Notes: a model not told the origin generated them from the sequence alone. Positions 1-64,000 are shown, numbered from the stretch's first letter. The stretch is 64,000 nt of DNA from Tubulanus polymorphus (GCF_964204645.1 NC_134028.1:14825653-14889652); one strand, 5' to 3'. Numbers and translations: made by a program.

Positions 1-692
1 CCATCGTCGCATTGTTGGAGCTCGCGCGCTATTGAGTTTTGTGTTAGTGATTTGATTTAAACGGCAGTTAATCTTACATAATGTTTTATTGTAAAAAGTT
101 GAATATTAATAAATTTACTCTAGAATAATGTGATTCTCGTGATGTAAAAATCATTTACCAACTGTAGATAAAGGTTTTTCCAAATTCACTGTAAAAATTG
201 ATCAGTAAAGTCAATTGTTTTTCCCATTACGGGCATGCGTTGAACAGCGTCTTAGCATGTTTGACCGTTAATTAATGGAGCAAAAATGCATTTTATACAA
301 AAGTTGACTATACAGCCGTTAAATTCAGATCTCAACGGTCACAACGATGTAAGAAGAATTCAGATAGTCGCGGGTTAGCTTTTTCCAATTTAGAGGCAAA
401 AACCGGCATTTCTGTAAAAATCAGACAAACTTCAAGGTTTTAACTGCGCAATCAAAATCGCAGAATCAAAGAATAATATCATAGAATTTGACGAAATATT
501 TAACGTAAACTTCCATATTCGTGAAAGACGATCACGCAATGCTGTTTGCCACAGAAATCCACCAACCCTTCCCATTTAATCATAAAAAATCCCTTCTGGA
601 ATCAGGTCCTGTCTGTCCCTCGGAATATATTTCTCAGCTCAATTGACTTTTCAACCGTCGGTTTTCGGTCCGCATTGAAATCTCGTCAATCT

Positions 693-1056
693 TTGGTCGC
701 TCCACTTCGCTACCGCTCCGCTCCGCGACCAATTGATTTATTTACAATACACAAATTCATATAATCAAATATATTTTAATAATTATTATTATTCTATTAT
801 TCAACTGAAATACACACGGTTATGAAAATATATTATAGTTTTAAATTACTTTTAATATTTGTTCTTAATGAACTCGACCATTCAACCTTTAACCTGAAAG
901 CCCATTACCCCTATTACTCTTAAAATAATCATACGTATACATGAATAACATTTAAATTGACAGATTATTCAATATAAAAGTATATATTTACAACATTATT
1001 TCAATATTCATATTTGTGCGAGTTAGATTTTTAAACATTAAAAGTGTTAGTAAAGT
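693..1056 (+). repeat. Maverick terminal-hairpin fragment (apex plus right arm), diverged copy of ~5204-5610
   Basis: TTGGTCGCTCC(A/G)CTTCGCTACCGCTCCGCTCCGCGACCAATTGATTTATTTACAATACAC... is shared with 5204 onward; similarity continues to ...AAAAGTGTTAGTAAAGT. Confidence 0.8.
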
Positions 1057-1065
1057 ACCTAGCAC

Positions 1066-1135
1066 GATTTCAGCGTTTTTCGGGAATTCCCTGAAATTTC
1101 GGCGTTTTTCGGAAATTCCCTGAAATTTCAGCGTT
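1066..1135. repeat. short ~30-bp tandem repeat
   Basis: ATTTC(A/G)GCGTTTTTCGG(G/A)AATTCCCTGAA occurs about 2.3 times. Confidence 0.7.
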
Positions 1136-1549
1136 TTTTTTTCAGCGTTTCAGTGTTTCAGCTTTTTCAGCGAAGTTCAGGAACCGCTCAGGTGACAGGT
1201 CGATTCGCTAAAGTGAAAATCTTGCTGACTGAACCGATGAGAGATAGCCGATTCGAACAGAACGTAGCGCTTTCGGAACATTTTATTTAAAACAAAAAAA
1301 TACCTACGCTGTTTTTATGAATTTATATTTATGTTTACATAGAAATATACAGAAATTAGATCAGATGTCTTGAAATATGATAGTGACTTACTTGTTTACA
1401 ATCATTTAAGGTAAGAATTTGTGATAATTTATTTTTTACATTATTGGAAGCAAAAACAATCGGTTTGATTGTGACTTATTTCAAAAACAAAAAACAATTT
1501 AATACAAGAATTTTTGATACCGGGTGGATAATTTTTTACAATAATGAAG

Positions 1550-1716
1550 CATGAATATATACAGGAGAATGCTTTTTACACTATTAAAACATTAAAATAT
1601 ACAGGAGAATGCTTTTTACAACATTAAAACATGAACATATACAGGAGAATGCTATGAACAATATTAAAACATGAGAATATACAGGAGAATGCTATTTACA
1701 ATATTAAAACATGAAA
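1550..1716. repeat. ~40-bp minisatellite, about 4 copies
   Basis: Repeated ATATACAGGAGAATGCT...ATTAAAACAT units. Confidence 0.85.
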
Positions 1717-2802
1717 CTTACTTTCTAATTTGACTTACTTGTTTACTATTGAAACCGGTAAAAACCGGAGGATAATGAATTCGATTCATTAATGTAAGTT
1801 TCTTATGATAACTTTTTTATACGGTTAAAAGCATGTATTTGTGTATTTGTTACAAAAAACCATCGTTAAAGAATTTCTTCATTAGGTGTAGTACGATGGC
1901 GTACTTTTTCGTCTCAGTACGACGACCTAAATTGTCACTTTCTTGGTATGAGACATTTCGATATCTCATCACTAATGTGTTCACAATCTCCTACTTGATT
2001 ACATCGTTAATGTAGTAAACGGCGCTCCTGAAAATAAAGGTAAACATGACCATCGATTTGGCTGAAACAAGATCATTGGAATTTCAGTATTTCTCGTAGC
2101 ACTAGTACTTACATCGAATCGGCACGAAATGCTGCTTCAAGATACACTGAATGTCTTGGCTTTACTGAGAAATACATAGTTGTATACGGAGCGCTGGAAA
2201 CTGATCGTTGATTACAGATGGTACAAACACCGACCATATTCGATAAATACGAATTACCAACCTTTTATCGATGAACCTTTTCTCGACCAATTTCAGCCAA
2301 ATATTGTTCAAGATATTCAGCTGCCTAAAAAATCAACGTATCATATTTTCAAATCATTCCGATCTTGGTTCCTTTGAAAATCCAATTATGATGTACCGGT
2401 ATATCAATCCAATTCATTCCAATTGAATCAGAACGTACCTCGACTGGTAGAAGTCCAGCTCGAAACCCCTTCAGACCATGTTCTGACCTATCTTGTCTTT
2501 TCGAAAGAAATTCAACGTGCCGTCTATGCTCAGGATTGTCACTGCAAACAAGATGAATCATATAAAATATGGGTAAATGGCTTGAATACTAATTCAATTC
2601 TACTATCTTCGATTTTATGCCGAGTAATTTGCATACCTGTCGATGGGGGCATTCATCGTTACCTAGATCCTCTCATTGAGATGTTCAATCTTAAACGAAA
2701 ATAAATTTTATGATATGATATATGAATCTACCATACGCGTCGATTATGCGTGCATTTAAGTTTGCAAACACTCACTTGAGTAATAAGAAATGCCAACGGG
2801 AC

Positions 2803-3045
2803 CTAAAAGAAAACATATTGACCAATGAGATAGATACCGGCATGATTAGAACGAGTTGTACATATAATAAAATGATGAGTTCTATACCGCTCTACAGTTT
2901 TCGCAAGAGAAATCCATTTCTTCAAGAGACGACTCTTCCTCCTTCGGAGACAGGCAAGATGGAACCATGCATCGCATCTTTCGCATGCTATATACTGTCT
3001 GAAATGGAATAAACCAGAACTCTGAATATGTCTGAATTCGTTCAA
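2803..3045 (-). pseudogene. PHD-finger fragment, probable exon of the KDZ/OTU transposon gene
   Basis: YIACERCDAWFHLACL is the PHD CxxC-x-W-F-H-xx-C core; same strand and just downstream of the OTU ORF. Confidence 0.55.
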
Positions 3046-3157
3046 CCAGTGATATGTTAAGTTGTTGCAATTATTTCAAGAAATGTACATCAAATTATAC
3101 CTTCCGTCATCTGGTTTCCTGTACACACAGTAGATTCCAGGGCTGCGATTCCGTGAT

Positions 3158-4150
3158 TTACGTTTTGGCGAAGAGTAAACGAAATTCACGCTTTTCCTCT
3201 GTGAATAAACATAACAAACATTTCAAAATAATGCACATACAAATAGTTTCAATATTCGATTTGCTTTGCGGAAGGTAGTACGACATTACCTTTGCTACGG
3301 GTTTTGTCTTCCGTTGGTTTTCAGTCGAAATATTTCTTTTAGGGACATACTTTTTCTTTGCAAGTCCAACATAATGGAATTCCTGTATGTGTCCGATATT
3401 TATTGGACAGCGTTCATCACCCTCTTCGGGTTCAACGGCTGTTATGGTAGAATTCGCCCTACTCGTGTATATCATGAGCCTTCTCTTTAACGTCTCCGAT
3501 GTAGCTCTTACTACTAACGCATCAGCCCATGTTGTCTGACAACTCATATCTCGGAGATATTCATCCCACGTGGTGTTACCATCTATAAATTCGTATCTAT
3601 CTATCCCATTTTGGAAAATAGCAGTCGCGTACATATAAATACTAGTATATCGGTCGTTTCCCTTTTTAAACAAATCGAAATAGAACACATGTCTATCGCA
3701 GACACAACATAAAGCACGTACTGAAGTAAATCTATTATCTCGTAAGTAGGCAACTACCATTTTCCGCAATTCGTTGGCAGTTAGATCTAACCCTTCTCTA
3801 TTGAGTTGGGTAATCACTGCAGAACAGAAACAGCTACCGTCTGCAACCGGGATTATCCTCAATTTATGGAATTCCAACAACTCTTCCAATCGTTTTTCGT
3901 GTAGATATCGCTCTTTCGATTCATGCAGTGGCTCTCGACATGCTCTCTCAAGCTCCGCTTCGTCGAACCCATCATTCCCTGCAAACGGATTGATTTTAAT
4001 CATTAGACTAATCACATTTCTCGCAACACTCAATATCACAAATTCACGGAACTTACAATCGTTTGGCATGTCGTTGGCGACGTTTCTTCGTTGTTGTTCA
4101 TCATTTTCGGCGTTCATGTCGTTTTCGGCTGGTTCTAGGTCTCGTTCCAT
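3158..4150 (-). CDS. OTU-family cysteine protease (deubiquitinase-like) domain, probably transposon-borne and degraded
   Basis: IPVADGSCFCSAV (catalytic Cys), ELRKMVVAYL, EYLRDMS..TWADALVVRA, IGHIQEFHYVGL (His). A likely read-through intron lies at ~3612-3720 (GTACGT donor, degenerate acceptor). Confidence 0.7.
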   Translation of the reverse strand: MERDLEPAENDMNAENDEQQRRNVANDMPNDCKFREFVILSVARNVISLMIKINPFAGNDGFDEAELERACREPLHESKERYLHEKRLEELLEFHKLRIIPVADGSCFCSAVITQLNREGLDLTANELRKMVVAYLRDNRFTSVRALCCVCDRHVFYFDLFKKGNDRYTSIYMYATAIFQNGIDRYEFIDGNTTWDEYLRDMSCQTTWADALVVRATSETLKRRLMIYTSRANSTITAVEPEEGDERCPINIGHIQEFHYVGLAKKKYVPKRNISTENQRKTKPVAKVMSYYLPQSKSNIETICMCIILKCLLCLFTEEKREFRLLFAKT

Positions 4151-4308
4151 AGAAGTTGCAAAATTGTTTGTTTAAATAATTCCGGTATCTATTGAAAAGC
4201 CCTCAATATCACAAATTCATGGAACTTACAATCGTTTGGCATGTCGTTGGTGACGTCTCTTCGTTGCTGTTCATCGTTTTCGGCGTTCACGTCGTTTTCG
4301 GCTGGTTC
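4030..4308. repeat. ~107-bp direct duplication (4030-4136 / 4202-4308)
   Basis: CTCAATATCACAAATTCA...TTTTCGGCTGGTTC is present twice with few mismatches. Confidence 0.85.
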
Positions 4309-4592
4309 GGTATAAGCTGCAAAAATTGATTATGGTCTGGGTTATAGAAATGGCATCGATATCTATCGTCTAAGGGCTTATATATCATAGTTTACATTAC
4401 CATTTAATTTAATCCGACCAAAATCACTGCACTTTTCTATTTCGGCAATCAGCTGATTCGATTTATCTTCTGGTTCCACAAGTGGACGATCAGTCGCATT
4501 ACAAACACGTGTTTTACAGGGCTCATCACGTCCAGAAAATAGATATCGCGACGAATTCGGTTGTTGATTTGTTCTTTTGACTGACTATTTAG

Positions 4593-5020
4593 TCAGCCAC
4601 GTAATTGTCGGACATGATTAATCCGACGCAAATTGTCGGCTTCTGAACTGCTGTTCGACTCGTGGAATCTATCCAATAACACGTAGCGATTTGACGTTTT
4701 GGTTATTGGATGACCATTGTTCGCATACATGTGGTCGTATATTGGCGTTGTATACCGACTTGCCTCAAAAACTGCATCTTCCAAAAATTCAAAGTTAATG
4801 TCGAGCTTGTTTTCTTTCGCCCTTCGAATATTATCTTCGGTTGGCTCAAGAAGCCGGCCATCATACGAAGGGAACATATTCGGATCTCTCTTGATTCCGT
4901 GCTTAACCAAGGCATCCGCCATGTCGCTTACTGTTATTGTCGGTATTTGTTTCATGGACATTAGTATGTCCACGTGGCCTCGCGCACTCTCTCCTTTTAA
5001 CTTAGTCTTTGCTGCATACG
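4593..5020 (-). pseudogene. KDZ/Zisupton-like (HMGXB3-like) transposase fragment, truncated by the Maverick terminus at 5021
   Basis: Frame extends upstream as YAAKTKLKGESARGHVDILMSMKQIPTITVSDMA..HG...YDGRL.EPT..NI..AK...HPIT....RYVLLDRFHESN; recognised from memory as HMGXB3/KDZ-type motifs. Confidence 0.5.
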
Positions 5021-5429
5021 AGTAATAGGGGTTTAGTTGTTCTAGATCAAAGGTCGAACGGTCGAGCTCATTAAAAACAAAATATTAAAAGTAATTTAAA
5101 ACTATAATATATTTTCATAGCCGTGTGTATTTTATATTATAACTAAATATTTATTCTAAGATATTAATAATTTAAATTTTAAAAGCATATTGTATTAAAT
5201 CAATTGGTCGCTCCGCTTCGCTACCGCTCCGCTCCGCGACCAATTGATTTATTTACAATACACAAATTCATATAATCAAATATATTCAAATAATAATAAC
5301 TATTCTATTATTTAACTAAAATACACACGGCTATGAAAATATATTATAGTTTTAAATTACTTTTAATATTTGTTTTTAATGAACTCGACCATTAAACCTT
5401 TAACCTAGAACAACTAAACCCCTATTACT
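5021..5429. repeat. ~410-bp imperfect palindrome (terminal hairpin)
   Basis: AGTAATAGGGGTTTAGTTGTTCTAG... pairs with ...CTAGAACAACTAAACCCCTATTACT; apex CAATTGGTCGC-(GCTCC-like repeats)-GCGACCAATTG at ~5201-5246. Confidence 0.9.
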
Positions 5430-5656
5430 CTTAAAATATTTATATACATGAATAAAATATATATGAATAACATATAAATTGATAGATTATTCAATATAAA
5501 AGTAATGAGTAATTAACGAGCTCTTATAGAATAGATATATTTTAAACATATTTCAATATTTATATTTGTATGAGTTAGATTTTTAAACATTAAAAGTGTT
5601 AGTAAAGTGTGAGTGAAATAATTCATATTTAAAACAGTGAATATTTATATTTATAT

Positions 5657-5978
5657 TGTTACGACCAATTGAGAATCCTCTGGAAATCTTGTTGCAAATT
5701 CCTCGAAGTCAAGTATTAAAGACCAACGACTTCCACATTTCAGATAACAGCAATTTATTTTACGTAGTACTGGTCTGGCCGTAACTCTCGAACTGCCTGC
5801 ATGTTCACAAAACCAGATATTTATATTGAAGACCGTGACTGTGAACAGACAGTACAGTTCAGTGGTTCTTAGCACACATTATATATAGAAGTTATACAGA
5901 CAGTTTAACAGAGAAATATGAATATACAAGATAGAATACCATGGAGATTATATACATTTCACATACATGGACATAACA
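5657..5978 (-). repeat. 3' LTR (322 bp, TGTTA...TAACA)
   Basis: Terminal inverted TGTTA/TAACA; first 89 bp match 10586-10674; purine tract AAGGGGGG adjacent on the minus strand (~5982-5990). Confidence 0.85.
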
Positions 5979-6134
5979 GACGCCCCCCTTAAAAGGGTCA
6001 GTCAAATTTATTATAGCACTTTAATAAACTATAGAATGAACTGCAAAATGTTCAGCCGTTACTCATTAAGACTTATTATAATTCGGAATTCCTTCTTCAA
6101 AATTCAATCATCACAGTAATAGACCTAAGTACAA

Positions 6135-9100
6135 CTAGATTCTGGAAAGAGCGTGTATAAGTGACAAACATTCTTTCTCGATTGTCGAGTAATTCAATTG
6201 TGCACCAGCAAACTTCTTAGAATAATAACATACCGGGTGCTCAATACCGTTTTCATCAGTTTGAACTAATACCGCACCCGCGCCAATGTCGGAAGCATCC
6301 ACAACTAATTTAAATTGTTTGCCGAAATCAGGTGCTAATAAGACAGGACTACAAGTTAACAAACTCTTCACAGATTCAAAAGCAATCTGACACTCTTTGG
6401 ACCAGAACAATTTAACGTCTTTCTTCAGTAAATTTGTTAATGGTTGAACTACTGAAGAAAAGTTTCTGCAGAACTTTCTGTAATATCCAGCCATTCCAAG
6501 AAATCTCATGATACTTTTTTTATCTACAGGAACCGGATAATCAATAATAGTTTGAATTTTAGCTGAAATTGGTTTGACATGTCCTTGACCAACTACGTGA
6601 CCCAAGTATCTAACAGTCGCTTTTCCGAATTCACTCTTAGATAGATTAATGGTGAGATTAGCAGCAGTCAGATTTTGGAACAAACCACGTAATTGTTCGA
6701 GATGTTCATTCCAATCGGTAGAAAAGACAATAATGTCGTCCAAATAGACAATGACACACACTAACCCTTTCGCAACTTTATTCATTAACCTTTGGAAAGA
6801 AGCGGCCGAGTTTTTCATGCCGAAGGGCATAACCTTATACTGATACAACCCATCCGGAGTTACGAAAGCAGATATCTCTTTCGCACGGTCAGTCAGTGGA
6901 ACCTGCCAGTACCCTTTATTTAGATCAAATTTCGACACAAATTTTGCTTTGCCGATTTTGTCAATAAGATCGTCAATTCTAGGCATCGGAAAACAATCTG
7001 TTTTAGTAAGTGAATTAACTTTCCTATAATCAGTGACAAAACGCCACTTACCGCCAGGTTTAGACACAAGGATACATGGTGAGCTCCACTGACTGTCGCT
7101 AGGTTCTGCTACTCCTAATTTCAGCATTTCGATCACTTCTTCCTTCATGATTTCTGCTCTTTCAGGATTTAGACGGTAATGATGTTGTTTAACAGGACGA
7201 GAATTACCAACATCAACATCATGTTTAAGGAGATCAGTTAAACCAGGTTTTTCTGTGAACAAATGTTTATACTCAATTAGTAAATGAGTTAATTGAGCCT
7301 TTTCGTCAGATTCTAAATGCTCCAAATGACAACTAATCTTTTCAAGAAAATTATCACTAGTTACAGTTTCCTTAACATTGTTACTACCCGAACTAGAGCG
7401 GTCCAAATAGTTATCAAATTCACAACAATCATCATCAATTTCATCTAAACTATTTACAGTTTGAACACTAGAATACGATTCTGAGACTAACGGTTGGTTT
7501 AAAGACATGCAAGATTCCACTTTCTCATTATACGGTTTAAGCATATTTATATGACACAATTGCAATTCTTTTCGGCGATCAGGAGTTTGTATTAGATAGT
7601 CAACATCATTTAATCGCTTTTGAACTATGTACGGACCGTGGAATTTAGCAGTCAATGAATCGGTCCGAATAGGGAAGAGTACTAAAACTTTATCACCACA
7701 GTTGAATTTTCGATTTCTAGATTTCTTATCATACCAATGTTTCATCTGAATTTGTGCTTCTGCAAGATTTTCACGAGCACATTTCCACGCGTTATGTAGT
7801 CTAGATTTGAAATCAGATACATACTTTAATAAAGGAATATCCTTTACATCCGACAACCAATGATCTTTAAGAAGTTTTAGCACTCCTCTCACTTGATGTC
7901 CAAATACTAATTCGAAGGGCGAAAAACCCAGAGACTCCTGTACCGACTCTCTCGTCGCAAAAAGTAATAAATGCACCCCTTCATCCCAATCCTTTCCGTT
8001 CTCATTACAATATACTCTTAACATAGACTTTAAAGTCTGGTGAAATCTCTCAAGAGCTCCTTGTGATTCGGGGTGATAAGGACTAGACTTGCTTTGCGAT
8101 ATACCTAGCTGAAACATAACCTGTTGGAAAATGCCAGACATAAAATTGGATCCATTATCAGATTGTAACGATCGAGGAAGTCCAAACAATGTGAAAAACT
8201 TGACCAGAGCTTTACAAATTGAAGGTGTATCAATTTTTCTCAAAGGAATAGCTTCAGGAAATCTAGTCGCTTTACACATGATAGTAAGTAAGTATTGATT
8301 ACCCGATTTCGTTTTCGGTAAAGGCCCTACACAATCACAAATTATCTCTGAAAATGGTTCACCAATGGCCGGAATTGGTATTAAAGGAGCAGATGGAATT
8401 CCTGACTTCCCCTTTCCACTCACTTGACAATCATGACAAGTTTGACAGAATTTCACTACTGAGCTTTTCAAACCAGGCCAAAAGAAATGTCTCAAAATCT
8501 TACTATACGTCTTATTGACGCCCAGATGACCTCCTAATGGAGTTTCATGCGCAAAATGTAATATATCAGAACGATATTCAACAGGTATAACAATTTGATA
8601 AACTGTTTGCCAATCGTTATTAGCAGGCGCCGTAGGCGGTCGCCACTTACGCATCAATATACCGGACTGATAGAAATAACCAGTAGAACTATCTAGAAGT
8701 TGTTCTTTTGAATCAACAGCACTATTCATGATATTTGTCAAACTCTGATCAGACGACTGTAAAACAACCAAATTATCTTTAGACAACAAATTACAGTCAG
8801 GTATATCACAAGCAGAATTTTCAAATATTTTCTGAAGAAACGTTTTATCTAAATCAACTGCTAAATTTTCAGCACTATCACCAGACAATTCAGAGATTTC
8901 TGTTTCCAAAGATTTAGACCTACTACGAGTCGTTACACAAGCAGGAAATAATCCTGGCGTTATTTCAATCAAATTCTCTGTCGCCTCGTCACAGTTTGGG
9001 ATCAAGCTAACAACTGGATTTAAGTTAACCTCTCCTCCAGCAATATCATTACCAAGTAAGAATTTTATATCTTTTACCGGTATAGAAGTACAGACCCCAA

Positions 9101-9515
9101 CAACGAAAGATCCATTAATTATTGCCGAATTTAAATGAACTTTATGTAATGGTATACTCAGAACTTCATTGCCTACACCCTTAATTAAGACATCTCTACC
9201 TGTATATGTTTTATCAGACAATGGCAACGTATTTTCTAGAATAAGACTTTGCGATGAACCACTATCTCTAAGCATTTTAACACTCACTGACGGAGATGAA
9301 TCAATAGATACCGTACAGTCAGAAACAAAAGGATCATACAACTTAACCGAAGTAGAATGCATTTCAGGTTTACTTTGAAATTGTAGTGTTGTAGTGAGAA
9401 CGGAACCAGACTGAGGTGAAGATGTACTATAAGTTTTCTCATTTTCACGTTTGTTTTGTAGCTTAAAAGCAATTAGACATAATATGACCTTGCTTTTTAC
9501 AGTAGTGACACACAA
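6135..9515 (-). CDS. pol: Pol polyprotein: aspartic protease, integrase, reverse transcriptase, internally deleted RNase H
   Basis: LRDSGS (PR); HETPLGGH..CQTCHDCQ, CDCVGP, SDNGSNF, GALERFH (INT); DYRKVN, FDLNKGYWQ, MPFGM, YLDD (RT); VDAS, EKECL then direct jump to ALSRI (RH deleted). Confidence 0.92.
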   Translation of the reverse strand: MCVTTVKSKVILCLIAFKLQNKRENEKTYSTSSPQSGSVLTTTLQFQSKPEMHSTSVKLYDPFVSDCTVSIDSSPSVSVKMLRDSGSSQSLILENTLPLSDKTYTGRDVLIKGVGNEVLSIPLHKVHLNSAIINGSFVVGVCTSIPVKDIKFLLGNDIAGGEVNLNPVVSLIPNCDEATENLIEITPGLFPACVTTRSRSKSLETEISELSGDSAENLAVDLDKTFLQKIFENSACDIPDCNLLSKDNLVVLQSSDQSLTNIMNSAVDSKEQLLDSSTGYFYQSGILMRKWRPPTAPANNDWQTVYQIVIPVEYRSDILHFAHETPLGGHLGVNKTYSKILRHFFWPGLKSSVVKFCQTCHDCQVSGKGKSGIPSAPLIPIPAIGEPFSEIICDCVGPLPKTKSGNQYLLTIMCKATRFPEAIPLRKIDTPSICKALVKFFTLFGLPRSLQSDNGSNFMSGIFQQVMFQLGISQSKSSPYHPESQGALERFHQTLKSMLRVYCNENGKDWDEGVHLLLFATRESVQESLGFSPFELVFGHQVRGVLKLLKDHWLSDVKDIPLLKYVSDFKSRLHNAWKCARENLAEAQIQMKHWYDKKSRNRKFNCGDKVLVLFPIRTDSLTAKFHGPYIVQKRLNDVDYLIQTPDRRKELQLCHINMLKPYNEKVESCMSLNQPLVSESYSSVQTVNSLDEIDDDCCEFDNYLDRSSSGSNNVKETVTSDNFLEKISCHLEHLESDEKAQLTHLLIEYKHLFTEKPGLTDLLKHDVDVGNSRPVKQHHYRLNPERAEIMKEEVIEMLKLGVAEPSDSQWSSPCILVSKPGGKWRFVTDYRKVNSLTKTDCFPMPRIDDLIDKIGKAKFVSKFDLNKGYWQVPLTDRAKEISAFVTPDGLYQYKVMPFGMKNSAASFQRLMNKVAKGLVCVIVYLDDIIVFSTDWNEHLEQLRGLFQNLTAANLTINLSKSEFGKATVRYLGHVVGQGHVKPISAKIQTIIDYPVPVDKKSIMRFLGMAGYYRKFCRNFSSVVQPLTNLLKKDVKLFWSKECQIAFESVKSLLTCSPVLLAPDFGKQFKLVVDASDIGAGAVLVQTDENGIEHPVCYYSKKFAGAQLNYSTIEKECLSLIHALSRI

Positions 9516-10433
9516 TGGATTTATTTACATCCTTTCTAACTGTAGAATTACCAACCGTTTGAACTTTAGCTTTGAATTGTTGATTTTTATTAACTTTATG
9601 AATCAATGAATATTCATCAGATGATTTAGCTGCTTCTGATAGATTATCAATTTTCCGTTCATCTAAATACGTATGTAAACTAGGAAAAATGCAACGTTTG
9701 AATTCTTCTAATAAGATAACTTGACGTAAACTTTCATAATCACGATTAACCGATTTTGAATCACACCAACGGTCGAAAAGCACCTCTTTTTCACGTGCAA
9801 ACCCAACGTAAGTTTCGTTTTCATCTTTCTTTCGGTTTCGAAATTTTTGCCGATATGCTTCAGGAACTAATTCGTACGCACGCAAAATTGACTGTTTAAC
9901 GGTTTCATAGTTAGCACTATCTTCCGGTGACAAAGAAGAATAAGCATTTTGAGCTTTACCGACTAAAACGCTTTGCAATAAGAGTGGCCAAAATTGCTTT
10001 TGCCAATTAAGGCTTACCGCGACTTTTTCGAATAATAAAAAGTACTTATCTATTTCTTTTTCATTGAATGCAGGTACCAGACGGATGTGTTTCGTAACGT
10101 CGAAGTCCGTGTCTCGATGACGGTTGCTATTAAATTCAAGTTCTTTCAGACGCAGGTCGTACTCCAGTTCCATTTCTTTCAAACGAAGTTTCAGGCGTGT
10201 CTCGTATTGCAGTTCCAATTCACGAATCTCTGTATTTTCTGAAATAGGCTTGCATTCCGAATCTTCGAATATACCCTTCGCAACCAAATAACTGGCAATA
10301 ATATGTTTAATTTCATCTTTCTTCTTTTACACGAAACATCATAATGTTCGGCAACAGACATGAGATCAGTTTTTCTGAGTCCATCCAAATATTCACTCGA
10401 CGGTGACTTCAGAAATTCTTCCACTGACGACAT
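9463..10433 (-). pseudogene. gag: Gag (frameshifted) with CCHC zinc knuckle
   Basis: ORFs 10191-10433 and 9463-10287; YFLLFEKVA..W, AYELVPEAYRQKFR, ILLEEFK, CHYCKKQGHIMSNC. Confidence 0.85.
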
Positions 10434-10569
10434 GATGAATAACGGATAAAGTCAAATAAGGCACAAAACAATAAATTTCACACGGTACCTTAATAGAAAG
10501 ACGAAGACTTCATCCGGAGTCGAGAACCAGTACTACGTATGCTGAATGATATTTGCCGACGTTCAGTAA

Positions 10570-10582
10570 GGACGAGCCCCCA
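10570..10582 (-). promoter_or_regulatory. primer-binding site, tRNA-Pro type
   Basis: Minus strand TGGGGGCTCGTCC, 3 nt inside the 5' LTR; matches the start of the classical PBS-Pro. Confidence 0.85.
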
Positions 10583-10585
10583 TTT

Positions 10586-10674
10586 TGTTACGACCAATTG
10601 AGAATCCTCTGGAAATCTTGTTGCGAATTCCTCGAAGTCAAGTATTAAAGACCAACGACTTCCACATTTCAGAT
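10586..10674 (-). repeat. truncated 5' LTR
   Basis: Near-identical to 5657-5745 (one mismatch seen), then breaks off into the flanking repeat. Confidence 0.85.
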
Positions 10675-10945
10675 GTGTTAAATTCTTGATTTTTAAACAT
10701 TAAAAGTGTGAGTAAAGTGTGAGTGAAATAATTTATATTTAAAACAGTGAATATTTTTATTTATGCGCGTTAAATTCTTATTTTTAAACATTAAAAGTGT
10801 GAGTAAAGTGTGAGTGAAATAATTCATATTTAAAACAGTGAATATTTATATTTATATGTGTTAGATTCTTATTTTTAAACATAAAAAGTGTCAGTAAAGT
10901 GTGAGTGAAATAATTTATATTTAAAACAGTGAATATTTATATTTG
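10675..10945. repeat. ~90-bp tandem repeat, 3 copies plus one at ~5570-5656 (array split by the Gypsy)
   Basis: TTTTTAAACATTAAAAGTGTGAGTAAAGTGTGAGTGAAATAATT(T/C)ATATTTAAAACAGTGAATATTT repeated. Confidence 0.85.
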
Positions 10946-10946
10946 A

Positions 10947-11615
10947 ATGAGTTTTAATAAAAAATTTGTTATAAAAATGAAGAAAGAAGAAGAAGAACCC
11001 AACTTTAAAATCGAAAGCAATGAAACCAATAAATCATTTTCACAGTTAAACAATAAAAATTATATTTCAGCAACAGATTTAGTGTCCGCAAGACATTATA
11101 AAATCGATAACATAACTATGATTAATCAAATATTATCAAATGAAACATATTTAATTACTGAACTAGTAGATACTTTTGATAATGGCGTTAAAAATCCTAA
11201 ATTGTTTAATACAGTTTTAAATTTTAAAGGAACTTTAGATGAAAACATATTTAATATTCTTAAAACTCCTTTCAATGAAAGAAAAAGTGATTTAATACTT
11301 TCAAAAGATTATAATGATTTGATTAACTTAAGAATTGAAAAAAGACAATTGTATTATTTCAATTTTGATAATAAACAAATTATCTATAATGAAAATTCAT
11401 CAAATATTGGAATTCAATGTGAATTAGATAATGAAAAATCATATAAAGATGTTGCAGTTCAATGTAATTTAGATGATGAATTTAGAAAATTCAATCCTAA
11501 TGAAAAAGTGTATTGTTATTGTGGCGGCAAATATTTAAGATCACATAAATCAAAACATTATCAAACAGTTAAACATATCAATTATGAAAAGAATAATAAA
11601 TATATATTGAAATAA
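10947..11615 (+). CDS. hypothetical viral protein with C-terminal CxC-H-H zinc finger
   Basis: 222-aa open frame; CYCGGKYLRSHKSKHYQTVKH; internal repeat IQCELDNE/VQCNLDDE. Confidence 0.6.
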   Translation: MSFNKKFVIKMKKEEEEPNFKIESNETNKSFSQLNNKNYISATDLVSARHYKIDNITMINQILSNETYLITELVDTFDNGVKNPKLFNTVLNFKGTLDENIFNILKTPFNERKSDLILSKDYNDLINLRIEKRQLYYFNFDNKQIIYNENSSNIGIQCELDNEKSYKDVAVQCNLDDEFRKFNPNEKVYCYCGGKYLRSHKSKHYQTVKHINYEKNNKYILK

Positions 11616-12039
11616 GAGTAAACTATATGTTTCAAATATAAAGTAGTTAAAGCATAGAGAAATTAGTTTAATGAATAACTGTTAGGTAGTAAGTTTAATT
11701 GTTATTTGATTTGAAACTTATAAAATTTAGATATTTCTAAAATATTAAATATTTATCAATTTAATAATTTTTTTTTAAATAAATGGATGGTTTCATTCCA
11801 ACTGGGAAAAGTCATTTGAAACATTAGTTAGTTGCTGGAGGTTTAATATTGGCAGCATTATATTTTAACTATGAGAATATTTCGAAAGATTTGATGAATG
11901 AAAATAATAAATTGAGTAAAAAATTAAAGAAGTTAAATGGAAACAATCACAGAAATAAAAAGAATAAAAAAGTTAATTTAGAAAATGATTTAGAGGATTA
12001 AAACAGCATCTTTTAATTTCATATATTTTGACTATAAAA

Positions 12040-12342
12040 ATGAGTGAAAATATATTAAACTTATTACATCTAATATATAAAAATCAACAGAATATAAAAT
12101 CAATTATTATGCTTACAGGTTTATTTTCTTTTTCAATTTATAGTATAAAACAGTTGTTAGAATTCTATGATAGCTGTAAAATTAGATATACAGAATTGAA
12201 AGATAACATAAATTACATTTCAGATAGATTGAATAATATTAAATGCTGTGAAATATGTAATAAAAGATATAAAAATAAAAAGAGTTTAAAGACTCATAAA
12301 TATATTCATGAATTAGATGAGAAATTTCATAATTCAAATTGA
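12040..12342 (+). CDS. small protein with hydrophobic helix and C2H2 zinc finger
   Basis: IIMLTGLFSFSIYSI; CEICNKRYKNKKSLKTHKYIH. Confidence 0.5.
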   Translation: MSENILNLLHLIYKNQQNIKSIIMLTGLFSFSIYSIKQLLEFYDSCKIRYTELKDNINYISDRLNNIKCCEICNKRYKNKKSLKTHKYIHELDEKFHNSN

Positions 12343-12454
12343 GAATAAGACTGTTAAATTGGTTGAAAATATAAAAATAGATAATATTATAACTATTTCT
12401 ATATTTAGATTAATAATTTATATTTATAATTATCATAAAACTAATTTATATATG

Positions 12455-12539
12455 TATGTACTAGACGTACGAGCAAGAAAGTAAGATTCTTGCCAAGAAA
12501 GTAAGAATCTTGGATTCTTACTCGTACGTCTAGTACATA
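12455..12539. repeat. 85-bp palindrome with perfect 19-bp arms (micro-MITE-like)
   Basis: TATGTACTAGACGTACGAG ... CTCGTACGTCTAGTACATA; loop contains CAAGAAAGTAAGA twice. Confidence 0.8.
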
Positions 12540-14075
12540 AATAGTTTTATTATATATATTTGGAAAAGTATAAATCATATTCAATTATATATTTACATTT
12601 ATCATTATTAACAGAGTAATACAATGAACCCACTAGATTGTTAAACTGTTTAAGTATTGAATTGTGTAGATTGTATATTCATAAACTAAATGATAAATCA
12701 CGAATAAGACTGTTAAATTAGCTGAAAATAAAATATTGGCTGAAATTTTAGTTAATTGGAAAGGGGGGGGGTGAGGTATCAATGTATTAAATACATATTA
12801 ATGGTATTAAATACATATTATGTTTTATTTCTGAAAATGAAGAAATAATTTATGTTTTAATTCATTCAAATATGATATTGTAAATTTTTTACATTTGACT
12901 AGGATAATACAAGAGTGATATAAGTTAGTTGGCTTATTCAATAAGAGAAACAATGAAATAATACAAGAGTGATACTAACAGTTAAAGTTATTGAATTTCT
13001 TGTTAAATCTATTTGATTTCTATTCACGCTATTGGTTAACAAGAATTGACTAGAACTCAAATAGATTAAACAAGAAGCTTGATATTAAACTTCGTCGCTA
13101 TATCGATCTTTTTCATACCCGGATTTTTTTCCACAAACTTTAAAATGTCATATTTCTCCTGGTATGTTTTAGTCTGCAACTTTCTAGGAGCCATCTTACC
13201 ACGTGAGAAACTAACTCAGACTGTACGCTGAACAGTATTATCTACGACTCTATATCGATTGTTGTGTTTTATACTGCATAAGAGCCGCCGCGCATATTCA
13301 CTCAGAACAGTAGTAGGCCCCAATATATGTACATTGGAATGTATTGATTCAGTAGCATTCAGAAAATTTCCCGCGACGAGTTAACCGGGGCATTTTACGT
13401 GGAAATTGACTAATTGTACCGACATTATAACGACGATTTAAACAAAATGATGACTTATAAGAGACGAATTAACCACAGAATTTTCTTTGGAATAATGAAG
13501 AATATATTTGGTTCTTACAAAAACTGACTACTTAAACAAAATGACGAATAAAACGATGATGACTTAACCGAGTTTGACTGTATTTATAAATTTCGGATAA
13601 ATTGTGGGATTCATATAATAATGTATTCGAAGCACGGAAAATTGTGTTTAATAATATATGAAGTGGTAAATAATATATATCTCCTTTAATCATCATCGGA
13701 ACGGGCGGAATGTTTGGTAAATTATCCTATTATTTTCTAAAATTCAAACAAAAATGCCATTTTTTTGGCACGACCACCATGTTTAAAAGGGGAATATTCT
13801 CAATAGGGCGACACCTCCAAAATATTGAGGGAACTTGTGTTTTACAAGCAATGGTAACTATAAATTGCAAATCCATGATATTTAGTTTTTTAAAGCATCT
13901 TATAAACATTATGTATACTGATCTATACATCTGAATGCAAACTTAAGTGAGTTAATTAATTAAAGAACAAATTTCAGTCCAGTGTCAATAATTAAGTTAT
14001 TGATTAATTAGCATGATGCAATTATGATTTTTTAATTACTTGAACACTTATCACTCATGGCTATACTGTTAAAAA

Positions 14076-15710
14076 ATGGGGCCAAAACTCAGCAAATTAG
14101 ATCAGCCTCTTAACAGCTATCAATACGTTAAGATGGCATCAGAAATAGTTAAAACTTCTAAAGGTGGATTCAAGATATGTCTCAATGGTTACATGTACGT
14201 CAAGAAATATTCGACACCGAAGCAGATAAGATGGAATTGTGTTAAGAATCGATCACGTGGCTGCAAGGGAACATTAGTAACAGACACAGAGATGCAAAAT
14301 CCGAGAGAAACTGTGCCACACGACCATCCCACAGATGACAAAGCAATAGCTGTCACTAAGACCAGACTGGGGATGAAAAGAAAGGCGGCAGATTCGGTAG
14401 CAGCAAATCCAGTACAAATATACTCTGATGTTATAGCGTCTATACATGAAGAAGATGTTCTCGCCCAGTTACCAAGTTCGGCAGTCTGTAAGCAGATGAT
14501 AAGACGCGAGAAACGGAGAAACTTACCAAAAGATTTGAATGAATTGGTGATAGATTGTAAATGGATGGAGACATCAGAAGGCAGTGGAAATCGGAAAGAC
14601 AATGAACATACTGGACGGAGGGTTGTAGTATTCGCCACGGATGATGGTATAGAAAGACTTGGGAATGCTCGAGAATGGTTTATGGATGGGAAGTTCGCCA
14701 TGGCACCATCACTGTTCGAGCAAGTTTACGTGATACGGGTCCCGATTGGGGAAACAGCAGTTACGGTCGCCTATTGTTTATTAGAAAAGAAAGACCAAGC
14801 TACATACGAGGAAATGTTACAGGTTAGTTACATATTCATTTTTCAAGTTTATTTACAGCTGGTGTAGAATATGATTTGGTAATGTCATTGATAGACCATA
14901 AAGACAGTGACAAGATGCCCATCTCATATTAAATAGAACTTCATATATCTAGTTTCATGATGTAACCTAGTATTTTATTTTTTGTATTTGCAGATTCTCT
15001 TAGACGAGTGTGAACGAAGAAGCATCTTCCCGGAGCCAGAAGTCATCATGGCTGATTTTAAGAAAGCAGTACACAACGCAGTGGGAAAATTGTTCGGTGA
15101 TCAGGTTCAGATGAAAGGGTGTTTCTTCCATTTGACTCAGTCGGTTTGGAGAAAGGTGCAGCAACTAGGACTCGTAAAGCAGTATCGAGAGGATGAGGAG
15201 TTCCGTCTGTTTGTTGGAATGATTTTCGGTTTAGCATTCCTACCTGTGGCATATGTTAAAGAAGGACTTACATATATCTGTAGTGTTGCGCCAGATGATG
15301 TATTGGAATTACTAGGTTATTTTGATGCTACATATGTCAATGGTGGACATAAAAGTATTCATGGAATAATGCGCTTGAAGAGGATAAATCCGTTGTATTC
15401 GTTAGAGTTGTGGAATGTGACCAATAATATCTGTGAATGTTGGAATTGTAAATATTTTAACATGGTGGGATATCGTCATCCCTCAATTTGGAGAACCATA
15501 AATGCATTTCAAATGGACCATGCTTCCGTGTCAGCATTGATTGATCTTGACAACGTTGGGCAACGCCCAGCGAAACGTGTTCGTAAGAAATTTGTGGACT
15601 TGCAAGAACAGCTAAAAAATCTATGTCAGGACTTTGATAATGGACAAAAACGTGTTCCACAGTTTTTGAGAGGCATTTCACACATATGCGCCTCTTGTGT
15701 TAATTCGTGA
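14076..15710 (+). CDS. Mutator-like (MULE) transposase with N-terminal FLYWCH finger; two exons, intron 14823-14993
   Basis: LNGYMY..WNC...GCKG..HDH (FLYWCH); WFMDGKF, QVYVI, YCLL..K...Y, MADF, GCFFH, TNNICECWN, HPSIW. A GT...TTGCAG phase-0 intron joins MLQ|ILLDE. Confidence 0.88.
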
Positions 15711-16086
15711 GATCTTCCAGTTAAATCTCGAGATCCGTCCTGTCTGTCTGAAATTAGTTTATGATAGATGCTATTGATCCGCAGCAAGATTTCGTAGTAG
15801 CTAAAAAATGTTTGTAATGTCGATTTCATGTATGCGTTGGTGGTTAATGGTTGTCAGACAACAAACGTAGTAAGATGTAGTAAGCAGGTTGTTGTTTAAT
15901 GCTTTGATCTATCAGCGCTGACCATAAATCAGCCTGTTGTAAAAATAATTCCTTCTCGGTTCTTCTGCTGCGTTATCTGGCAAACATTCAGAATCTTTTT
16001 ATAAACTGAAGAATAGATGGAACCGTATTTGGTTGGGTCGGAACAATGGGTTGCATTGATTATGCGGCTGGTGAAAGAATCACGCT

Positions 16087-16238
16087 AGTAATAGCGATAA
16101 TAGGGGTTCAAGCCAAAGGTCGAACGGTCGAGCTCGTAAAAAATAAAAAATAAACTCTCGCACGCTAGAATTTATTTTTCATTTTTTACTCGCTCGCCCC
16201 TTCAACCTTTAACCTGAACCCCTATTATCCCTATTACT
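16087..16238. repeat. terminal imperfect hairpin of Maverick A (~150 bp)
   Basis: AGTAATAGCGATAATAGGGGTTCA...TGAACCCCTATTATCCCTATTACT; inner arms pair with mismatches around the CGCACGCT loop. Confidence 0.85.
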
Positions 16239-16319
16239 CTTAAAATATTCATATATATATGAATAAAATATAAATGAATAACTTCTAAAATCAATTTTAA
16301 TAAAGAATTTAGTATTAAA

Positions 16320-19300
16320 ATGGAAGCAAATAAGAAGTACTACTGTTCAACATGTAAAATCAATATGGATAAATCCCAAAAAGCAAGGCACAATAAAACT
16401 AGAACACATTTAGAAAATAAATTAAAGTTAAAATATAAAGATGATATATTAGAAACTAAATTAGATGAAAAAGAAGAATGAAAAATAAACATACAAATGT
16501 GATACATGTAATCAATCATTCAGTGATAAAAGATATTATAATGAACATTCAAAATCTAAAAGTCATATGAGAAATATTAATAATTATATTTTAGGGTAAG
16601 ATTATTTTGATAATGACAATGATAAGAAACATAAGACAATAAAATGAATAAGAAATAAATTAAACAATAAAAGACCATACATGGAAGATGTAAGAAATTA
16701 TATTAATTCATTAGATAATAAAGAAGAAATAGAGATAACTGAAGCATTTAAAAATGATATTGGTCCAGCTGCTATTGAGTTTAAATTTCATTAAGGAAAA
16801 ACATTAGAAGAAAATAAAAAACATTTAGAAAATATGAAAAATATTATAAAAATAATTACAGATGTTGAATACCCTAAAATTAGCATATCTTCTAAAGTAA
16901 AGTTTATATAATCTGAAGATAAACCAATATATAATATAAATTCCCATTCACAACATATTATTTCAAAACAACATATAGATGATAAATTAGATAAATGTTA
17001 TAATGAAGTAAAAACTAAAATAGAAGAGAAATATTTTGAAGGATCTGGTGTAATATTTGATGAAATAATATTTATGACTTTACATGTTTATAACACAAAA
17101 TATAAAAAGTTAACTAAATCGATACCAATTGATGAAAATAATGTATCATATTATAAAGAACCAGATATTGAAGCATCGAGTTATATTAAACTACCATTTA
17201 AAACTAATGCTGTAATAAATGTACAAAATTTTGATGATAAATGTTTTCTATGGACAATAATTAGTTGCTTACACCCAGTTGAAGATTATAAACAACATAG
17301 TTTTAGATTAACACATTATAAACCATTTGAAAATAATTATAAGATAGATAATTATCCTGTTAGAATTAAAAATATCCCAAAAATAGAAAGAGAAAATAAT
17401 CTAAGAATAAATGTATTTGATTTAATCAAATTACCAAAAACAAAAGGTTATAAAATTGAACATTATACATTAGAACCTTTGTATTTATCAAAGGATTATG
17501 ATTCAAATGGTGTTATAGATATATTATATTATGAAAATCATTATATGTGGATAAAACAAATCGATTTATCTTTTAAAACAGAAAATAACCACAATAAAAT
17601 ATATCTATGTAGAAAATGTTTACATAGATTCAGTAATGAAAGCACATTATTAAATCATAAACAATTATGTGATAATCATGATTATTGTAAAATAGTTTTA
17701 CCAAATGAAAAGGATTTAAATATTAGAATTCAAAAAATATGATTACAAGAATAAAGTACCATTTGTAATATATGGAGATTTTCAATCTCTAAATTAGGAA
17801 CTAACTGATCAAGATAGAAAAGAAATATATTATAAAAGAAAGAAACTAAACTATGAAAATGATTTTTCAGAAGAAACATCAATAACAAATACTATTAAAA
17901 ATATTCATCAATCAGCAGCAGGTTTTGGATTATATATTAAATCTGATTACCCTGAACTAATTAAAAGTGAATATTATAATTACAGAAATGAAAATGTTAT
18001 CAATCATTTTTTTGACTTATTAATCGAGTATGAAATAAAATTTTATGAAAAGTTAAATGAAAATGAAGAAATGATTATGACAGAAGAAGATAAAGAAGAA
18101 TTTGAGTTTGCAAATAAATTTTATTATTGTGAAAAGATATTAAATTATAAAGATAAAGAAGTAAGAGACCATGATCATTTGAATGGAAAGTTTAGAGGCG
18201 CAGCGCATGAGAATTGTAACTTACAAGCTAAGAAAATCAATTTTGATCCAGTTATATTTCATAATTTATCAGGGTATGATGCTCATTTATTCATCGTAAA
18301 GTTACTCCATAAAATAGAAGAATTCAATAATGAAATAGAAAGATTAAATTCAATTAAATCAAAAGATAAAATACCAACATATAAATTTAAAATGTTAGCT
18401 AAAACATCAGAGAATTATATATCATTCCAATTCGGGTGTCTAAGATTTATAGATTCATATAGATTTTTAGGTAGTTCATTAGATAATTTATCAAAATCAT
18501 AAGTTGATCACGAATTAAGAATATTAAAGCAACACTATCCAAATAATGATGATTTTCAATTAATGAGATATAAGGGAGCAATACCATATAGTTTTTATAA
18601 AAATCATAATGATTTTAACATAACTGAATTATTAAAAGAATAATTCTATGATGAATTAAAAAATGAATATGTTAAAGATGAAGTCTATAATAGAACATTG
18701 AATATTTGGAATCATTTTGGAATGAAAAATCATGGAGAATTAGTAGATTTATATCTAAAATCAGATGTATTATTATTAACTGATATATTTGAAAGGTTTA
18801 GAGATGTAAACCTAAAATATTTTAATATTGATCCTTGCCATTGTTATTCATCACCAGGATTAACTTGGGATTGTGGTTTAAAATTTACAGATATAAAAAT
18901 GGATTTTTTAACAAATATAGATCAATTATTATTATTTGAAAAATCTATAAGAGGAGGAGTTTCAGGTGTATTAGGGGATAGATATTTCAATGTAAATGAT
19001 AACCCTGGATATAAGTTATTGTATATAGATGCAAATAATCTATATGGTTGGGCAATGATGGAACCACTGATGGAGTATTTGAAATAAGTGAAGTTTTACA
19101 ACATGAAAATAATGATAAATTTGATTGGAAGAAAATAATTCTAGATATTGCAGATGATTCAGAGACTGGTTACTTCTTTGTTGTAGACTTGGAATATCCT
19201 GAAGATAAAAAATTTAAATCTAGAAATCTAGCTTACTGTCCCGAACATAAAACTGTGACACATAATGAATTATCAAATTATCAAAAAAGAATTAAACCCG

Positions 19301-20357
19301 AAAATCATATTCATACAGAAAAGTTAATGGTAACTCAGGAAGATAAATATAATTATGTAGTACATCATAGAATGTTGAAGTTTTATCTAAAACAAGGAAT
19401 GATCCTAAAAAAAGGTACATAGATATATTTCATTCAGTCAATCTAAATGGTTCGAAAAATATATAGATTTTAACACCAAACAGAGAACTAAAGCTAAAAC
19501 TGATTTTGAGAAAGATTTCTTCAAACTAATGAAGAATGCATTCTATGGTAAGACTTGTGAAAATATTAGAAATAGAAATGATATCGAGTTTGTTAGTAAT
19601 GGTAAAAGAATAAGACATTTACAAACATATCCTAAGTTCATAGGTAACAGAATATTTGATGAAAATTTAGCTGCAGTTAAATTGAGGAGAACATCTGTGA
19701 AATTTAATAAACCAATTTATGTTGGAGCTACAGTTTTAGAAATATCAAAGTTATAATGTATGAATTCTATTATAACGTATTACAACCTCATTTTGGAGAA
19801 AAGCATATAGAAATCTTATATTTTGATACAGATTCTTACATATTAAAGATAAAACTAATAACATAACAGATGATTTAAAAACATTAAAACATCATTTTGA
19901 TTTTAGTAATTATCCTAAAGATCATGAATTGTTTAACAATGATAATAAAAAGGTGCCTGGTAAATTCAAAGATGAATTAGGAGGTGACGAAAAGATAGAA
20001 TTTATAGGTATTAAATCTAAAATGTATATTTATAGTACTAAAACTCATGAAGCTAAAAAGTTAAAAGGAATAACCAAAAGTGTAGTAGAAAAGAATATTC
20101 ATTTCAAAGATTACATCAATTGTATATTCAATGAAGAAGTTAGAAAACATAAGATGGGATGTTTAAGATCTGTGTACTACGAGATGTTTATTGAAGAGAT
20201 AGAAAAGGTTAGTTTGAACCCATTCGATGACAAAAGATATATTTTAGATGATGGAATTCATATAGTCGCGTATGGTTGCAATTTAGATGAATACTTTAGA
20301 TTTAAAAGAGAGGAAGAGAAAGAAAAGGAAATAATGAACAGGATTATAACGTGTTAA
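16320..20357 (+). pseudogene. polB: protein-primed family B DNA polymerase (Maverick A), intein-free, many stops and frameshifts
   Basis: DKCFLW/HYMW (OTU-like), RDHDHLNGKFRGAAH..CN, FHNLSGYD, FIDSYRF, YLKSDV, YIDANNLYG, KLMKNAFYGK, YFDTDS (~19818-19835), GKFKDE, KKLKG, FDDKR. Confidence 0.93.
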
Positions 20358-20385
20358 TCAATTCTAATAAGAATATGTTTTATAA

Positions 20386-21085
20386 ATGGAGGAACAATCA
20401 CAAACTATCAATATTACAAATAGGGTTATAAATATATATCAGAAGACATGTTGCAAATGTAAAATAAGTAAGCCATTTACAGATTATTATAAACGTAAGA
20501 TTGGTAAAGATGGTTTACGTCATAATTGCAAAAGCTGTTATAATCAGAATAATCAACAATATTATAGATAATATTGAAGCACGCAACGATAAAATTAAGC
20601 AATGGAAGGAAAATAATCCAGAACGCGTTAAAGCGTATCAAAATAAATATCATTAAGAAAGATATCAAACAGATTTTAATTTTAAAATGAAACAATGTCT
20701 AGGTATTAGATTATCACAATTATTCAGTAAAGAAGCGCATTCAGTTACACCATCTAATTTGCTAGATTGCTCAGATAAATTTTTAAAATCATGGATTATA
20801 TATCAATTCGATGATGAAATGAATACAGATAATTATGGGGATTATAACCACATTGATCATGTGTTACCAATATCGAAATTTGATATGGAAGATGAATACA
20901 ATAAGAAATTGGTGTGGAATTGGAAGAATCTAAGACCTCTTGAAAAGAAAGAAAATAAAATAAAATTTAACAAACTAGATTCAAGATTATATATAGATCA
21001 ATTAGGTAAAGCAAAGAAATTTATTGAATTATGGAATAGTAATCCAAATAATGAACAATACGTTGAGTCTTTGATAATTGGCTAA
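20386..21085 (+). pseudogene. HNH-type endonuclease with N-terminal CxxC pairs (disrupted)
   Basis: CCKCK...CKSC; HIDHVLPIS..., WNWKNLRPLEKKENKIK; homolog of 53050-53682. Confidence 0.75.
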
Positions 21086-21271
21086 AGAATATTTTATGGA
21101 ATTTAATATCGAGAATCACACGCTCGAATTTATTTTTTCGCCCCTACAACCTTTGATATGAAACAACTTATTCCTATTTACTCTAATAATGTTCATAAAT
21201 ATGAATATTATATAGATTATGAAAAGAATTCTAGCGTGTTAATCAAATTTTAATTAAAATATGTATTATAA

Positions 21272-21532
21272 ATGGTGAGTAAACAAGCACACAGTGAGAA
21301 CAACAAATCATTTCTAGATAGCATAAAATATACTTCAAATGTCAAATCAGTAGATTATGAATTTAAGAAGTTAACAGAATTAACAATTCATAAAAAATAT
21401 CTAATTACAATTATTGATACAGTTACTAATAGATATGGTAGTAAATTAGTTATCCACTTATAAGAATATGAAGGATTGAAAGGAAATACATATAGGGCAC
21501 AAAAAGGGCACCATGAAATAGATTTCGAATAA
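21272..21532 (+). pseudogene. small Maverick ORF, distant homolog of 60479-60805, with internal deletion
   Basis: FEIKKL/EFKKL, KYGEK/RYGSK and GHH(D/E)(L/I) similarities; TAAATG start. Confidence 0.5.
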
Positions 21533-21546
21533 AATATGTAAAATAA

Positions 21547-21733
21547 ATGGTAGAATTAAAAGAATACAGAATATTTGTTGATTCAAGAATACTTACAAAT
21601 TATAAATCACATAATTTACTCGTACAATTAGATAGAGAATTTAAGAATTGTGTTGATTTAAAATTAGTAAATGTAAGTTTAATCCTTTTTATAATATATC
21701 GGATAAAACTTTTTAACATAGAGGGTTTATGAT
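21547..21733 (+). pseudogene. minor capsid protein (penton) of Maverick A, N-terminal half, interrupted by Maverick B
   Basis: MVELKEYRIFVDSR... is homologous to 35534-36292; ends at TATGAT|AGTAATTAG. Confidence 0.85.
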
Positions 21734-22073
21734 AGTAATTAGTAAATGGCGTTTTCAAACCAGAGGTCGAGAGGTCGAGACACCACTCATCACATCTAGG
21801 CTCTAGTGAGAACGGACGATTGCTCTGTGATACACATATACAGTGAGTGCGCGTAACAACAACTGCGCGTGGATAGATCGATACAGTGAGTCGCTACTGA
21901 GAACGGTTATTAACGCGTGTGCTATTACTGTAGTACAGTGATTGCGTGTCAACTGTGCCCGGATAAATAGATGCTGTGAGGCTTGAGAACGGTTAAGAGC
22001 GTGCTTGTTATATACAAGGGGAAGTAATCCCCACTCATCACCACAAGTAATTTTTTTTCCTTATAAATGGGAG
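21734..22073 (+). repeat. left TIR of Maverick B
   Basis: AGTAATTAGTAAATGGCG...CTTATAAATGGGAGA, highly similar to 27291-27634; preceded by TATGAT at 21728-21733. Confidence 0.9.
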
Positions 22074-25000
22074 AGAATAAGACAGAACAAATTGATGTTA
22101 ATGAAAATCAATATTATTGTCCTTATTGTAAAAAAATACATTAATAAATCTCAAAAATCGCGTCATGAAAAATCTTCAAATCATGTAAAACATGTTATAG
22201 ATTTTGAAACTTCAGAAAATTCCAATGAAAGAAAAGAACGATTAGAAAATATGAATGTGGATGAAATAAAATGTGAAGTTTGTAATGAATTTATAGTAAA
22301 AAGGAATTATAATAGACATCTCGAATCACAAAAACACCATCAAAATTTGAGTAATAATGTTTTAGATAAAGATTATTTCGATGATAAACCTCAAAAAGTA
22401 AAAAAACCAACTTCAAAAACTAAATCCATTTCAAATAAACCTTACATGGAAAATGTTAGAAATTATATTGATTCACTAGAAATAAAAGATACAATTGAAA
22501 TATTAGAAACATTACGTAGTAAAATTGGCCCTGCAGCTATTATATTTAGATTTTTTAAAGGTACAACAATAGAAGATTATAGTAAATTGAATGAAATAAT
22601 AGAATAAATACTAGATTTGATAACAGATGTTGAATATCCAAAAATTAGTATCTCTAGGAAAGTAAGTTTTTTAAAGTCAGAAGAGAAAATGGATTATAAT
22701 ATTCAAACACTCTCTGAAGAAATAATTTCAAAAACACAAATAAAAGAGAAGTTAGAAAAAATATTTAATGAATTTAAACGTCATATTAAAGAAAGATATT
22801 TTGAGGGTTCTGGTTTATCATTAAATGAAATTATATTTTTAGATTTAAATGTTTATAATACAAAAAGGAATAAAACATCAAAAAGTAAAACAATGTTTAA
22901 AAATGATTCAAACTTTACAACAGAAAAGGATATTAAAGCATCATCTTATATTAAATTACCATTTACAACTAAAGCAGTAATAAATGTTCAAAATGAAGAT
23001 AATAAATGTTTTCTATGGTCAATTATTAGTTGCTTACACCCAACAGAAGATATTACGCATAGTTAGAATAACAAATTACCGGAAATATGAAACATTATAT
23101 AAAATTGATCAATATCCAGTAACTATAAAAATGATACCCAAAATAGAAAAAATTAATAATTTAAAAATAAATGTATTCGAATTAATGCAATTACCAAAGA
23201 CAAAAGGTGAAAATATAAAAGATTATACATTGGAAGCTTTATATTTAACAGAATATTATGATGATGAAAATGCTATAGATTTGTTATATTACAAAAAAGA
23301 TGAAAATGAACATTATATGTGGTTAAAACAAATTGATTTATTCTTTAGAACAGAAAGTGATTTTAACAGTCATAAAATTTATCTATGTAGAAAATGTTTA
23401 TCTAAATTTAGAACTGAGAATGCGTTACTAAAACATAAAGAATTATGTGATAATAAAGATTTTTGCAAATTAATAATGCCAACAGAAAAAGATTATAAAT
23501 TGAAATTTACTAATCACTAATTTAAAAATATTGTTCCATTTGTAATTTATGGGGATTTTGAATCGTTGAATAAAGAATTAACTGATCAAGATAGAAAAGA
23601 AATATATAACAAAAAGCAATTATTAAAATCAATGGATAAAGGAAATGAATTAAATGAAGACACAACACAAGACCCGCCAATTGTAAATACAATTAAAAAG
23701 TTCATCAAAGAGCTGCTGCTTATGGAATTTACATCAAATCAAATTATCCCGAATTTTATGAAAGTCAATATATTTCTTTTAGAGGTGAAGATGTAGTTAA
23801 TGATTTTTGTGACAAAATGATTGAATTAGAAAGTGATTTTGCAAAATTATTAAACAAAAATAAAAGAATAGTTATGACAAAAGAAGATGAAATTGATTTT
23901 AATTATGCAACTCATTGTTGTTATTGTGAAAAACGTTTTTATTCATTTGATAAAAAAGTTAGAGATCATGATCATTTAAATTCAAAATATCGTGGAGCTG
24001 CTCATAAAGATTGCAATTTACAAGCTAAGAAAGTTAATTTCGTACCAATATTATTTCATAATTTATCAGGCTATGATACCCATCTATTTATAAAACAATT
24101 ATCGGGAAAATTGGGCGCAATTAATCAAGAAATAGAAGAATATAATGCTATGAATGGTGTAAATGTAAGAAAATATGATTTTAAACTATTAGCTAAAACA
24201 TCTGAAAATTATATTTCATTTCAATTTGGTTGCATTAGATTTTTAGATTCTTATAGATTTCTAGCAAGTTCATTAGATAATTTATCAAAAAGTTTAGTTG
24301 ATAATGATTTTGTTATAACTCGATATTATTATCCAAATGAACAAGATTTTAAATTATTGAGATATAAAGGTGCAATTCCTTATTCATTTTATAAAACACA
24401 CAATGATTTTAATGTAACAGAATTATTAAAAGATCAATTTTATGATCAATTAAAAGAGGAGTATGTGAAAGATGAAGTGTTCAATAGAACATTAAATATT
24501 TGGAACCATTTTAAGATGAAAAATCATGGTGAATTAGTTGATTTATATTTAAAATCAGATGTTATGATATTGGCTGACATATTTGAAAAATTTAGAGAAG
24601 TTAATTTAAATCATTTTAATGTTGATCCTTGTTATTGTTATTCAAGTCCTGGTTTAACCTGGCAATGTGGTTTAAAATATACAAATGTAGAATTAGATTT
24701 ATTAAAAGAACCAGACATGGTTTTATTATTTGAAAAATCAATTAGAGGTGGAATTAGTGGTGTTATGGGAGATAGGTATTCTAAAGCAAATGATGAATAT
24801 AAATTATTATATATTGACGCCAATAATTTATATGGTTGGGCAATGATGCAACCTCAACCATACAAAAATTTCATATCAACAGAAGTTGAAAATGATGATA
24901 AAACTGATTGGGAAAGCGCAATTGCGAGTTTAAAAGATGAAGCACCAATTGGTTATTTCTTTGTAGTTGATTTAGAATATCCTGAAAATATAAAGTTTAA

Positions 25001-26658
25001 AACAAGAAACTTACCTTATTGCCCAGAACATTTAACTGTAGATGATAGTTATTTAAGTGAATACCAGAGGAAAATAAAACCGAAAGATCATGTTTTTACA
25101 GAAAAATTAATACTTACTCAAAATAATAAATACAATTATATTGTTCATTATAGAATGTTAAAATTTTATCTAAAACAAGGAATGACATTAAAGAAAGTAC
25201 ATAGATATATTGAATTTAATCAATCGAAGTGCTTAGAAAAATATATAGATTTCAATACTCAACAGAGAACCATATCAAAAACAGATTTTGAAAAAGATTT
25301 CTTCAAATTAATGAATAATAGTTTTTATGGTAAAACATGTGAAAATATTAGAAATAGAAATGATATTGAATTAGTAAATAATTCTGAACGATTAAGACAT
25401 TTACAATCAAGTCCTAGACATTTAGGAAATAAAAGATTATTTAACATTTAAGATTATTTAACAGCAGTTAAATTAAAAAGAACGTCAATGAAATTTAATA
25501 AACCTATATTCATTGGTTCAACTGTTTTAGAAGTATCAAAATTATTAATGTATGATTTTTATTATAATGTTTTACAACCACTTTTTGGGGAAAAGCATAT
25601 TGAAATATTATATTTTGATTCTGTAACAGCTGACACCCCAATATTATTAAAATGTAATGATAAAATATTGATAAGAAGAATTTCAGAAATAATTCCAAAA
25701 CAAAATGAATGTTATATTTCATATGGTGAAAAAGAATTAATACAAATAAATGGTTTAATGGATGTTTGGACAAGAAATGGATGGAAAAAATTAAAGAATA
25801 TTATTAGGCATAAAACAAATAAGAAAATCTATAGAGTTAGAACTAAATTAGGGTTTGTAGATGTTACAGAAGATCATAGTTTAATTAAACGAAATGGTGA
25901 TGAAATAAAACCAATTGATATAAAAATTGGAGATGAATTATTACATAAAAAATTTTTTCCAAAGAATGAATCATATGTCATTTGATGAAATAATTGATAA
26001 TATTTATAATATAGAACCTGAAACATTAGAAGAAAAAGAATATTTTATCAAAGGATTTTTTATGGGAGATGGTTCAGCAGGTGTGTATAAATATGTTTGG
26101 GGTTATAAATATTGTTGGTATTTATGCAATCAAGATTTGATATTATTAGAAAGAATAAAGAAATATTGTGAAGAAGTTTATCCAAATAAAACATTTAAAA
26201 TCATGGATGTTATGAAATCATCAGCAGTTTATAGAATACTTGTAAATAATCCTAAAGATTTTACTATAAAATATAATGATGAATTCTATATTCATGCAAA
26301 AGTGAAAAGTAATACTTCAACAAAAGAAAAGATAGTTCCAGATTATGTATTAAATGCAAAAAAATAATTTAAAAAAATGGTTCTTCATTGGATTCTACGC
26401 AGCAGATGGTGCTAAAAAATTTACAAAGGATAAAAAGATAACCTTTGCACAGAAAGGAAAAGTTGCTATATCAGGGTTAAATATATTATGTAATTCATTA
26501 GGCTTCAATATGATTATTGGATTGATTAAATCTAAACCAAATTGCTTTAATTTAAGCCACAGAGAAAAAGATTTAACTGAAGAAGTTAAAGATTTATTTG
26601 AAATATATAACCCATCAGATTATGTTTATGATTTATCAATTGAAGATGGTACATTTAA
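22067..26658 (+). pseudogene. polB: protein-primed PolB of Maverick B, N-terminal part, intein-containing, frameshifted
   Basis: N-terminal zinc fingers, DNKCFLWS, YGDFES, RDHDH, FHNLSGYD, YIDANNLYG, KLMNNSFYGK, then ILYFD followed by the intein. Confidence 0.93.
25620..26658 (+). mobile_element. intein with LAGLIDADG homing endonuclease in PolB motif C (C-terminal end at 38125-38156, minus strand)
   Basis: Block A SVTADTPILLK, block B VDVTEDHSL, FIKGFFMGDG and FFIGFYAADG, KEKIVPDYVLN, block F YVYDLSIEDGTF, continuing NCGFPLICFN|TDS; two frameshifts. Confidence 0.9.
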
Positions 26659-26719
26659 AATTGAATCCAAAACATATACTCGGTCCAACAGTTATATTCA
26701 TTTATATAGTGAAAAAAAA

Positions 26720-27290
26720 ATACTCTTTACATCTTATAATTAATTCATAAATTATAGGAAAGTTATTCAAATCAATTAATTATCCATTATGATTTCTTAC
26801 TTCTAATCTAAAATTATTAAATTGAGGAATACAAGGTTTAAAATCACATTCTGTTAAATTATAATTTATTTGAGTTCCAAATTGTTTAACATTTTTTAGC
26901 GGTAAAATATTTAGTATACTAGAACTACAAATTGTTTCTTTAGTTGCTTCGAAAGTTTTTGTAGGATCGATTAAATTGCAATAAATATAAAATTGTGTAA
27001 AAGGTATTATATTTGAGATGCCTTCTGCGTTTCCAGTAACTGTAAGCGGTTTAATTCCTAACATTTTAGCCATTGGTTTGTTTACCATAAATTTATGTTG
27101 TTCATTAGATATCTTTATTCTTATTTTATTAGTACTATCAATTTTATTAAATTTAATTTCAAATACAGAAGTGCCCCCGATTTTCAACCGAGCTCTTCTA
27201 TTAATTTCCTGCGCTAATGATTCTAAATTATATAATCCTGGTTTTAAAAATAGATGAAACCATTTATCTTTATTTCTCATATAAATCATA
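26720..27290 (-). pseudogene. penton of Maverick A, C-terminal half (inverted)
   Basis: MIYMRNKDKWFHLFLKPGLYN... continues exactly where 21547-21733 stops; starts with the TSD TATGAT. Confidence 0.85.
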
Positions 27291-27634
27291 AGTAATTAGT
27301 AAATGGCGTTTTCATACCAGAGGTCGAGAGGTCGAGACACCACTCATCACAGCTAGGCTCTAGTGAGAACGGACGATTGCTCTGTGATACACATATACAG
27401 TGAGTGCGCGTAACAACAACAGCGCGTGGATAGATAGATACAGTGAGTCGCTACTGAGAACGGTTATTAACCCGTGTGCTATTACTGTAGTACAGTGATT
27501 GCGTGTCAGCTGTGCCCGGATTGATAGATGCTGTGAGGCTTGGGTGAGAACGGTTAATAGCGTGCTTGTTATATACAAGGGGAAGTAATCCCCACTCATC
27601 ACCACAAGTAATTTGTTTTCCTTATAAATGGGAG
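27291..27634 (+). repeat. right TIR of Maverick B (appears direct because of the inversion)
   Basis: Copy of 21734-22073; flanked by ATCATA at 27285-27290, the reverse complement of TATGAT. Confidence 0.9.
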
Positions 27635-27953
27635 ATAGAAAAGCATTCTTAACAACAATAAATAACAGAATAAAACCAGCAAAAAACAATTTGAAATAAA
27701 AAAGTTAGTTGATGTTACAAAATAAATTGAACATAAAATATTGAAATTAGAAAAGATAAAAACTAAATATGGAGAGAAAGTATCAGCTAATTTAAGCTAC
27801 TGCAATGTTAGTACATCGCGAGAATTTAAAGTATTTTTACCTGATAAATGGGTTTCATTGAGTACAGAGGAATTAAAAGATTTAGAAGGATTTAAAATAA
27901 TCTATCATGGAAAATATGAAGATGGCCATCATGATTTAGAAATTGTTGATTAA
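27628..27953 (+). pseudogene. small Maverick terminal ORF (frameshifted; intact at 60479-60805)
   Basis: Near-identical to the 108-aa ORF at 60479. Confidence 0.75.
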
Positions 27954-28128
27954 ATTTAAAAAAATAAATTAATAAAAATAATGAATATCTAGAATCCGAA
28001 ATGACTTATCTGGACAATCTAATTGCTCCGCATAGATAGACAAAAGTAGTGAGATGGTGCCGTACAGCACCCATATGGTGTTATTCAATTAATTAAAAAA
28101 ATTATTTTTTTGCTTTTTTTCTAAAATA

Positions 28129-28482
28129 TTAATCCATTTTTTTTATTATCAATTTTGGAATTTCAGAAGTATTTTCATTTTTGATAGCAGTTGTTTCAGA
28201 ATTATTAATATCATGAATTTTATTTGATTTCTTATACCAATTACACCCAATCAAAATGAATACAATTACAAATCCAACTGTAAAATATAGACATTTATCA
28301 AATATTCTATTATTAGAAGGAGTAGAAATAACAATATTTTCATCATTTTTATTAACATTTTTATTACTTATTTTTTCTTTTATAGCTTTTTTATATTCTT
28401 GTGATTTAATTCCTAATTGCCGAGACCATTCAATTTGTTTCTGAGTTCTCGGTTTTTTCTTCACTTCTTCCACCTTGTTCAT
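28129..28482 (-). CDS. small basic protein with one TM helix
   Basis: KKPRTQKQIEWSRQLG; LYFTVGFVIVFILIG; homologs at 51750-52112 and 61809-62177. Confidence 0.75.
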   Translation of the reverse strand: MNKVEEVKKKPRTQKQIEWSRQLGIKSQEYKKAIKEKISNKNVNKNDENIVISTPSNNRIFDKCLYFTVGFVIVFILIGCNWYKKSNKIHDINNSETTAIKNENTSEIPKLIIKKMD

Positions 28483-29020
28483 TTATTAAAGAAATATTTT
28501 TACTTTCAATATTTGAAAATGTTATAACTCCAGTTGATAATAATGTCATAAATCCACCTAATTGAAATGATAAATATCCAATCCATTTATTTAATTCAGT
28601 CATAACTAAATAATCATTTTTTAAATCAGCATATAATCTATTTTCATCTTGAATTGGTAGTATATAATTACATAATTTACTATAACCTTTTACTACATTT
28701 TCTGATATCGCGTCATTAATTCTAGCTTTTCTCGCGGCTTCATAAATCTTAAATAATCTAATAATTTCATCTGATTTCATTGTATCTAATTCATTATAAG
28801 TTAAATTTTTACCGACAAAATTTTTACATTTTCCAGATACTATTAATATTTCTAATTGATGTTTACAATAAAGATAATATTCATAATTATTATTTGTTGT
28901 AACATTATTTAAAGCACCATCATCTGGAGTTAATTTTGTTTCTGTTATTCCTAAATCATCTGAAGTTTTTTCAATTGGAACATCACAATTTTTAGATTTT
29001 CTTTTCTTTTCACCTCCCAT
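28430..29020 (-). CDS. conserved Maverick hypothetical protein with hydrophobic C-terminal segment
   Basis: Homologs at 52105-52713 and 62110-62715; TAAATG start. Confidence 0.75.
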   Translation of the reverse strand: MGGEKKRKSKNCDVPIEKTSDDLGITETKLTPDDGALNNVTTNNNYEYYLYCKHQLEILIVSGKCKNFVGKNLTYNELDTMKSDEIIRLFKIYEAARKARINDAISENVVKGYSKLCNYILPIQDENRLYADLKNDYLVMTELNKWIGYLSFQLGGFMTLLSTGVITFSNIESKNISLINEQGGRSEEKTENSETN

Positions 29021-29051
29021 TTATATAACAAACAAATTAGTTGTGTTGTTG

Positions 29052-29325
29052 CAACTAGAATTCAACTAGAATGTAACTAGAATTGAACTAGATTAACAAG
29101 CTAGTTGAAATATTGTTGTTTTTATTTATTTCTTGTTAAATCTAGTTGATTTTTGTTCCAACTACCAATAACTAGAATTCAACTAGAATGTAACTAAAAA
29201 TATACTAGATTAACAAGCTAGTTAAAATATTGCTGAATTTTATTTGATTTTTGTTTCAAATACCAATAACTAGAATTCAACTAGAATGTAAATAAATATG
29301 TAATAGATTAACAAACCTGTTGAAT
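29052..29325. repeat. intergenic AACTAGA iteron array
   Basis: AACTAGAATTC/AACTAGAATGT/AACTAGATTAACAAG repeated in about 3 blocks; same array at 62750-63000. Confidence 0.8.
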
Positions 29326-29389
29326 TTAAATAAATTCATATTGAAATGGGTGTTGTAATCTAAATAATAATTTTGATCTTTTATTATTT

Positions 29390-31140
29390 TTGGAATATGT
29401 TGCAATGGTAAAAAATATAATTATACCTTTAATAGATCTTCTTGGGAAGTTAATATTCTCATTAATTATTTCATCATTTGCATTAAAAGTTACAGTTTTA
29501 AATTTATCAATATAATCATATAATAATGAAAATCCTTGATTGTATTGAGTTTGAATTGTGTTAGCAATATTTTCATTAGTTACTGTGTTATATTCTAAAC
29601 ATATATTCGATAATTTATAACCCATATCTTTAACAACGCTAGATAATACAATTTCATTTACAGGAGCAAATGTTATCTCAAATATAATATCTTCTTGAAT
29701 TACATATTTATATAAAGGTGCATTATTATCTATCAATTCAAAGTCTAATGGAATTTTATATTTGCTTCCATAAATCTTTTTTATCAAATTATCCGTAGCA
29801 TTAGTTATTATTGCATTATTAGCTTCTGATGTTTATTATGGTTTTCTGATTGGATGCCTTGAAATATCATATTATTTTCTTTTTTTAACCTTAAATCTTT
29901 ATAATGCATAAATAGATTATATTCATCTAATGAGAAAACTGTTTCTGGACCAATCTTTATAGTTAATTTTTTAATCAAATATCTCCCAACATTATCGACA
30001 ACATAATTATTATCATGACCAGTTACTTTTATATCGGCTGATAAATAAATACTATTTGGAACATAAAAAGTATTTTGTGTAAGACGTTTTCGTATCGAAT
30101 ATTCCCCCTATCGGAAAAACGACAATGTCGATGCGTAAAAGCGCTCAAATCGTCAGGAAAAGCACTTTTCGGACCGAAAACGTCGTTCAGCGCGAGAAAA
30201 GACGTTTTCGTATCAAATATTCCCCCTATCGGAAAAACGACAATGTCGATGCGTAAAAGCGCTCAAATCGTCAGGAAAAGCACTTTTCGACGCGAAAACC
30301 TCGTTCAGCGCGAGAAAAGACGTTTTCGTGTCAAATATTCCCCCTATCGGAAAAACGACAATGTCGATGCGTAAAAGCGCTCAAATCGTCAGGAAAAGCA
30401 CTTTTCGACGCGAAAACGTCGTTCAGCGCGAGAAAATACGTTTTCGTATCAAATGTTCCCCCTATCGGAAAAACGACAATGTCGATGCGTAAAAGCGCTC
30501 AAATCGTCAGGAAAAGCACTTTTCGACGCGAAAACGTCGTTCAGCGCGAGAAAAGACGTTTTCGTATCAAATATTCCCCCTATCGGAAAAACGACAATGT
30601 CGATGCGTAAAAGCGCTCAAATCGTCAGGAAAAGCACTTTTCGACGCGAAAACGTCGTTCAGCGCGAGAAAATACGTTTTCGTATCAAATATTCCCCCTA
30701 TCGGAAAAACGACAATGTCGATGCGTAAAAGCGCTCAAATCGTCAGGAAAAGCACTTTTCGACGCGAAAACGTCGTTCAGCGCGAGAAAAGACGTTTTCG
30801 TATCAAATATTCCCCCTATCGGAAAAACGACAATGTCGATGCGTAAAAGCGCTCAAATCGTCAGGAAAAGCACTTTTCGACGCGAAAACGTCGTACAGCG
30901 CGAGAAAAGACGTTTTCGTATCAAATATTCCCCCTATCGGAAAAACGACAATGTCGATGCGTAAAAGCGCTCAAATCGTCAGGAAAAGCACTTTTCGGAC
31001 CGAAAACGTCGTTCAGCATATAAAGTTTTATCGGGATTAATATTTGAAGGATTATGAGTGATTATATGATGTGATCTTTCTGCTTTAATAGCATTAGATA
31101 TTCTAGAAATCTTAGAAGGACTTATATAACTCCCACTCAT
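29390..31140 (-). pseudogene. major capsid protein (double jelly-roll), interrupted by satellite, C-terminus deleted and fused to ATPase tail (29326-29390)
   Basis: MSGSYISPSK..IKAERSHHIITHNPSNINP; VVDNVGRYLIKKL; YGSKYKIPLDFELI; LSNICLEY; INENINFPRRSIKGI. Tail RSKLLFRLQHPFQYEFI equals the ATPase end at 63000. Confidence 0.75.
30081..31018. repeat. 118-bp tandem satellite, about 8 near-identical copies
   Basis: GACGTTTTCG recurs at 30083, 30201, 30319 and onward; much higher GC than flanks. Confidence 0.97.
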
Positions 31141-31156
31141 TTATTTAACAAAAAGA

Positions 31157-32624
31157 TTAATTATTTTTTTCTTTATTATTTTTTCTTGATATCTTTTTGA
31201 TATCATATTCACTAACCCAAAAATAATAGCACTTACAACTGTAATTAAAAATAAAATAATATGTTCAGCAGCAAAGTTACGAATATTACCTACAGATTTC
31301 AATATAAAACCATCAATTGATGCAATAATTCCTGGTAAAGCTGCAGCAGATTTTTTAGATAGTTCCCATAAATATTTTGCTAATTTCTTTAAACCATCCT
31401 TAACTTTATCTTTTATAGAATTATTATCATTCGGGGTTTATCCGGTTTACTGGGAGTAGGAGTAGATTTCAAAGAATTTGATATTGCTAAACCAATTGTT
31501 GTAAATAACATAGTTACAGCTGTTAGAATTGAAAGAATTGTTATTCCTTCTAATTTAAATAATAACTTTATTCTATCTTTTAATGATATTTCAGAATTTG
31601 GTTTAATCAACAGATCTTTATAAATAACTTTTAATCTATTAATATTATAATCATATGATTTTAATAATAATTTAATTTCTTCTTTCTGTACTTCTAAATT
31701 ATCTTTTAAATTATAAATTTCTTTTTCTAATCGTAATTCTTTTTGCCTATATTCTATTTCATCAATTACTCGATGATCTAAATCAGACTTTAATTGTTCT
31801 ATTTCTTTATTTTTATCAGTTAATTCTTTTTCTAAAAATCTAATTTTAAAATCTCTTATACTTTTATTATGTGCAATTTTATCAGCTTCATTTCTTATAC
31901 TAATAATTTCTCTAATTGCTTTATCAGAAAATATATTTAAATCTTCTAATTGTTGATCTGTTGCATCAATTAATCCATTCGGTAAAAGTTTTTCAATTGG
32001 AACTTTATTTGATTTAAGTTTACTAGTTTTGGAAGTTATATTCTGTTCAGAAGTTGTTTCTGTTTCTGATTTCTTTTTGATTATTTCAAATAATTCATTA
32101 ATTCTTTGTTTAAATACGTCTATATCATTACCAGTTAATTCTTGTTTTATAACATCAGTTATTACATTACTATTACTAATTCTTTTAATTCTATCTGGAT
32201 CTAAATCACTCAAAGTTGATTTTGTTAATATTTTATTTTTATTATTTTTATAAGTGATATCAATATAATAATCACCTTTCAAATGATAATACCATTTACC
32301 ATTATCTAAAAATTTTAATTGATCTGCTAAAGGTCCAACGTCTTCATCATTTATGTTAAGTTTAGAATTTTCAATTATACGTTCTAATTTAGGTATTTTG
32401 TTTAAATTATCTAAATCGTGTTTTACTAAATCTGGGTCTAAATTTTCATGATTTAATTGTGATTCTGCATTTTTAATATAATCAGGCATATTTAAATTAT
32501 TACTATATTCTGGCTCATTACCGTCATTAAAACTTGTTTCACTAAAATCAGGTTGTTGTTCATCAGTTATGCCAGGTTCATCAAAATTATCCATTCCAAT
32601 ATCTTCTCCACCTTCTACATCCAT
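31157..32624 (-). pseudogene. coiled-coil protein with C-terminal hydrophobic helices (Polinton-associated), frameshift near 31425
   Basis: LKDRIKLLFKLEGITILSILTAV...; the next frame gives KKLAKYLW...AAALPGIIASI...IILFLITVVSAIIFGLV. Truncated duplicate at 39740-40508. Confidence 0.7.
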
Positions 32625-32640
32625 TTATATAATAAAAAAA

Positions 32641-34027
32641 TTAAAATTTAAAATATAATATTCCTCCCATAACAATTCCTATACAAGTTAAAGCTAATTT
32701 AGTATTTTCATGGGATTTATTATCATTATCAATTTTAATTATATCATGTTGAATATTATCAGTTTTAATATGTTCTGTAGTATTGCAATCTTTTATTTTT
32801 GAATCATAATCCAATTTAATATTTTTAGTTTTAGTTTCAGTTGATTGAATATGTTTTTTATTTTTTTCACCTTCCATTAATTTTGGAGCAGTAATAATCT
32901 TTTTATTTATATCATTTAATCCAAATGAATTATTTATTGTTGCAGTTTTAATTAGATTATTATAACCAATTATATTTCCCAATTTTAGTACTAAATCATT
33001 AGAAATAATTAATAGATTAGGGCCTATACAATAATTTAATCTAATATGTGATTTATCTAAATAATTTTGATATCTTACAATGTTTTCTGGAATAGATCTA
33101 TTTTTATCATTATGAATTGAATCTTCAAATAATACTTTGAATTGTTTCTGTGTATCAAATGATGTATTTAAATTTCCAATTATTGGGGATCTTGTTTCAA
33201 CTTGCGCACCTAAAATACATATCAAATAAGTTCTAATAGATTGATTTATTCTTTGTATACCTGATTTAGTAAAACCTTCACTATTTTCTAAAATAAAATA
33301 AACCCAACCATTATTGTTTTCTTGTTTTAAATGATCATAAAATTTCGGTAATTTATTGAAATATAACTTCTAAATCCTTTGTTTCTATTTTACCATAACC
33401 TAATTTATTATTATAGATATTATAAAAGCTATTAGATGGTATGGGAAGTGTACAATATGCTGCAACATTTTCAGGGCAAGGAAGTGATCTTATTGTTCCA
33501 ATTTTTGTTCTAAAATCAGAATTATTTATATCTATATTAAATTCATTGCAAATTTTATAAAACTTTGATAAATTAATATTATTATCTAATTCTTTAAAAT
33601 ATCTAGATCCTGGTAAAGCGCACTCTAATTCATTTAATATTATTCTGATTTGAAAGTATGTATGAAATCTAAATAAACTTTGAATTAATTTATATTTAGA
33701 ATTATTCAAATGATCATTCCAACTAATTCCATAACCTGTTGTTGCACAATAAACAGCAAAATTTAATTGGTTCTGCCAATACTTCATATTAGATTTTAAT
33801 AACCATTGTTTTTCATCTTTCAATTTTTTAAAATTAATTAAATATACATGAAATATATTTTCCATCTTTGCATTAAAATTATTAGTTTCAGTAACATAAA
33901 TTTCTAAATTAGTTAATGAATCTAAAACTTCATTTCTATATGTAATATCTTTATTAAAATCTATTGCAGGAATATTATATTTAATTGATTTATTATATTG
34001 GAAAGCTTTTGGAAAACTATCTACCAT
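32641..34027 (-). pseudogene. conserved Polinton protein (frameshifted copy of 40525-41913)
   Basis: A 2-bp deletion near 33366 splits the 462-aa frame. Confidence 0.85.
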
Positions 34028-34043
34028 TTATATAATAAAAAAA

Positions 34044-34469
34044 TTAATAATTTATTAATTCTTTTAATAATTTATCTTGTTCTTCAACTGTTATATGACC
34101 ATTTAAACTTATTATATAATCTAGTGTATTTTTTAATTTATTAATTTCTTTTATATTCGTTTTAATTTTTTCTTTATTACTTTTTATATTCAATTTTGAA
34201 CTTATACCGGTTAAAACACTTGATGATAATCCTAACACACCAATTGATATAGCTAAAGGTGTTAATGGACTGAAAATTGCTAGAAATGTTATTACAGAAC
34301 TAATTGTAACCGAACCACTTATAATCAAATAATATATAATTCTAGATTTTAAATATTTTTTCTTTTTAACTTTTAAATCATTTTCAAATTCTAATATTTG
34401 TTTTTCTAAATATGTTTTTAATTTAGTTCTATTTATATCATGAGGAATAATATCAATATTATCATCCAT
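34044..34469 (-). CDS. two-TM-helix small membrane protein
   Basis: Long hydrophobic hairpin between basic coiled segments; copies at 41930-42355, 39022-39444, 46908-47330. Confidence 0.75.
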   Translation of the reverse strand: MDDNIDIIPHDINRTKLKTYLEKQILEFENDLKVKKKKYLKSRIIYYLIISGSVTISSVITFLAIFSPLTPLAISIGVLGLSSSVLTGISSKLNIKSNKEKIKTNIKEINKLKNTLDYIISLNGHITVEEQDKLLKELINY

Positions 34470-34488
34470 TTATTTAGCAAAAAAATTA

Positions 34489-34911
34489 CTAATTAGTAAA
34501 CTTATAAGCAACAAATATGACAATAACTGTTCCGCCTAAAATCCAAATTATTTCATATTTCTGTTGTTCTTTACTTGGGGTATAATAATCTGATAATTTA
34601 GGTTTGTATAGATGTAATTTTTCTTTATTGCTTACCGCGTTATATAAACTCATTGCAGCATCGACTGATTGAAAATCTCTATGTGAAATCTTCTGATCAT
34701 ATAATTCCTTGTTAATATAATCCATATAGTTTTGCCTCTTTTCTCTATATTCTTCTGCAGCTTTATTATATTTTTCTAATGCTAAGTTATGTCTTCTTTG
34801 TTCTCCTAATGAACTATTTTTATCAATATGCTTGAATAAATATCAACCACCAGTAAATGCCAAAGCGTTAACAATTGCCGATCCTATAATAGTTATAATT
34901 GCAGATGCCAT
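34489..34911 (-). pseudogene. small protein MASAIITIIGSAIVNALAFTGG... with C-terminal TM (frameshift near 34845)
   Basis: N-terminus is intact in paralog 38721-39002; C-terminus is ORF 34489-34725. Confidence 0.7.
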
Positions 34912-34935
34912 TTATTTAGTGAAAAAATTATGCAT

Positions 34936-35157
34936 TTATATAATAGGAATATATTTTTGTTTTTCTAAATAATCAATAGTTAAATTAGATAAAGTAACTG
35001 CTAATGTTAATTTTAAGATATCATTGATATCAAATCTATCAACATTAACAATTCCCATTTTAAATACTTTTTTTAATACCATTGAATAACCAACAGTTCC
35101 AACTGATAGTAATGCTACATTATATAATCCAGTTATTATCCACTTATTATCACTCAT
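34936..35157 (-). CDS. 73-aa hydrophobic protein
   Basis: TAAATG start; duplicate at 42822-43043; paralog at ~38467-38697. Confidence 0.65.
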   Translation of the reverse strand: MSDNKWIITGLYNVALLSVGTVGYSMVLKKVFKMGIVNVDRFDINDILKLTLAVTLSNLTIDYLEKQKYIPII

Positions 35158-35517
35158 TTATTTACCAAAAAAATTACTATCTTCAATATATTTAGTAGTC
35201 TTATTTATAATTATTTCAACATTTATTTCATTACTAGTTTCATGATTATCATATATTTTGGTTAATATGTTTTTAATATCATCTATGATAAAATCTTCAT
35301 CTAATTCATAAAATCTTAAAGATTCTCTAATTAAATTAGTAATCTTTTCTACATTTAAAGTTTCTTTATCTATTGTTTTTTCATACTCAAATGTTGTTTC
35401 ATTAGAAAATGCAATATTTTTGATATGTATAATTACATCATTAATGTTAAATTTCATTTTTTTCTCGCGTTTAAAATCAAATCCAAAACATATACTCGGT
35501 CCAACAGTTATATTCAT
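35158..35517 (-). CDS. 119-aa hypothetical Maverick protein
   Basis: TAAATG start; duplicate at 43044-43403; Maverick A paralog split in three pieces by the inversions. Confidence 0.7.
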   Translation of the reverse strand: MNITVGPSICFGFDFKREKKMKFNINDVIIHIKNIAFSNETTFEYEKTIDKETLNVEKITNLIRESLRFYELDEDFIIDDIKNILTKIYDNHETSNEINVEIIINKTTKYIEDSNFFGK

Positions 35518-35533
35518 TTATATAATGAAAAAA

Positions 35534-36292
35534 TTACTCTTTACATCTTATAACTAATTCATAAATTACAGGAAAGTTATTCAAATCAATTAAATATCCA
35601 TTATGATTTCTTATTTCTAATTTAAAATTATTAAATTGAGGAATACAAGGTTTAAAATCACATTCGTCTAAATTATAATTTATTTGCGTTCCAAATTGTT
35701 TGACATTCTTCAATGGTAAAATATTTAATATACTAGAATTACAAATTGTATCTTTAGTTGCTTCAAATGTTTTTGTAGGATCAATTAAATTGCAATAAAT
35801 ATAAAAATGTGTAAAAGGTATTATATTTGAATTACCGTCTACGTTTCCTGTAACAGTTTGTGGTTTAATTCCTAACAGTTTAGCTAAAGGTTTCCTTACC
35901 ATAAATGCATGTTTGCTTTCATCATCTAACTTTATTTTTATTTTATCAGAACTATCACTTTTTATAAATCTAATTGAAAATTTATATTCACTTCCAAGTT
36001 TTAGTCGTGCTCTCCGATTAATTTCTTGGGCTAATGTTTCTAAATTATATAACCCTGGTTTTAAAAATAGATGAAACCATTTATTTATAATTCTAATATG
36101 AATTAAAAAGACTCTATGTTCAAGAGTTTTATCTGATATATTATAAAAAGAGTTACATAAACTTATATTAACTAATTTTAAATCTACACAATTCTTAAAT
36201 TCTCTATCTAATTGAACTAGTAAATTATGTGATTTATAATTTGTAAGTTTTCTACAATCAACAAATATTCTGTATTCTTTTAATTCACCCAT
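35534..36292 (-). CDS. minor capsid protein (penton) of Maverick B
   Basis: SFYNI, PGLYNLETL, LAKLLG, FYIYCNLI, ILNILPL, EIRNHNGYLIDLNNFPVIYEL: typical Polinton penton motifs. Confidence 0.8.
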   Translation of the reverse strand: MGELKEYRIFVDCRKLTNYKSHNLLVQLDREFKNCVDLKLVNISLCNSFYNISDKTLEHRVFLIHIRIINKWFHLFLKPGLYNLETLAQEINRRARLKLGSEYKFSIRFIKSDSSDKIKIKLDDESKHAFMVRKPLAKLLGIKPQTVTGNVDGNSNIIPFTHFYIYCNLIDPTKTFEATKDTICNSSILNILPLKNVKQFGTQINYNLDECDFKPCIPQFNNFKLEIRNHNGYLIDLNNFPVIYELVIRCKE

Positions 36293-36350
36293 TATTTATA
36301 ACACAAAAAAATTACCTCTCATTACCACTAGTAATTTTTTTCCCTAATAA

Positions 36351-37672
36351 ATGGATGAGAAGATACCATGCGAAATTTGTGGTGAACTTCTAAGAAAAAG
36401 TAATATGGCTCGACATATTAAAAAACATGATGAAAATTATAAACCCCTAAACTAAACTGCCCAAAATGTAATAAATCATTCTTAAGAAATTATGTTAAAA
36501 AACGTTCAGAGAAGTGTAAAATTAATAACGCAACGGTTAATGTTGATAGTAACGAAAGTAATAGTAATTCTGTTGAAGTTGAACCTGAAATTATTTGGAA
36601 AAGAGCTTTCTTATTCTATGACAAGGATAATATAAAAGGTTATATCTGCGAGCCTTGTCGAATGAAATTTAGTCCTGAAAATATAGAAGATTGGGAGAAT
36701 CATCAATTTCGTAAAATACATATAGATAAAATTTCTTATAAATTTGAAAATGAATTCAATGAAAGAAAAAATAATATATTAGAAAAAATGAAATATGAGA
36801 AAACGTTACCAGATAATAAAGAAACAGTTGAAAAGTTAGAAAAACAATATAATGAATTAACAAGAAAAACATATTGTAAATATTGTAAATTGATTATTAC
36901 AACAAGTAATTCAAATCTACATAATAGAACAATAAAACATAAAGAAAACGTAAGAAAATACCAAGAGCTTAATGAAGATCTATTACCAATAAATTATAAA
37001 CAAAAATGCCCACAATGTAATTATGCGACCTTAAGGCAATAAGGTACTTTGTTATTTTTTAATGAATGTGGATGGCAAAAGAATTTATGGGGTGAAGAAA
37101 AAACTAGAGATTTTCTCATAGAACCAAAATTAAATTATCTAGATGAAATTTTTAAAATATTTTCTATAGAAGATCATACACCAGAATATATGCAATGGCT
37201 TGAAAAAATGAAAATGATAGAAAATAAAAATGGTGAAATAACTAAAAAAGATATTATAAAAACAATTATTCCATCAACATTTAACACAAAACAAAAGAAA
37301 ATGTATTTATATTTATTATTAACGATTATTATGAAAAACCTAAATTAACAGAAGAAGATATGGAAAATATAAAAAAAACATTCAAACAAATATTAATGTC
37401 ATTTGGAAAATAGAATAACAGATTCAATTAATTATGAATTCTTTTTAAATAAGATTGTAAATTATTTAAACATCGATATTATAATTCCATTTGACGAATT
37501 AACAAACAAAAAGAAACAAAGTGAGCGATATGAAATGTGGTACAAGATAGAACTTTATTTAAATGAGAAAAATGAAATGGAAGAACCTAAACAAATTATA
37601 CAAGAACAATTAAATGAAAATGAAGAAGCCAATAGTGATTTCGAGTATGATGATATTGATTTTCTGTTTTAA
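36351..37672 (+). pseudogene. multi-zinc-finger protein (fragmented); duplicate at 44237-45558
   Basis: CEICG..MARHIKKH, CEPC..H...H, CKYCK..H.RTIKH, CPQC; several frameshifts. Confidence 0.65.
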
Positions 37673-38156
37673 TGGCCATAAGGTAATGTTTTTATACCAT
37701 CATCTAAAATATGCCTTTTATCATCAAATGGATTCAAACTAGTTTTTTCAACTTCATTTATGTACATCTCGTGATTTTCTGATCTTAAACAATTCATTTT
37801 ATGTTTCATAACAATTGAGTTATATAAACACTTTATATAATCTTGAAATTCTATATGTTTATCAACCACATGTTTTGTTATTCCTTTTAACTTTTTAGCT
37901 TCATGATCTTTTGTTCTGTAACTATACATTTTACTTCTTATCCCAACAAATTCAATCATTTCATCACCCCCTAATTCATCTTTAAACTTACCAGGAATCT
38001 TTTTATTATCATTGCTAAATAGTTCATGATCTTTGGGATAATTGCTAAAATCAAAATGATGTTTTAATGTTTTTAAATCTTTTGTTATGTCATTTGTCTT
38101 GATTTTTAGTATGTAACTGTCAGTATTGAAGCAAATTAATGGAAATCCACAGTTAA
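37669..38156 (-). pseudogene. polB: intein C-terminus plus C-extein of Maverick B pPolB (inverted); duplicate at 45555-46042
   Basis: NCGFPLICFN|TDSYILKIK...FDFSNYP...GKFKDE...RSKMY..KKLKG..FDDKR. Confidence 0.9.
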
Positions 38157-39741
38157 AGATTCTCTAATTAAATTAGTAATCTTTTCTACATTTAAAGTTT
38201 CTTTATCTATTGTTTTTTCATACTCAAATGTTGTTTCATTAGAAAATGCAATATTTTTAATATGCGTAATTACATCAGTGCTGTTAAATTTCATTTCTTT
38301 CTCATGTTTAAGATTTTATGAATTAGATGAAGATTTTATCATTGATGATATTAAAAGAATAATAACTGAAATATATGAAAATGAAACTAATAATACTATA
38401 AATGTTGAAATAATTATAACTAAGATAAATAAATATTTTGAAGATAGTAATTTTTTTGAAAAATATATGAGTGATAATAAGTGGATAATAACTGGATTAT
38501 ATAATGGAGCCTTACTATCAGTTGGAACTGTTGGTTTTTCAATGGTATTAAAAAAGTATTTAAAATGGGAAGTGTTAATGTTGATAGATTTGATATATGA
38601 TATATGATTATGATATTTTAAAATTAACGTTAGCAGTTACTTTATCTAATTTAACTATTGATTAATGGAAAAACAAAAATATATTCCTCCTATATAAATG
38701 CGTAATTTTTTGTTAAATAAATGGCATCTGCAATTATAACTATTATAGGTTCGGCAATTGTTAACGCTTCAGCATTTACTGGTGGTGGTTATTTATTTAA
38801 GCATATTGATAAAAATGGTTCATTATCAGAACAAAAAAGACTTAACTTAGCATTAGAAAAATATAATAAAGCTGCAGAAGAATACAGAAAAAAGAGACAA
38901 AATTACATGGATTATATTAACAAAGAATTATATGATCAGAAGATTTCACATAGAGATTTTCAATCAGTTGATGATGCAATGAGTTTATATATAATAAATT
39001 AGTAATTTCTTTTCTAAATAAATGGATTATAAAGTTGATAATATTGATATTATTCCTCATGATATAAATAAAACTAAATTAAAAACATATTTAGAAAAAC
39101 AAATATTAGAATTTGAAAGTGACTTAAAGATAAAAAAGAAAAAATATTTAAAAAGTAAAATTATCTATTATTTTATTATCAGTGGTTCAGTTAAAATTAG
39201 TTCTGTAATAACATTTCTAGCAATATTCAGTCCATTAACACCTTTAGCTATATCAATTGGTGTGTTAGGTTTAAGTTCAAGTGTTTTAACTGGTATAAGT
39301 TTAAAATTAAATATAAAAAGTAATAAAGAAAAAATTAAAACTAATATAAAAGGAATTAATAGATTAAAAAATACACTAGATTATATAATAAGTTTAAATG
39401 GTAATATAACAGTTGAAGACCAAGATAGATTATTAAAAGAATAAATAAATTATTAATTTTTTAATTATATAAATGGTAGATAGTTTTCCAAAAGCTTTTC
39501 AATATAATAAATCAATTAAATATAATATTCCTGCAATAGATTTTAATAAAGATATTTCATATAGAAATGAAGTTTAAAATTCATTAATAAATTTAGATAT
39601 TTATGTTACTGAAAGTAATAATTTTAATGTAGAGATGGAAAATATATTCAATGTTTACGTAATTACTTTTAAAGATTTAAATGAGGCAAAACAATGGTTA
39701 TTAAAATCCAATATGAAATATTGGCAGAACCAATTAAATTT
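38153..39741 (+). pseudogene. Maverick A structural-gene cluster (diverged paralogs of 33770-35470), degraded; second copy 46039-47934
   Basis: Same gene order as B in the opposite orientation (119-aa, 73-aa, MASAII.., 140-aa, MVDSFPK..) with stops. Confidence 0.8.
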
Positions 39742-40524
39742 ATACTTTTATTATGTGCAATTTTATCAGCTTCATTTCTTATACTAATAATTTCTCTAAT
39801 TGCTTTATCAGAAAATATATTTAAATCTTCTAATTGTTGATCTGTTGCATCAATTAATCCATTCGGTAAAAGTTTTTCAATTGGAACTTTATTTGATTTA
39901 AGTTTACTAGTTTTGGAAGTTATATTCTGTTCAGAAGTTGTTTCTGTTTCTGATTTCTTTTTGATTATTTCAAATAATTCATTAATTCTTTGTTTAAATA
40001 CGTCTATATCATTACCAGTTAATTCTTGTTTTATAACATCAGTTATTACATTACTATTACTAATTCTTTTAATTCTATCTGGATCTAAATCACTCAAAGT
40101 TGATTTTGTTAATATTTTATTTTTATTATTTTTATAAGTGATATCAATATAATAATCACCTTTCAAATGATAATACCATTTACCATTATCTAAAAATTTT
40201 AATTGATCTGCTAAAGGTCCAACGTCTTCATCATTTATGTTAAGTTTAGAATTTTCAATTATACGTTCTAATTTAGGTATTTTGTTTAAATTATCTAAAT
40301 CGTGTTTTACTAAATCTGGGTCTAAATTTTCATGATTTAATTGTGATTCTGCATTTTTAATATAATCAGGCATATTTAAATTATTACTATATTCTGGCTC
40401 ATTACCGTCATTAAAACTTGTTTCACTAAAATCAGGTTGTTGTTCATCAGTTATGCCAGGTTCATCAAAATTATCCATTCCAATATCTTCTCCACCTTCT
40501 ACATCCATTTATATAATAAAAAAA

Positions 40525-41913
40525 TCAAAATTTAAAATATAATATTCCTCCCATAACAATTCCTATACAAGTTAAAGCTAATTTAGTATTTTCATGGGAT
40601 TTATTATCATTATCAATTTTAATTATATCATGTTGAATATTATCAGTTTTAATATGTTCTGTAGTATTGCAATCTTTTATTTTTGAATCATAATCCAATT
40701 TAATATTTTTAGTTTTAGTTTCAGTTGATTGAATATGTTTTTTATTTTTTTCACCTTCCATTAATTTTGGAGCAGTAATAATCTTTTTATTTATATCATT
40801 TAATCCAAATGAATTATTTATTGTTGCAGTTTTAATTAGATTATTATAACCAATTATATTTCCCATCTTTAGTACTAAATCATTAGAAATAATTAATAGA
40901 TTAGGGCCTATACAATAATTTAATCTAATATGTGATTTATCTAAATAATTTTGATATCTTACAATGTTTTCTGGAATAGATCTATTTTTATCATTATGAA
41001 TTGAATCTTCAAATAATACTTTGAATTGTTTCTGTGTATCAAATGATGTATTTAAATTTCCAATTATTGGGGATCTTGTTTCAACTTGCGCACCTAAAAT
41101 ACATATCAAATAAGTTCTAATAGATTGATTTATTCTTTGTATACCTGATTTAGTAAAACCTTCACTATTTTCTAAAATAAAATAAACCCAACCATTATTG
41201 TTTTCTTGTTTTAAATGATCATAAAATTTCGGTAATTTATTGAAATATAATGTTTCTAAATCCTTTGTTTCTATTTTACCATAACCTAATTTATTATTAT
41301 AGATATTGTAAAAGCTATTAGATGGTATGGGAAGTGTACAATATGCTGCAACATTTTCAGGGCAAGGAAGTGATCTTATTGTTCCAATTTTTGTTCTAAA
41401 ATCAGAATTATTTATATCTATATTAAATTCATTGCAAATTTTATAAAACTTTGATAAATTAATATTATTATCTAATTCTTTAAAATATCTAGATCCTGGT
41501 AAAGCGCACTCTAATTCATTTAATACTATTCTGATTTGAAAGTATGTATGAAATCTAAATAAACTTTGAATTAATTTATATTTAGAATTATTCAAATGAT
41601 CATTCCAACTAATTCCATAACCTGTTGTTGCACAATAAACAGCAAAATTTAATTGGTTCTGCCAATACTTCATATTAGATTTTAATAACCATTGTTTTTC
41701 ATCTTTCAATTTTTTAAAATTAATTAAATATACATGAAATATATTTTCCATCTTTGCATTAAAATTATTAGTTTCAGTAACATAAATTTCTAAATTAGTT
41801 AATGAATCTAAAACTTCATTTCTATATGTAATATCTTTATTAAAATCTATTGCAGGAATATTATATTTAATTGATTTATTATATTGGAAAGCTTTTGGAA
41901 AACTATCTACCAT
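40525..41913 (-). CDS. conserved Polinton protein of unknown function with C-terminal TM anchor (462 aa)
   Basis: Intact ORF; WQNQLNFAVYCATTG, FRFHTYFQIR, GFTKSGIQRINQSIRTY..CILGAQ..TRS; C-terminal LALTCIGIVMGGILYF. Confidence 0.8.
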   Translation of the reverse strand: MVDSFPKAFQYNKSIKYNIPAIDFNKDITYRNEVLDSLTNLEIYVTETNNFNAKMENIFHVYLINFKKLKDEKQWLLKSNMKYWQNQLNFAVYCATTGYGISWNDHLNNSKYKLIQSLFRFHTYFQIRIVLNELECALPGSRYFKELDNNINLSKFYKICNEFNIDINNSDFRTKIGTIRSLPCPENVAAYCTLPIPSNSFYNIYNNKLGYGKIETKDLETLYFNKLPKFYDHLKQENNNGWVYFILENSEGFTKSGIQRINQSIRTYLICILGAQVETRSPIIGNLNTSFDTQKQFKVLFEDSIHNDKNRSIPENIVRYQNYLDKSHIRLNYCIGPNLLIISNDLVLKMGNIIGYNNLIKTATINNSFGLNDINKKIITAPKLMEGEKNKKHIQSTETKTKNIKLDYDSKIKDCNTTEHIKTDNIQHDIIKIDNDNKSHENTKLALTCIGIVMGGILYFKF

Positions 41914-43419
41914 TTATATAATAAAAAAATTAATAATTTATTAATTCTTTTAATAATTTATCTTGTTCTTCAACTGTTATATGACCATTTAAACTTATTA
42001 TATAATCTAGTGTATTTTTTAATTTATTAATTTCTTTTATATTCGTTTTAATTTTTTCTTTATTACTTTTTATATTCAATTTTGAACTTATACCGGTTAA
42101 AACACTTGATGATAATCCTAACACACCAATTGATATAGCTAAAGGTGTTAATGGACTGAAAATTGCTAGAAATGTTATTACAGAACTAATTGTAACCGAA
42201 CCACTTATAATCAAATAATATATAATTCTAGATTTTAAATATTTTTTCTTTTTAACATTTAAATCATTTTCAAATTCTAATATTTGTTTTTCTAAATATG
42301 TTTTTAATTTAGTTCTATTTATATCATGAGGAATAATATCAATATTATCATCCATTTATTTAGCAAAAAAATTACTAATTAGTAAACTTATAAGCAACAA
42401 ATATGACAATAACTGTTCCGCCTAAAATCCAAATTATTTCATATTTCTGTTGTTCTTTACTTGGGGTATAATAATCTGATAATTTAGGTTTGTATAGATG
42501 TAATTTTTCTTTATTGCTTACCGCGTTATATAAACTCATTGCAGCATCGACTGATTGAAAATCTCTATGTGAAATCTTCTGATCATATAATTCCTTGTTA
42601 ATATAATCCATATAGTTTTGCCTCTTTTCTCTATATTCTTCTGCAGCTTTATTATATTTTTCTAATGCTAAGTTATGTCTTCTTTGTTCTCCTAATGAAC
42701 TATTTTTATCAATATGCTTGAATAAATATCAACCACCAGTAAATGCCAAAGCGTTAACAATTGCCGATCCTATAATAGTTATAATTGCAGATGCCATTTA
42801 TTTAGTGAAAAAATTATGCATTTATATAATAGGAATATATTTTTGTTTTTCTAAATAATCAATAGTTAAATTAGATAAAGTAACTGCTAATGTTAATTTT
42901 AAGATATCATTGATATCAAATCTATCAACATTAACAATTCCCATTTTAAATACTTTTTTTAATACCATTGAATAACCAACAGTTCCAACTGATAGTAATG
43001 CTACATTATATAATCCAGTTATTATCCACTTATTATCACTCATTTATTTACCAAAAAAATTACTATCTTCAATATATTTAGTAGTCTTATTTATAATTAT
43101 TTCAACATTTATTTCATTACTAGTTTCATGATTATCATATATTTTGGTTAATATGTTTTTAATATCATCTATGATAAAATCTTCATCTAATTCATAAAAT
43201 CTTAAAGATTCTCTAATTAAATTAGTAATCTTTTCTACATTTAAAGTTTCTTTATCTATTGTTTTTTCATACTCAAATGTTGTTTCATTAGAAAATGCAA
43301 TATTTTTGATATGTATAATTACATCATTAATGTTAAATTTCATTTCTTTCTCGCGTTTAAAATCAAATCCAAAACATATACTCGGTCCAACAGTTATATT
43401 CATTTATATAATGAAAAAA

Positions 43420-44178
43420 TTACTCTTTACATCTTATAACTAATTCATAAATTACAGGAAAGTTATTCAAATCAATTAAATATCCATTATGATTTCTTAT
43501 TTCTAATTTAAAATTATTAAATTGAGGAATACAAGGTTTAAAATCACATTCGTCTAAATTATAATTTATTTGCGTTCCAAATTGTTTGACATTCTTCAAT
43601 GGTAAAATATTTAATATACTAGAATTACAAATTGTATCTTTAGTTGCTTCAAATGTTTTTGTAGGATCAATTAAATTGCAATAAATATAAAAATGTGTAA
43701 AAGGTATTATATTTGAATTACCGTCTACGTTTCCTGTAACAGTTTGTGGTTTAATTCCTAACAGTTTAGCTAAAGGTTTCCTTACCATAAATGCATGTTT
43801 GCTTTCATCATCTAACTTTATTTTTATTTTATCAGAACTATCACTTTTTATAAATCTAATTGAAAATTTATATTCACTTCCAAGTTTTAGTCGTGCTCTC
43901 CGATTAATTTCTTGGGCTAATGTTTCTAAATTATATAACCCTGGTTTTAAAAATAGATGAAACCATTTATTTATAATTCTAATATGAATTAAAAAGACTC
44001 TATGTTCAAGAGTTTTATCTGATATATTATAAAAAGAGTTACATAAACTTATATTAACTAATTTTAAATCTACACAATTCTTAAATTCTCTATCTGATTG
44101 AACTAGTAAATTATGTGATTTATAATTTGTAAGTTTTCTACAATCAACAAATATTCTGTATTCTTTTAATTCACCCAT
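43420..44178 (-). CDS. minor capsid protein (penton), duplicate copy
   Basis: Same as 35534-36292 except L>S at residue 28. Confidence 0.8.
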   Translation of the reverse strand: MGELKEYRIFVDCRKLTNYKSHNLLVQSDREFKNCVDLKLVNISLCNSFYNISDKTLEHRVFLIHIRIINKWFHLFLKPGLYNLETLAQEINRRARLKLGSEYKFSIRFIKSDSSDKIKIKLDDESKHAFMVRKPLAKLLGIKPQTVTGNVDGNSNIIPFTHFYIYCNLIDPTKTFEATKDTICNSSILNILPLKNVKQFGTQINYNLDECDFKPCIPQFNNFKLEIRNHNGYLIDLNNFPVIYELVIRCKE

Positions 44179-47100
44179 TATTTATAACACAAAAAAATTA
44201 CCTCTCATCACCACTAGTAATTTTTTTCCCTAATAAATGGATGAGAAGATACCATGCGAAATTTGTGGTGAACTTCTAAGAAAAAGTAATATGGCTCGAC
44301 ATATTAAAAAACATGATGAAAATTATAAACCCCTAAACTAAACTGCCCAAAATGTAATAAATCATTCTTAAGAAATTATGTTAAAAAACGTTCAGAGAAG
44401 TGTAAAATTAATAACGCAACGGTTAATGTTGATAGTAACGAAAGTAATAGTAATTCTGTTGAAGTTGAACCTGAAATTATTTGGAAAAGAGCTTTCTTAT
44501 TCTATGACAAGGATAATATAAAAGGTTATATCTGCGAGCCTTGTCGAATGAAATTTAGTCCTGAAAATATAGAAGATTGGGAGAATCATCAATTTCGTAA
44601 AATACATATAGATAAAATTTCTTATAAATTTGAAAATGAATTCAATGAAAGAAAAAATAATATATTAGAAAAAATGAAATATGAGAAAACATTACCAGAT
44701 AATAAAGAAACAGTTGAAAAGTTAGAAAAACAACATAATGAATTAACAAGAAAAACATATTGTAAATGTTGTAAATTGATTATTACAACAAGTAATTCAA
44801 ATCTACATAATAGAACAATAAAACATAAAGAAAACGTAAGAAAATACCAAGAGCTTAATGAAGATCTATTACCAATAAATTATAAACAAAAATGCCCACA
44901 ATGTAATTATGCGACCTTAAGGCAATAAGGTACTTTGTTATTTTTTAATGAATGTGGATGGCAAAAGAATTTATGGGGTGAAGAAAAAACTAGAGATTTT
45001 CTCATAGAACCAAAATTAAATTATCTAGATGAAATTTTTAAAATATTTTCTATAGAAGATCATACACCAGAATATATGCAATGGCTTGAAAAAATGAAAA
45101 TGATAGAAAATAAAAATGGTGAAATAACTAAAAAAGATATTATAAAAACAATTATTCCATCAACATTTAACACAAAACAAAAGAAAATGTATTTATATTT
45201 ATTATTAACGATTATTATGAAAAACCTAAATTAACAGAAGAAGATATGGAAAATATAAAAAAAACATTCAAACAAATATTAATGTCATTTGGAAAATAGA
45301 ATAACAGATTCAATTAATTATGAATTCTTTTTAAATAAGATTGTAAATTATTTAAACATCGATATTATAATTCCATTTGACGAATTAACAAACAAAAAGA
45401 AACAAAGTGAGCGATATGAAATGTGGTACAAGATAGAACTTTATTTAAATGAGAAAAATGAAATGGAAGAACCTAAACAAATTATACAAGAACAATTAAA
45501 TGAAAATGAAGAAGCCAATAGTGATTTCGAGTATGATGATATTGATTTTCTGTTTTAATGGCCATAAGGTAATGTTTTTATACCATCATCTAAAATATGC
45601 CTTTTATCATCAAATGGATTCAAACTAGTTTTTTCAACTTCATTTATGTACATCTCGTGATTTTCTGATCTTAAACAATTCATTTTATGTTTCATAACAA
45701 TTGAGTTATATAAACACTTTATATAATCTTGAAATTCTATATGTTTATCAACCACATGTTTTGTTATTCCTTTTAACTTTTTAGCTTCATGATCTTTTGT
45801 TCTGTAACTATACATTTTACTTCTTATCCCAACAAATTCAATCATTTCATCACCCCCTAATTCATCTTTAAACTTACCAGGAATCTTTTTATTATCATTG
45901 CTAAATAGTTCATGATCTTTGGGATAATTGCTAAAATCAAAATGATGTTTTAATGTTTTTAAATCTTTTGTTATGTCATTTGTCTTGATTTTTAGTATGT
46001 AACTGTCAGTATTGAAGCAAATTAATGGAAATCCACAGTTAAAGATTCTCTAATTAAATTAGTAATCTTTTCTACATTTAAAGTTTCTTTATCTATTGTT
46101 TTTTCATACTCAAATGTTGTTTCATTAGAAAATGCAATATTTTTAATATGCGTAATTACATCAGTGCTGTTAAATTTCATTTCTTTCTCATGTTTAAGAT
46201 TTTATGAATTAGATGAAGATTTTATCATTGATGATATTAAAAGAATAATAACTGAAATATATGAAAATGAAACTAATAATACTATAAATGTTGAAATAAT
46301 TATAACTAAGATAAATAAATATTTTGAAGATAGTAATTTTTTTGAAAAATATATGAGTGATAATAAGTGGATAATAACTGGATTATATAATGGAGCCTTA
46401 CTATCAGTTGGAACTGTTGGTTTTTCAATGGTATTAAAAAAGTATTTAAAATGGGAAGTGTTAATGTTGATAGATTTGATATATGATATATGATTATGAT
46501 ATTTTAAAATTAACGTTAGCAGTTACTTTATCTAATTTAACTATTGATTAATGGAAAAACAAAAATATATTCCTCCTATATAAATGCGTAATTTTTTGTT
46601 AAATAAATGGCATCTGCAATTATAACTATTATAGGTTCGGCAATTGTTAACGCTTCAGCATTTACTGGTGGTGGTTATTTATTTAAGCATATTGATAAAA
46701 ATGATTCATTATCAGAACAAAAAAGACTTAACTTAGCATTAGAAAAATATAATAAAGCTGCAGAAGAATACAGAAAAAAGAGACAAAATTACATGGATTA
46801 TATTAACAAAGAATTATATGATCAGAAGATTTCACATAGAGATTTTCAATCAGTTGATGATGCAATGAGTTTATATATAATAAATTAGTAATTTCTTTTC
46901 TAAATAAATGGATTATAAAGTTGATAATATTGATATTATTCCTCATGATATAAATAAAACTAAATTAAAAACATATTTAGAAAAACAAATATTAGAATTT
47001 GAAAGTGACTTAAAGATAAAAAAGAAAAAATATTTAAAAAGTAAAATTATCTATTATTTTATTATCAGTGGTTCAGTTAAAATTAGTTCTGTAATAACAT

Positions 47101-48272
47101 TTCTAGCAATATTCAGTCCATTAACACCTTTAGCTATATCAATTGGTGTGTTAGGTTTAAGTTCAAGTGTTTTAACTGGTATAAGTTTAAAATTAAATAT
47201 AAAAAGTAATAAAGAAAAAATTAAAACTAATATAAAAGGAATTAATAGATTAAAAAATACACTAGATTATATAATAAGTTTAAATGGTAATATAACAGTT
47301 GAAGACCAAGATAGATTATTAAAAGAATAAATAAATTATTAATTTTTTAATTATATAAATGGTAGATAGTTTTCCAAAAGCTTTTCAATATAATAAATCA
47401 ATTAAATATAATATTCCTGCAATAGATTTTAATAAAGATATTTCATATAGAAATGAAGTTTAAAATTCATTAATAAATTTAGATATTTATGTTACTGAAA
47501 GTAATAATTTTAATGTAGAGATGGAAAATATATTCAATGTTTACGTAATTACTTTTAAAGATTTAAATGAGGCAAAACAATGGTTATTAAAATCCAATAT
47601 GAAATATTGGCAGAACCAATTAAATTTTGCAGTTTATTGTGCAACAACAGGGTGTGGTATAAATTGGAATGATCATTTAAATAAACCAAGTTTACCATTG
47701 ATGTTATCACTTTTTAGATTTCATACTTATTTTCAAATAAAATTAATATTGAATGAATTAGAATGTCCTTTACCAGGTTCAAAATATTTTAATGAACTAA
47801 ATAATAATATTAATTATTCTAAGTTTTATAGAATATGTAATGAATTTAATATTAATTCAAATAATGATTTTAGAGCAAAAATTGGAACAATGGGTGGATT
47901 AGGAAAAAATTACAGAACACTAAAGATGGAATAAAATTATTCATGACAAAGAATAAAGGAATCAAAAATTCTAAAATGCACATTTATATTATATCTGACG
48001 CGCAATTAAATATTGTAAATTCTCAATTAAGTAGTGTTATGTATTAGAATTTTAATTTTAATAAAGAAATTTATAAAAAATGGATGCAGGTAAAGTATAT
48101 AAACATATTCCATACATTGATAAACATGAAAATAATGATGGCTTATATTATGTAATACCTTGTAAAATAGCTTTGATATTTGATCCTATTTTCAAAAATT
48201 ATAAAACTAAACTAATAGAAATCGATAATAATAAAAGTGGAGTTGCTGATAATTAAAGTAATGAAATTGATA

Positions 48273-48339
48273 ATAATGTTTTACCTTCTACATCAAATAA
48301 TGTTTTACCTTCTACATCAAATAATGTTTTACCTTCTAC
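48273..48339 (+). repeat. 24-bp coding repeat (NNVLPSTS x3) in a decayed zinc-finger ORF (~48080-49720)
   Basis: AATAATGTTTTACCTTCTAC occurs three times; followed by YCGYCKGEF..WNNHMNTATH. Confidence 0.7.
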
Positions 48340-48458
48340 GCCTAATTATGAAATAATATTAAATATTAGTGAAAATAGAAATTATTGTGGCTACTGTAAA
48401 GGTGAATTTTCAAACAGTCCATCAAATTGGAATAATCATATGAATACAGCTACATATA

Positions 48459-49275
48459 CAGTCAAACCCGTTTTATTCGGATCACTCGGGACCGCTAAAA
48501 TTCGTCCGAGTTATGTGAAATCCGAATTAAATAGATAGCCTTTTGTGTAGCAATTTACCATGCCTCTACCATTGAAAATGACAACAATGAGTGTTGATTT
48601 TAAATCGAAACAAAATATATATTTTATTGTATGGATTATTACATTGTATCATGATTAACCATACGCCATCGCAATATAAACAGTCTCAGTCTTTTTTCTC
48701 CAAAGAAGGCAGAAATCAATGTCTGCTTAGCGCGTTTCGGGACGTCCCGTTGAAGAAAGTTCTCACATTTCCGAGAGAAAACCAATACTACATCAACGAA
48801 TTTCTCGTCGGTAGACTTGGCCAGTGCAAATCTGTTTGGAACATCCAAAGCCCCATGAACGTCGGTGACTGTCGGGTTGGGCTTACGGCCTACTATCGCA
48901 ACAATCAATACCGTTAGCCTATTTTAATAGACTGTTGCCTGATCATATACTGTATATTGCAACGCAGCGACGAGTAATGCAGCACATCACTATGACTATT
49001 GAGCGTGGATTGCATCATGTCGCGTCGCACGGCACTGTCGCTGTGCTCTGTTCGATTTTAAAATATATCATCCGAATAAAGTGGTAAGATTTCAAAGGAT
49101 ATGGACAAATGGAACTTGAAAATTCATCCGGAATAGCCAAAAATCCGAATAATACGAACTGAATTAAGTGACATTATGTAAGGTATTATAATAAGAAACT
49201 GAAGGGACTTTTAAAAATCATCCGAGATACGTCGAAATCCAAGTAAAACCGATCCGAATAAAGCGGGCTTGACTG
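48459..49275 (-). mobile_element. non-autonomous pogo/Tigger-like DNA transposon (817 bp)
   Basis: TIRs CAGTCAAACCCGTTTTATTCGGATC / GATCCGAATAAAGCGGGCTTGACTG; TA TSD at 48457-58 and 49276-77; residual KQTLISAFF (PIP-box-like transposase tail) in ORF 48639-48908. Confidence 0.88.
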
Positions 49276-49789
49276 TATTACTAATGTAATAGAGCCTGTT
49301 GGTATAAGAGAATTTATAAAACACCCATTTAGATATGTAACAAAGTTTGTTTCAAATTAAAAAGTAAATGGTAAAGATTTATATAAAGATTTATTAGGTG
49401 AAATTTTATCTAAGGAACCTAGTAATGATAAATTAGATTTATCTGCTGCTAAAAAAATATTAGGATCAAACATTGTAAATGAAATGTTGGAGTCAAACAC
49501 TAAGAAAGATGACAATGAAAATATAGTTACTGGAAAGCATATTGATAATGAAGAATATATAGATTGGACGAAACGTAAAGTAGTAAAAAAAATTAATGAT
49601 GCGGTAGATAGGATGAAAAAGGATTATAATGAAGATTTAATGATGATTCGGTAGAGAGGTTGAATAAATTGTTAGAGTCTGATGATGAATTGGAGAATGA
49701 TGATGAAAATGATGTTAATTATCTCACATAATATATTGGTTGAAAATTGTATAAAATAATAGTTAATAAAAAAGGGGTTTTAAGTATTT

Positions 49790-49836
49790 ATGTATCTAAT
49801 ACGTATCTAATACGTATCTAATACGTATCTAATACA
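49790..49836. repeat. 11-bp tandem repeat TATCTAATACG x4
   Basis: Direct inspection; degenerate copy at ~50020-50050. Confidence 0.8.
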
Positions 49837-50031
49837 TATTATTTGAAAATACCTTTAATTATAATTTTTTTTTTAATTTATATTGAAACCTCAGTAATAA
49901 TAATTAACCTTTATTATTTTCAAACTTATTCATATATTAGTTGAAAAAATGAAAATAAATTGGTTAAAAATTGTATAAATAATATTTATTTTAAAAAGGG
50001 GGGTTTAAGTATTAATGTGTCTAATATGTAC

Positions 50032-50668
50032 CTAATACGTATCTAATACATAAATACATAAAATACCTTGTTTTATAAATTTATATTCATAGGGAAATTG
50101 TAGTCTCAGTAATAATTTTGAACCTTTATTATTTTTTAATTTATTCATATATTCATCATGTAATTCAGTAGGTATAATTTGATTTTCTTCCAATGATTGT
50201 TGGATAGATTTTCTATCTTTGTTATAAAATAAAACTAAAAATCTTATATTCTCCCTAAAATCTTTAACAATTGAATTATATTTTTGATTTAAAACCCATG
50301 TTGTTATCCCGAAATGTCTCCCAGAGAAAGCTAGATAACATAACTCACTTTCTCTCACTTTTGAATCATGTAAATTTGCGCAATCATCTATAATGAATAA
50401 TGTATTTGAACCTTTATAAATATCAATTGCTATTTTTATACAATTATCTAAATTTTCTTTTACTGTTTTAGGATCTAATATAATAAACTTTTTTATCTAA
50501 ACTATATCCCTATTATATGTTTAATTCATTTGAGAATAATATGGTATTATCAAAATGATTCTTATAAATAGTTTCTAGCAAATCTAATATGAAAAGTGTT
50601 TTACCACAGTTGGTTACCCCAGTAACTAACATATTATGCGGTTCAAATATAAATAAATCTTTATTCAT
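50032..50668 (-). pseudogene. A32-like genome-packaging ATPase (disrupted)
   Basis: MNKDLFIFEPHNMLVTGVTNCGKT, FIIDD, GRHFGIT; internal deletion and stop near 50520. Confidence 0.85.
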
Positions 50669-51743
50669 TTATTCTTTTAATTTTACTAGATAAAATCCAT
50701 TCATTAAGTTTATCATCGTACCCTTAATATTTCACCAAAGAATACTTTTTTCCTTTAAGAGTTTTTGTTTTCAATACTTTTTCTATTTTGTATTCTATTT
50801 CATCTGGGTTCGGTACAAGTGATAATTCTTGTTCATAGAAATAACCTAATATTTCTTCATCTTTTAAATCTTCTAATTTATAAACAAATGGTTTAGTTAA
50901 TATTATCTTTTTAGTCTTGAATATTTCTTCTGTAAAATTAGGAGTATAACCTTTATAAAATGTTTTTCAATATTAAGATATTCTAACATGTCCAATTTTA
51001 AATTTAGGTTCTCCGAAATCATGTGTAACAAACGCACCATATAAGTTATTCCAAACTATTTCTGAATTATCTTCTTTTCTAGCTTGTATAGGTTTCATAT
51101 TTATAGAACTATGTTTAGAATTATTATAACCTTTCACTAAATCTTCTAACACATCGATATATTTGTATGTTTCATTAGCAGTAAAATATTTCCACATTCT
51201 AGTTTTCAATGTTTTATTAAATCTTTCTATAATAAATGCTTTTTTATCTAAGTGTGTTGAAAAATACTCTACATCGTTATCAGATAATATTTTTTTATAA
51301 TGTTTATTATAGAATTCTTTACCTTCATCAAATTGTATCATATCTGGAATAGCTTTTTTAAATATTGATTTAAAAGCATTTGTTACTTCTATACCAGTTT
51401 TATTTTTGATTGGAATTGACCATGCGTATCTACTGAATATATCTATAACATTTAATATCCAGAAATATCTTTTGTTGTGTTCTTCTAAGTTCTTCATATC
51501 AATTCAATCTGCTTGCCATCGTTGATCGATATATGAAACCATAACTTTTCTTGTTAGATAAGTTTTATCCATTTTCTTGTGGATTTGATATGTTGGTTGA
51601 TTTTGTAACCATAATTTTAGTTCACTATATTTTATATTTTCATTATCAGATTTAATTTTATCCCATAATTCTGAAACGCTAGAATATGATACTTCACTCT
51701 CTGGGTTATAATATAAATCTCTTAAATATTGTTCTTTTTTCAT
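50669..51743 (-). pseudogene. retroviral-like DDE integrase with C-terminal chromodomain
   Basis: LYYNP..SY, WLQNQPTY..H, WQAD, IDIFSRYAW, QFDEGKEF, IERFNKTLK, YNNSKHSSI; YKIEKVLK...LVKY*GY...NEWI; frameshifts at ~51500 and ~50975. Confidence 0.9.
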
Positions 51744-51749
51744 CTTATT

Positions 51750-52112
51750 TTAATCCATTAATAATAATTTAGATTTAGTTTCAATGACTTTATGATTTGA
51801 CTTATTTTCTGGTATAATAGGTTTATCATCGGAATCATTATTATTAGATTTGAATTTATATTTATATATTACACCAGAGAATATAATAATTCTGATTAAC
51901 CCAATTGTAATATATAAGTAATTATTTCTTCCACTATTAGAAGAATCAGATGGATTGTTATTTGAATTAATATCAGATAATTTCTGTGATTCATTTATAT
52001 CAGTTAATTTCTTTTTCTTAGCTTTTTTAAATTCTGCAGATCTTTTACCTAATTCCCTAGCCCATTTAATTTGTTTTTCAGATGTAGGCTTCTTCTTAAT
52101 ATCATCACTCAT
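51750..52112 (-). CDS. small basic TM protein (homolog of 28129-28482)
   Basis: KQIKWARELG; hydrophobic YLYITIGLIRIIIFSGVIY. Confidence 0.7.
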   Translation of the reverse strand: MSDDIKKKPTSEKQIKWARELGKRSAEFKKAKKKKLTDINESQKLSDINSNNNPSDSSNSGRNNYLYITIGLIRIIIFSGVIYKYKFKSNNNDSDDKPIIPENKSNHKVIETKSKLLLMD

Positions 52113-52713
52113 TTATTTTAGTTAATTTTTGTTCTGATTCATTTTCTGTTTCACCGTGTGGGGGTCGTACGGCACCATCTGTTTCGTTCTTACCTGATTT
52201 ATATTCTATAGGCTTGATATTCGAAAATGTTATGACACCAGTAGAAATTAATGTCATAGCCGATCCTAATTGGAATGGAGCGTATCCAACCCATTTTTGT
52301 AATTCAGTCATAACTAAGTAGTCATTTTTTAAATCACTATATAATTTATTTTCATCATGAATTGGTATAATCCGTTTACATGATTTTGAATAACATTTGA
52401 CAATACCATCAGAAATAGAATCATTTATTCGGGCCAATCTTGACTCTTCATAAATCTTAGAATATTTTATTACTTTATCTGGTTTCATGGCATCTAGTTC
52501 TTGATAAGTTACAATTTTTCCCAAGAATTCTTTAGATTTCCCTCCGGCAATTAGTAATTCAAGATGGTCCTTACAATATAAGTAGTATTCATAATCAATA
52601 TTACAATTAATATTATTTTCAATTTTGGTTGGAATATCCTTATTATCACTAATGCCCAAATCATCTAATGTTTTTTCAATATCGGTATTATTCTTATTAG
52701 ATTTCTTTGACAT
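52105..52713 (-). CDS. conserved Maverick hypothetical protein (homolog of 28430-29020)
   Basis: YEYYLYCK, RINDSIS, DLKNDYLVMTEL. Confidence 0.75.
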   Translation of the reverse strand: MSKKSNKNNTDIEKTLDDLGISDNKDIPTKIENNINCNIDYEYYLYCKDHLELLIAGGKSKEFLGKIVTYQELDAMKPDKVIKYSKIYEESRLARINDSISDGIVKCYSKSCKRIIPIHDENKLYSDLKNDYLVMTELQKWVGYAPFQLGSAMTLISTGVITFSNIKPIEYKSGKNETDGAVRPPHGETENESEQKLTKINE

Positions 52714-53049
52714 TTATGTTAGAGAAAAAAGCGAAAAAAAAAATTAAAAAGTATTATTATTATTAAAAAGTATTATAAAATGATACTGGTTAATTAAGTT
52801 ATTGATACGAAATTGACTAGGTTAGTTCAAATAAAGAATTTCTATTTGAATCTTATCAAAATATAAAGTATTCTCCTTTTGAAAAGAAATGCAAAAGAAA
52901 ATATTATAAATTAAAATAGAAATAATGGCTAGTTGAAGGTATGTAATTTTTAATATATTTTATTTAAATTCTATTCAATATCTCACTGCTTTTGTCTATC
53001 TATGCGGAGCAATTAAATTGTCCAGATAAGTCATTTCGGATTCTCGATA

Positions 53050-53682
53050 TTAAATCATATTCCATAATTGTATAAATCTTTCAGCTTTAATTATTTGATT
53101 ATTATATAATTCATTATCAATTTTATCACGTTTAATTCTATTTTCTATTTTCGATAAAGGTTGAATATTCACCCAATTACATATTGTTTTTATTTCAGAT
53201 TCATCTTCAATTGATGATAATGGGATAACATGATCTAACTCCCAATATTCTCCATGATTCTCAAATTTCATGTTATTATCGAACTGATATTCTATCCATG
53301 ATTTAAAAAATTCTATAGAACATCCTAAATAACCAATTGATCTATCAGATTTTATATAATTTTTGAAAACTCTGTTCAAACTAGTTCTGTTAGTATGCTT
53401 TAATTTGAATAATGGATCTGAATTATATTTTACTTTTTGGTAATTATTGATATGTTCGCGGTTATCTTTTTTCCAATCTCTCATGTGTTCTGGGTTATTT
53501 TCTCGATATTGTGCATTATTTTGTTTCCAACAAATATTTCGTAAACCATGTTTGTAAATCTTTTGTTTATAATATTCTGAAGATTGTTTATCTAATTCAC
53601 ACTTAGAACATATCTTATGATAAACATGAACAACACCAGCGTTATTTGTTATATTAATAATTTGTGGCTGTTTACTTTCCAT
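53050..53682 (-). CDS. HNH-type endonuclease (large-DNA-virus style)
   Basis: CSKC, YLGCSIEFFKSWIEYQF, WELDHVIPLS, NWVNIQPLSKIENRIK. Confidence 0.8.
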   Translation of the reverse strand: MESKQPQIINITNNAGVVHVYHKICSKCELDKQSSEYYKQKIYKHGLRNICWKQNNAQYRENNPEHMRDWKKDNREHINNYQKVKYNSDPLFKLKHTNRTSLNRVFKNYIKSDRSIGYLGCSIEFFKSWIEYQFDNNMKFENHGEYWELDHVIPLSSIEDESEIKTICNWVNIQPLSKIENRIKRDKIDNELYNNQIIKAERFIQLWNMI

Positions 53683-53838
53683 TTATAATATATGAATTTT
53701 TTTATTCTATTTGAAATCTATTTGATAATTTCCGTCTGTTCATCTTCGACTAACGTCATCCTTTTTCATTCCTCGCTGCTTTTGATAAGTCATTTCAGAT
53801 CCTTGATATCAAAATCATACCATTTGCAATATCCGTGT

Positions 53839-54014
53839 CGCATGCGCACTGGGCAAAAGCGCGCCTGTATGCGCGCTTTTGATCAATGCGCATGCGTCAA
53901 TCATAATTGTATATTTATTCTGTAAAATTGAAACAACCGAACATAGAACATTCAAACGCATGCGCATTGAGCAAAAGCGCGCATACAGGCGCGCTTTTGC
54001 TTAATACGCATGCG
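53839..54014. repeat. two GC-rich 58-bp hairpins in flip/flop orientation
   Basis: 53839-53896 has loop CTGTAT; 53957-54014 has loop ATACAG; downstream flanks are direct repeats. Confidence 0.85.
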
Positions 54015-54761
54015 CTAATCATAATTGAAACGACCGAACATAGAATATTCACCAAGCTGCGCCTACAGATTTACACAATTATACAAGTATGTTCGGTCGT
54101 TTCATCCAATACATCATTTGATTTCTACATATAAAATCTATATTTACAAACATTTTTTCAATTGCCGGTAAATATTTAACTACATCAACAAATGTTAAAC
54201 TTAATTATTGGAATTTTTGGAGTAGTCTAAATGTTTTTGAAATTCTTATATAGTTTCTTCGTCGATCTTTTGTATTTCTTGTGCTTCTACGCCAATTTCT
54301 ATTGGTTCGATATCCATTGCTGTCGATTCCTCAGAAAGAGTATCTTGAGTTTCTCTATCGCTTCTTGATGCGCGTGACATTTTATTAATCTAAAAGATTT
54401 TAGTGGTAACTCTAGCTATCTAAAAGATATACTAAATAGAAATATATTTAAAGTTTTCATATTTAGTGCCCCCCCCCCCTTTCCCTACTTCATAATAATT
54501 ACAAAAAACAGTACTTACATTTAGAACTGTAAACCTTAACTCCGAATTGTGTTTCGATAGATAAATCCTAATCGTTCTGTATATGCCGTTTGTTCAGTAA
54601 GAGAGCGGCGATCCAGTATGTGTAATACATACTTGCGCAACAGTAAATATCAGAGGTATGATTCATTATGTCGAAATACATACTCAACAGGCGCCGTGCG
54701 TCACTATGGCAACTATAGCAACAGGTGTTTTTGTAAAAAATCAAGAGTCATGTATTATAGT

Positions 54762-55016
54762 ATATTGATTTTACATGTTGGACAGTAGTACTTCTTATTT
54801 GCTTCCATTTTAACACTAAATTTTTTATTAAAATTGATTTTAGAAGTTATTCATTTATATGTTATTCATATATATGAATATTTTAAGAGTAATAGGGATA
54901 ATAGGGGTTCAGGTTAAAGGTTGAAGGGGTGAGTGAGTAAAAAAATGAAAAATAAATTCGAGCGTGCGAGAATTTATTTTTTATTTTTTACGAGCTCGAC
55001 CGTTCGACCTTTGGCT
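54762..55016 (-). repeat. inverted copy of Maverick A terminus (16111-16366), outer 24 bp missing
   Basis: Reverse-complement match including the hairpin and the first ~15 codons of pPolB. Confidence 0.9.
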
Positions 55017-55975
55017 GTTACTTCATGATACTCCCGACTACTTTCTATAAAAAGAAAAACGGAAGTATGGGGAGACATTGTTGTTTTGCTTTATCCCGTA
55101 TTCTAATCAAATTTATTTAGTATAACAGTTATAGAATGATTTTAAGAAAGATAGTGGATCATAATGAAGTTCCGAATCAAAAGTATTTATAATAATTCAA
55201 AAAGAAATAATCAGTGGTACCGTAATTTGAGACAAATACTAAAGTTTCGAAAATATATTTAATTTGAATATCCTGGATGTTAATTGAGAACAAAGTCTCT
55301 ATAATCGCTAAGGTGTTATGAAAATTAATTTGTGTTAAATGTTAATACTAGCTCTCTAAAGTTTCTCTTGTTGTATACGTCTGTTGGTAACTCGCAGAGA
55401 ATAGCAGTTCTCTCAACAATGATAAGCAAGGAGTGAGTAAATCATTCCGCGTCATGACAGGAGGGTTGGAAGGAAAAAGTTAGTTCAGCAAATCAGTTTT
55501 GAAAATAATTTTAGATCAGCAAATCATTAAGGCTAAATTCTATATGTCCAAAACATTCATGACAGTTAGGTTGCTACTCCTTGCCAAAAGTCGAGTGGGA
55601 GAGTCGGTATTTAAGAATGCCGATTCTTTCTATAAAAGGGACCCGCAGTCTTGAGAGAAAAGACACTAAAAAGATACTCGATAGAGATTCGATAGATACT
55701 TGTTAGAAGCTTGTTTGGGACTTGATTCAGGACGGGTTACCAGCAGGAGAGTACAATAGGAACTTAGAGCTAGGAACTGGACTGTGTTTTAACTGGGAAG
55801 CTTAGATTAAGTATCAAGGTAAATAAAATTCATTTTACTATTATTATATTCATTCAAATTTCTGGTATATCTAGTTTTTACTTGGGTTTGTGCGCGGACA
55901 CGTTCTCTCGCCAGGGACCGATCATCGCTTTTATTATTATACGACTAAGGAGAGGATTGTGACCGGCGTATCACT
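55016..55975 (+). mobile_element. possible LTR remnant
   Basis: Begins TGTTAC exactly where the Maverick terminus breaks; TATAAAAGG (~55631) and AATAAA (~55822); no partner LTR or TSD found. Confidence 0.3.
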
Positions 55976-56304
55976 ATACTGAAAAGAACGCAGTCTCAAA
56001 TGTTTTGTGACTTTCTCAAAATGTATCAAAAATTTAACAAATTTTTAGTTCATAAGTCCTCAAATATTCATAAATGAACAGTTAAAAATTGTTGAAACAT
56101 GTCGACTCTGCCGTAAAATCAACCTATTAACAATCCGGAATTTGGGATAATATTGGGCTTTAGAGAACATAATGCCCCCGAGGTCTTCACATTTACAGAA
56201 AAGATTACGTAAGTGATTCACGCGCAGCGCGCGATAGGCGCACAATAGAAATCTGAGCAGCGCGTTCTTTGAGTGTCACCAATTAAGAGGACCGCTATTA
56301 TGAA

Positions 56305-56640
56305 AATTGACTGCGGGAGGAATATTCCTCCCAATGTCAATCGATGGAAACTTGACCATGGGGTCCGATATTCAAAGAATTGACTTTGGGAGGAATATTC
56401 CTCCCAAGGTCAAACGAAGAGAATTTGACCTTCAGGTCTGATATTCAAAGTATCGACGTCGGGAGGATTGTTCCTCCCTATGTCAAACCATGGACGTATA
56501 ATCTAGTTTATACGTCCATGGTCAAACGAAGGAAAATGGACCTGGTCTGATATTCGAAATATTGTCATTTGTCAACTGAAGGAAAATGAACCCGAGTCTT
56601 AGATTCAAAGCATATTGATTTAGGGAGGAATTTTTCCTCC
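56305..56640. repeat. ~73-bp degenerate tandem repeat with GGGAGGAATATTCCTCCC palindromes
   Basis: Palindrome at ~56315, ~56388, ~56461 and ~56622 with GATATTCAAAG linkers. Confidence 0.8.
56489..56520. mobile_element. 32-bp hairpin insertion with 7-bp TSD
   Basis: GTCAAAC[CATGGACGTATAA-TCTAGT-TTATACGTCCATG]GTCAAAC. Confidence 0.75.
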
Positions 56641-59600
56641 CACCACTAAACGCTATAACCTGAAATTTTAGAAAGATAGGTGTTTTGGGTGTAATTAGTT
56701 TTTTTAAAGCCATAAAGCCGGTAGATTTATGAATTTCGAGTGATACGATACACATTGTTCGAGGTAATGAGACGGTATGAGACATAGGCCTACATACAAT
56801 TCAAGAAAACTAAATAGATTTTGTATTTTCCTTGTCTAACAGTAAATTGCTATAACTTTGTTGACAATCAATTGTAATCAGATTGTAATCATGCCCTTCC
56901 CGATAAACATGTAGAGGGGATTCGTAATTAAAACACGTGCATAACATAGAAATTAAGTTTTGATTATACAGGGAATATATTAGGACTGCTTACAAATTTT
57001 CACAAGACTGCGATAAATCTAAATAGCTTAACGGCACGAGTTTAGCTAATTTACGGGTTTAAAGGTTCATTTTCAGAGTCAATGGACGTAATTTGATAAA
57101 TGCATTCTTTAAATGGAAATTCTATAGTAATCGATACAAATCATTTATATTAGGTGTTTTGTGTTAATTAAGAATGGTAATTCAAGGATAAAAGATCGTT
57201 ATGAAGCTAATACATTTCATTCGTGTGGATTCTTCTCTCATTACTAGCGTTAATAAGAGATTCGCGTGTCACGCATGATAAAAAAAATTATTCGAGTCGT
57301 ATTTCTTTCATTTACGATCGCAAATTAGCCATTGTCCTAGTGAGCATTATTCTCATTTATATGTATAAGTGTATTCGGTATGAGGGTTTGTTTCTTTCTT
57401 CACTCCTGTATATACAATTCAGAAATAGGAGTTAATAAGGAGGTTTTACTCCTAACCGAACTCAGTTCCCATTCAGTTCAGTTCAAGTTTATATGCATGG
57501 AGATCTATGAAATAAGGGAAAATACAATCCAGCCTACTAGCCACTGAACGTTAGCACCCAGAAAACGTCAAGAATTTGCAGAGAGAAAACATTATGTTAC
57601 AAAAATATCGGATAAAATTCATTCTAAACATGCGTTACTAAGCCCAGAACTCCAGATATCGGGATGTTATGTCTAAGGCAGATTTCTCCCTTTATGACAC
57701 AACCATTTAATTACTCATGTGACCATTATGTTTAAACACCTCTCACAATCAAGCTTAAGATTTAGTGGTCTGCGGTATGAATGCTTTAGTATTGATTCAT
57801 ATACGAAGCATTATAGTCTTTACATTGAAATTAGTTGATAGAATGCATCTTACTTTTTCTCGACTTAAAAATTATTATTTGATTGACATACTACGGATTC
57901 GGAAACTAGTTGATTAAAAGCACAAACGCATATAGTCGCTATCCTGGTAATTAAATCGACTTAAAAATCGATTGATTGTTATTGAAATGATGAAAGTTGA
58001 AAAAGACAATCAACGTTTTTATGAGATATATGTTTCGTTGTTCGTGATATTCATCATACACCAATGTCTAGTAAAATTAACAATTCAAAGTTACTACAAA
58101 ACTTGCAAATTCTAATGTTTATTTAGCGGCAATTTTCCAACGTTTATCCAAAGATTGAAATACTTCATTAATACTAAACTAATACTAAAAGTTATCGCAC
58201 TGGTAAAATGATATTTCAAATTTCAAATAGTAATTCAAAGATATTTCAAATAAAAAGTTTCAACAATTTATCGCATCGCACAGCAAAATTCGTGAAATAC
58301 ATTTTTGATTTACGGGTGCCTCATAGGCCTGTCATCACTTGTACATTGTCATAATGAATTCTCTTTAATTGAGCAATATTTACTTAGGACTTAATCACTG
58401 ACTTTCTATAGATAATGAGCTATACAAAGCCTAAACCGATAAAATTCAGTGGCTTGTTATTGTCAGCTTGCTTGTATACCAAGCTTCGCTAACATAAACG
58501 ATGATGTTGCCCTTTTAACTGAAATCTTGACGTATCAAATTATAGATAAATAAAACTGCAAAAATTGCTTCAATCGTTTTTACGCATGAGGAATCGATCT
58601 TGATTTGAAAGGCACTTGTTGACATGTGGGGAAAAATTGAAAATTTTCACAGAAATCCTTTAAAACGATTCCAGTTATTTTGGACTTAATTTTGCAATAC
58701 AAACGAAAACATACCAGCGGCAGCAAATCATAAACTCTTTAATTGGTATTCTTAGGGGATTTTTACCGGGGAATTTCTACCATTACCGTGTAGACGAGCC
58801 GGTAACAAAAAACCTTTGGAAACAACAAATTATTCGCTTGTATAAATTTACGCCACTTTTGATAGGACTGCCCATGGACTCTAAAACGAAATCGTTTTAG
58901 AGTCCATGATTTTACGGCAGAGTCGACATGTTTCAACAATTTTTAACTGTTCATTTATGAATATTTGAGGACTTATGAACTAAAAATTAGTTAAATTTTT
59001 GATACATTTTGAGAAAGTCACAAAACATTTGAGACTGCGTTAAAGAAAATGTGCTGATTTGTGATAATATATCGTTTTTTCCAAGTTTGTATATATTTCT
59101 AAGTGTTTAGAATGATTAATGTATGTGAGACAGAATTATACTGAATGAAACTGTAAATAATAGAATATTTTTAGAAGTTTATAATAGAAAATGAGTATAC
59201 GTAATTCTTATCTCATTATTTTTTAGAGTTTTCCTTCTGATTAATCCACTTCATGTCTTATCCCGGGTTTCCTTAGGGTTTTTCCTGTCTATCATTTCAT
59301 TCTCTAGCCTCTAGTACTTATGATTTACGAGACATTAAGGGATTATTCTTGGTCATAGTATAATGATCCGCAGCTGAATTGTACTTTCAAAAAGATCAAA
59401 CGATTTGTATACGTAGGTTTCTTGGCATGTCCTGGGAGAACACACGCTTTGTTCGTTATGTACGATAATACATTATCCGCCTTAATGGTTGTTTGTCTGA
59501 AACATTTATACTTGTATCAGACGAGCATTCTAAATCATTTGAAGGTAATCACGGCGCTGTAGTCATGAGAAGAATTCGTGGAAATGAGCAATTATGAAAT

Positions 59601-60140
59601 AAACTTATGAAACACTCGCTGACCCTTAGTCTGATAAATCGATAATAAGGAGTAATATTAATGAGTAATATTAAAAAGCAATATTAAAGAGTTTTATTAT
59701 TTTAATTAATAATAGTTTGTGTGTTTAAATTTGAATGTACCAATAATGATAAAGAATATAAATAAGAAAGATGATATTTCGGCTTACATTGTATATTACT
59801 ATTTAGACAAAATTAAATATCGTTCATTATGGGAATTGTGTTCATTGGATAAGTTAAAATAAATGAGTTCGAGGGTTGGAAAAATAGCATATATGTTATC
59901 TCTTCGGTGCGGTTGAGAAGGAGAGCAGACCGGCAGGTATCATGACGTCGAGGGTCGGGTTAAAGTTAGCGGCGAATGAAAAGTCTAGGAATCAGGACCC
60001 CAGTCATGGTGCACGGCTAGTTAGTAATTAGAAAAGTGGGGTTTCAGATCAGAGGGCGAGAGGGCGAGACACCACTCATCACCACAAGTAATTTTTTTTC
60101 CTAACACTCATCACCACAAGTAATTTTTTTTTCCTAATAA

Positions 60141-60338
60141 ATGGGAGACAGTGAGTTCCAAACAGAAAAAAGTGATGTTAATGAAAATCAATATTATTGT
60201 CCATATTGTAAAAAATACATCGATAAACCTTACATGGAAAATGTTAGAAATTATATTGATTCACTAGAAATAAAAGATACAATTGAAATTTTAGAAATAT
60301 TACGTAGTAAAATTGTGACACACATAAACAGTGAGTGA
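60141..60338 (+). pseudogene. internally deleted pPolB N-terminus fused to TIR sequence
   Basis: DVNENQYYCPYCKKYI joined to KPYMENVRNYIDSLEIKDTIEILE (cf. 22067-22525). Confidence 0.75.
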
Positions 60339-60478
60339 GCGTAACAACAGCTGCGCGTGTGTTAACTGTACTTGGATAAATAGAGTGAGGCTTGGGTGAG
60401 AACAGTTAATAGCGTGTTTGTTATATACAGGGGAAGTAATCCCCACTCATCACCACAAGTAATTTGTTTTCCTTATAA

Positions 60479-60805
60479 ATGGGAGATAGAAAAGCATTCT
60501 TAGCAACAATAAATAACAGAATAAAACCAGCAAAAAAACAATTTGAAATAAAAAAGTTAGTTGATGTTACAAAAGAAATTGAACATAAAATATTGAAATT
60601 AGAAAAGATAAAAACTAAATATGGAGAGAAAGTATCAGCTAATTTAAGCTACTGTAATGTTAGTACATCACGAGAATTTAAAGTGTTTTTACCCGATAAA
60701 TGGGTTTCATTGAGTACAGAGGAATTGAAAGATTTAGTAGGATTTAAAATAATATATCATGGGAAAAATGAAGACGGTCATCATGATTTGGAAATTGTTG
60801 ATTAA
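60479..60805 (+). CDS. 108-aa Maverick terminal ORF, unknown function
   Basis: Intact frame; TAAATG start within the TIR motif; homologs at 27628 and 21272. Confidence 0.7.
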   Translation: MGDRKAFLATINNRIKPAKKQFEIKKLVDVTKEIEHKILKLEKIKTKYGEKVSANLSYCNVSTSREFKVFLPDKWVSLSTEELKDLVGFKIIYHGKNEDGHHDLEIVD

Positions 60806-61808
60806 ATAAAAAATAAAAATAATGAATATCTAGAATCCAAAATGACCTTAGTCGTTTTATAAACAACTACAATCATACAGTACATCTGTTACATGTTATT
60901 ATAAGAGAGTGTTTCATTTGAATATTGATCGATCAAACAGGTGTTGCACAACGCTGTTGTTATATAATAAGCACGCAGTACATATAACACACAAGCCAGT
61001 TAGCCGGTATTGAATTACTGCGTTTTCATTAGTTGCTGAAAACGAGGTTTATTTAAATTAGCTCGGCCGTGACGACAGGAGGATAGTCATCATTCTCTCG
61101 TGATTAAAAGGAATATTTCAATGTTTTTACGGTAAGTTTTAGCAAAATTGCCCTATCCTCGACCTACAGAGTTTTCAGGGGATAAGCATCCCATTATTGA
61201 AAGGCGCCACGGGACGCTTATCCCCCGTCATTTCTACTTACACCCCCGGCGACCCACGTCAACCGGGATCTCCTTCAATGATTGGTAGAAATCACATTAT
61301 ATTAAAGGCGCCTAATGTAATTTCTACCAACCTCGAAATTCGAAACCGAAGGAGAAACCCGGAGAGTGGACGAAGGTGCATTTTCAAAATGCCTCTGCTG
61401 GCCAGAGCTACTCCAGTGGTTGAATGAATTACCTTATATACTTAGCTAAAACACCTAAGTAAATGTTGTTGGTGCTAAAAAAATATGTGAAATTTGAAAT
61501 TATAAATTATTCCGAATGAAAAGAATGTAAGAATGAAAACTGATAAATGAATTATGTATTTTTAACTTAATTATGATATAATTTTTAATCAAATTAGTAA
61601 TCAATTACTATGTTAATTGATTAACAAATTCAAATTCAAATATTCAAATAAAAACAAAATAAATTAATAAAAATAATGAATATCTAGAATCCGAAATGAC
61701 TTATCTGGACAATTTAATTGCTCCACAGTGATAGACAAAAGTAGTGAGATGGTGCCGTACGGTGATATGGTGATATTCAATTATTTTTTTTGCTTTTTTT
61801 CTAAAATA

Positions 61809-62177
61809 TTAATCCATTTTTTTTATTATCAATTTTGGAATTTCAGAAGTACTTTCATTTTTGATAGCAGTTGGTTCAGAATTACTAATATCATGAATTT
61901 TATTTGATTTCTTATACCAATTACACCCAATCAAAATGAATACAATTACAAATCCAACTGTAAAATATAAATATTTATCAAATATTCTACTATCAGAAGG
62001 AGTAGAAATAACAATATTTTCACCATTTTTATTAACATTTTTATTACTTATTTTTTCTTTTACAGCTTTTTTATATTCTTGTGATTTAATTCCTAATTGT
62101 CGAGACCATTCAATTTGTTTCTGAGTTCTCGGTTTTTTCTTCACAGTTAATTCCTTCACTTCTTTCACCTCGCTCAT
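61809..62177 (-). CDS. small basic TM protein
   Basis: Homolog of 28129-28482. Confidence 0.75.
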   Translation of the reverse strand: MSEVKEVKELTVKKKPRTQKQIEWSRQLGIKSQEYKKAVKEKISNKNVNKNGENIVISTPSDSRIFDKYLYFTVGFVIVFILIGCNWYKKSNKIHDISNSEPTAIKNESTSEIPKLIIKKMD

Positions 62178-62715
62178 TTATTATAGAAATATTTTTACTT
62201 TCAATATTTGAAAATGTTATAACTCCAGTTGATAATAATGTCATAAATCCACCTAATTGAAATGATAAATATCCAATCCATTTATTTAATTCAGTCATAA
62301 CTAAATAATCATTTTTTAAATCGGAATATAATCTATTTTCATTTTCAATTGGTAGTATATAATTACATAATTTACTATAACCTTTTACTACATTTTCTGA
62401 TATCGTGTCATTAATTCTAGCTGTTCTCGCGGCTTCATAAATCTTAAATAATCTAATAATTTCATCTGATTTCATTGTATCTAATTCATTATAAGTTAAA
62501 TTTTTACCGACAAAATTTTTACATTTTCCAGATGCTATTAATATTTCTAATTGATGTTTACAGTAAAGATAATATTCATAATTATTATTTGTTGTAACAT
62601 TATTTAAAGCACCATCATCTGGAGTTAATTTTGTTTCTGTTATTCCTAAATCATCTAAAGTTTTTTCAATTGAAACATCACCATTTTTAGATTTTATTTT
62701 CTTTTCACCTCCCAT
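62110..62715 (-). CDS. conserved Maverick hypothetical protein
   Basis: Homolog of 28430-29020. Confidence 0.75.
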   Translation of the reverse strand: MGGEKKIKSKNGDVSIEKTLDDLGITETKLTPDDGALNNVTTNNNYEYYLYCKHQLEILIASGKCKNFVGKNLTYNELDTMKSDEIIRLFKIYEAARTARINDTISENVVKGYSKLCNYILPIENENRLYSDLKNDYLVMTELNKWIGYLSFQLGGFMTLLSTGVITFSNIESKNISIINERGERSEGINCEEKTENSETN

Positions 62716-62999
62716 TTATATAACAAAAAAATTAATTATGTGATGTTGCAACTAGAATTTAACTAGAATGTAACTAGAATTCAACTAGATTAACAAGCTA
62801 GTTGAAATATTGTTGTTTTTATTTATTTCTTGTTAAATCTAGTTGATTTTTGTTTCAACTACTAACAACTAGAATTCAACTAGAATGTAACTAGAATTAA
62901 AATAGATTAACAAGCTAGTTAAAATATTGTTAAATCTATTTGATTTTTGTTACAACTACCAATAACTAGAATTCAACTAGATTAACAAACTAATTGAAT

Positions 63000-63572
63000 T
63001 TAAATAAATTCATATTTAAATGGGTGTTGTAATCTAAATAGTAATTTTGATCTTTTAATATTTTTCAACTCATCCATATATTCATTATGTAAATCATGTG
63101 GAATAATATCATTTTCCTCAAGTGCATTTTTCATCGATTTTCTATCTTTATTGTAGAATAAAACTAGAAATCTAATGTTTTCTCTAAAGTCTTTAACAAT
63201 TGAATTATATTTTTGATTTAAAACCCAAGTTGTTATCCCAAAATGTCTGCCAGAGAAAGCTAAATAACATAACTCACTTTCTCTAACTTTTGAATCATGT
63301 AGATTAGCACAATCATCTATGATAAATAATGTATTTGATCCTTTATAAATATCAATTGCTATTTTTATACAATTATCTAAATTTTCTTTTACTGTTTTAG
63401 GATCTAATATAATAAATTTATTATTTCTAGTAATATTTCTATCATAAGTTTGATTAAATTCATATGTTGGACAAAATAATACTATATTATCAAAATAGTT
63501 TTTGTAAACAGTTTCTAATAAATTTAATATAAAATAAGTTTTTCCACAATTTGTTACACCAGAAATTAACAT
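63000..63572 (-). CDS. A32-like (FtsK/HerA superfamily) packaging ATPase
   Basis: Walker A GVTNCGKT, Walker B FIIDD, SGRHFGITTWVLNQ. The original ATG (~63608) appears mutated to ATA relative to 50668. Confidence 0.9.
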   Translation of the reverse strand: MLISGVTNCGKTYFILNLLETVYKNYFDNIVLFCPTYEFNQTYDRNITRNNKFIILDPKTVKENLDNCIKIAIDIYKGSNTLFIIDDCANLHDSKVRESELCYLAFSGRHFGITTWVLNQKYNSIVKDFRENIRFLVLFYNKDRKSMKNALEENDIIPHDLHNEYMDELKNIKRSKLLFRLQHPFKYEFI

Positions 63573-63611
63573 ATTATGAGGCTCAAATATAAATAATTCC
63601 TTATTTATTTA

Positions 63612-64000
63612 TATATTTTTAATTTTACTTGATAATATCCATTCATTAAATTTATCTGGCCATCCAACCCATTTTACTAAAGAATATTTTTTTCTTTTAA
63701 CAGTTTTTGTTTTTAGTACTTTTTCAATTTTATATTCTTGTTCTACATTTTCAGTAGTTAAACTTAATTCTTCTTCATAAAAATATCCATAAACTTCTTC
63801 ACCATCTAAATCTTCTAATTTATAGACATATGGTTTTGTTGTTATTACCTTTTTTATTTTATATATTTCTCTAGTAAAATTTCGATCGTATCCTTTGTCA
63901 AATATCTTTTTATACTTAGAAATTCTAACATTTTGACCAACTTTAAATTTAGGTTCACCAAAATCATCTACAAGAAATGCTCCATATAAATTATTCCAAA
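63612..64000 (-). CDS. integrase C-terminal region with chromodomain (partial)
   Basis: WNNLYGAF..FGEPKFKVGQNVRISK..FDKGY..NFTREIY..YKLEDLDGEEVYGYFYEEEL..YKIEKVLK..LVKWVGWP.KFNEWI. Confidence 0.88.

What the first reader, a model, noticed from the sequence alone, without database searches (positions are those of the whole stretch)
25620..38156. Full LAGLIDADG intein in the catalytic motif of a Polinton pPolB within an animal genome, beside an intein-free allele
Seen: ILYFD|SVTADTP...TEDH...GFFMGDG...GFYAADG...VYDLSIEDGTF at 25620-26658, continuing in frame at 38156-38125 (-) as NCGFPLICFN|TDS, about 355 codons. Maverick A has an empty YFDTDS site at ~19818. Known: Ser-start inteins at the YGD|TDS site occur in RNA-primed PolBs of archaea and giant viruses such as Mimivirus, and inteins are essentially absent from animal nuclear genes. 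Inferred: transfer from a co-infecting large DNA virus into a protein-primed polymerase, and a homing system among endogenous Mavericks. The penultimate residue is Phe rather than His. This copy is frameshifted.
Basis: partly seen in the sequence, partly recalled or inferred. Interest (0 to 1): 0.9.

Follow-up and report, generated by a model that had tools for sequence, protein, structure and literature searches.

The report
Intein in an animal Polinton polymerase
A virus-like Polinton element in what is very likely an animal genome carries, in the active site of its DNA polymerase, a giant-virus-type intein (a protein segment predicted to cut itself out of the enzyme and to copy its own DNA into empty sites), although a published survey lists no inteins in animal genomes.

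Summary
Confirmed. A roughly 355-codon LAGLIDADG intein (Ser start, TEDH, two endonuclease motifs, Asn|Thr end) sits at YFD|TDS of a protein-primed PolB in a 15.8-kb Polinton with terminal repeats and a 6-bp target duplication, nested in an intein-free Polinton. This copy has two frame breaks and an inversion; reads from a separate study of the same species show uninverted copies, copies without the frame breaks, and empty sites in the same family. Six more Polinton-type polymerases elsewhere carry the intein, five unbroken; one folds like PI-PfuI/TliVMA (pLDDT 91). The seven form one clade (100/100) beside giant-virus PolB inteins and are patchy on the polymerase tree; one sits in a polymerase with no alignable likeness to the window's. 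In one family, all 10 fixed differences between occupied and empty copies lie around the site, as co-conversion predicts. Corrections: the neighbouring empty gene is a 72%-identical sister family, not an allele; penultimate Phe is unremarkable here. Splicing, cutting and transfer direction are untested; the host is judged animal from flanking transposons. Ten literature searches found no such intein; this scan had not noted it on other DNA.

The parts
21734..22074 (+). Left terminal inverted repeat of Polinton B (the intein carrier), starting AGTA; preceded by the 6-bp target duplication TATGAT at 21728-21733
22260..25619 (+). N-extein of the protein-primed PolB (PF03175 E 4e-20, weak endonuclease VII match); several frame breaks and a stop at 25449-25451; ends ILYFD
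25620..25967 (+). Intein N-terminal splicing region: Ser1, SVTADTP, TEDH; frame break at its end
   Evidence: 70% identity to P0001 intein 1-117
25954..26358 (+). First half of the LAGLIDADG endonuclease (GFFMGDG at 26053-26073); second frame break at its end
26366..26658 (+). Second half of the endonuclease (GFYAADG at 26390-26410) and first part of the C-terminal splicing region (VYDL); ends at the inversion junction, 5-nt overlap 26654-26658
38125..38157 (-). Last codons of the intein (…CGFPLICFN), moved away by an 11.5-kb inversion
37669..38124 (-). C-extein of the polymerase, starting TDS
45555..46043 (-). Second copy of intein end plus C-extein inside the 7.9-kb tandem duplication (31856-39741 / 39740-47627, 99.8%)
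27291..27635 (+). Other terminal repeat of Polinton B (96% to the left one; same orientation now because it lies in the inverted block), with the second copy of the target duplication at 27285-27290
38153..38314 (+). 162-bp segment of element A inverted in place next to the large inversion
16570..20357 (+). Broken, intein-free pPolB of Polinton A (sister family, 72% DNA identity); empty site YFD|TDS at 19827|19828
16087..16366 (+). Left terminal repeat of Polinton A (partner 54762-55016, 96%); element B is inserted in one of A's genes
54762..55016 (-). Right terminal repeat of Polinton A; A's packaging ATPase and rve integrase lie at 50032-51503
6135..10326 (-). Flanking Gypsy retrotransposon with SCAN-domain gag and integrase placed before reverse transcriptase (host-context evidence)
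14073..15710 (+). Flanking FLYWCH-MULE transposase (host-context evidence)

Best explanation
This is a broken copy of a LAGLIDADG intein of the pol-c type, inserted at the catalytic YxD|TDS motif of a Polinton protein-primed DNA polymerase, in a family whose unbroken members are predicted to splice out of the polymerase and likely spread by homing between Polinton copies in animal genomes. Likely mechanism: the polymerase is made as a precursor; Ser1, the TxxH motif, the block-F Asp, the last Asn and the extein Thr would excise the intein and restore the YxDTDS active site (inferred from conserved residues and the predicted fold). The freed intein would cut the empty site in other Polinton copies, integrated or replicating, and repair from an occupied copy would bring in the intein with some flanking sequence (inferred from the co-conversion tract). 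The family most likely entered Polintons once, long ago, from the RNA-primed PolB of a giant virus, then passed down, was lost and re-invaded, and jumped at least once to an unrelated class of Polinton polymerase. The copy in this window is dead: its intein has two frame breaks and an inversion, and its polymerase has further breaks.
For: Unbroken Polinton-type polymerases with the intein at the same site: P0001, P0008, P0126, P0137, P0138, plus L001 with one stop. TIGR01445 intein N-terminus matches 5 of 5 unbroken inteins, LAGLIDADG_3 passes its cut-off in 5 of 5. Model of the P0001 intein: pLDDT 90.8, pTM 0.90; best PDB matches TliVMA, PhoVMA, PI-PkoII, PI-PfuI, PI-SceI inteins (E 6e-17 to 3e-11). 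Ser1, Thr84, His87, Asp151, Lys236, Asp261, Asp336, Asn354 invariant in 7 of 7; endonuclease as conserved as the splicing halves (50% against 53-55% mean identity); all seven are full length, while many giant-virus relatives are 200-260 aa mini forms. Reads of a separate study, X6: intein depth 168-249 against 218-294 on the upstream extein; 162 of 216 and 128 of 169 reads do not share the two frame breaks; at the C-junction 24 reads run on into the intein body, 28 into a divergent intein-like end, 24 straight into the N-extein (empty). Patchy distribution: 2 of the 120 nearest polymerase clusters are occupied; 6 changes for 7 occupied among 44 rows, as in shuffles. P0126 family (7 occupied, 6 empty, of 15 listed among 136 members): 10 of 10 fixed differences lie within -7..+44 aa of the site among 1,191 columns; the occupied flanks match other families better (14 of 17) than their own empty copies (9 of 17); outside the tract occupied-empty identity is 99.0% and 7 of 9 informative sites show all four combinations. 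Tree: Polinton inteins one side of a branch, 99 SH-aLRT among 74 rows, 100/100 among 23 rows, and joined with the FNxG giant-virus group at 98/95. P0008's extein has no significant alignment to the window's (best E 0.45) while its intein is 46% identical.
Against: No splicing, cutting or expression was observed. Intein_splicing passes Pfam's gathering score in only 1 of 5 unbroken proteins. The trees are unrooted; in the two larger quick trees the Polinton clade was not placed beside the FNxG group. The AU test does not reject a tree with P0008 outside the other six (p 0.12). The tract in the P0126 family could come from one import followed by element expansion and ordinary recombination. DNA at giant-virus sites differs from the Polinton sites at 7-13 of 24 bases (13 loci), a large gap for direct homing. 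The host is identified as animal only from flanking transposons; the hosts of P0001, P0008, P0126, P0137, P0138 and L001 are unknown. Loose ends were assigned by eye and counts come from about 12% of one run.
Confidence: 0.75

Rival explanations
1. The intein is real and splices, but no longer homes: it was gained once and rides along with Polinton transposition; occupied and empty copies coexist through loss, drift and ordinary recombination between copies.
For: Among the related polymerases the intein tree pairs (window+P0001, L001+P0126, P0137+P0138) follow the extein tree. One import plus expansion could give the P0126 tract; general recombination also gives four-gamete sites.
Against: Endonuclease is full length with both catalytic Asp and the Lys kept in 7 of 7, at the same identity as the splicing halves. 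Presence in an unalignable polymerase class (P0008) needs at least one homing-like jump.
Confidence: 0.15
2. The window is not animal nuclear DNA: it comes from a protist or other co-sequenced eukaryote, so this is an intein in a protist Polinton, still new for pPolB but not for animal genomes.
For: No named host gene lies in the window; the organism label is coded. Inteins in endogenous viral polymerases are known from algae and a labyrinthulid (PMC10710043, section 8).
Against: The flanks hold a SCAN-gag Gypsy with integrase before RT (this Gmr1-like type is animal by my recall) and a FLYWCH-MULE whose nearest clusters are commonest in rotifers, nematodes and arthropods. The intein is abundant in whole-genome reads of a separate study under the same species label.
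Confidence: 0.06
3. The intein arose in or came early to Polinton-like protein-primed polymerases, or came from archaea or phages, and the giant-virus inteins are sisters or recipients rather than donors.
For: Trees are unrooted; at the midpoint the 23-row tree separates Polinton inteins from all others.
Against: The family is far more diverse in RNA-primed PolB and topoisomerase II of giant-virus type: none of the 133 new proteins among the best 150 representatives was a Polinton-type polymerase by blastp; 79 of 80 metagenome loci and 80 of 80 viral loci matched at 29-42% while the one Polinton locus matched at 48%.
Confidence: 0.1
4. The join between 26658 and 38157 is an assembly artefact or chance, and the insert is a decayed fragment rather than a whole intein.
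For: The window holds a 99.8% 7.9-kb tandem duplication that may be a mis-assembly.
Against: The pieces map end to end on an unbroken relative, and 24 reads of X6 and contigs of X1 and X2 continue from the C-piece into the intein body. Whether the inversion is real or mis-assembled, whole inteins exist in the species.
Confidence: 0.02

Closest known systems
Mimivirus PolB intein (pol-c allele; Ogata et al. 2005, PMC549080; passages read) and other giant-virus PolB inteins
   Same: Same site (YGD|TDS motif), Ser start, Asn|Thr end, about 350 aa, LAGLIDADG domain; 35-42% identity to giant-virus-type relatives.
   Different: Host is a protein-primed PolB (PF03175) of a 16-kb integrating element, not an RNA-primed PolB (PF00136); flanks vary (YFD, YMD, YLD, YGD, SSD, ASD); multi-copy in a nuclear genome.
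Inteins in endogenous viral DNA polymerases of Klebsormidium, Tetrabaena and Hondaea (Gallot-Lavallee et al. 2023, PMC10710043; sections 3 and 8, passages and two held supplements searched)
   Same: Virus-derived polymerase inteins on nuclear scaffolds; viruses as intein vectors.
   Different: Those hosts are algae and a labyrinthulid; no mention of animals, Polintons or protein-primed polymerases in the text or the held supplements; here occupied and empty copies coexist in a multi-copy family.
HNH and VSR nuclease insertions in Polinton pPolB2 (Jeong et al. 2023, 10.1101/2023.08.22.554363, passages; Krupovic et al. 2024, PMC11161782, one passage)
   Same: Nuclease domains inserted in Polinton polymerases; Krupovic et al. 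suggest in one sentence that such insertions result from intein invasions.
   Different: Those are HNH or VSR domains with no splicing domain described ('intein' and 'LAGLIDADG' occur 0 times in Jeong et al.); here a complete Hint plus LAGLIDADG intein sits in motif C.
Fungal VMA1 (PI-SceI) and Prp8 inteins; archaeal PI-PfuI, PI-PkoII, TliVMA
   Same: Same two-domain fold; homing by cut and gene conversion.
   Different: Those home between alleles of one cellular gene; this one would home between dispersed copies of a mobile element.
Inteins of invertebrate iridoviruses (Green et al. 2018, PMC5784728; passages and supplement rows)
   Same: Related-looking PolB inteins exist in large DNA viruses that infect animals, a plausible meeting place.
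   Different: Free viruses, RNA-primed PolB, Cys start in the two rows seen; that survey lists 0 inteins for Metazoa and viral inteins in four large-virus families plus unclassified viruses.

Membership tests
Class 1 intein with LAGLIDADG endonuclease | In-frame insertion absent from homologues of the host protein | tested here: met
   Unbroken in P0001, P0008, P0126, P0137, P0138; absent in 118 of 120 nearest clusters. The window's own copy is out of frame by later damage.
Class 1 intein with LAGLIDADG endonuclease | N-terminal nucleophile (Ser/Cys), block B TxxH, block F Asp, terminal Asn, +1 Ser/Thr/Cys | tested here: met
   S1, T84, H87, D336, N354 invariant in 7 of 7, +1 Thr.
Class 1 intein with LAGLIDADG endonuclease | Penultimate His (common, not universal) | tested here: not met
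   Phe in the window; His 4, Ser 1, Lys 1, Phe 1 among the seven; His in only 120 of 318 relatives.
Class 1 intein with LAGLIDADG endonuclease | Hint fold enclosing a two-motif LAGLIDADG domain | tested here: met
   Predicted model of P0001's intein and Foldseek matches; profile search of PDB sequences. The window's broken copy itself was not folded.
Class 1 intein with LAGLIDADG endonuclease | Self-splicing and site-specific DNA cleavage | not testable with these tools
   No assay; indirect population signs only.
pol-c intein allele family | Insertion at YxD|TDS of motif C in a family B polymerase and closest kinship to inteins at that site | tested here: met
   Site; nearly all best hits are YGD|TDS inteins. 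Archaeal pol-c inteins were not in the trees.
Polinton/Maverick | Protein-primed PolB | tested here: met
   PF03175, E 4e-20, 72.5 bits against cut-off 25.8.
Polinton/Maverick | Terminal inverted repeats starting AG, 6-bp target duplication, 15-20 kb (features recalled) | tested here: met
   About 345-bp repeats starting AGTA, TATGAT duplication, about 15.8 kb.
Polinton/Maverick | rve integrase and A32-type packaging ATPase | tested here: inconclusive
   Present in element A (50032-51503) and in a close sister copy of B's right end (63000-63998); in B itself only the ATPase tail remains near 29330.
Polinton/Maverick | Double jelly-roll capsid gene | tested here: inconclusive
   Candidate ORF 29329-29832 gave no Pfam or PDB sequence match; not folded.
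Hedgehog/Hint domains of animals | Hint domain at a protein's C-terminus, no endonuclease, no extein ligation at a conserved active site | tested here: not met
   Internal insertion with endonuclease and both splice junctions; best matches are inteins.

The most novel reading that the evidence does not exclude
Animal genomes host a living intein family: a giant-virus-derived homing intein that spreads among the many dispersed Polinton copies of a germ line, crosses between Polinton families and even between the two unrelated polymerase classes, and drives the active-site codons of empty copies to resistant variants. It would be the first intein in a protein-primed DNA polymerase, and the first true inteins in animal nuclear DNA.
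Probability: 0.55. Interest if true: 0.88.

Novelty: new variant of a known kind. Interest (0 to 1): 0.78.

Why it matters
The main survey of eukaryotic inteins counts none in Metazoa and speaks of their absence from metazoan genomes (PMC5784728). This family puts complete inteins, many times over, into what is very likely animal nuclear DNA, through an endogenous virus. It widens the host range of the pol-c intein from RNA-primed to protein-primed polymerases, which share little beyond the catalytic motif, and so shows an intein crossing between two viral lineages, implying that Polintons and giant viruses met in one cell. Because occupied and empty copies coexist by the dozens in single families, with a visible conversion tract, it makes two open questions testable on existing assemblies: how inteins colonise distant sites, and whether homing can work between dispersed copies in an animal genome. 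It also means that Polinton replication in these families depends on protein splicing.

Tried and rejected
No whole genome is held for the window, so copy numbers and host genes could not be searched. No RNA holder listed. The marine metagenome run X5 held only short pieces at low depth; not used. Single-copy depth was not measured, so read depth gives no copy number. Pfam on the window's fragments stayed under the cut-offs. The search of 50% representatives gave 3,096 hits but no new full-length Polinton host among the best 150; one 190-aa fragment (P0345) resembles the P0126 type. Viral contigs gave no Polinton host among 80 loci. The Atlas gave only leads under 0.9 for the intein region, mostly Nucleocytoviricota. 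A careful 72-row tree did not finish; the 23-row careful tree used 7 Polinton rows and 16 others picked from the 72. Rows dropped: inteins under 300 aa, near-duplicates (65% identity filter; 253 to 182, then 74 rows), two long branches and the degenerate P0042. The idea that the FNxG giant-virus group is the sister is supported only in the small tree. Capsid candidate: no match. Rejected: penultimate Phe as a special feature; element A as an allele of B; Hedgehog-type Hint. Literature: ten searches (intein with Polinton, Maverick, protein-primed, adintovirus, polintovir-, metazoa and others) and finds in ten papers; 'intein' occurs 0 times in Starrett et al. 2021 (PMC8502044), Jeong et al. 2023 and a 2026 survey of small eukaryotic DNA viruses (10.64898/2026.10.13.758929). 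Subscription papers, Repbase Reports, InBase and bioRxiv supplements were not searchable; only 2 supplementary files of PMC10710043 are held, so its datasets may not be fully covered.


Full report
Observation. After ILYFD at 25619 the polymerase frame continues as SVTADTP, with TEDH, then GFFMGDG (26053-26073) and GFYAADG (26390-26410) in two further frames, and VYDLSIEDGTF near 26656. The last intein codons (NCGFPLICFN) and the TDS-led rest of the polymerase are on the - strand from 38157 down to 37669, and again at 46043-45555 in a 7.9-kb tandem duplication. The two parts share five bases at the junction. An unbroken relative maps onto them end to end. The insert is about 355 codons.

Anatomy. 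Self-comparison and the junction prints resolve the layout. Element B, the carrier, has terminal repeats of about 345 bp (21734-22074 and 27291-27635, 96% alike) that start with AGTA and are flanked by the duplication TATGAT; it is about 15.8 kb and is inserted in a gene of element A, whose own terminal repeats are at 16087-16366 and 54762-55016. An 11.5-kb inversion has one end in the intein and the other in element A, with a 162-bp inversion beside it. The polymerase matches PF03175 (E 4e-20). Integrase and packaging ATPase are in element A and in a sister copy at 63000-63998; B has lost them. Element A's polymerase is intein-free but only 72% identical in DNA, so it is a sister family; its site equals B's flanks in 12 of 12 bases on the 5' side and 8 of 12 on the 3' side.

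Host. No genome is held and the organism is coded. The flanks carry a Gypsy element with a SCAN-domain gag and integrase before reverse transcriptase, a type I recall from animals, and a FLYWCH-MULE transposase whose nearest clusters are wholly eukaryotic and commonest in rotifers, nematodes and arthropods. I put an animal host at above 90%, by inference.

It is an intein. The first 121 residues found 158 proteins; the best are Polinton-type polymerases with the same insert. With further searches the set is P0001, P0008, P0126, P0137, P0138 (unbroken, 337-354 aa inteins) and L001 (one stop). The window's intein is 62% identical to P0001's and 41-48% to the others, 41% or less to anything else. 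TIGR01445 matches 5 of 5 unbroken inteins; LAGLIDADG_3 passes its cut-off in 5 of 5; Pfam's Intein_splicing passes in 1 of 5 and scores E 6e-7 to 1e-5 in the rest. The predicted structure of P0001's intein (pLDDT 90.8) matches TliVMA, PhoVMA, PI-PkoII, PI-PfuI and PI-SceI best. Splicing residues and the endonuclease's two Asp and one Lys are invariant in all seven, and the endonuclease is as conserved as the splicing halves. The penultimate Phe is ordinary for the family: His is found in only 120 of 318 relatives.

The family in this species. Raw reads of a separate study (X6, about 12% read) cover the intein at depth 168-249 and the upstream extein at 218-294 at 88% likeness; about three quarters of reads do not share either frame break (162 of 216; 128 of 169). 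At the C-junction, 24 reads run on into the intein body, 28 into a divergent intein-like end, and 24 directly into the N-extein; contigs of X1 and X2 (one sample, possibly the window's source) also show the uninverted form (loose ends assigned by eye). So the damage is particular to some copies, and occupied and empty sites coexist in the family. Copy number is not known, as single-copy depth was not measured.

Signs of homing. Of the 120 nearest full-length polymerase clusters, 2 are occupied; the closest relatives of the window's polymerase (68-69%) are empty. On an extein tree of 44 rows the 7 occupied rows need 6 changes, no fewer than shuffles. In the P0126 cluster (136 members, 15 listed, 7 occupied and 6 empty usable) exteins are 94-99% alike, yet all 10 fixed differences between the two states fall within 7 residues before and 44 after the site; the occupied flanks match other families at 14 of 17 positions and their own empty copies at 9 of 17. 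Outside that tract occupied and empty copies are 99.0% alike, against 99.3% and 98.8% within groups, and 7 of 9 informative sites show all four combinations. This is what co-conversion from a donor family gives; one import followed by expansion and ordinary recombination would give it too. The empty copies carry three different altered sites, which fits escape from cutting but is untested.

Origin. The seven Polinton inteins form one side of a branch in all three trees (99; 100/100). All other close relatives lie in RNA-primed PolB or topoisomerase II of giant-virus type. A giant-virus group that shares the FNxG-PLI ending joins them at 98/95 in the 23-row careful tree, but not in the two larger quick trees. 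P0008's polymerase has no significant alignment with the window's, yet its intein groups with the window's and P0001's (98/94; the alternative is not rejected, p 0.12): either way the intein crossed between two distant polymerase classes. The direction giant virus to Polinton rests on the far greater diversity on the giant-virus side, not on a root. Site DNA differs at 7-13 of 24 bases between 13 giant-virus loci and the Polinton sites, so the first jump needed a tolerant enzyme or a non-homing accident; Ogata et al. raised the same problem for Mimivirus and archaea (PMC549080, passage).

Mechanism. Shown: position, residues, predicted fold, family structure, coexistence of both states. Inferred: class 1 splicing restores YxDTDS; the endonuclease cuts empty copies; repair from an occupied copy carries intein and flanks over. 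The copy in this window can do neither.

What is known. Green et al. 2018 (PMC5784728; passages and supplement rows) list 0 inteins for Metazoa, write of their absence from metazoan genomes, and find viral inteins in four large-virus families, invertebrate iridoviruses included. Gallot-Lavallee et al. 2023 (PMC10710043; two sections, passages, two supplements) report inteins in endogenous viral polymerases of two algae and a labyrinthulid. Krupovic et al. 2024 (PMC11161782; one passage) suggest that HNH and VSR insertions in Polinton polymerases stem from intein invasions, but the paper behind that remark describes no splicing domain. Ten searches found no report of an intein in a Polinton or protein-primed polymerase; subscription papers, Repbase and InBase were out of reach. 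This scan's earlier notes held nothing alike by words, place or sequence.

Verdict. A real member of the pol-c intein kind in a new class of host gene and, very likely, a new host kingdom: new variant of a known kind, interest 0.78. The activity of unbroken members, the named hosts and the direction of transfer remain open.

Noticed in passing
P0004, P0031, P0032, P0047, P0061, P0087, P0359, P0369, P0380: Inteins of the same family sit in topoisomerase II-type proteins of giant-virus kind at DQD|TDG or DAD|TDG, a D|TD site like the polymerase's; some proteins hold two or three. A second case of this family crossing to a non-homologous gene with a look-alike site.
   Followed up: partly
P0126 cluster (P0230-P0243): 136-member family on contigs of 0.06-1 Mb; among 15 listed, 7 occupied and 6 empty; the empty ones carry three different active-site variants, including Cys in place of Thr (YTD|CDS). 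YMD|CDS is also common in other families (27 of the nearest 120 clusters).
   Followed up: yes
window 21734-27635 within 16087-55016: The intein-bearing Polinton B is inserted, with a perfect 6-bp duplication, into a gene of the intein-free Polinton A; nesting brought occupied and empty polymerases within 6 kb.
   Followed up: yes
window 31856-47627: 7.9-kb tandem duplication at 99.8% identity; may be recent or an assembly artefact.
   Followed up: no
window 29963-31088: 118-bp tandem repeat, about 8 copies, 43% GC in a 23% GC element, lying beside the truncated capsid-like ORF.
   Followed up: no
window 20657-21085 (+) and 53050-53682 (-): Two related HNH-like ORFs (ELDHV/HIDHV motif; weak HNH_4 match) near the ends of element A, 67% alike in DNA.
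   Followed up: no
window 60040-64000: Start of another Polinton copy, 92% like B's right end, that still has the ATPase and the integrase-chromodomain gene which B has lost.
   Followed up: partly
window 3158-5084 (-): An OTU-like protease ORF (PF02338, E 2e-8) and a neighbouring unassigned ORF between short repeats; origin not examined.
   Followed up: no
P0401: A close relative of the window's polymerase (55%) is labelled as a Sulfurimonas protein in UniRef; probably binning contamination.
   Followed up: no
P0137, P0138: Their motif C reads SSD|TDS and ASD|TDS, without the usual Tyr, yet the intein is at the same place.
   Followed up: no
earlier finding e1-8583675 (another genome): An unchecked note of this scan describes a group I intron in a flatworm Polinton; if right, animal Polintons carry self-splicing elements of both kinds.
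   Followed up: no
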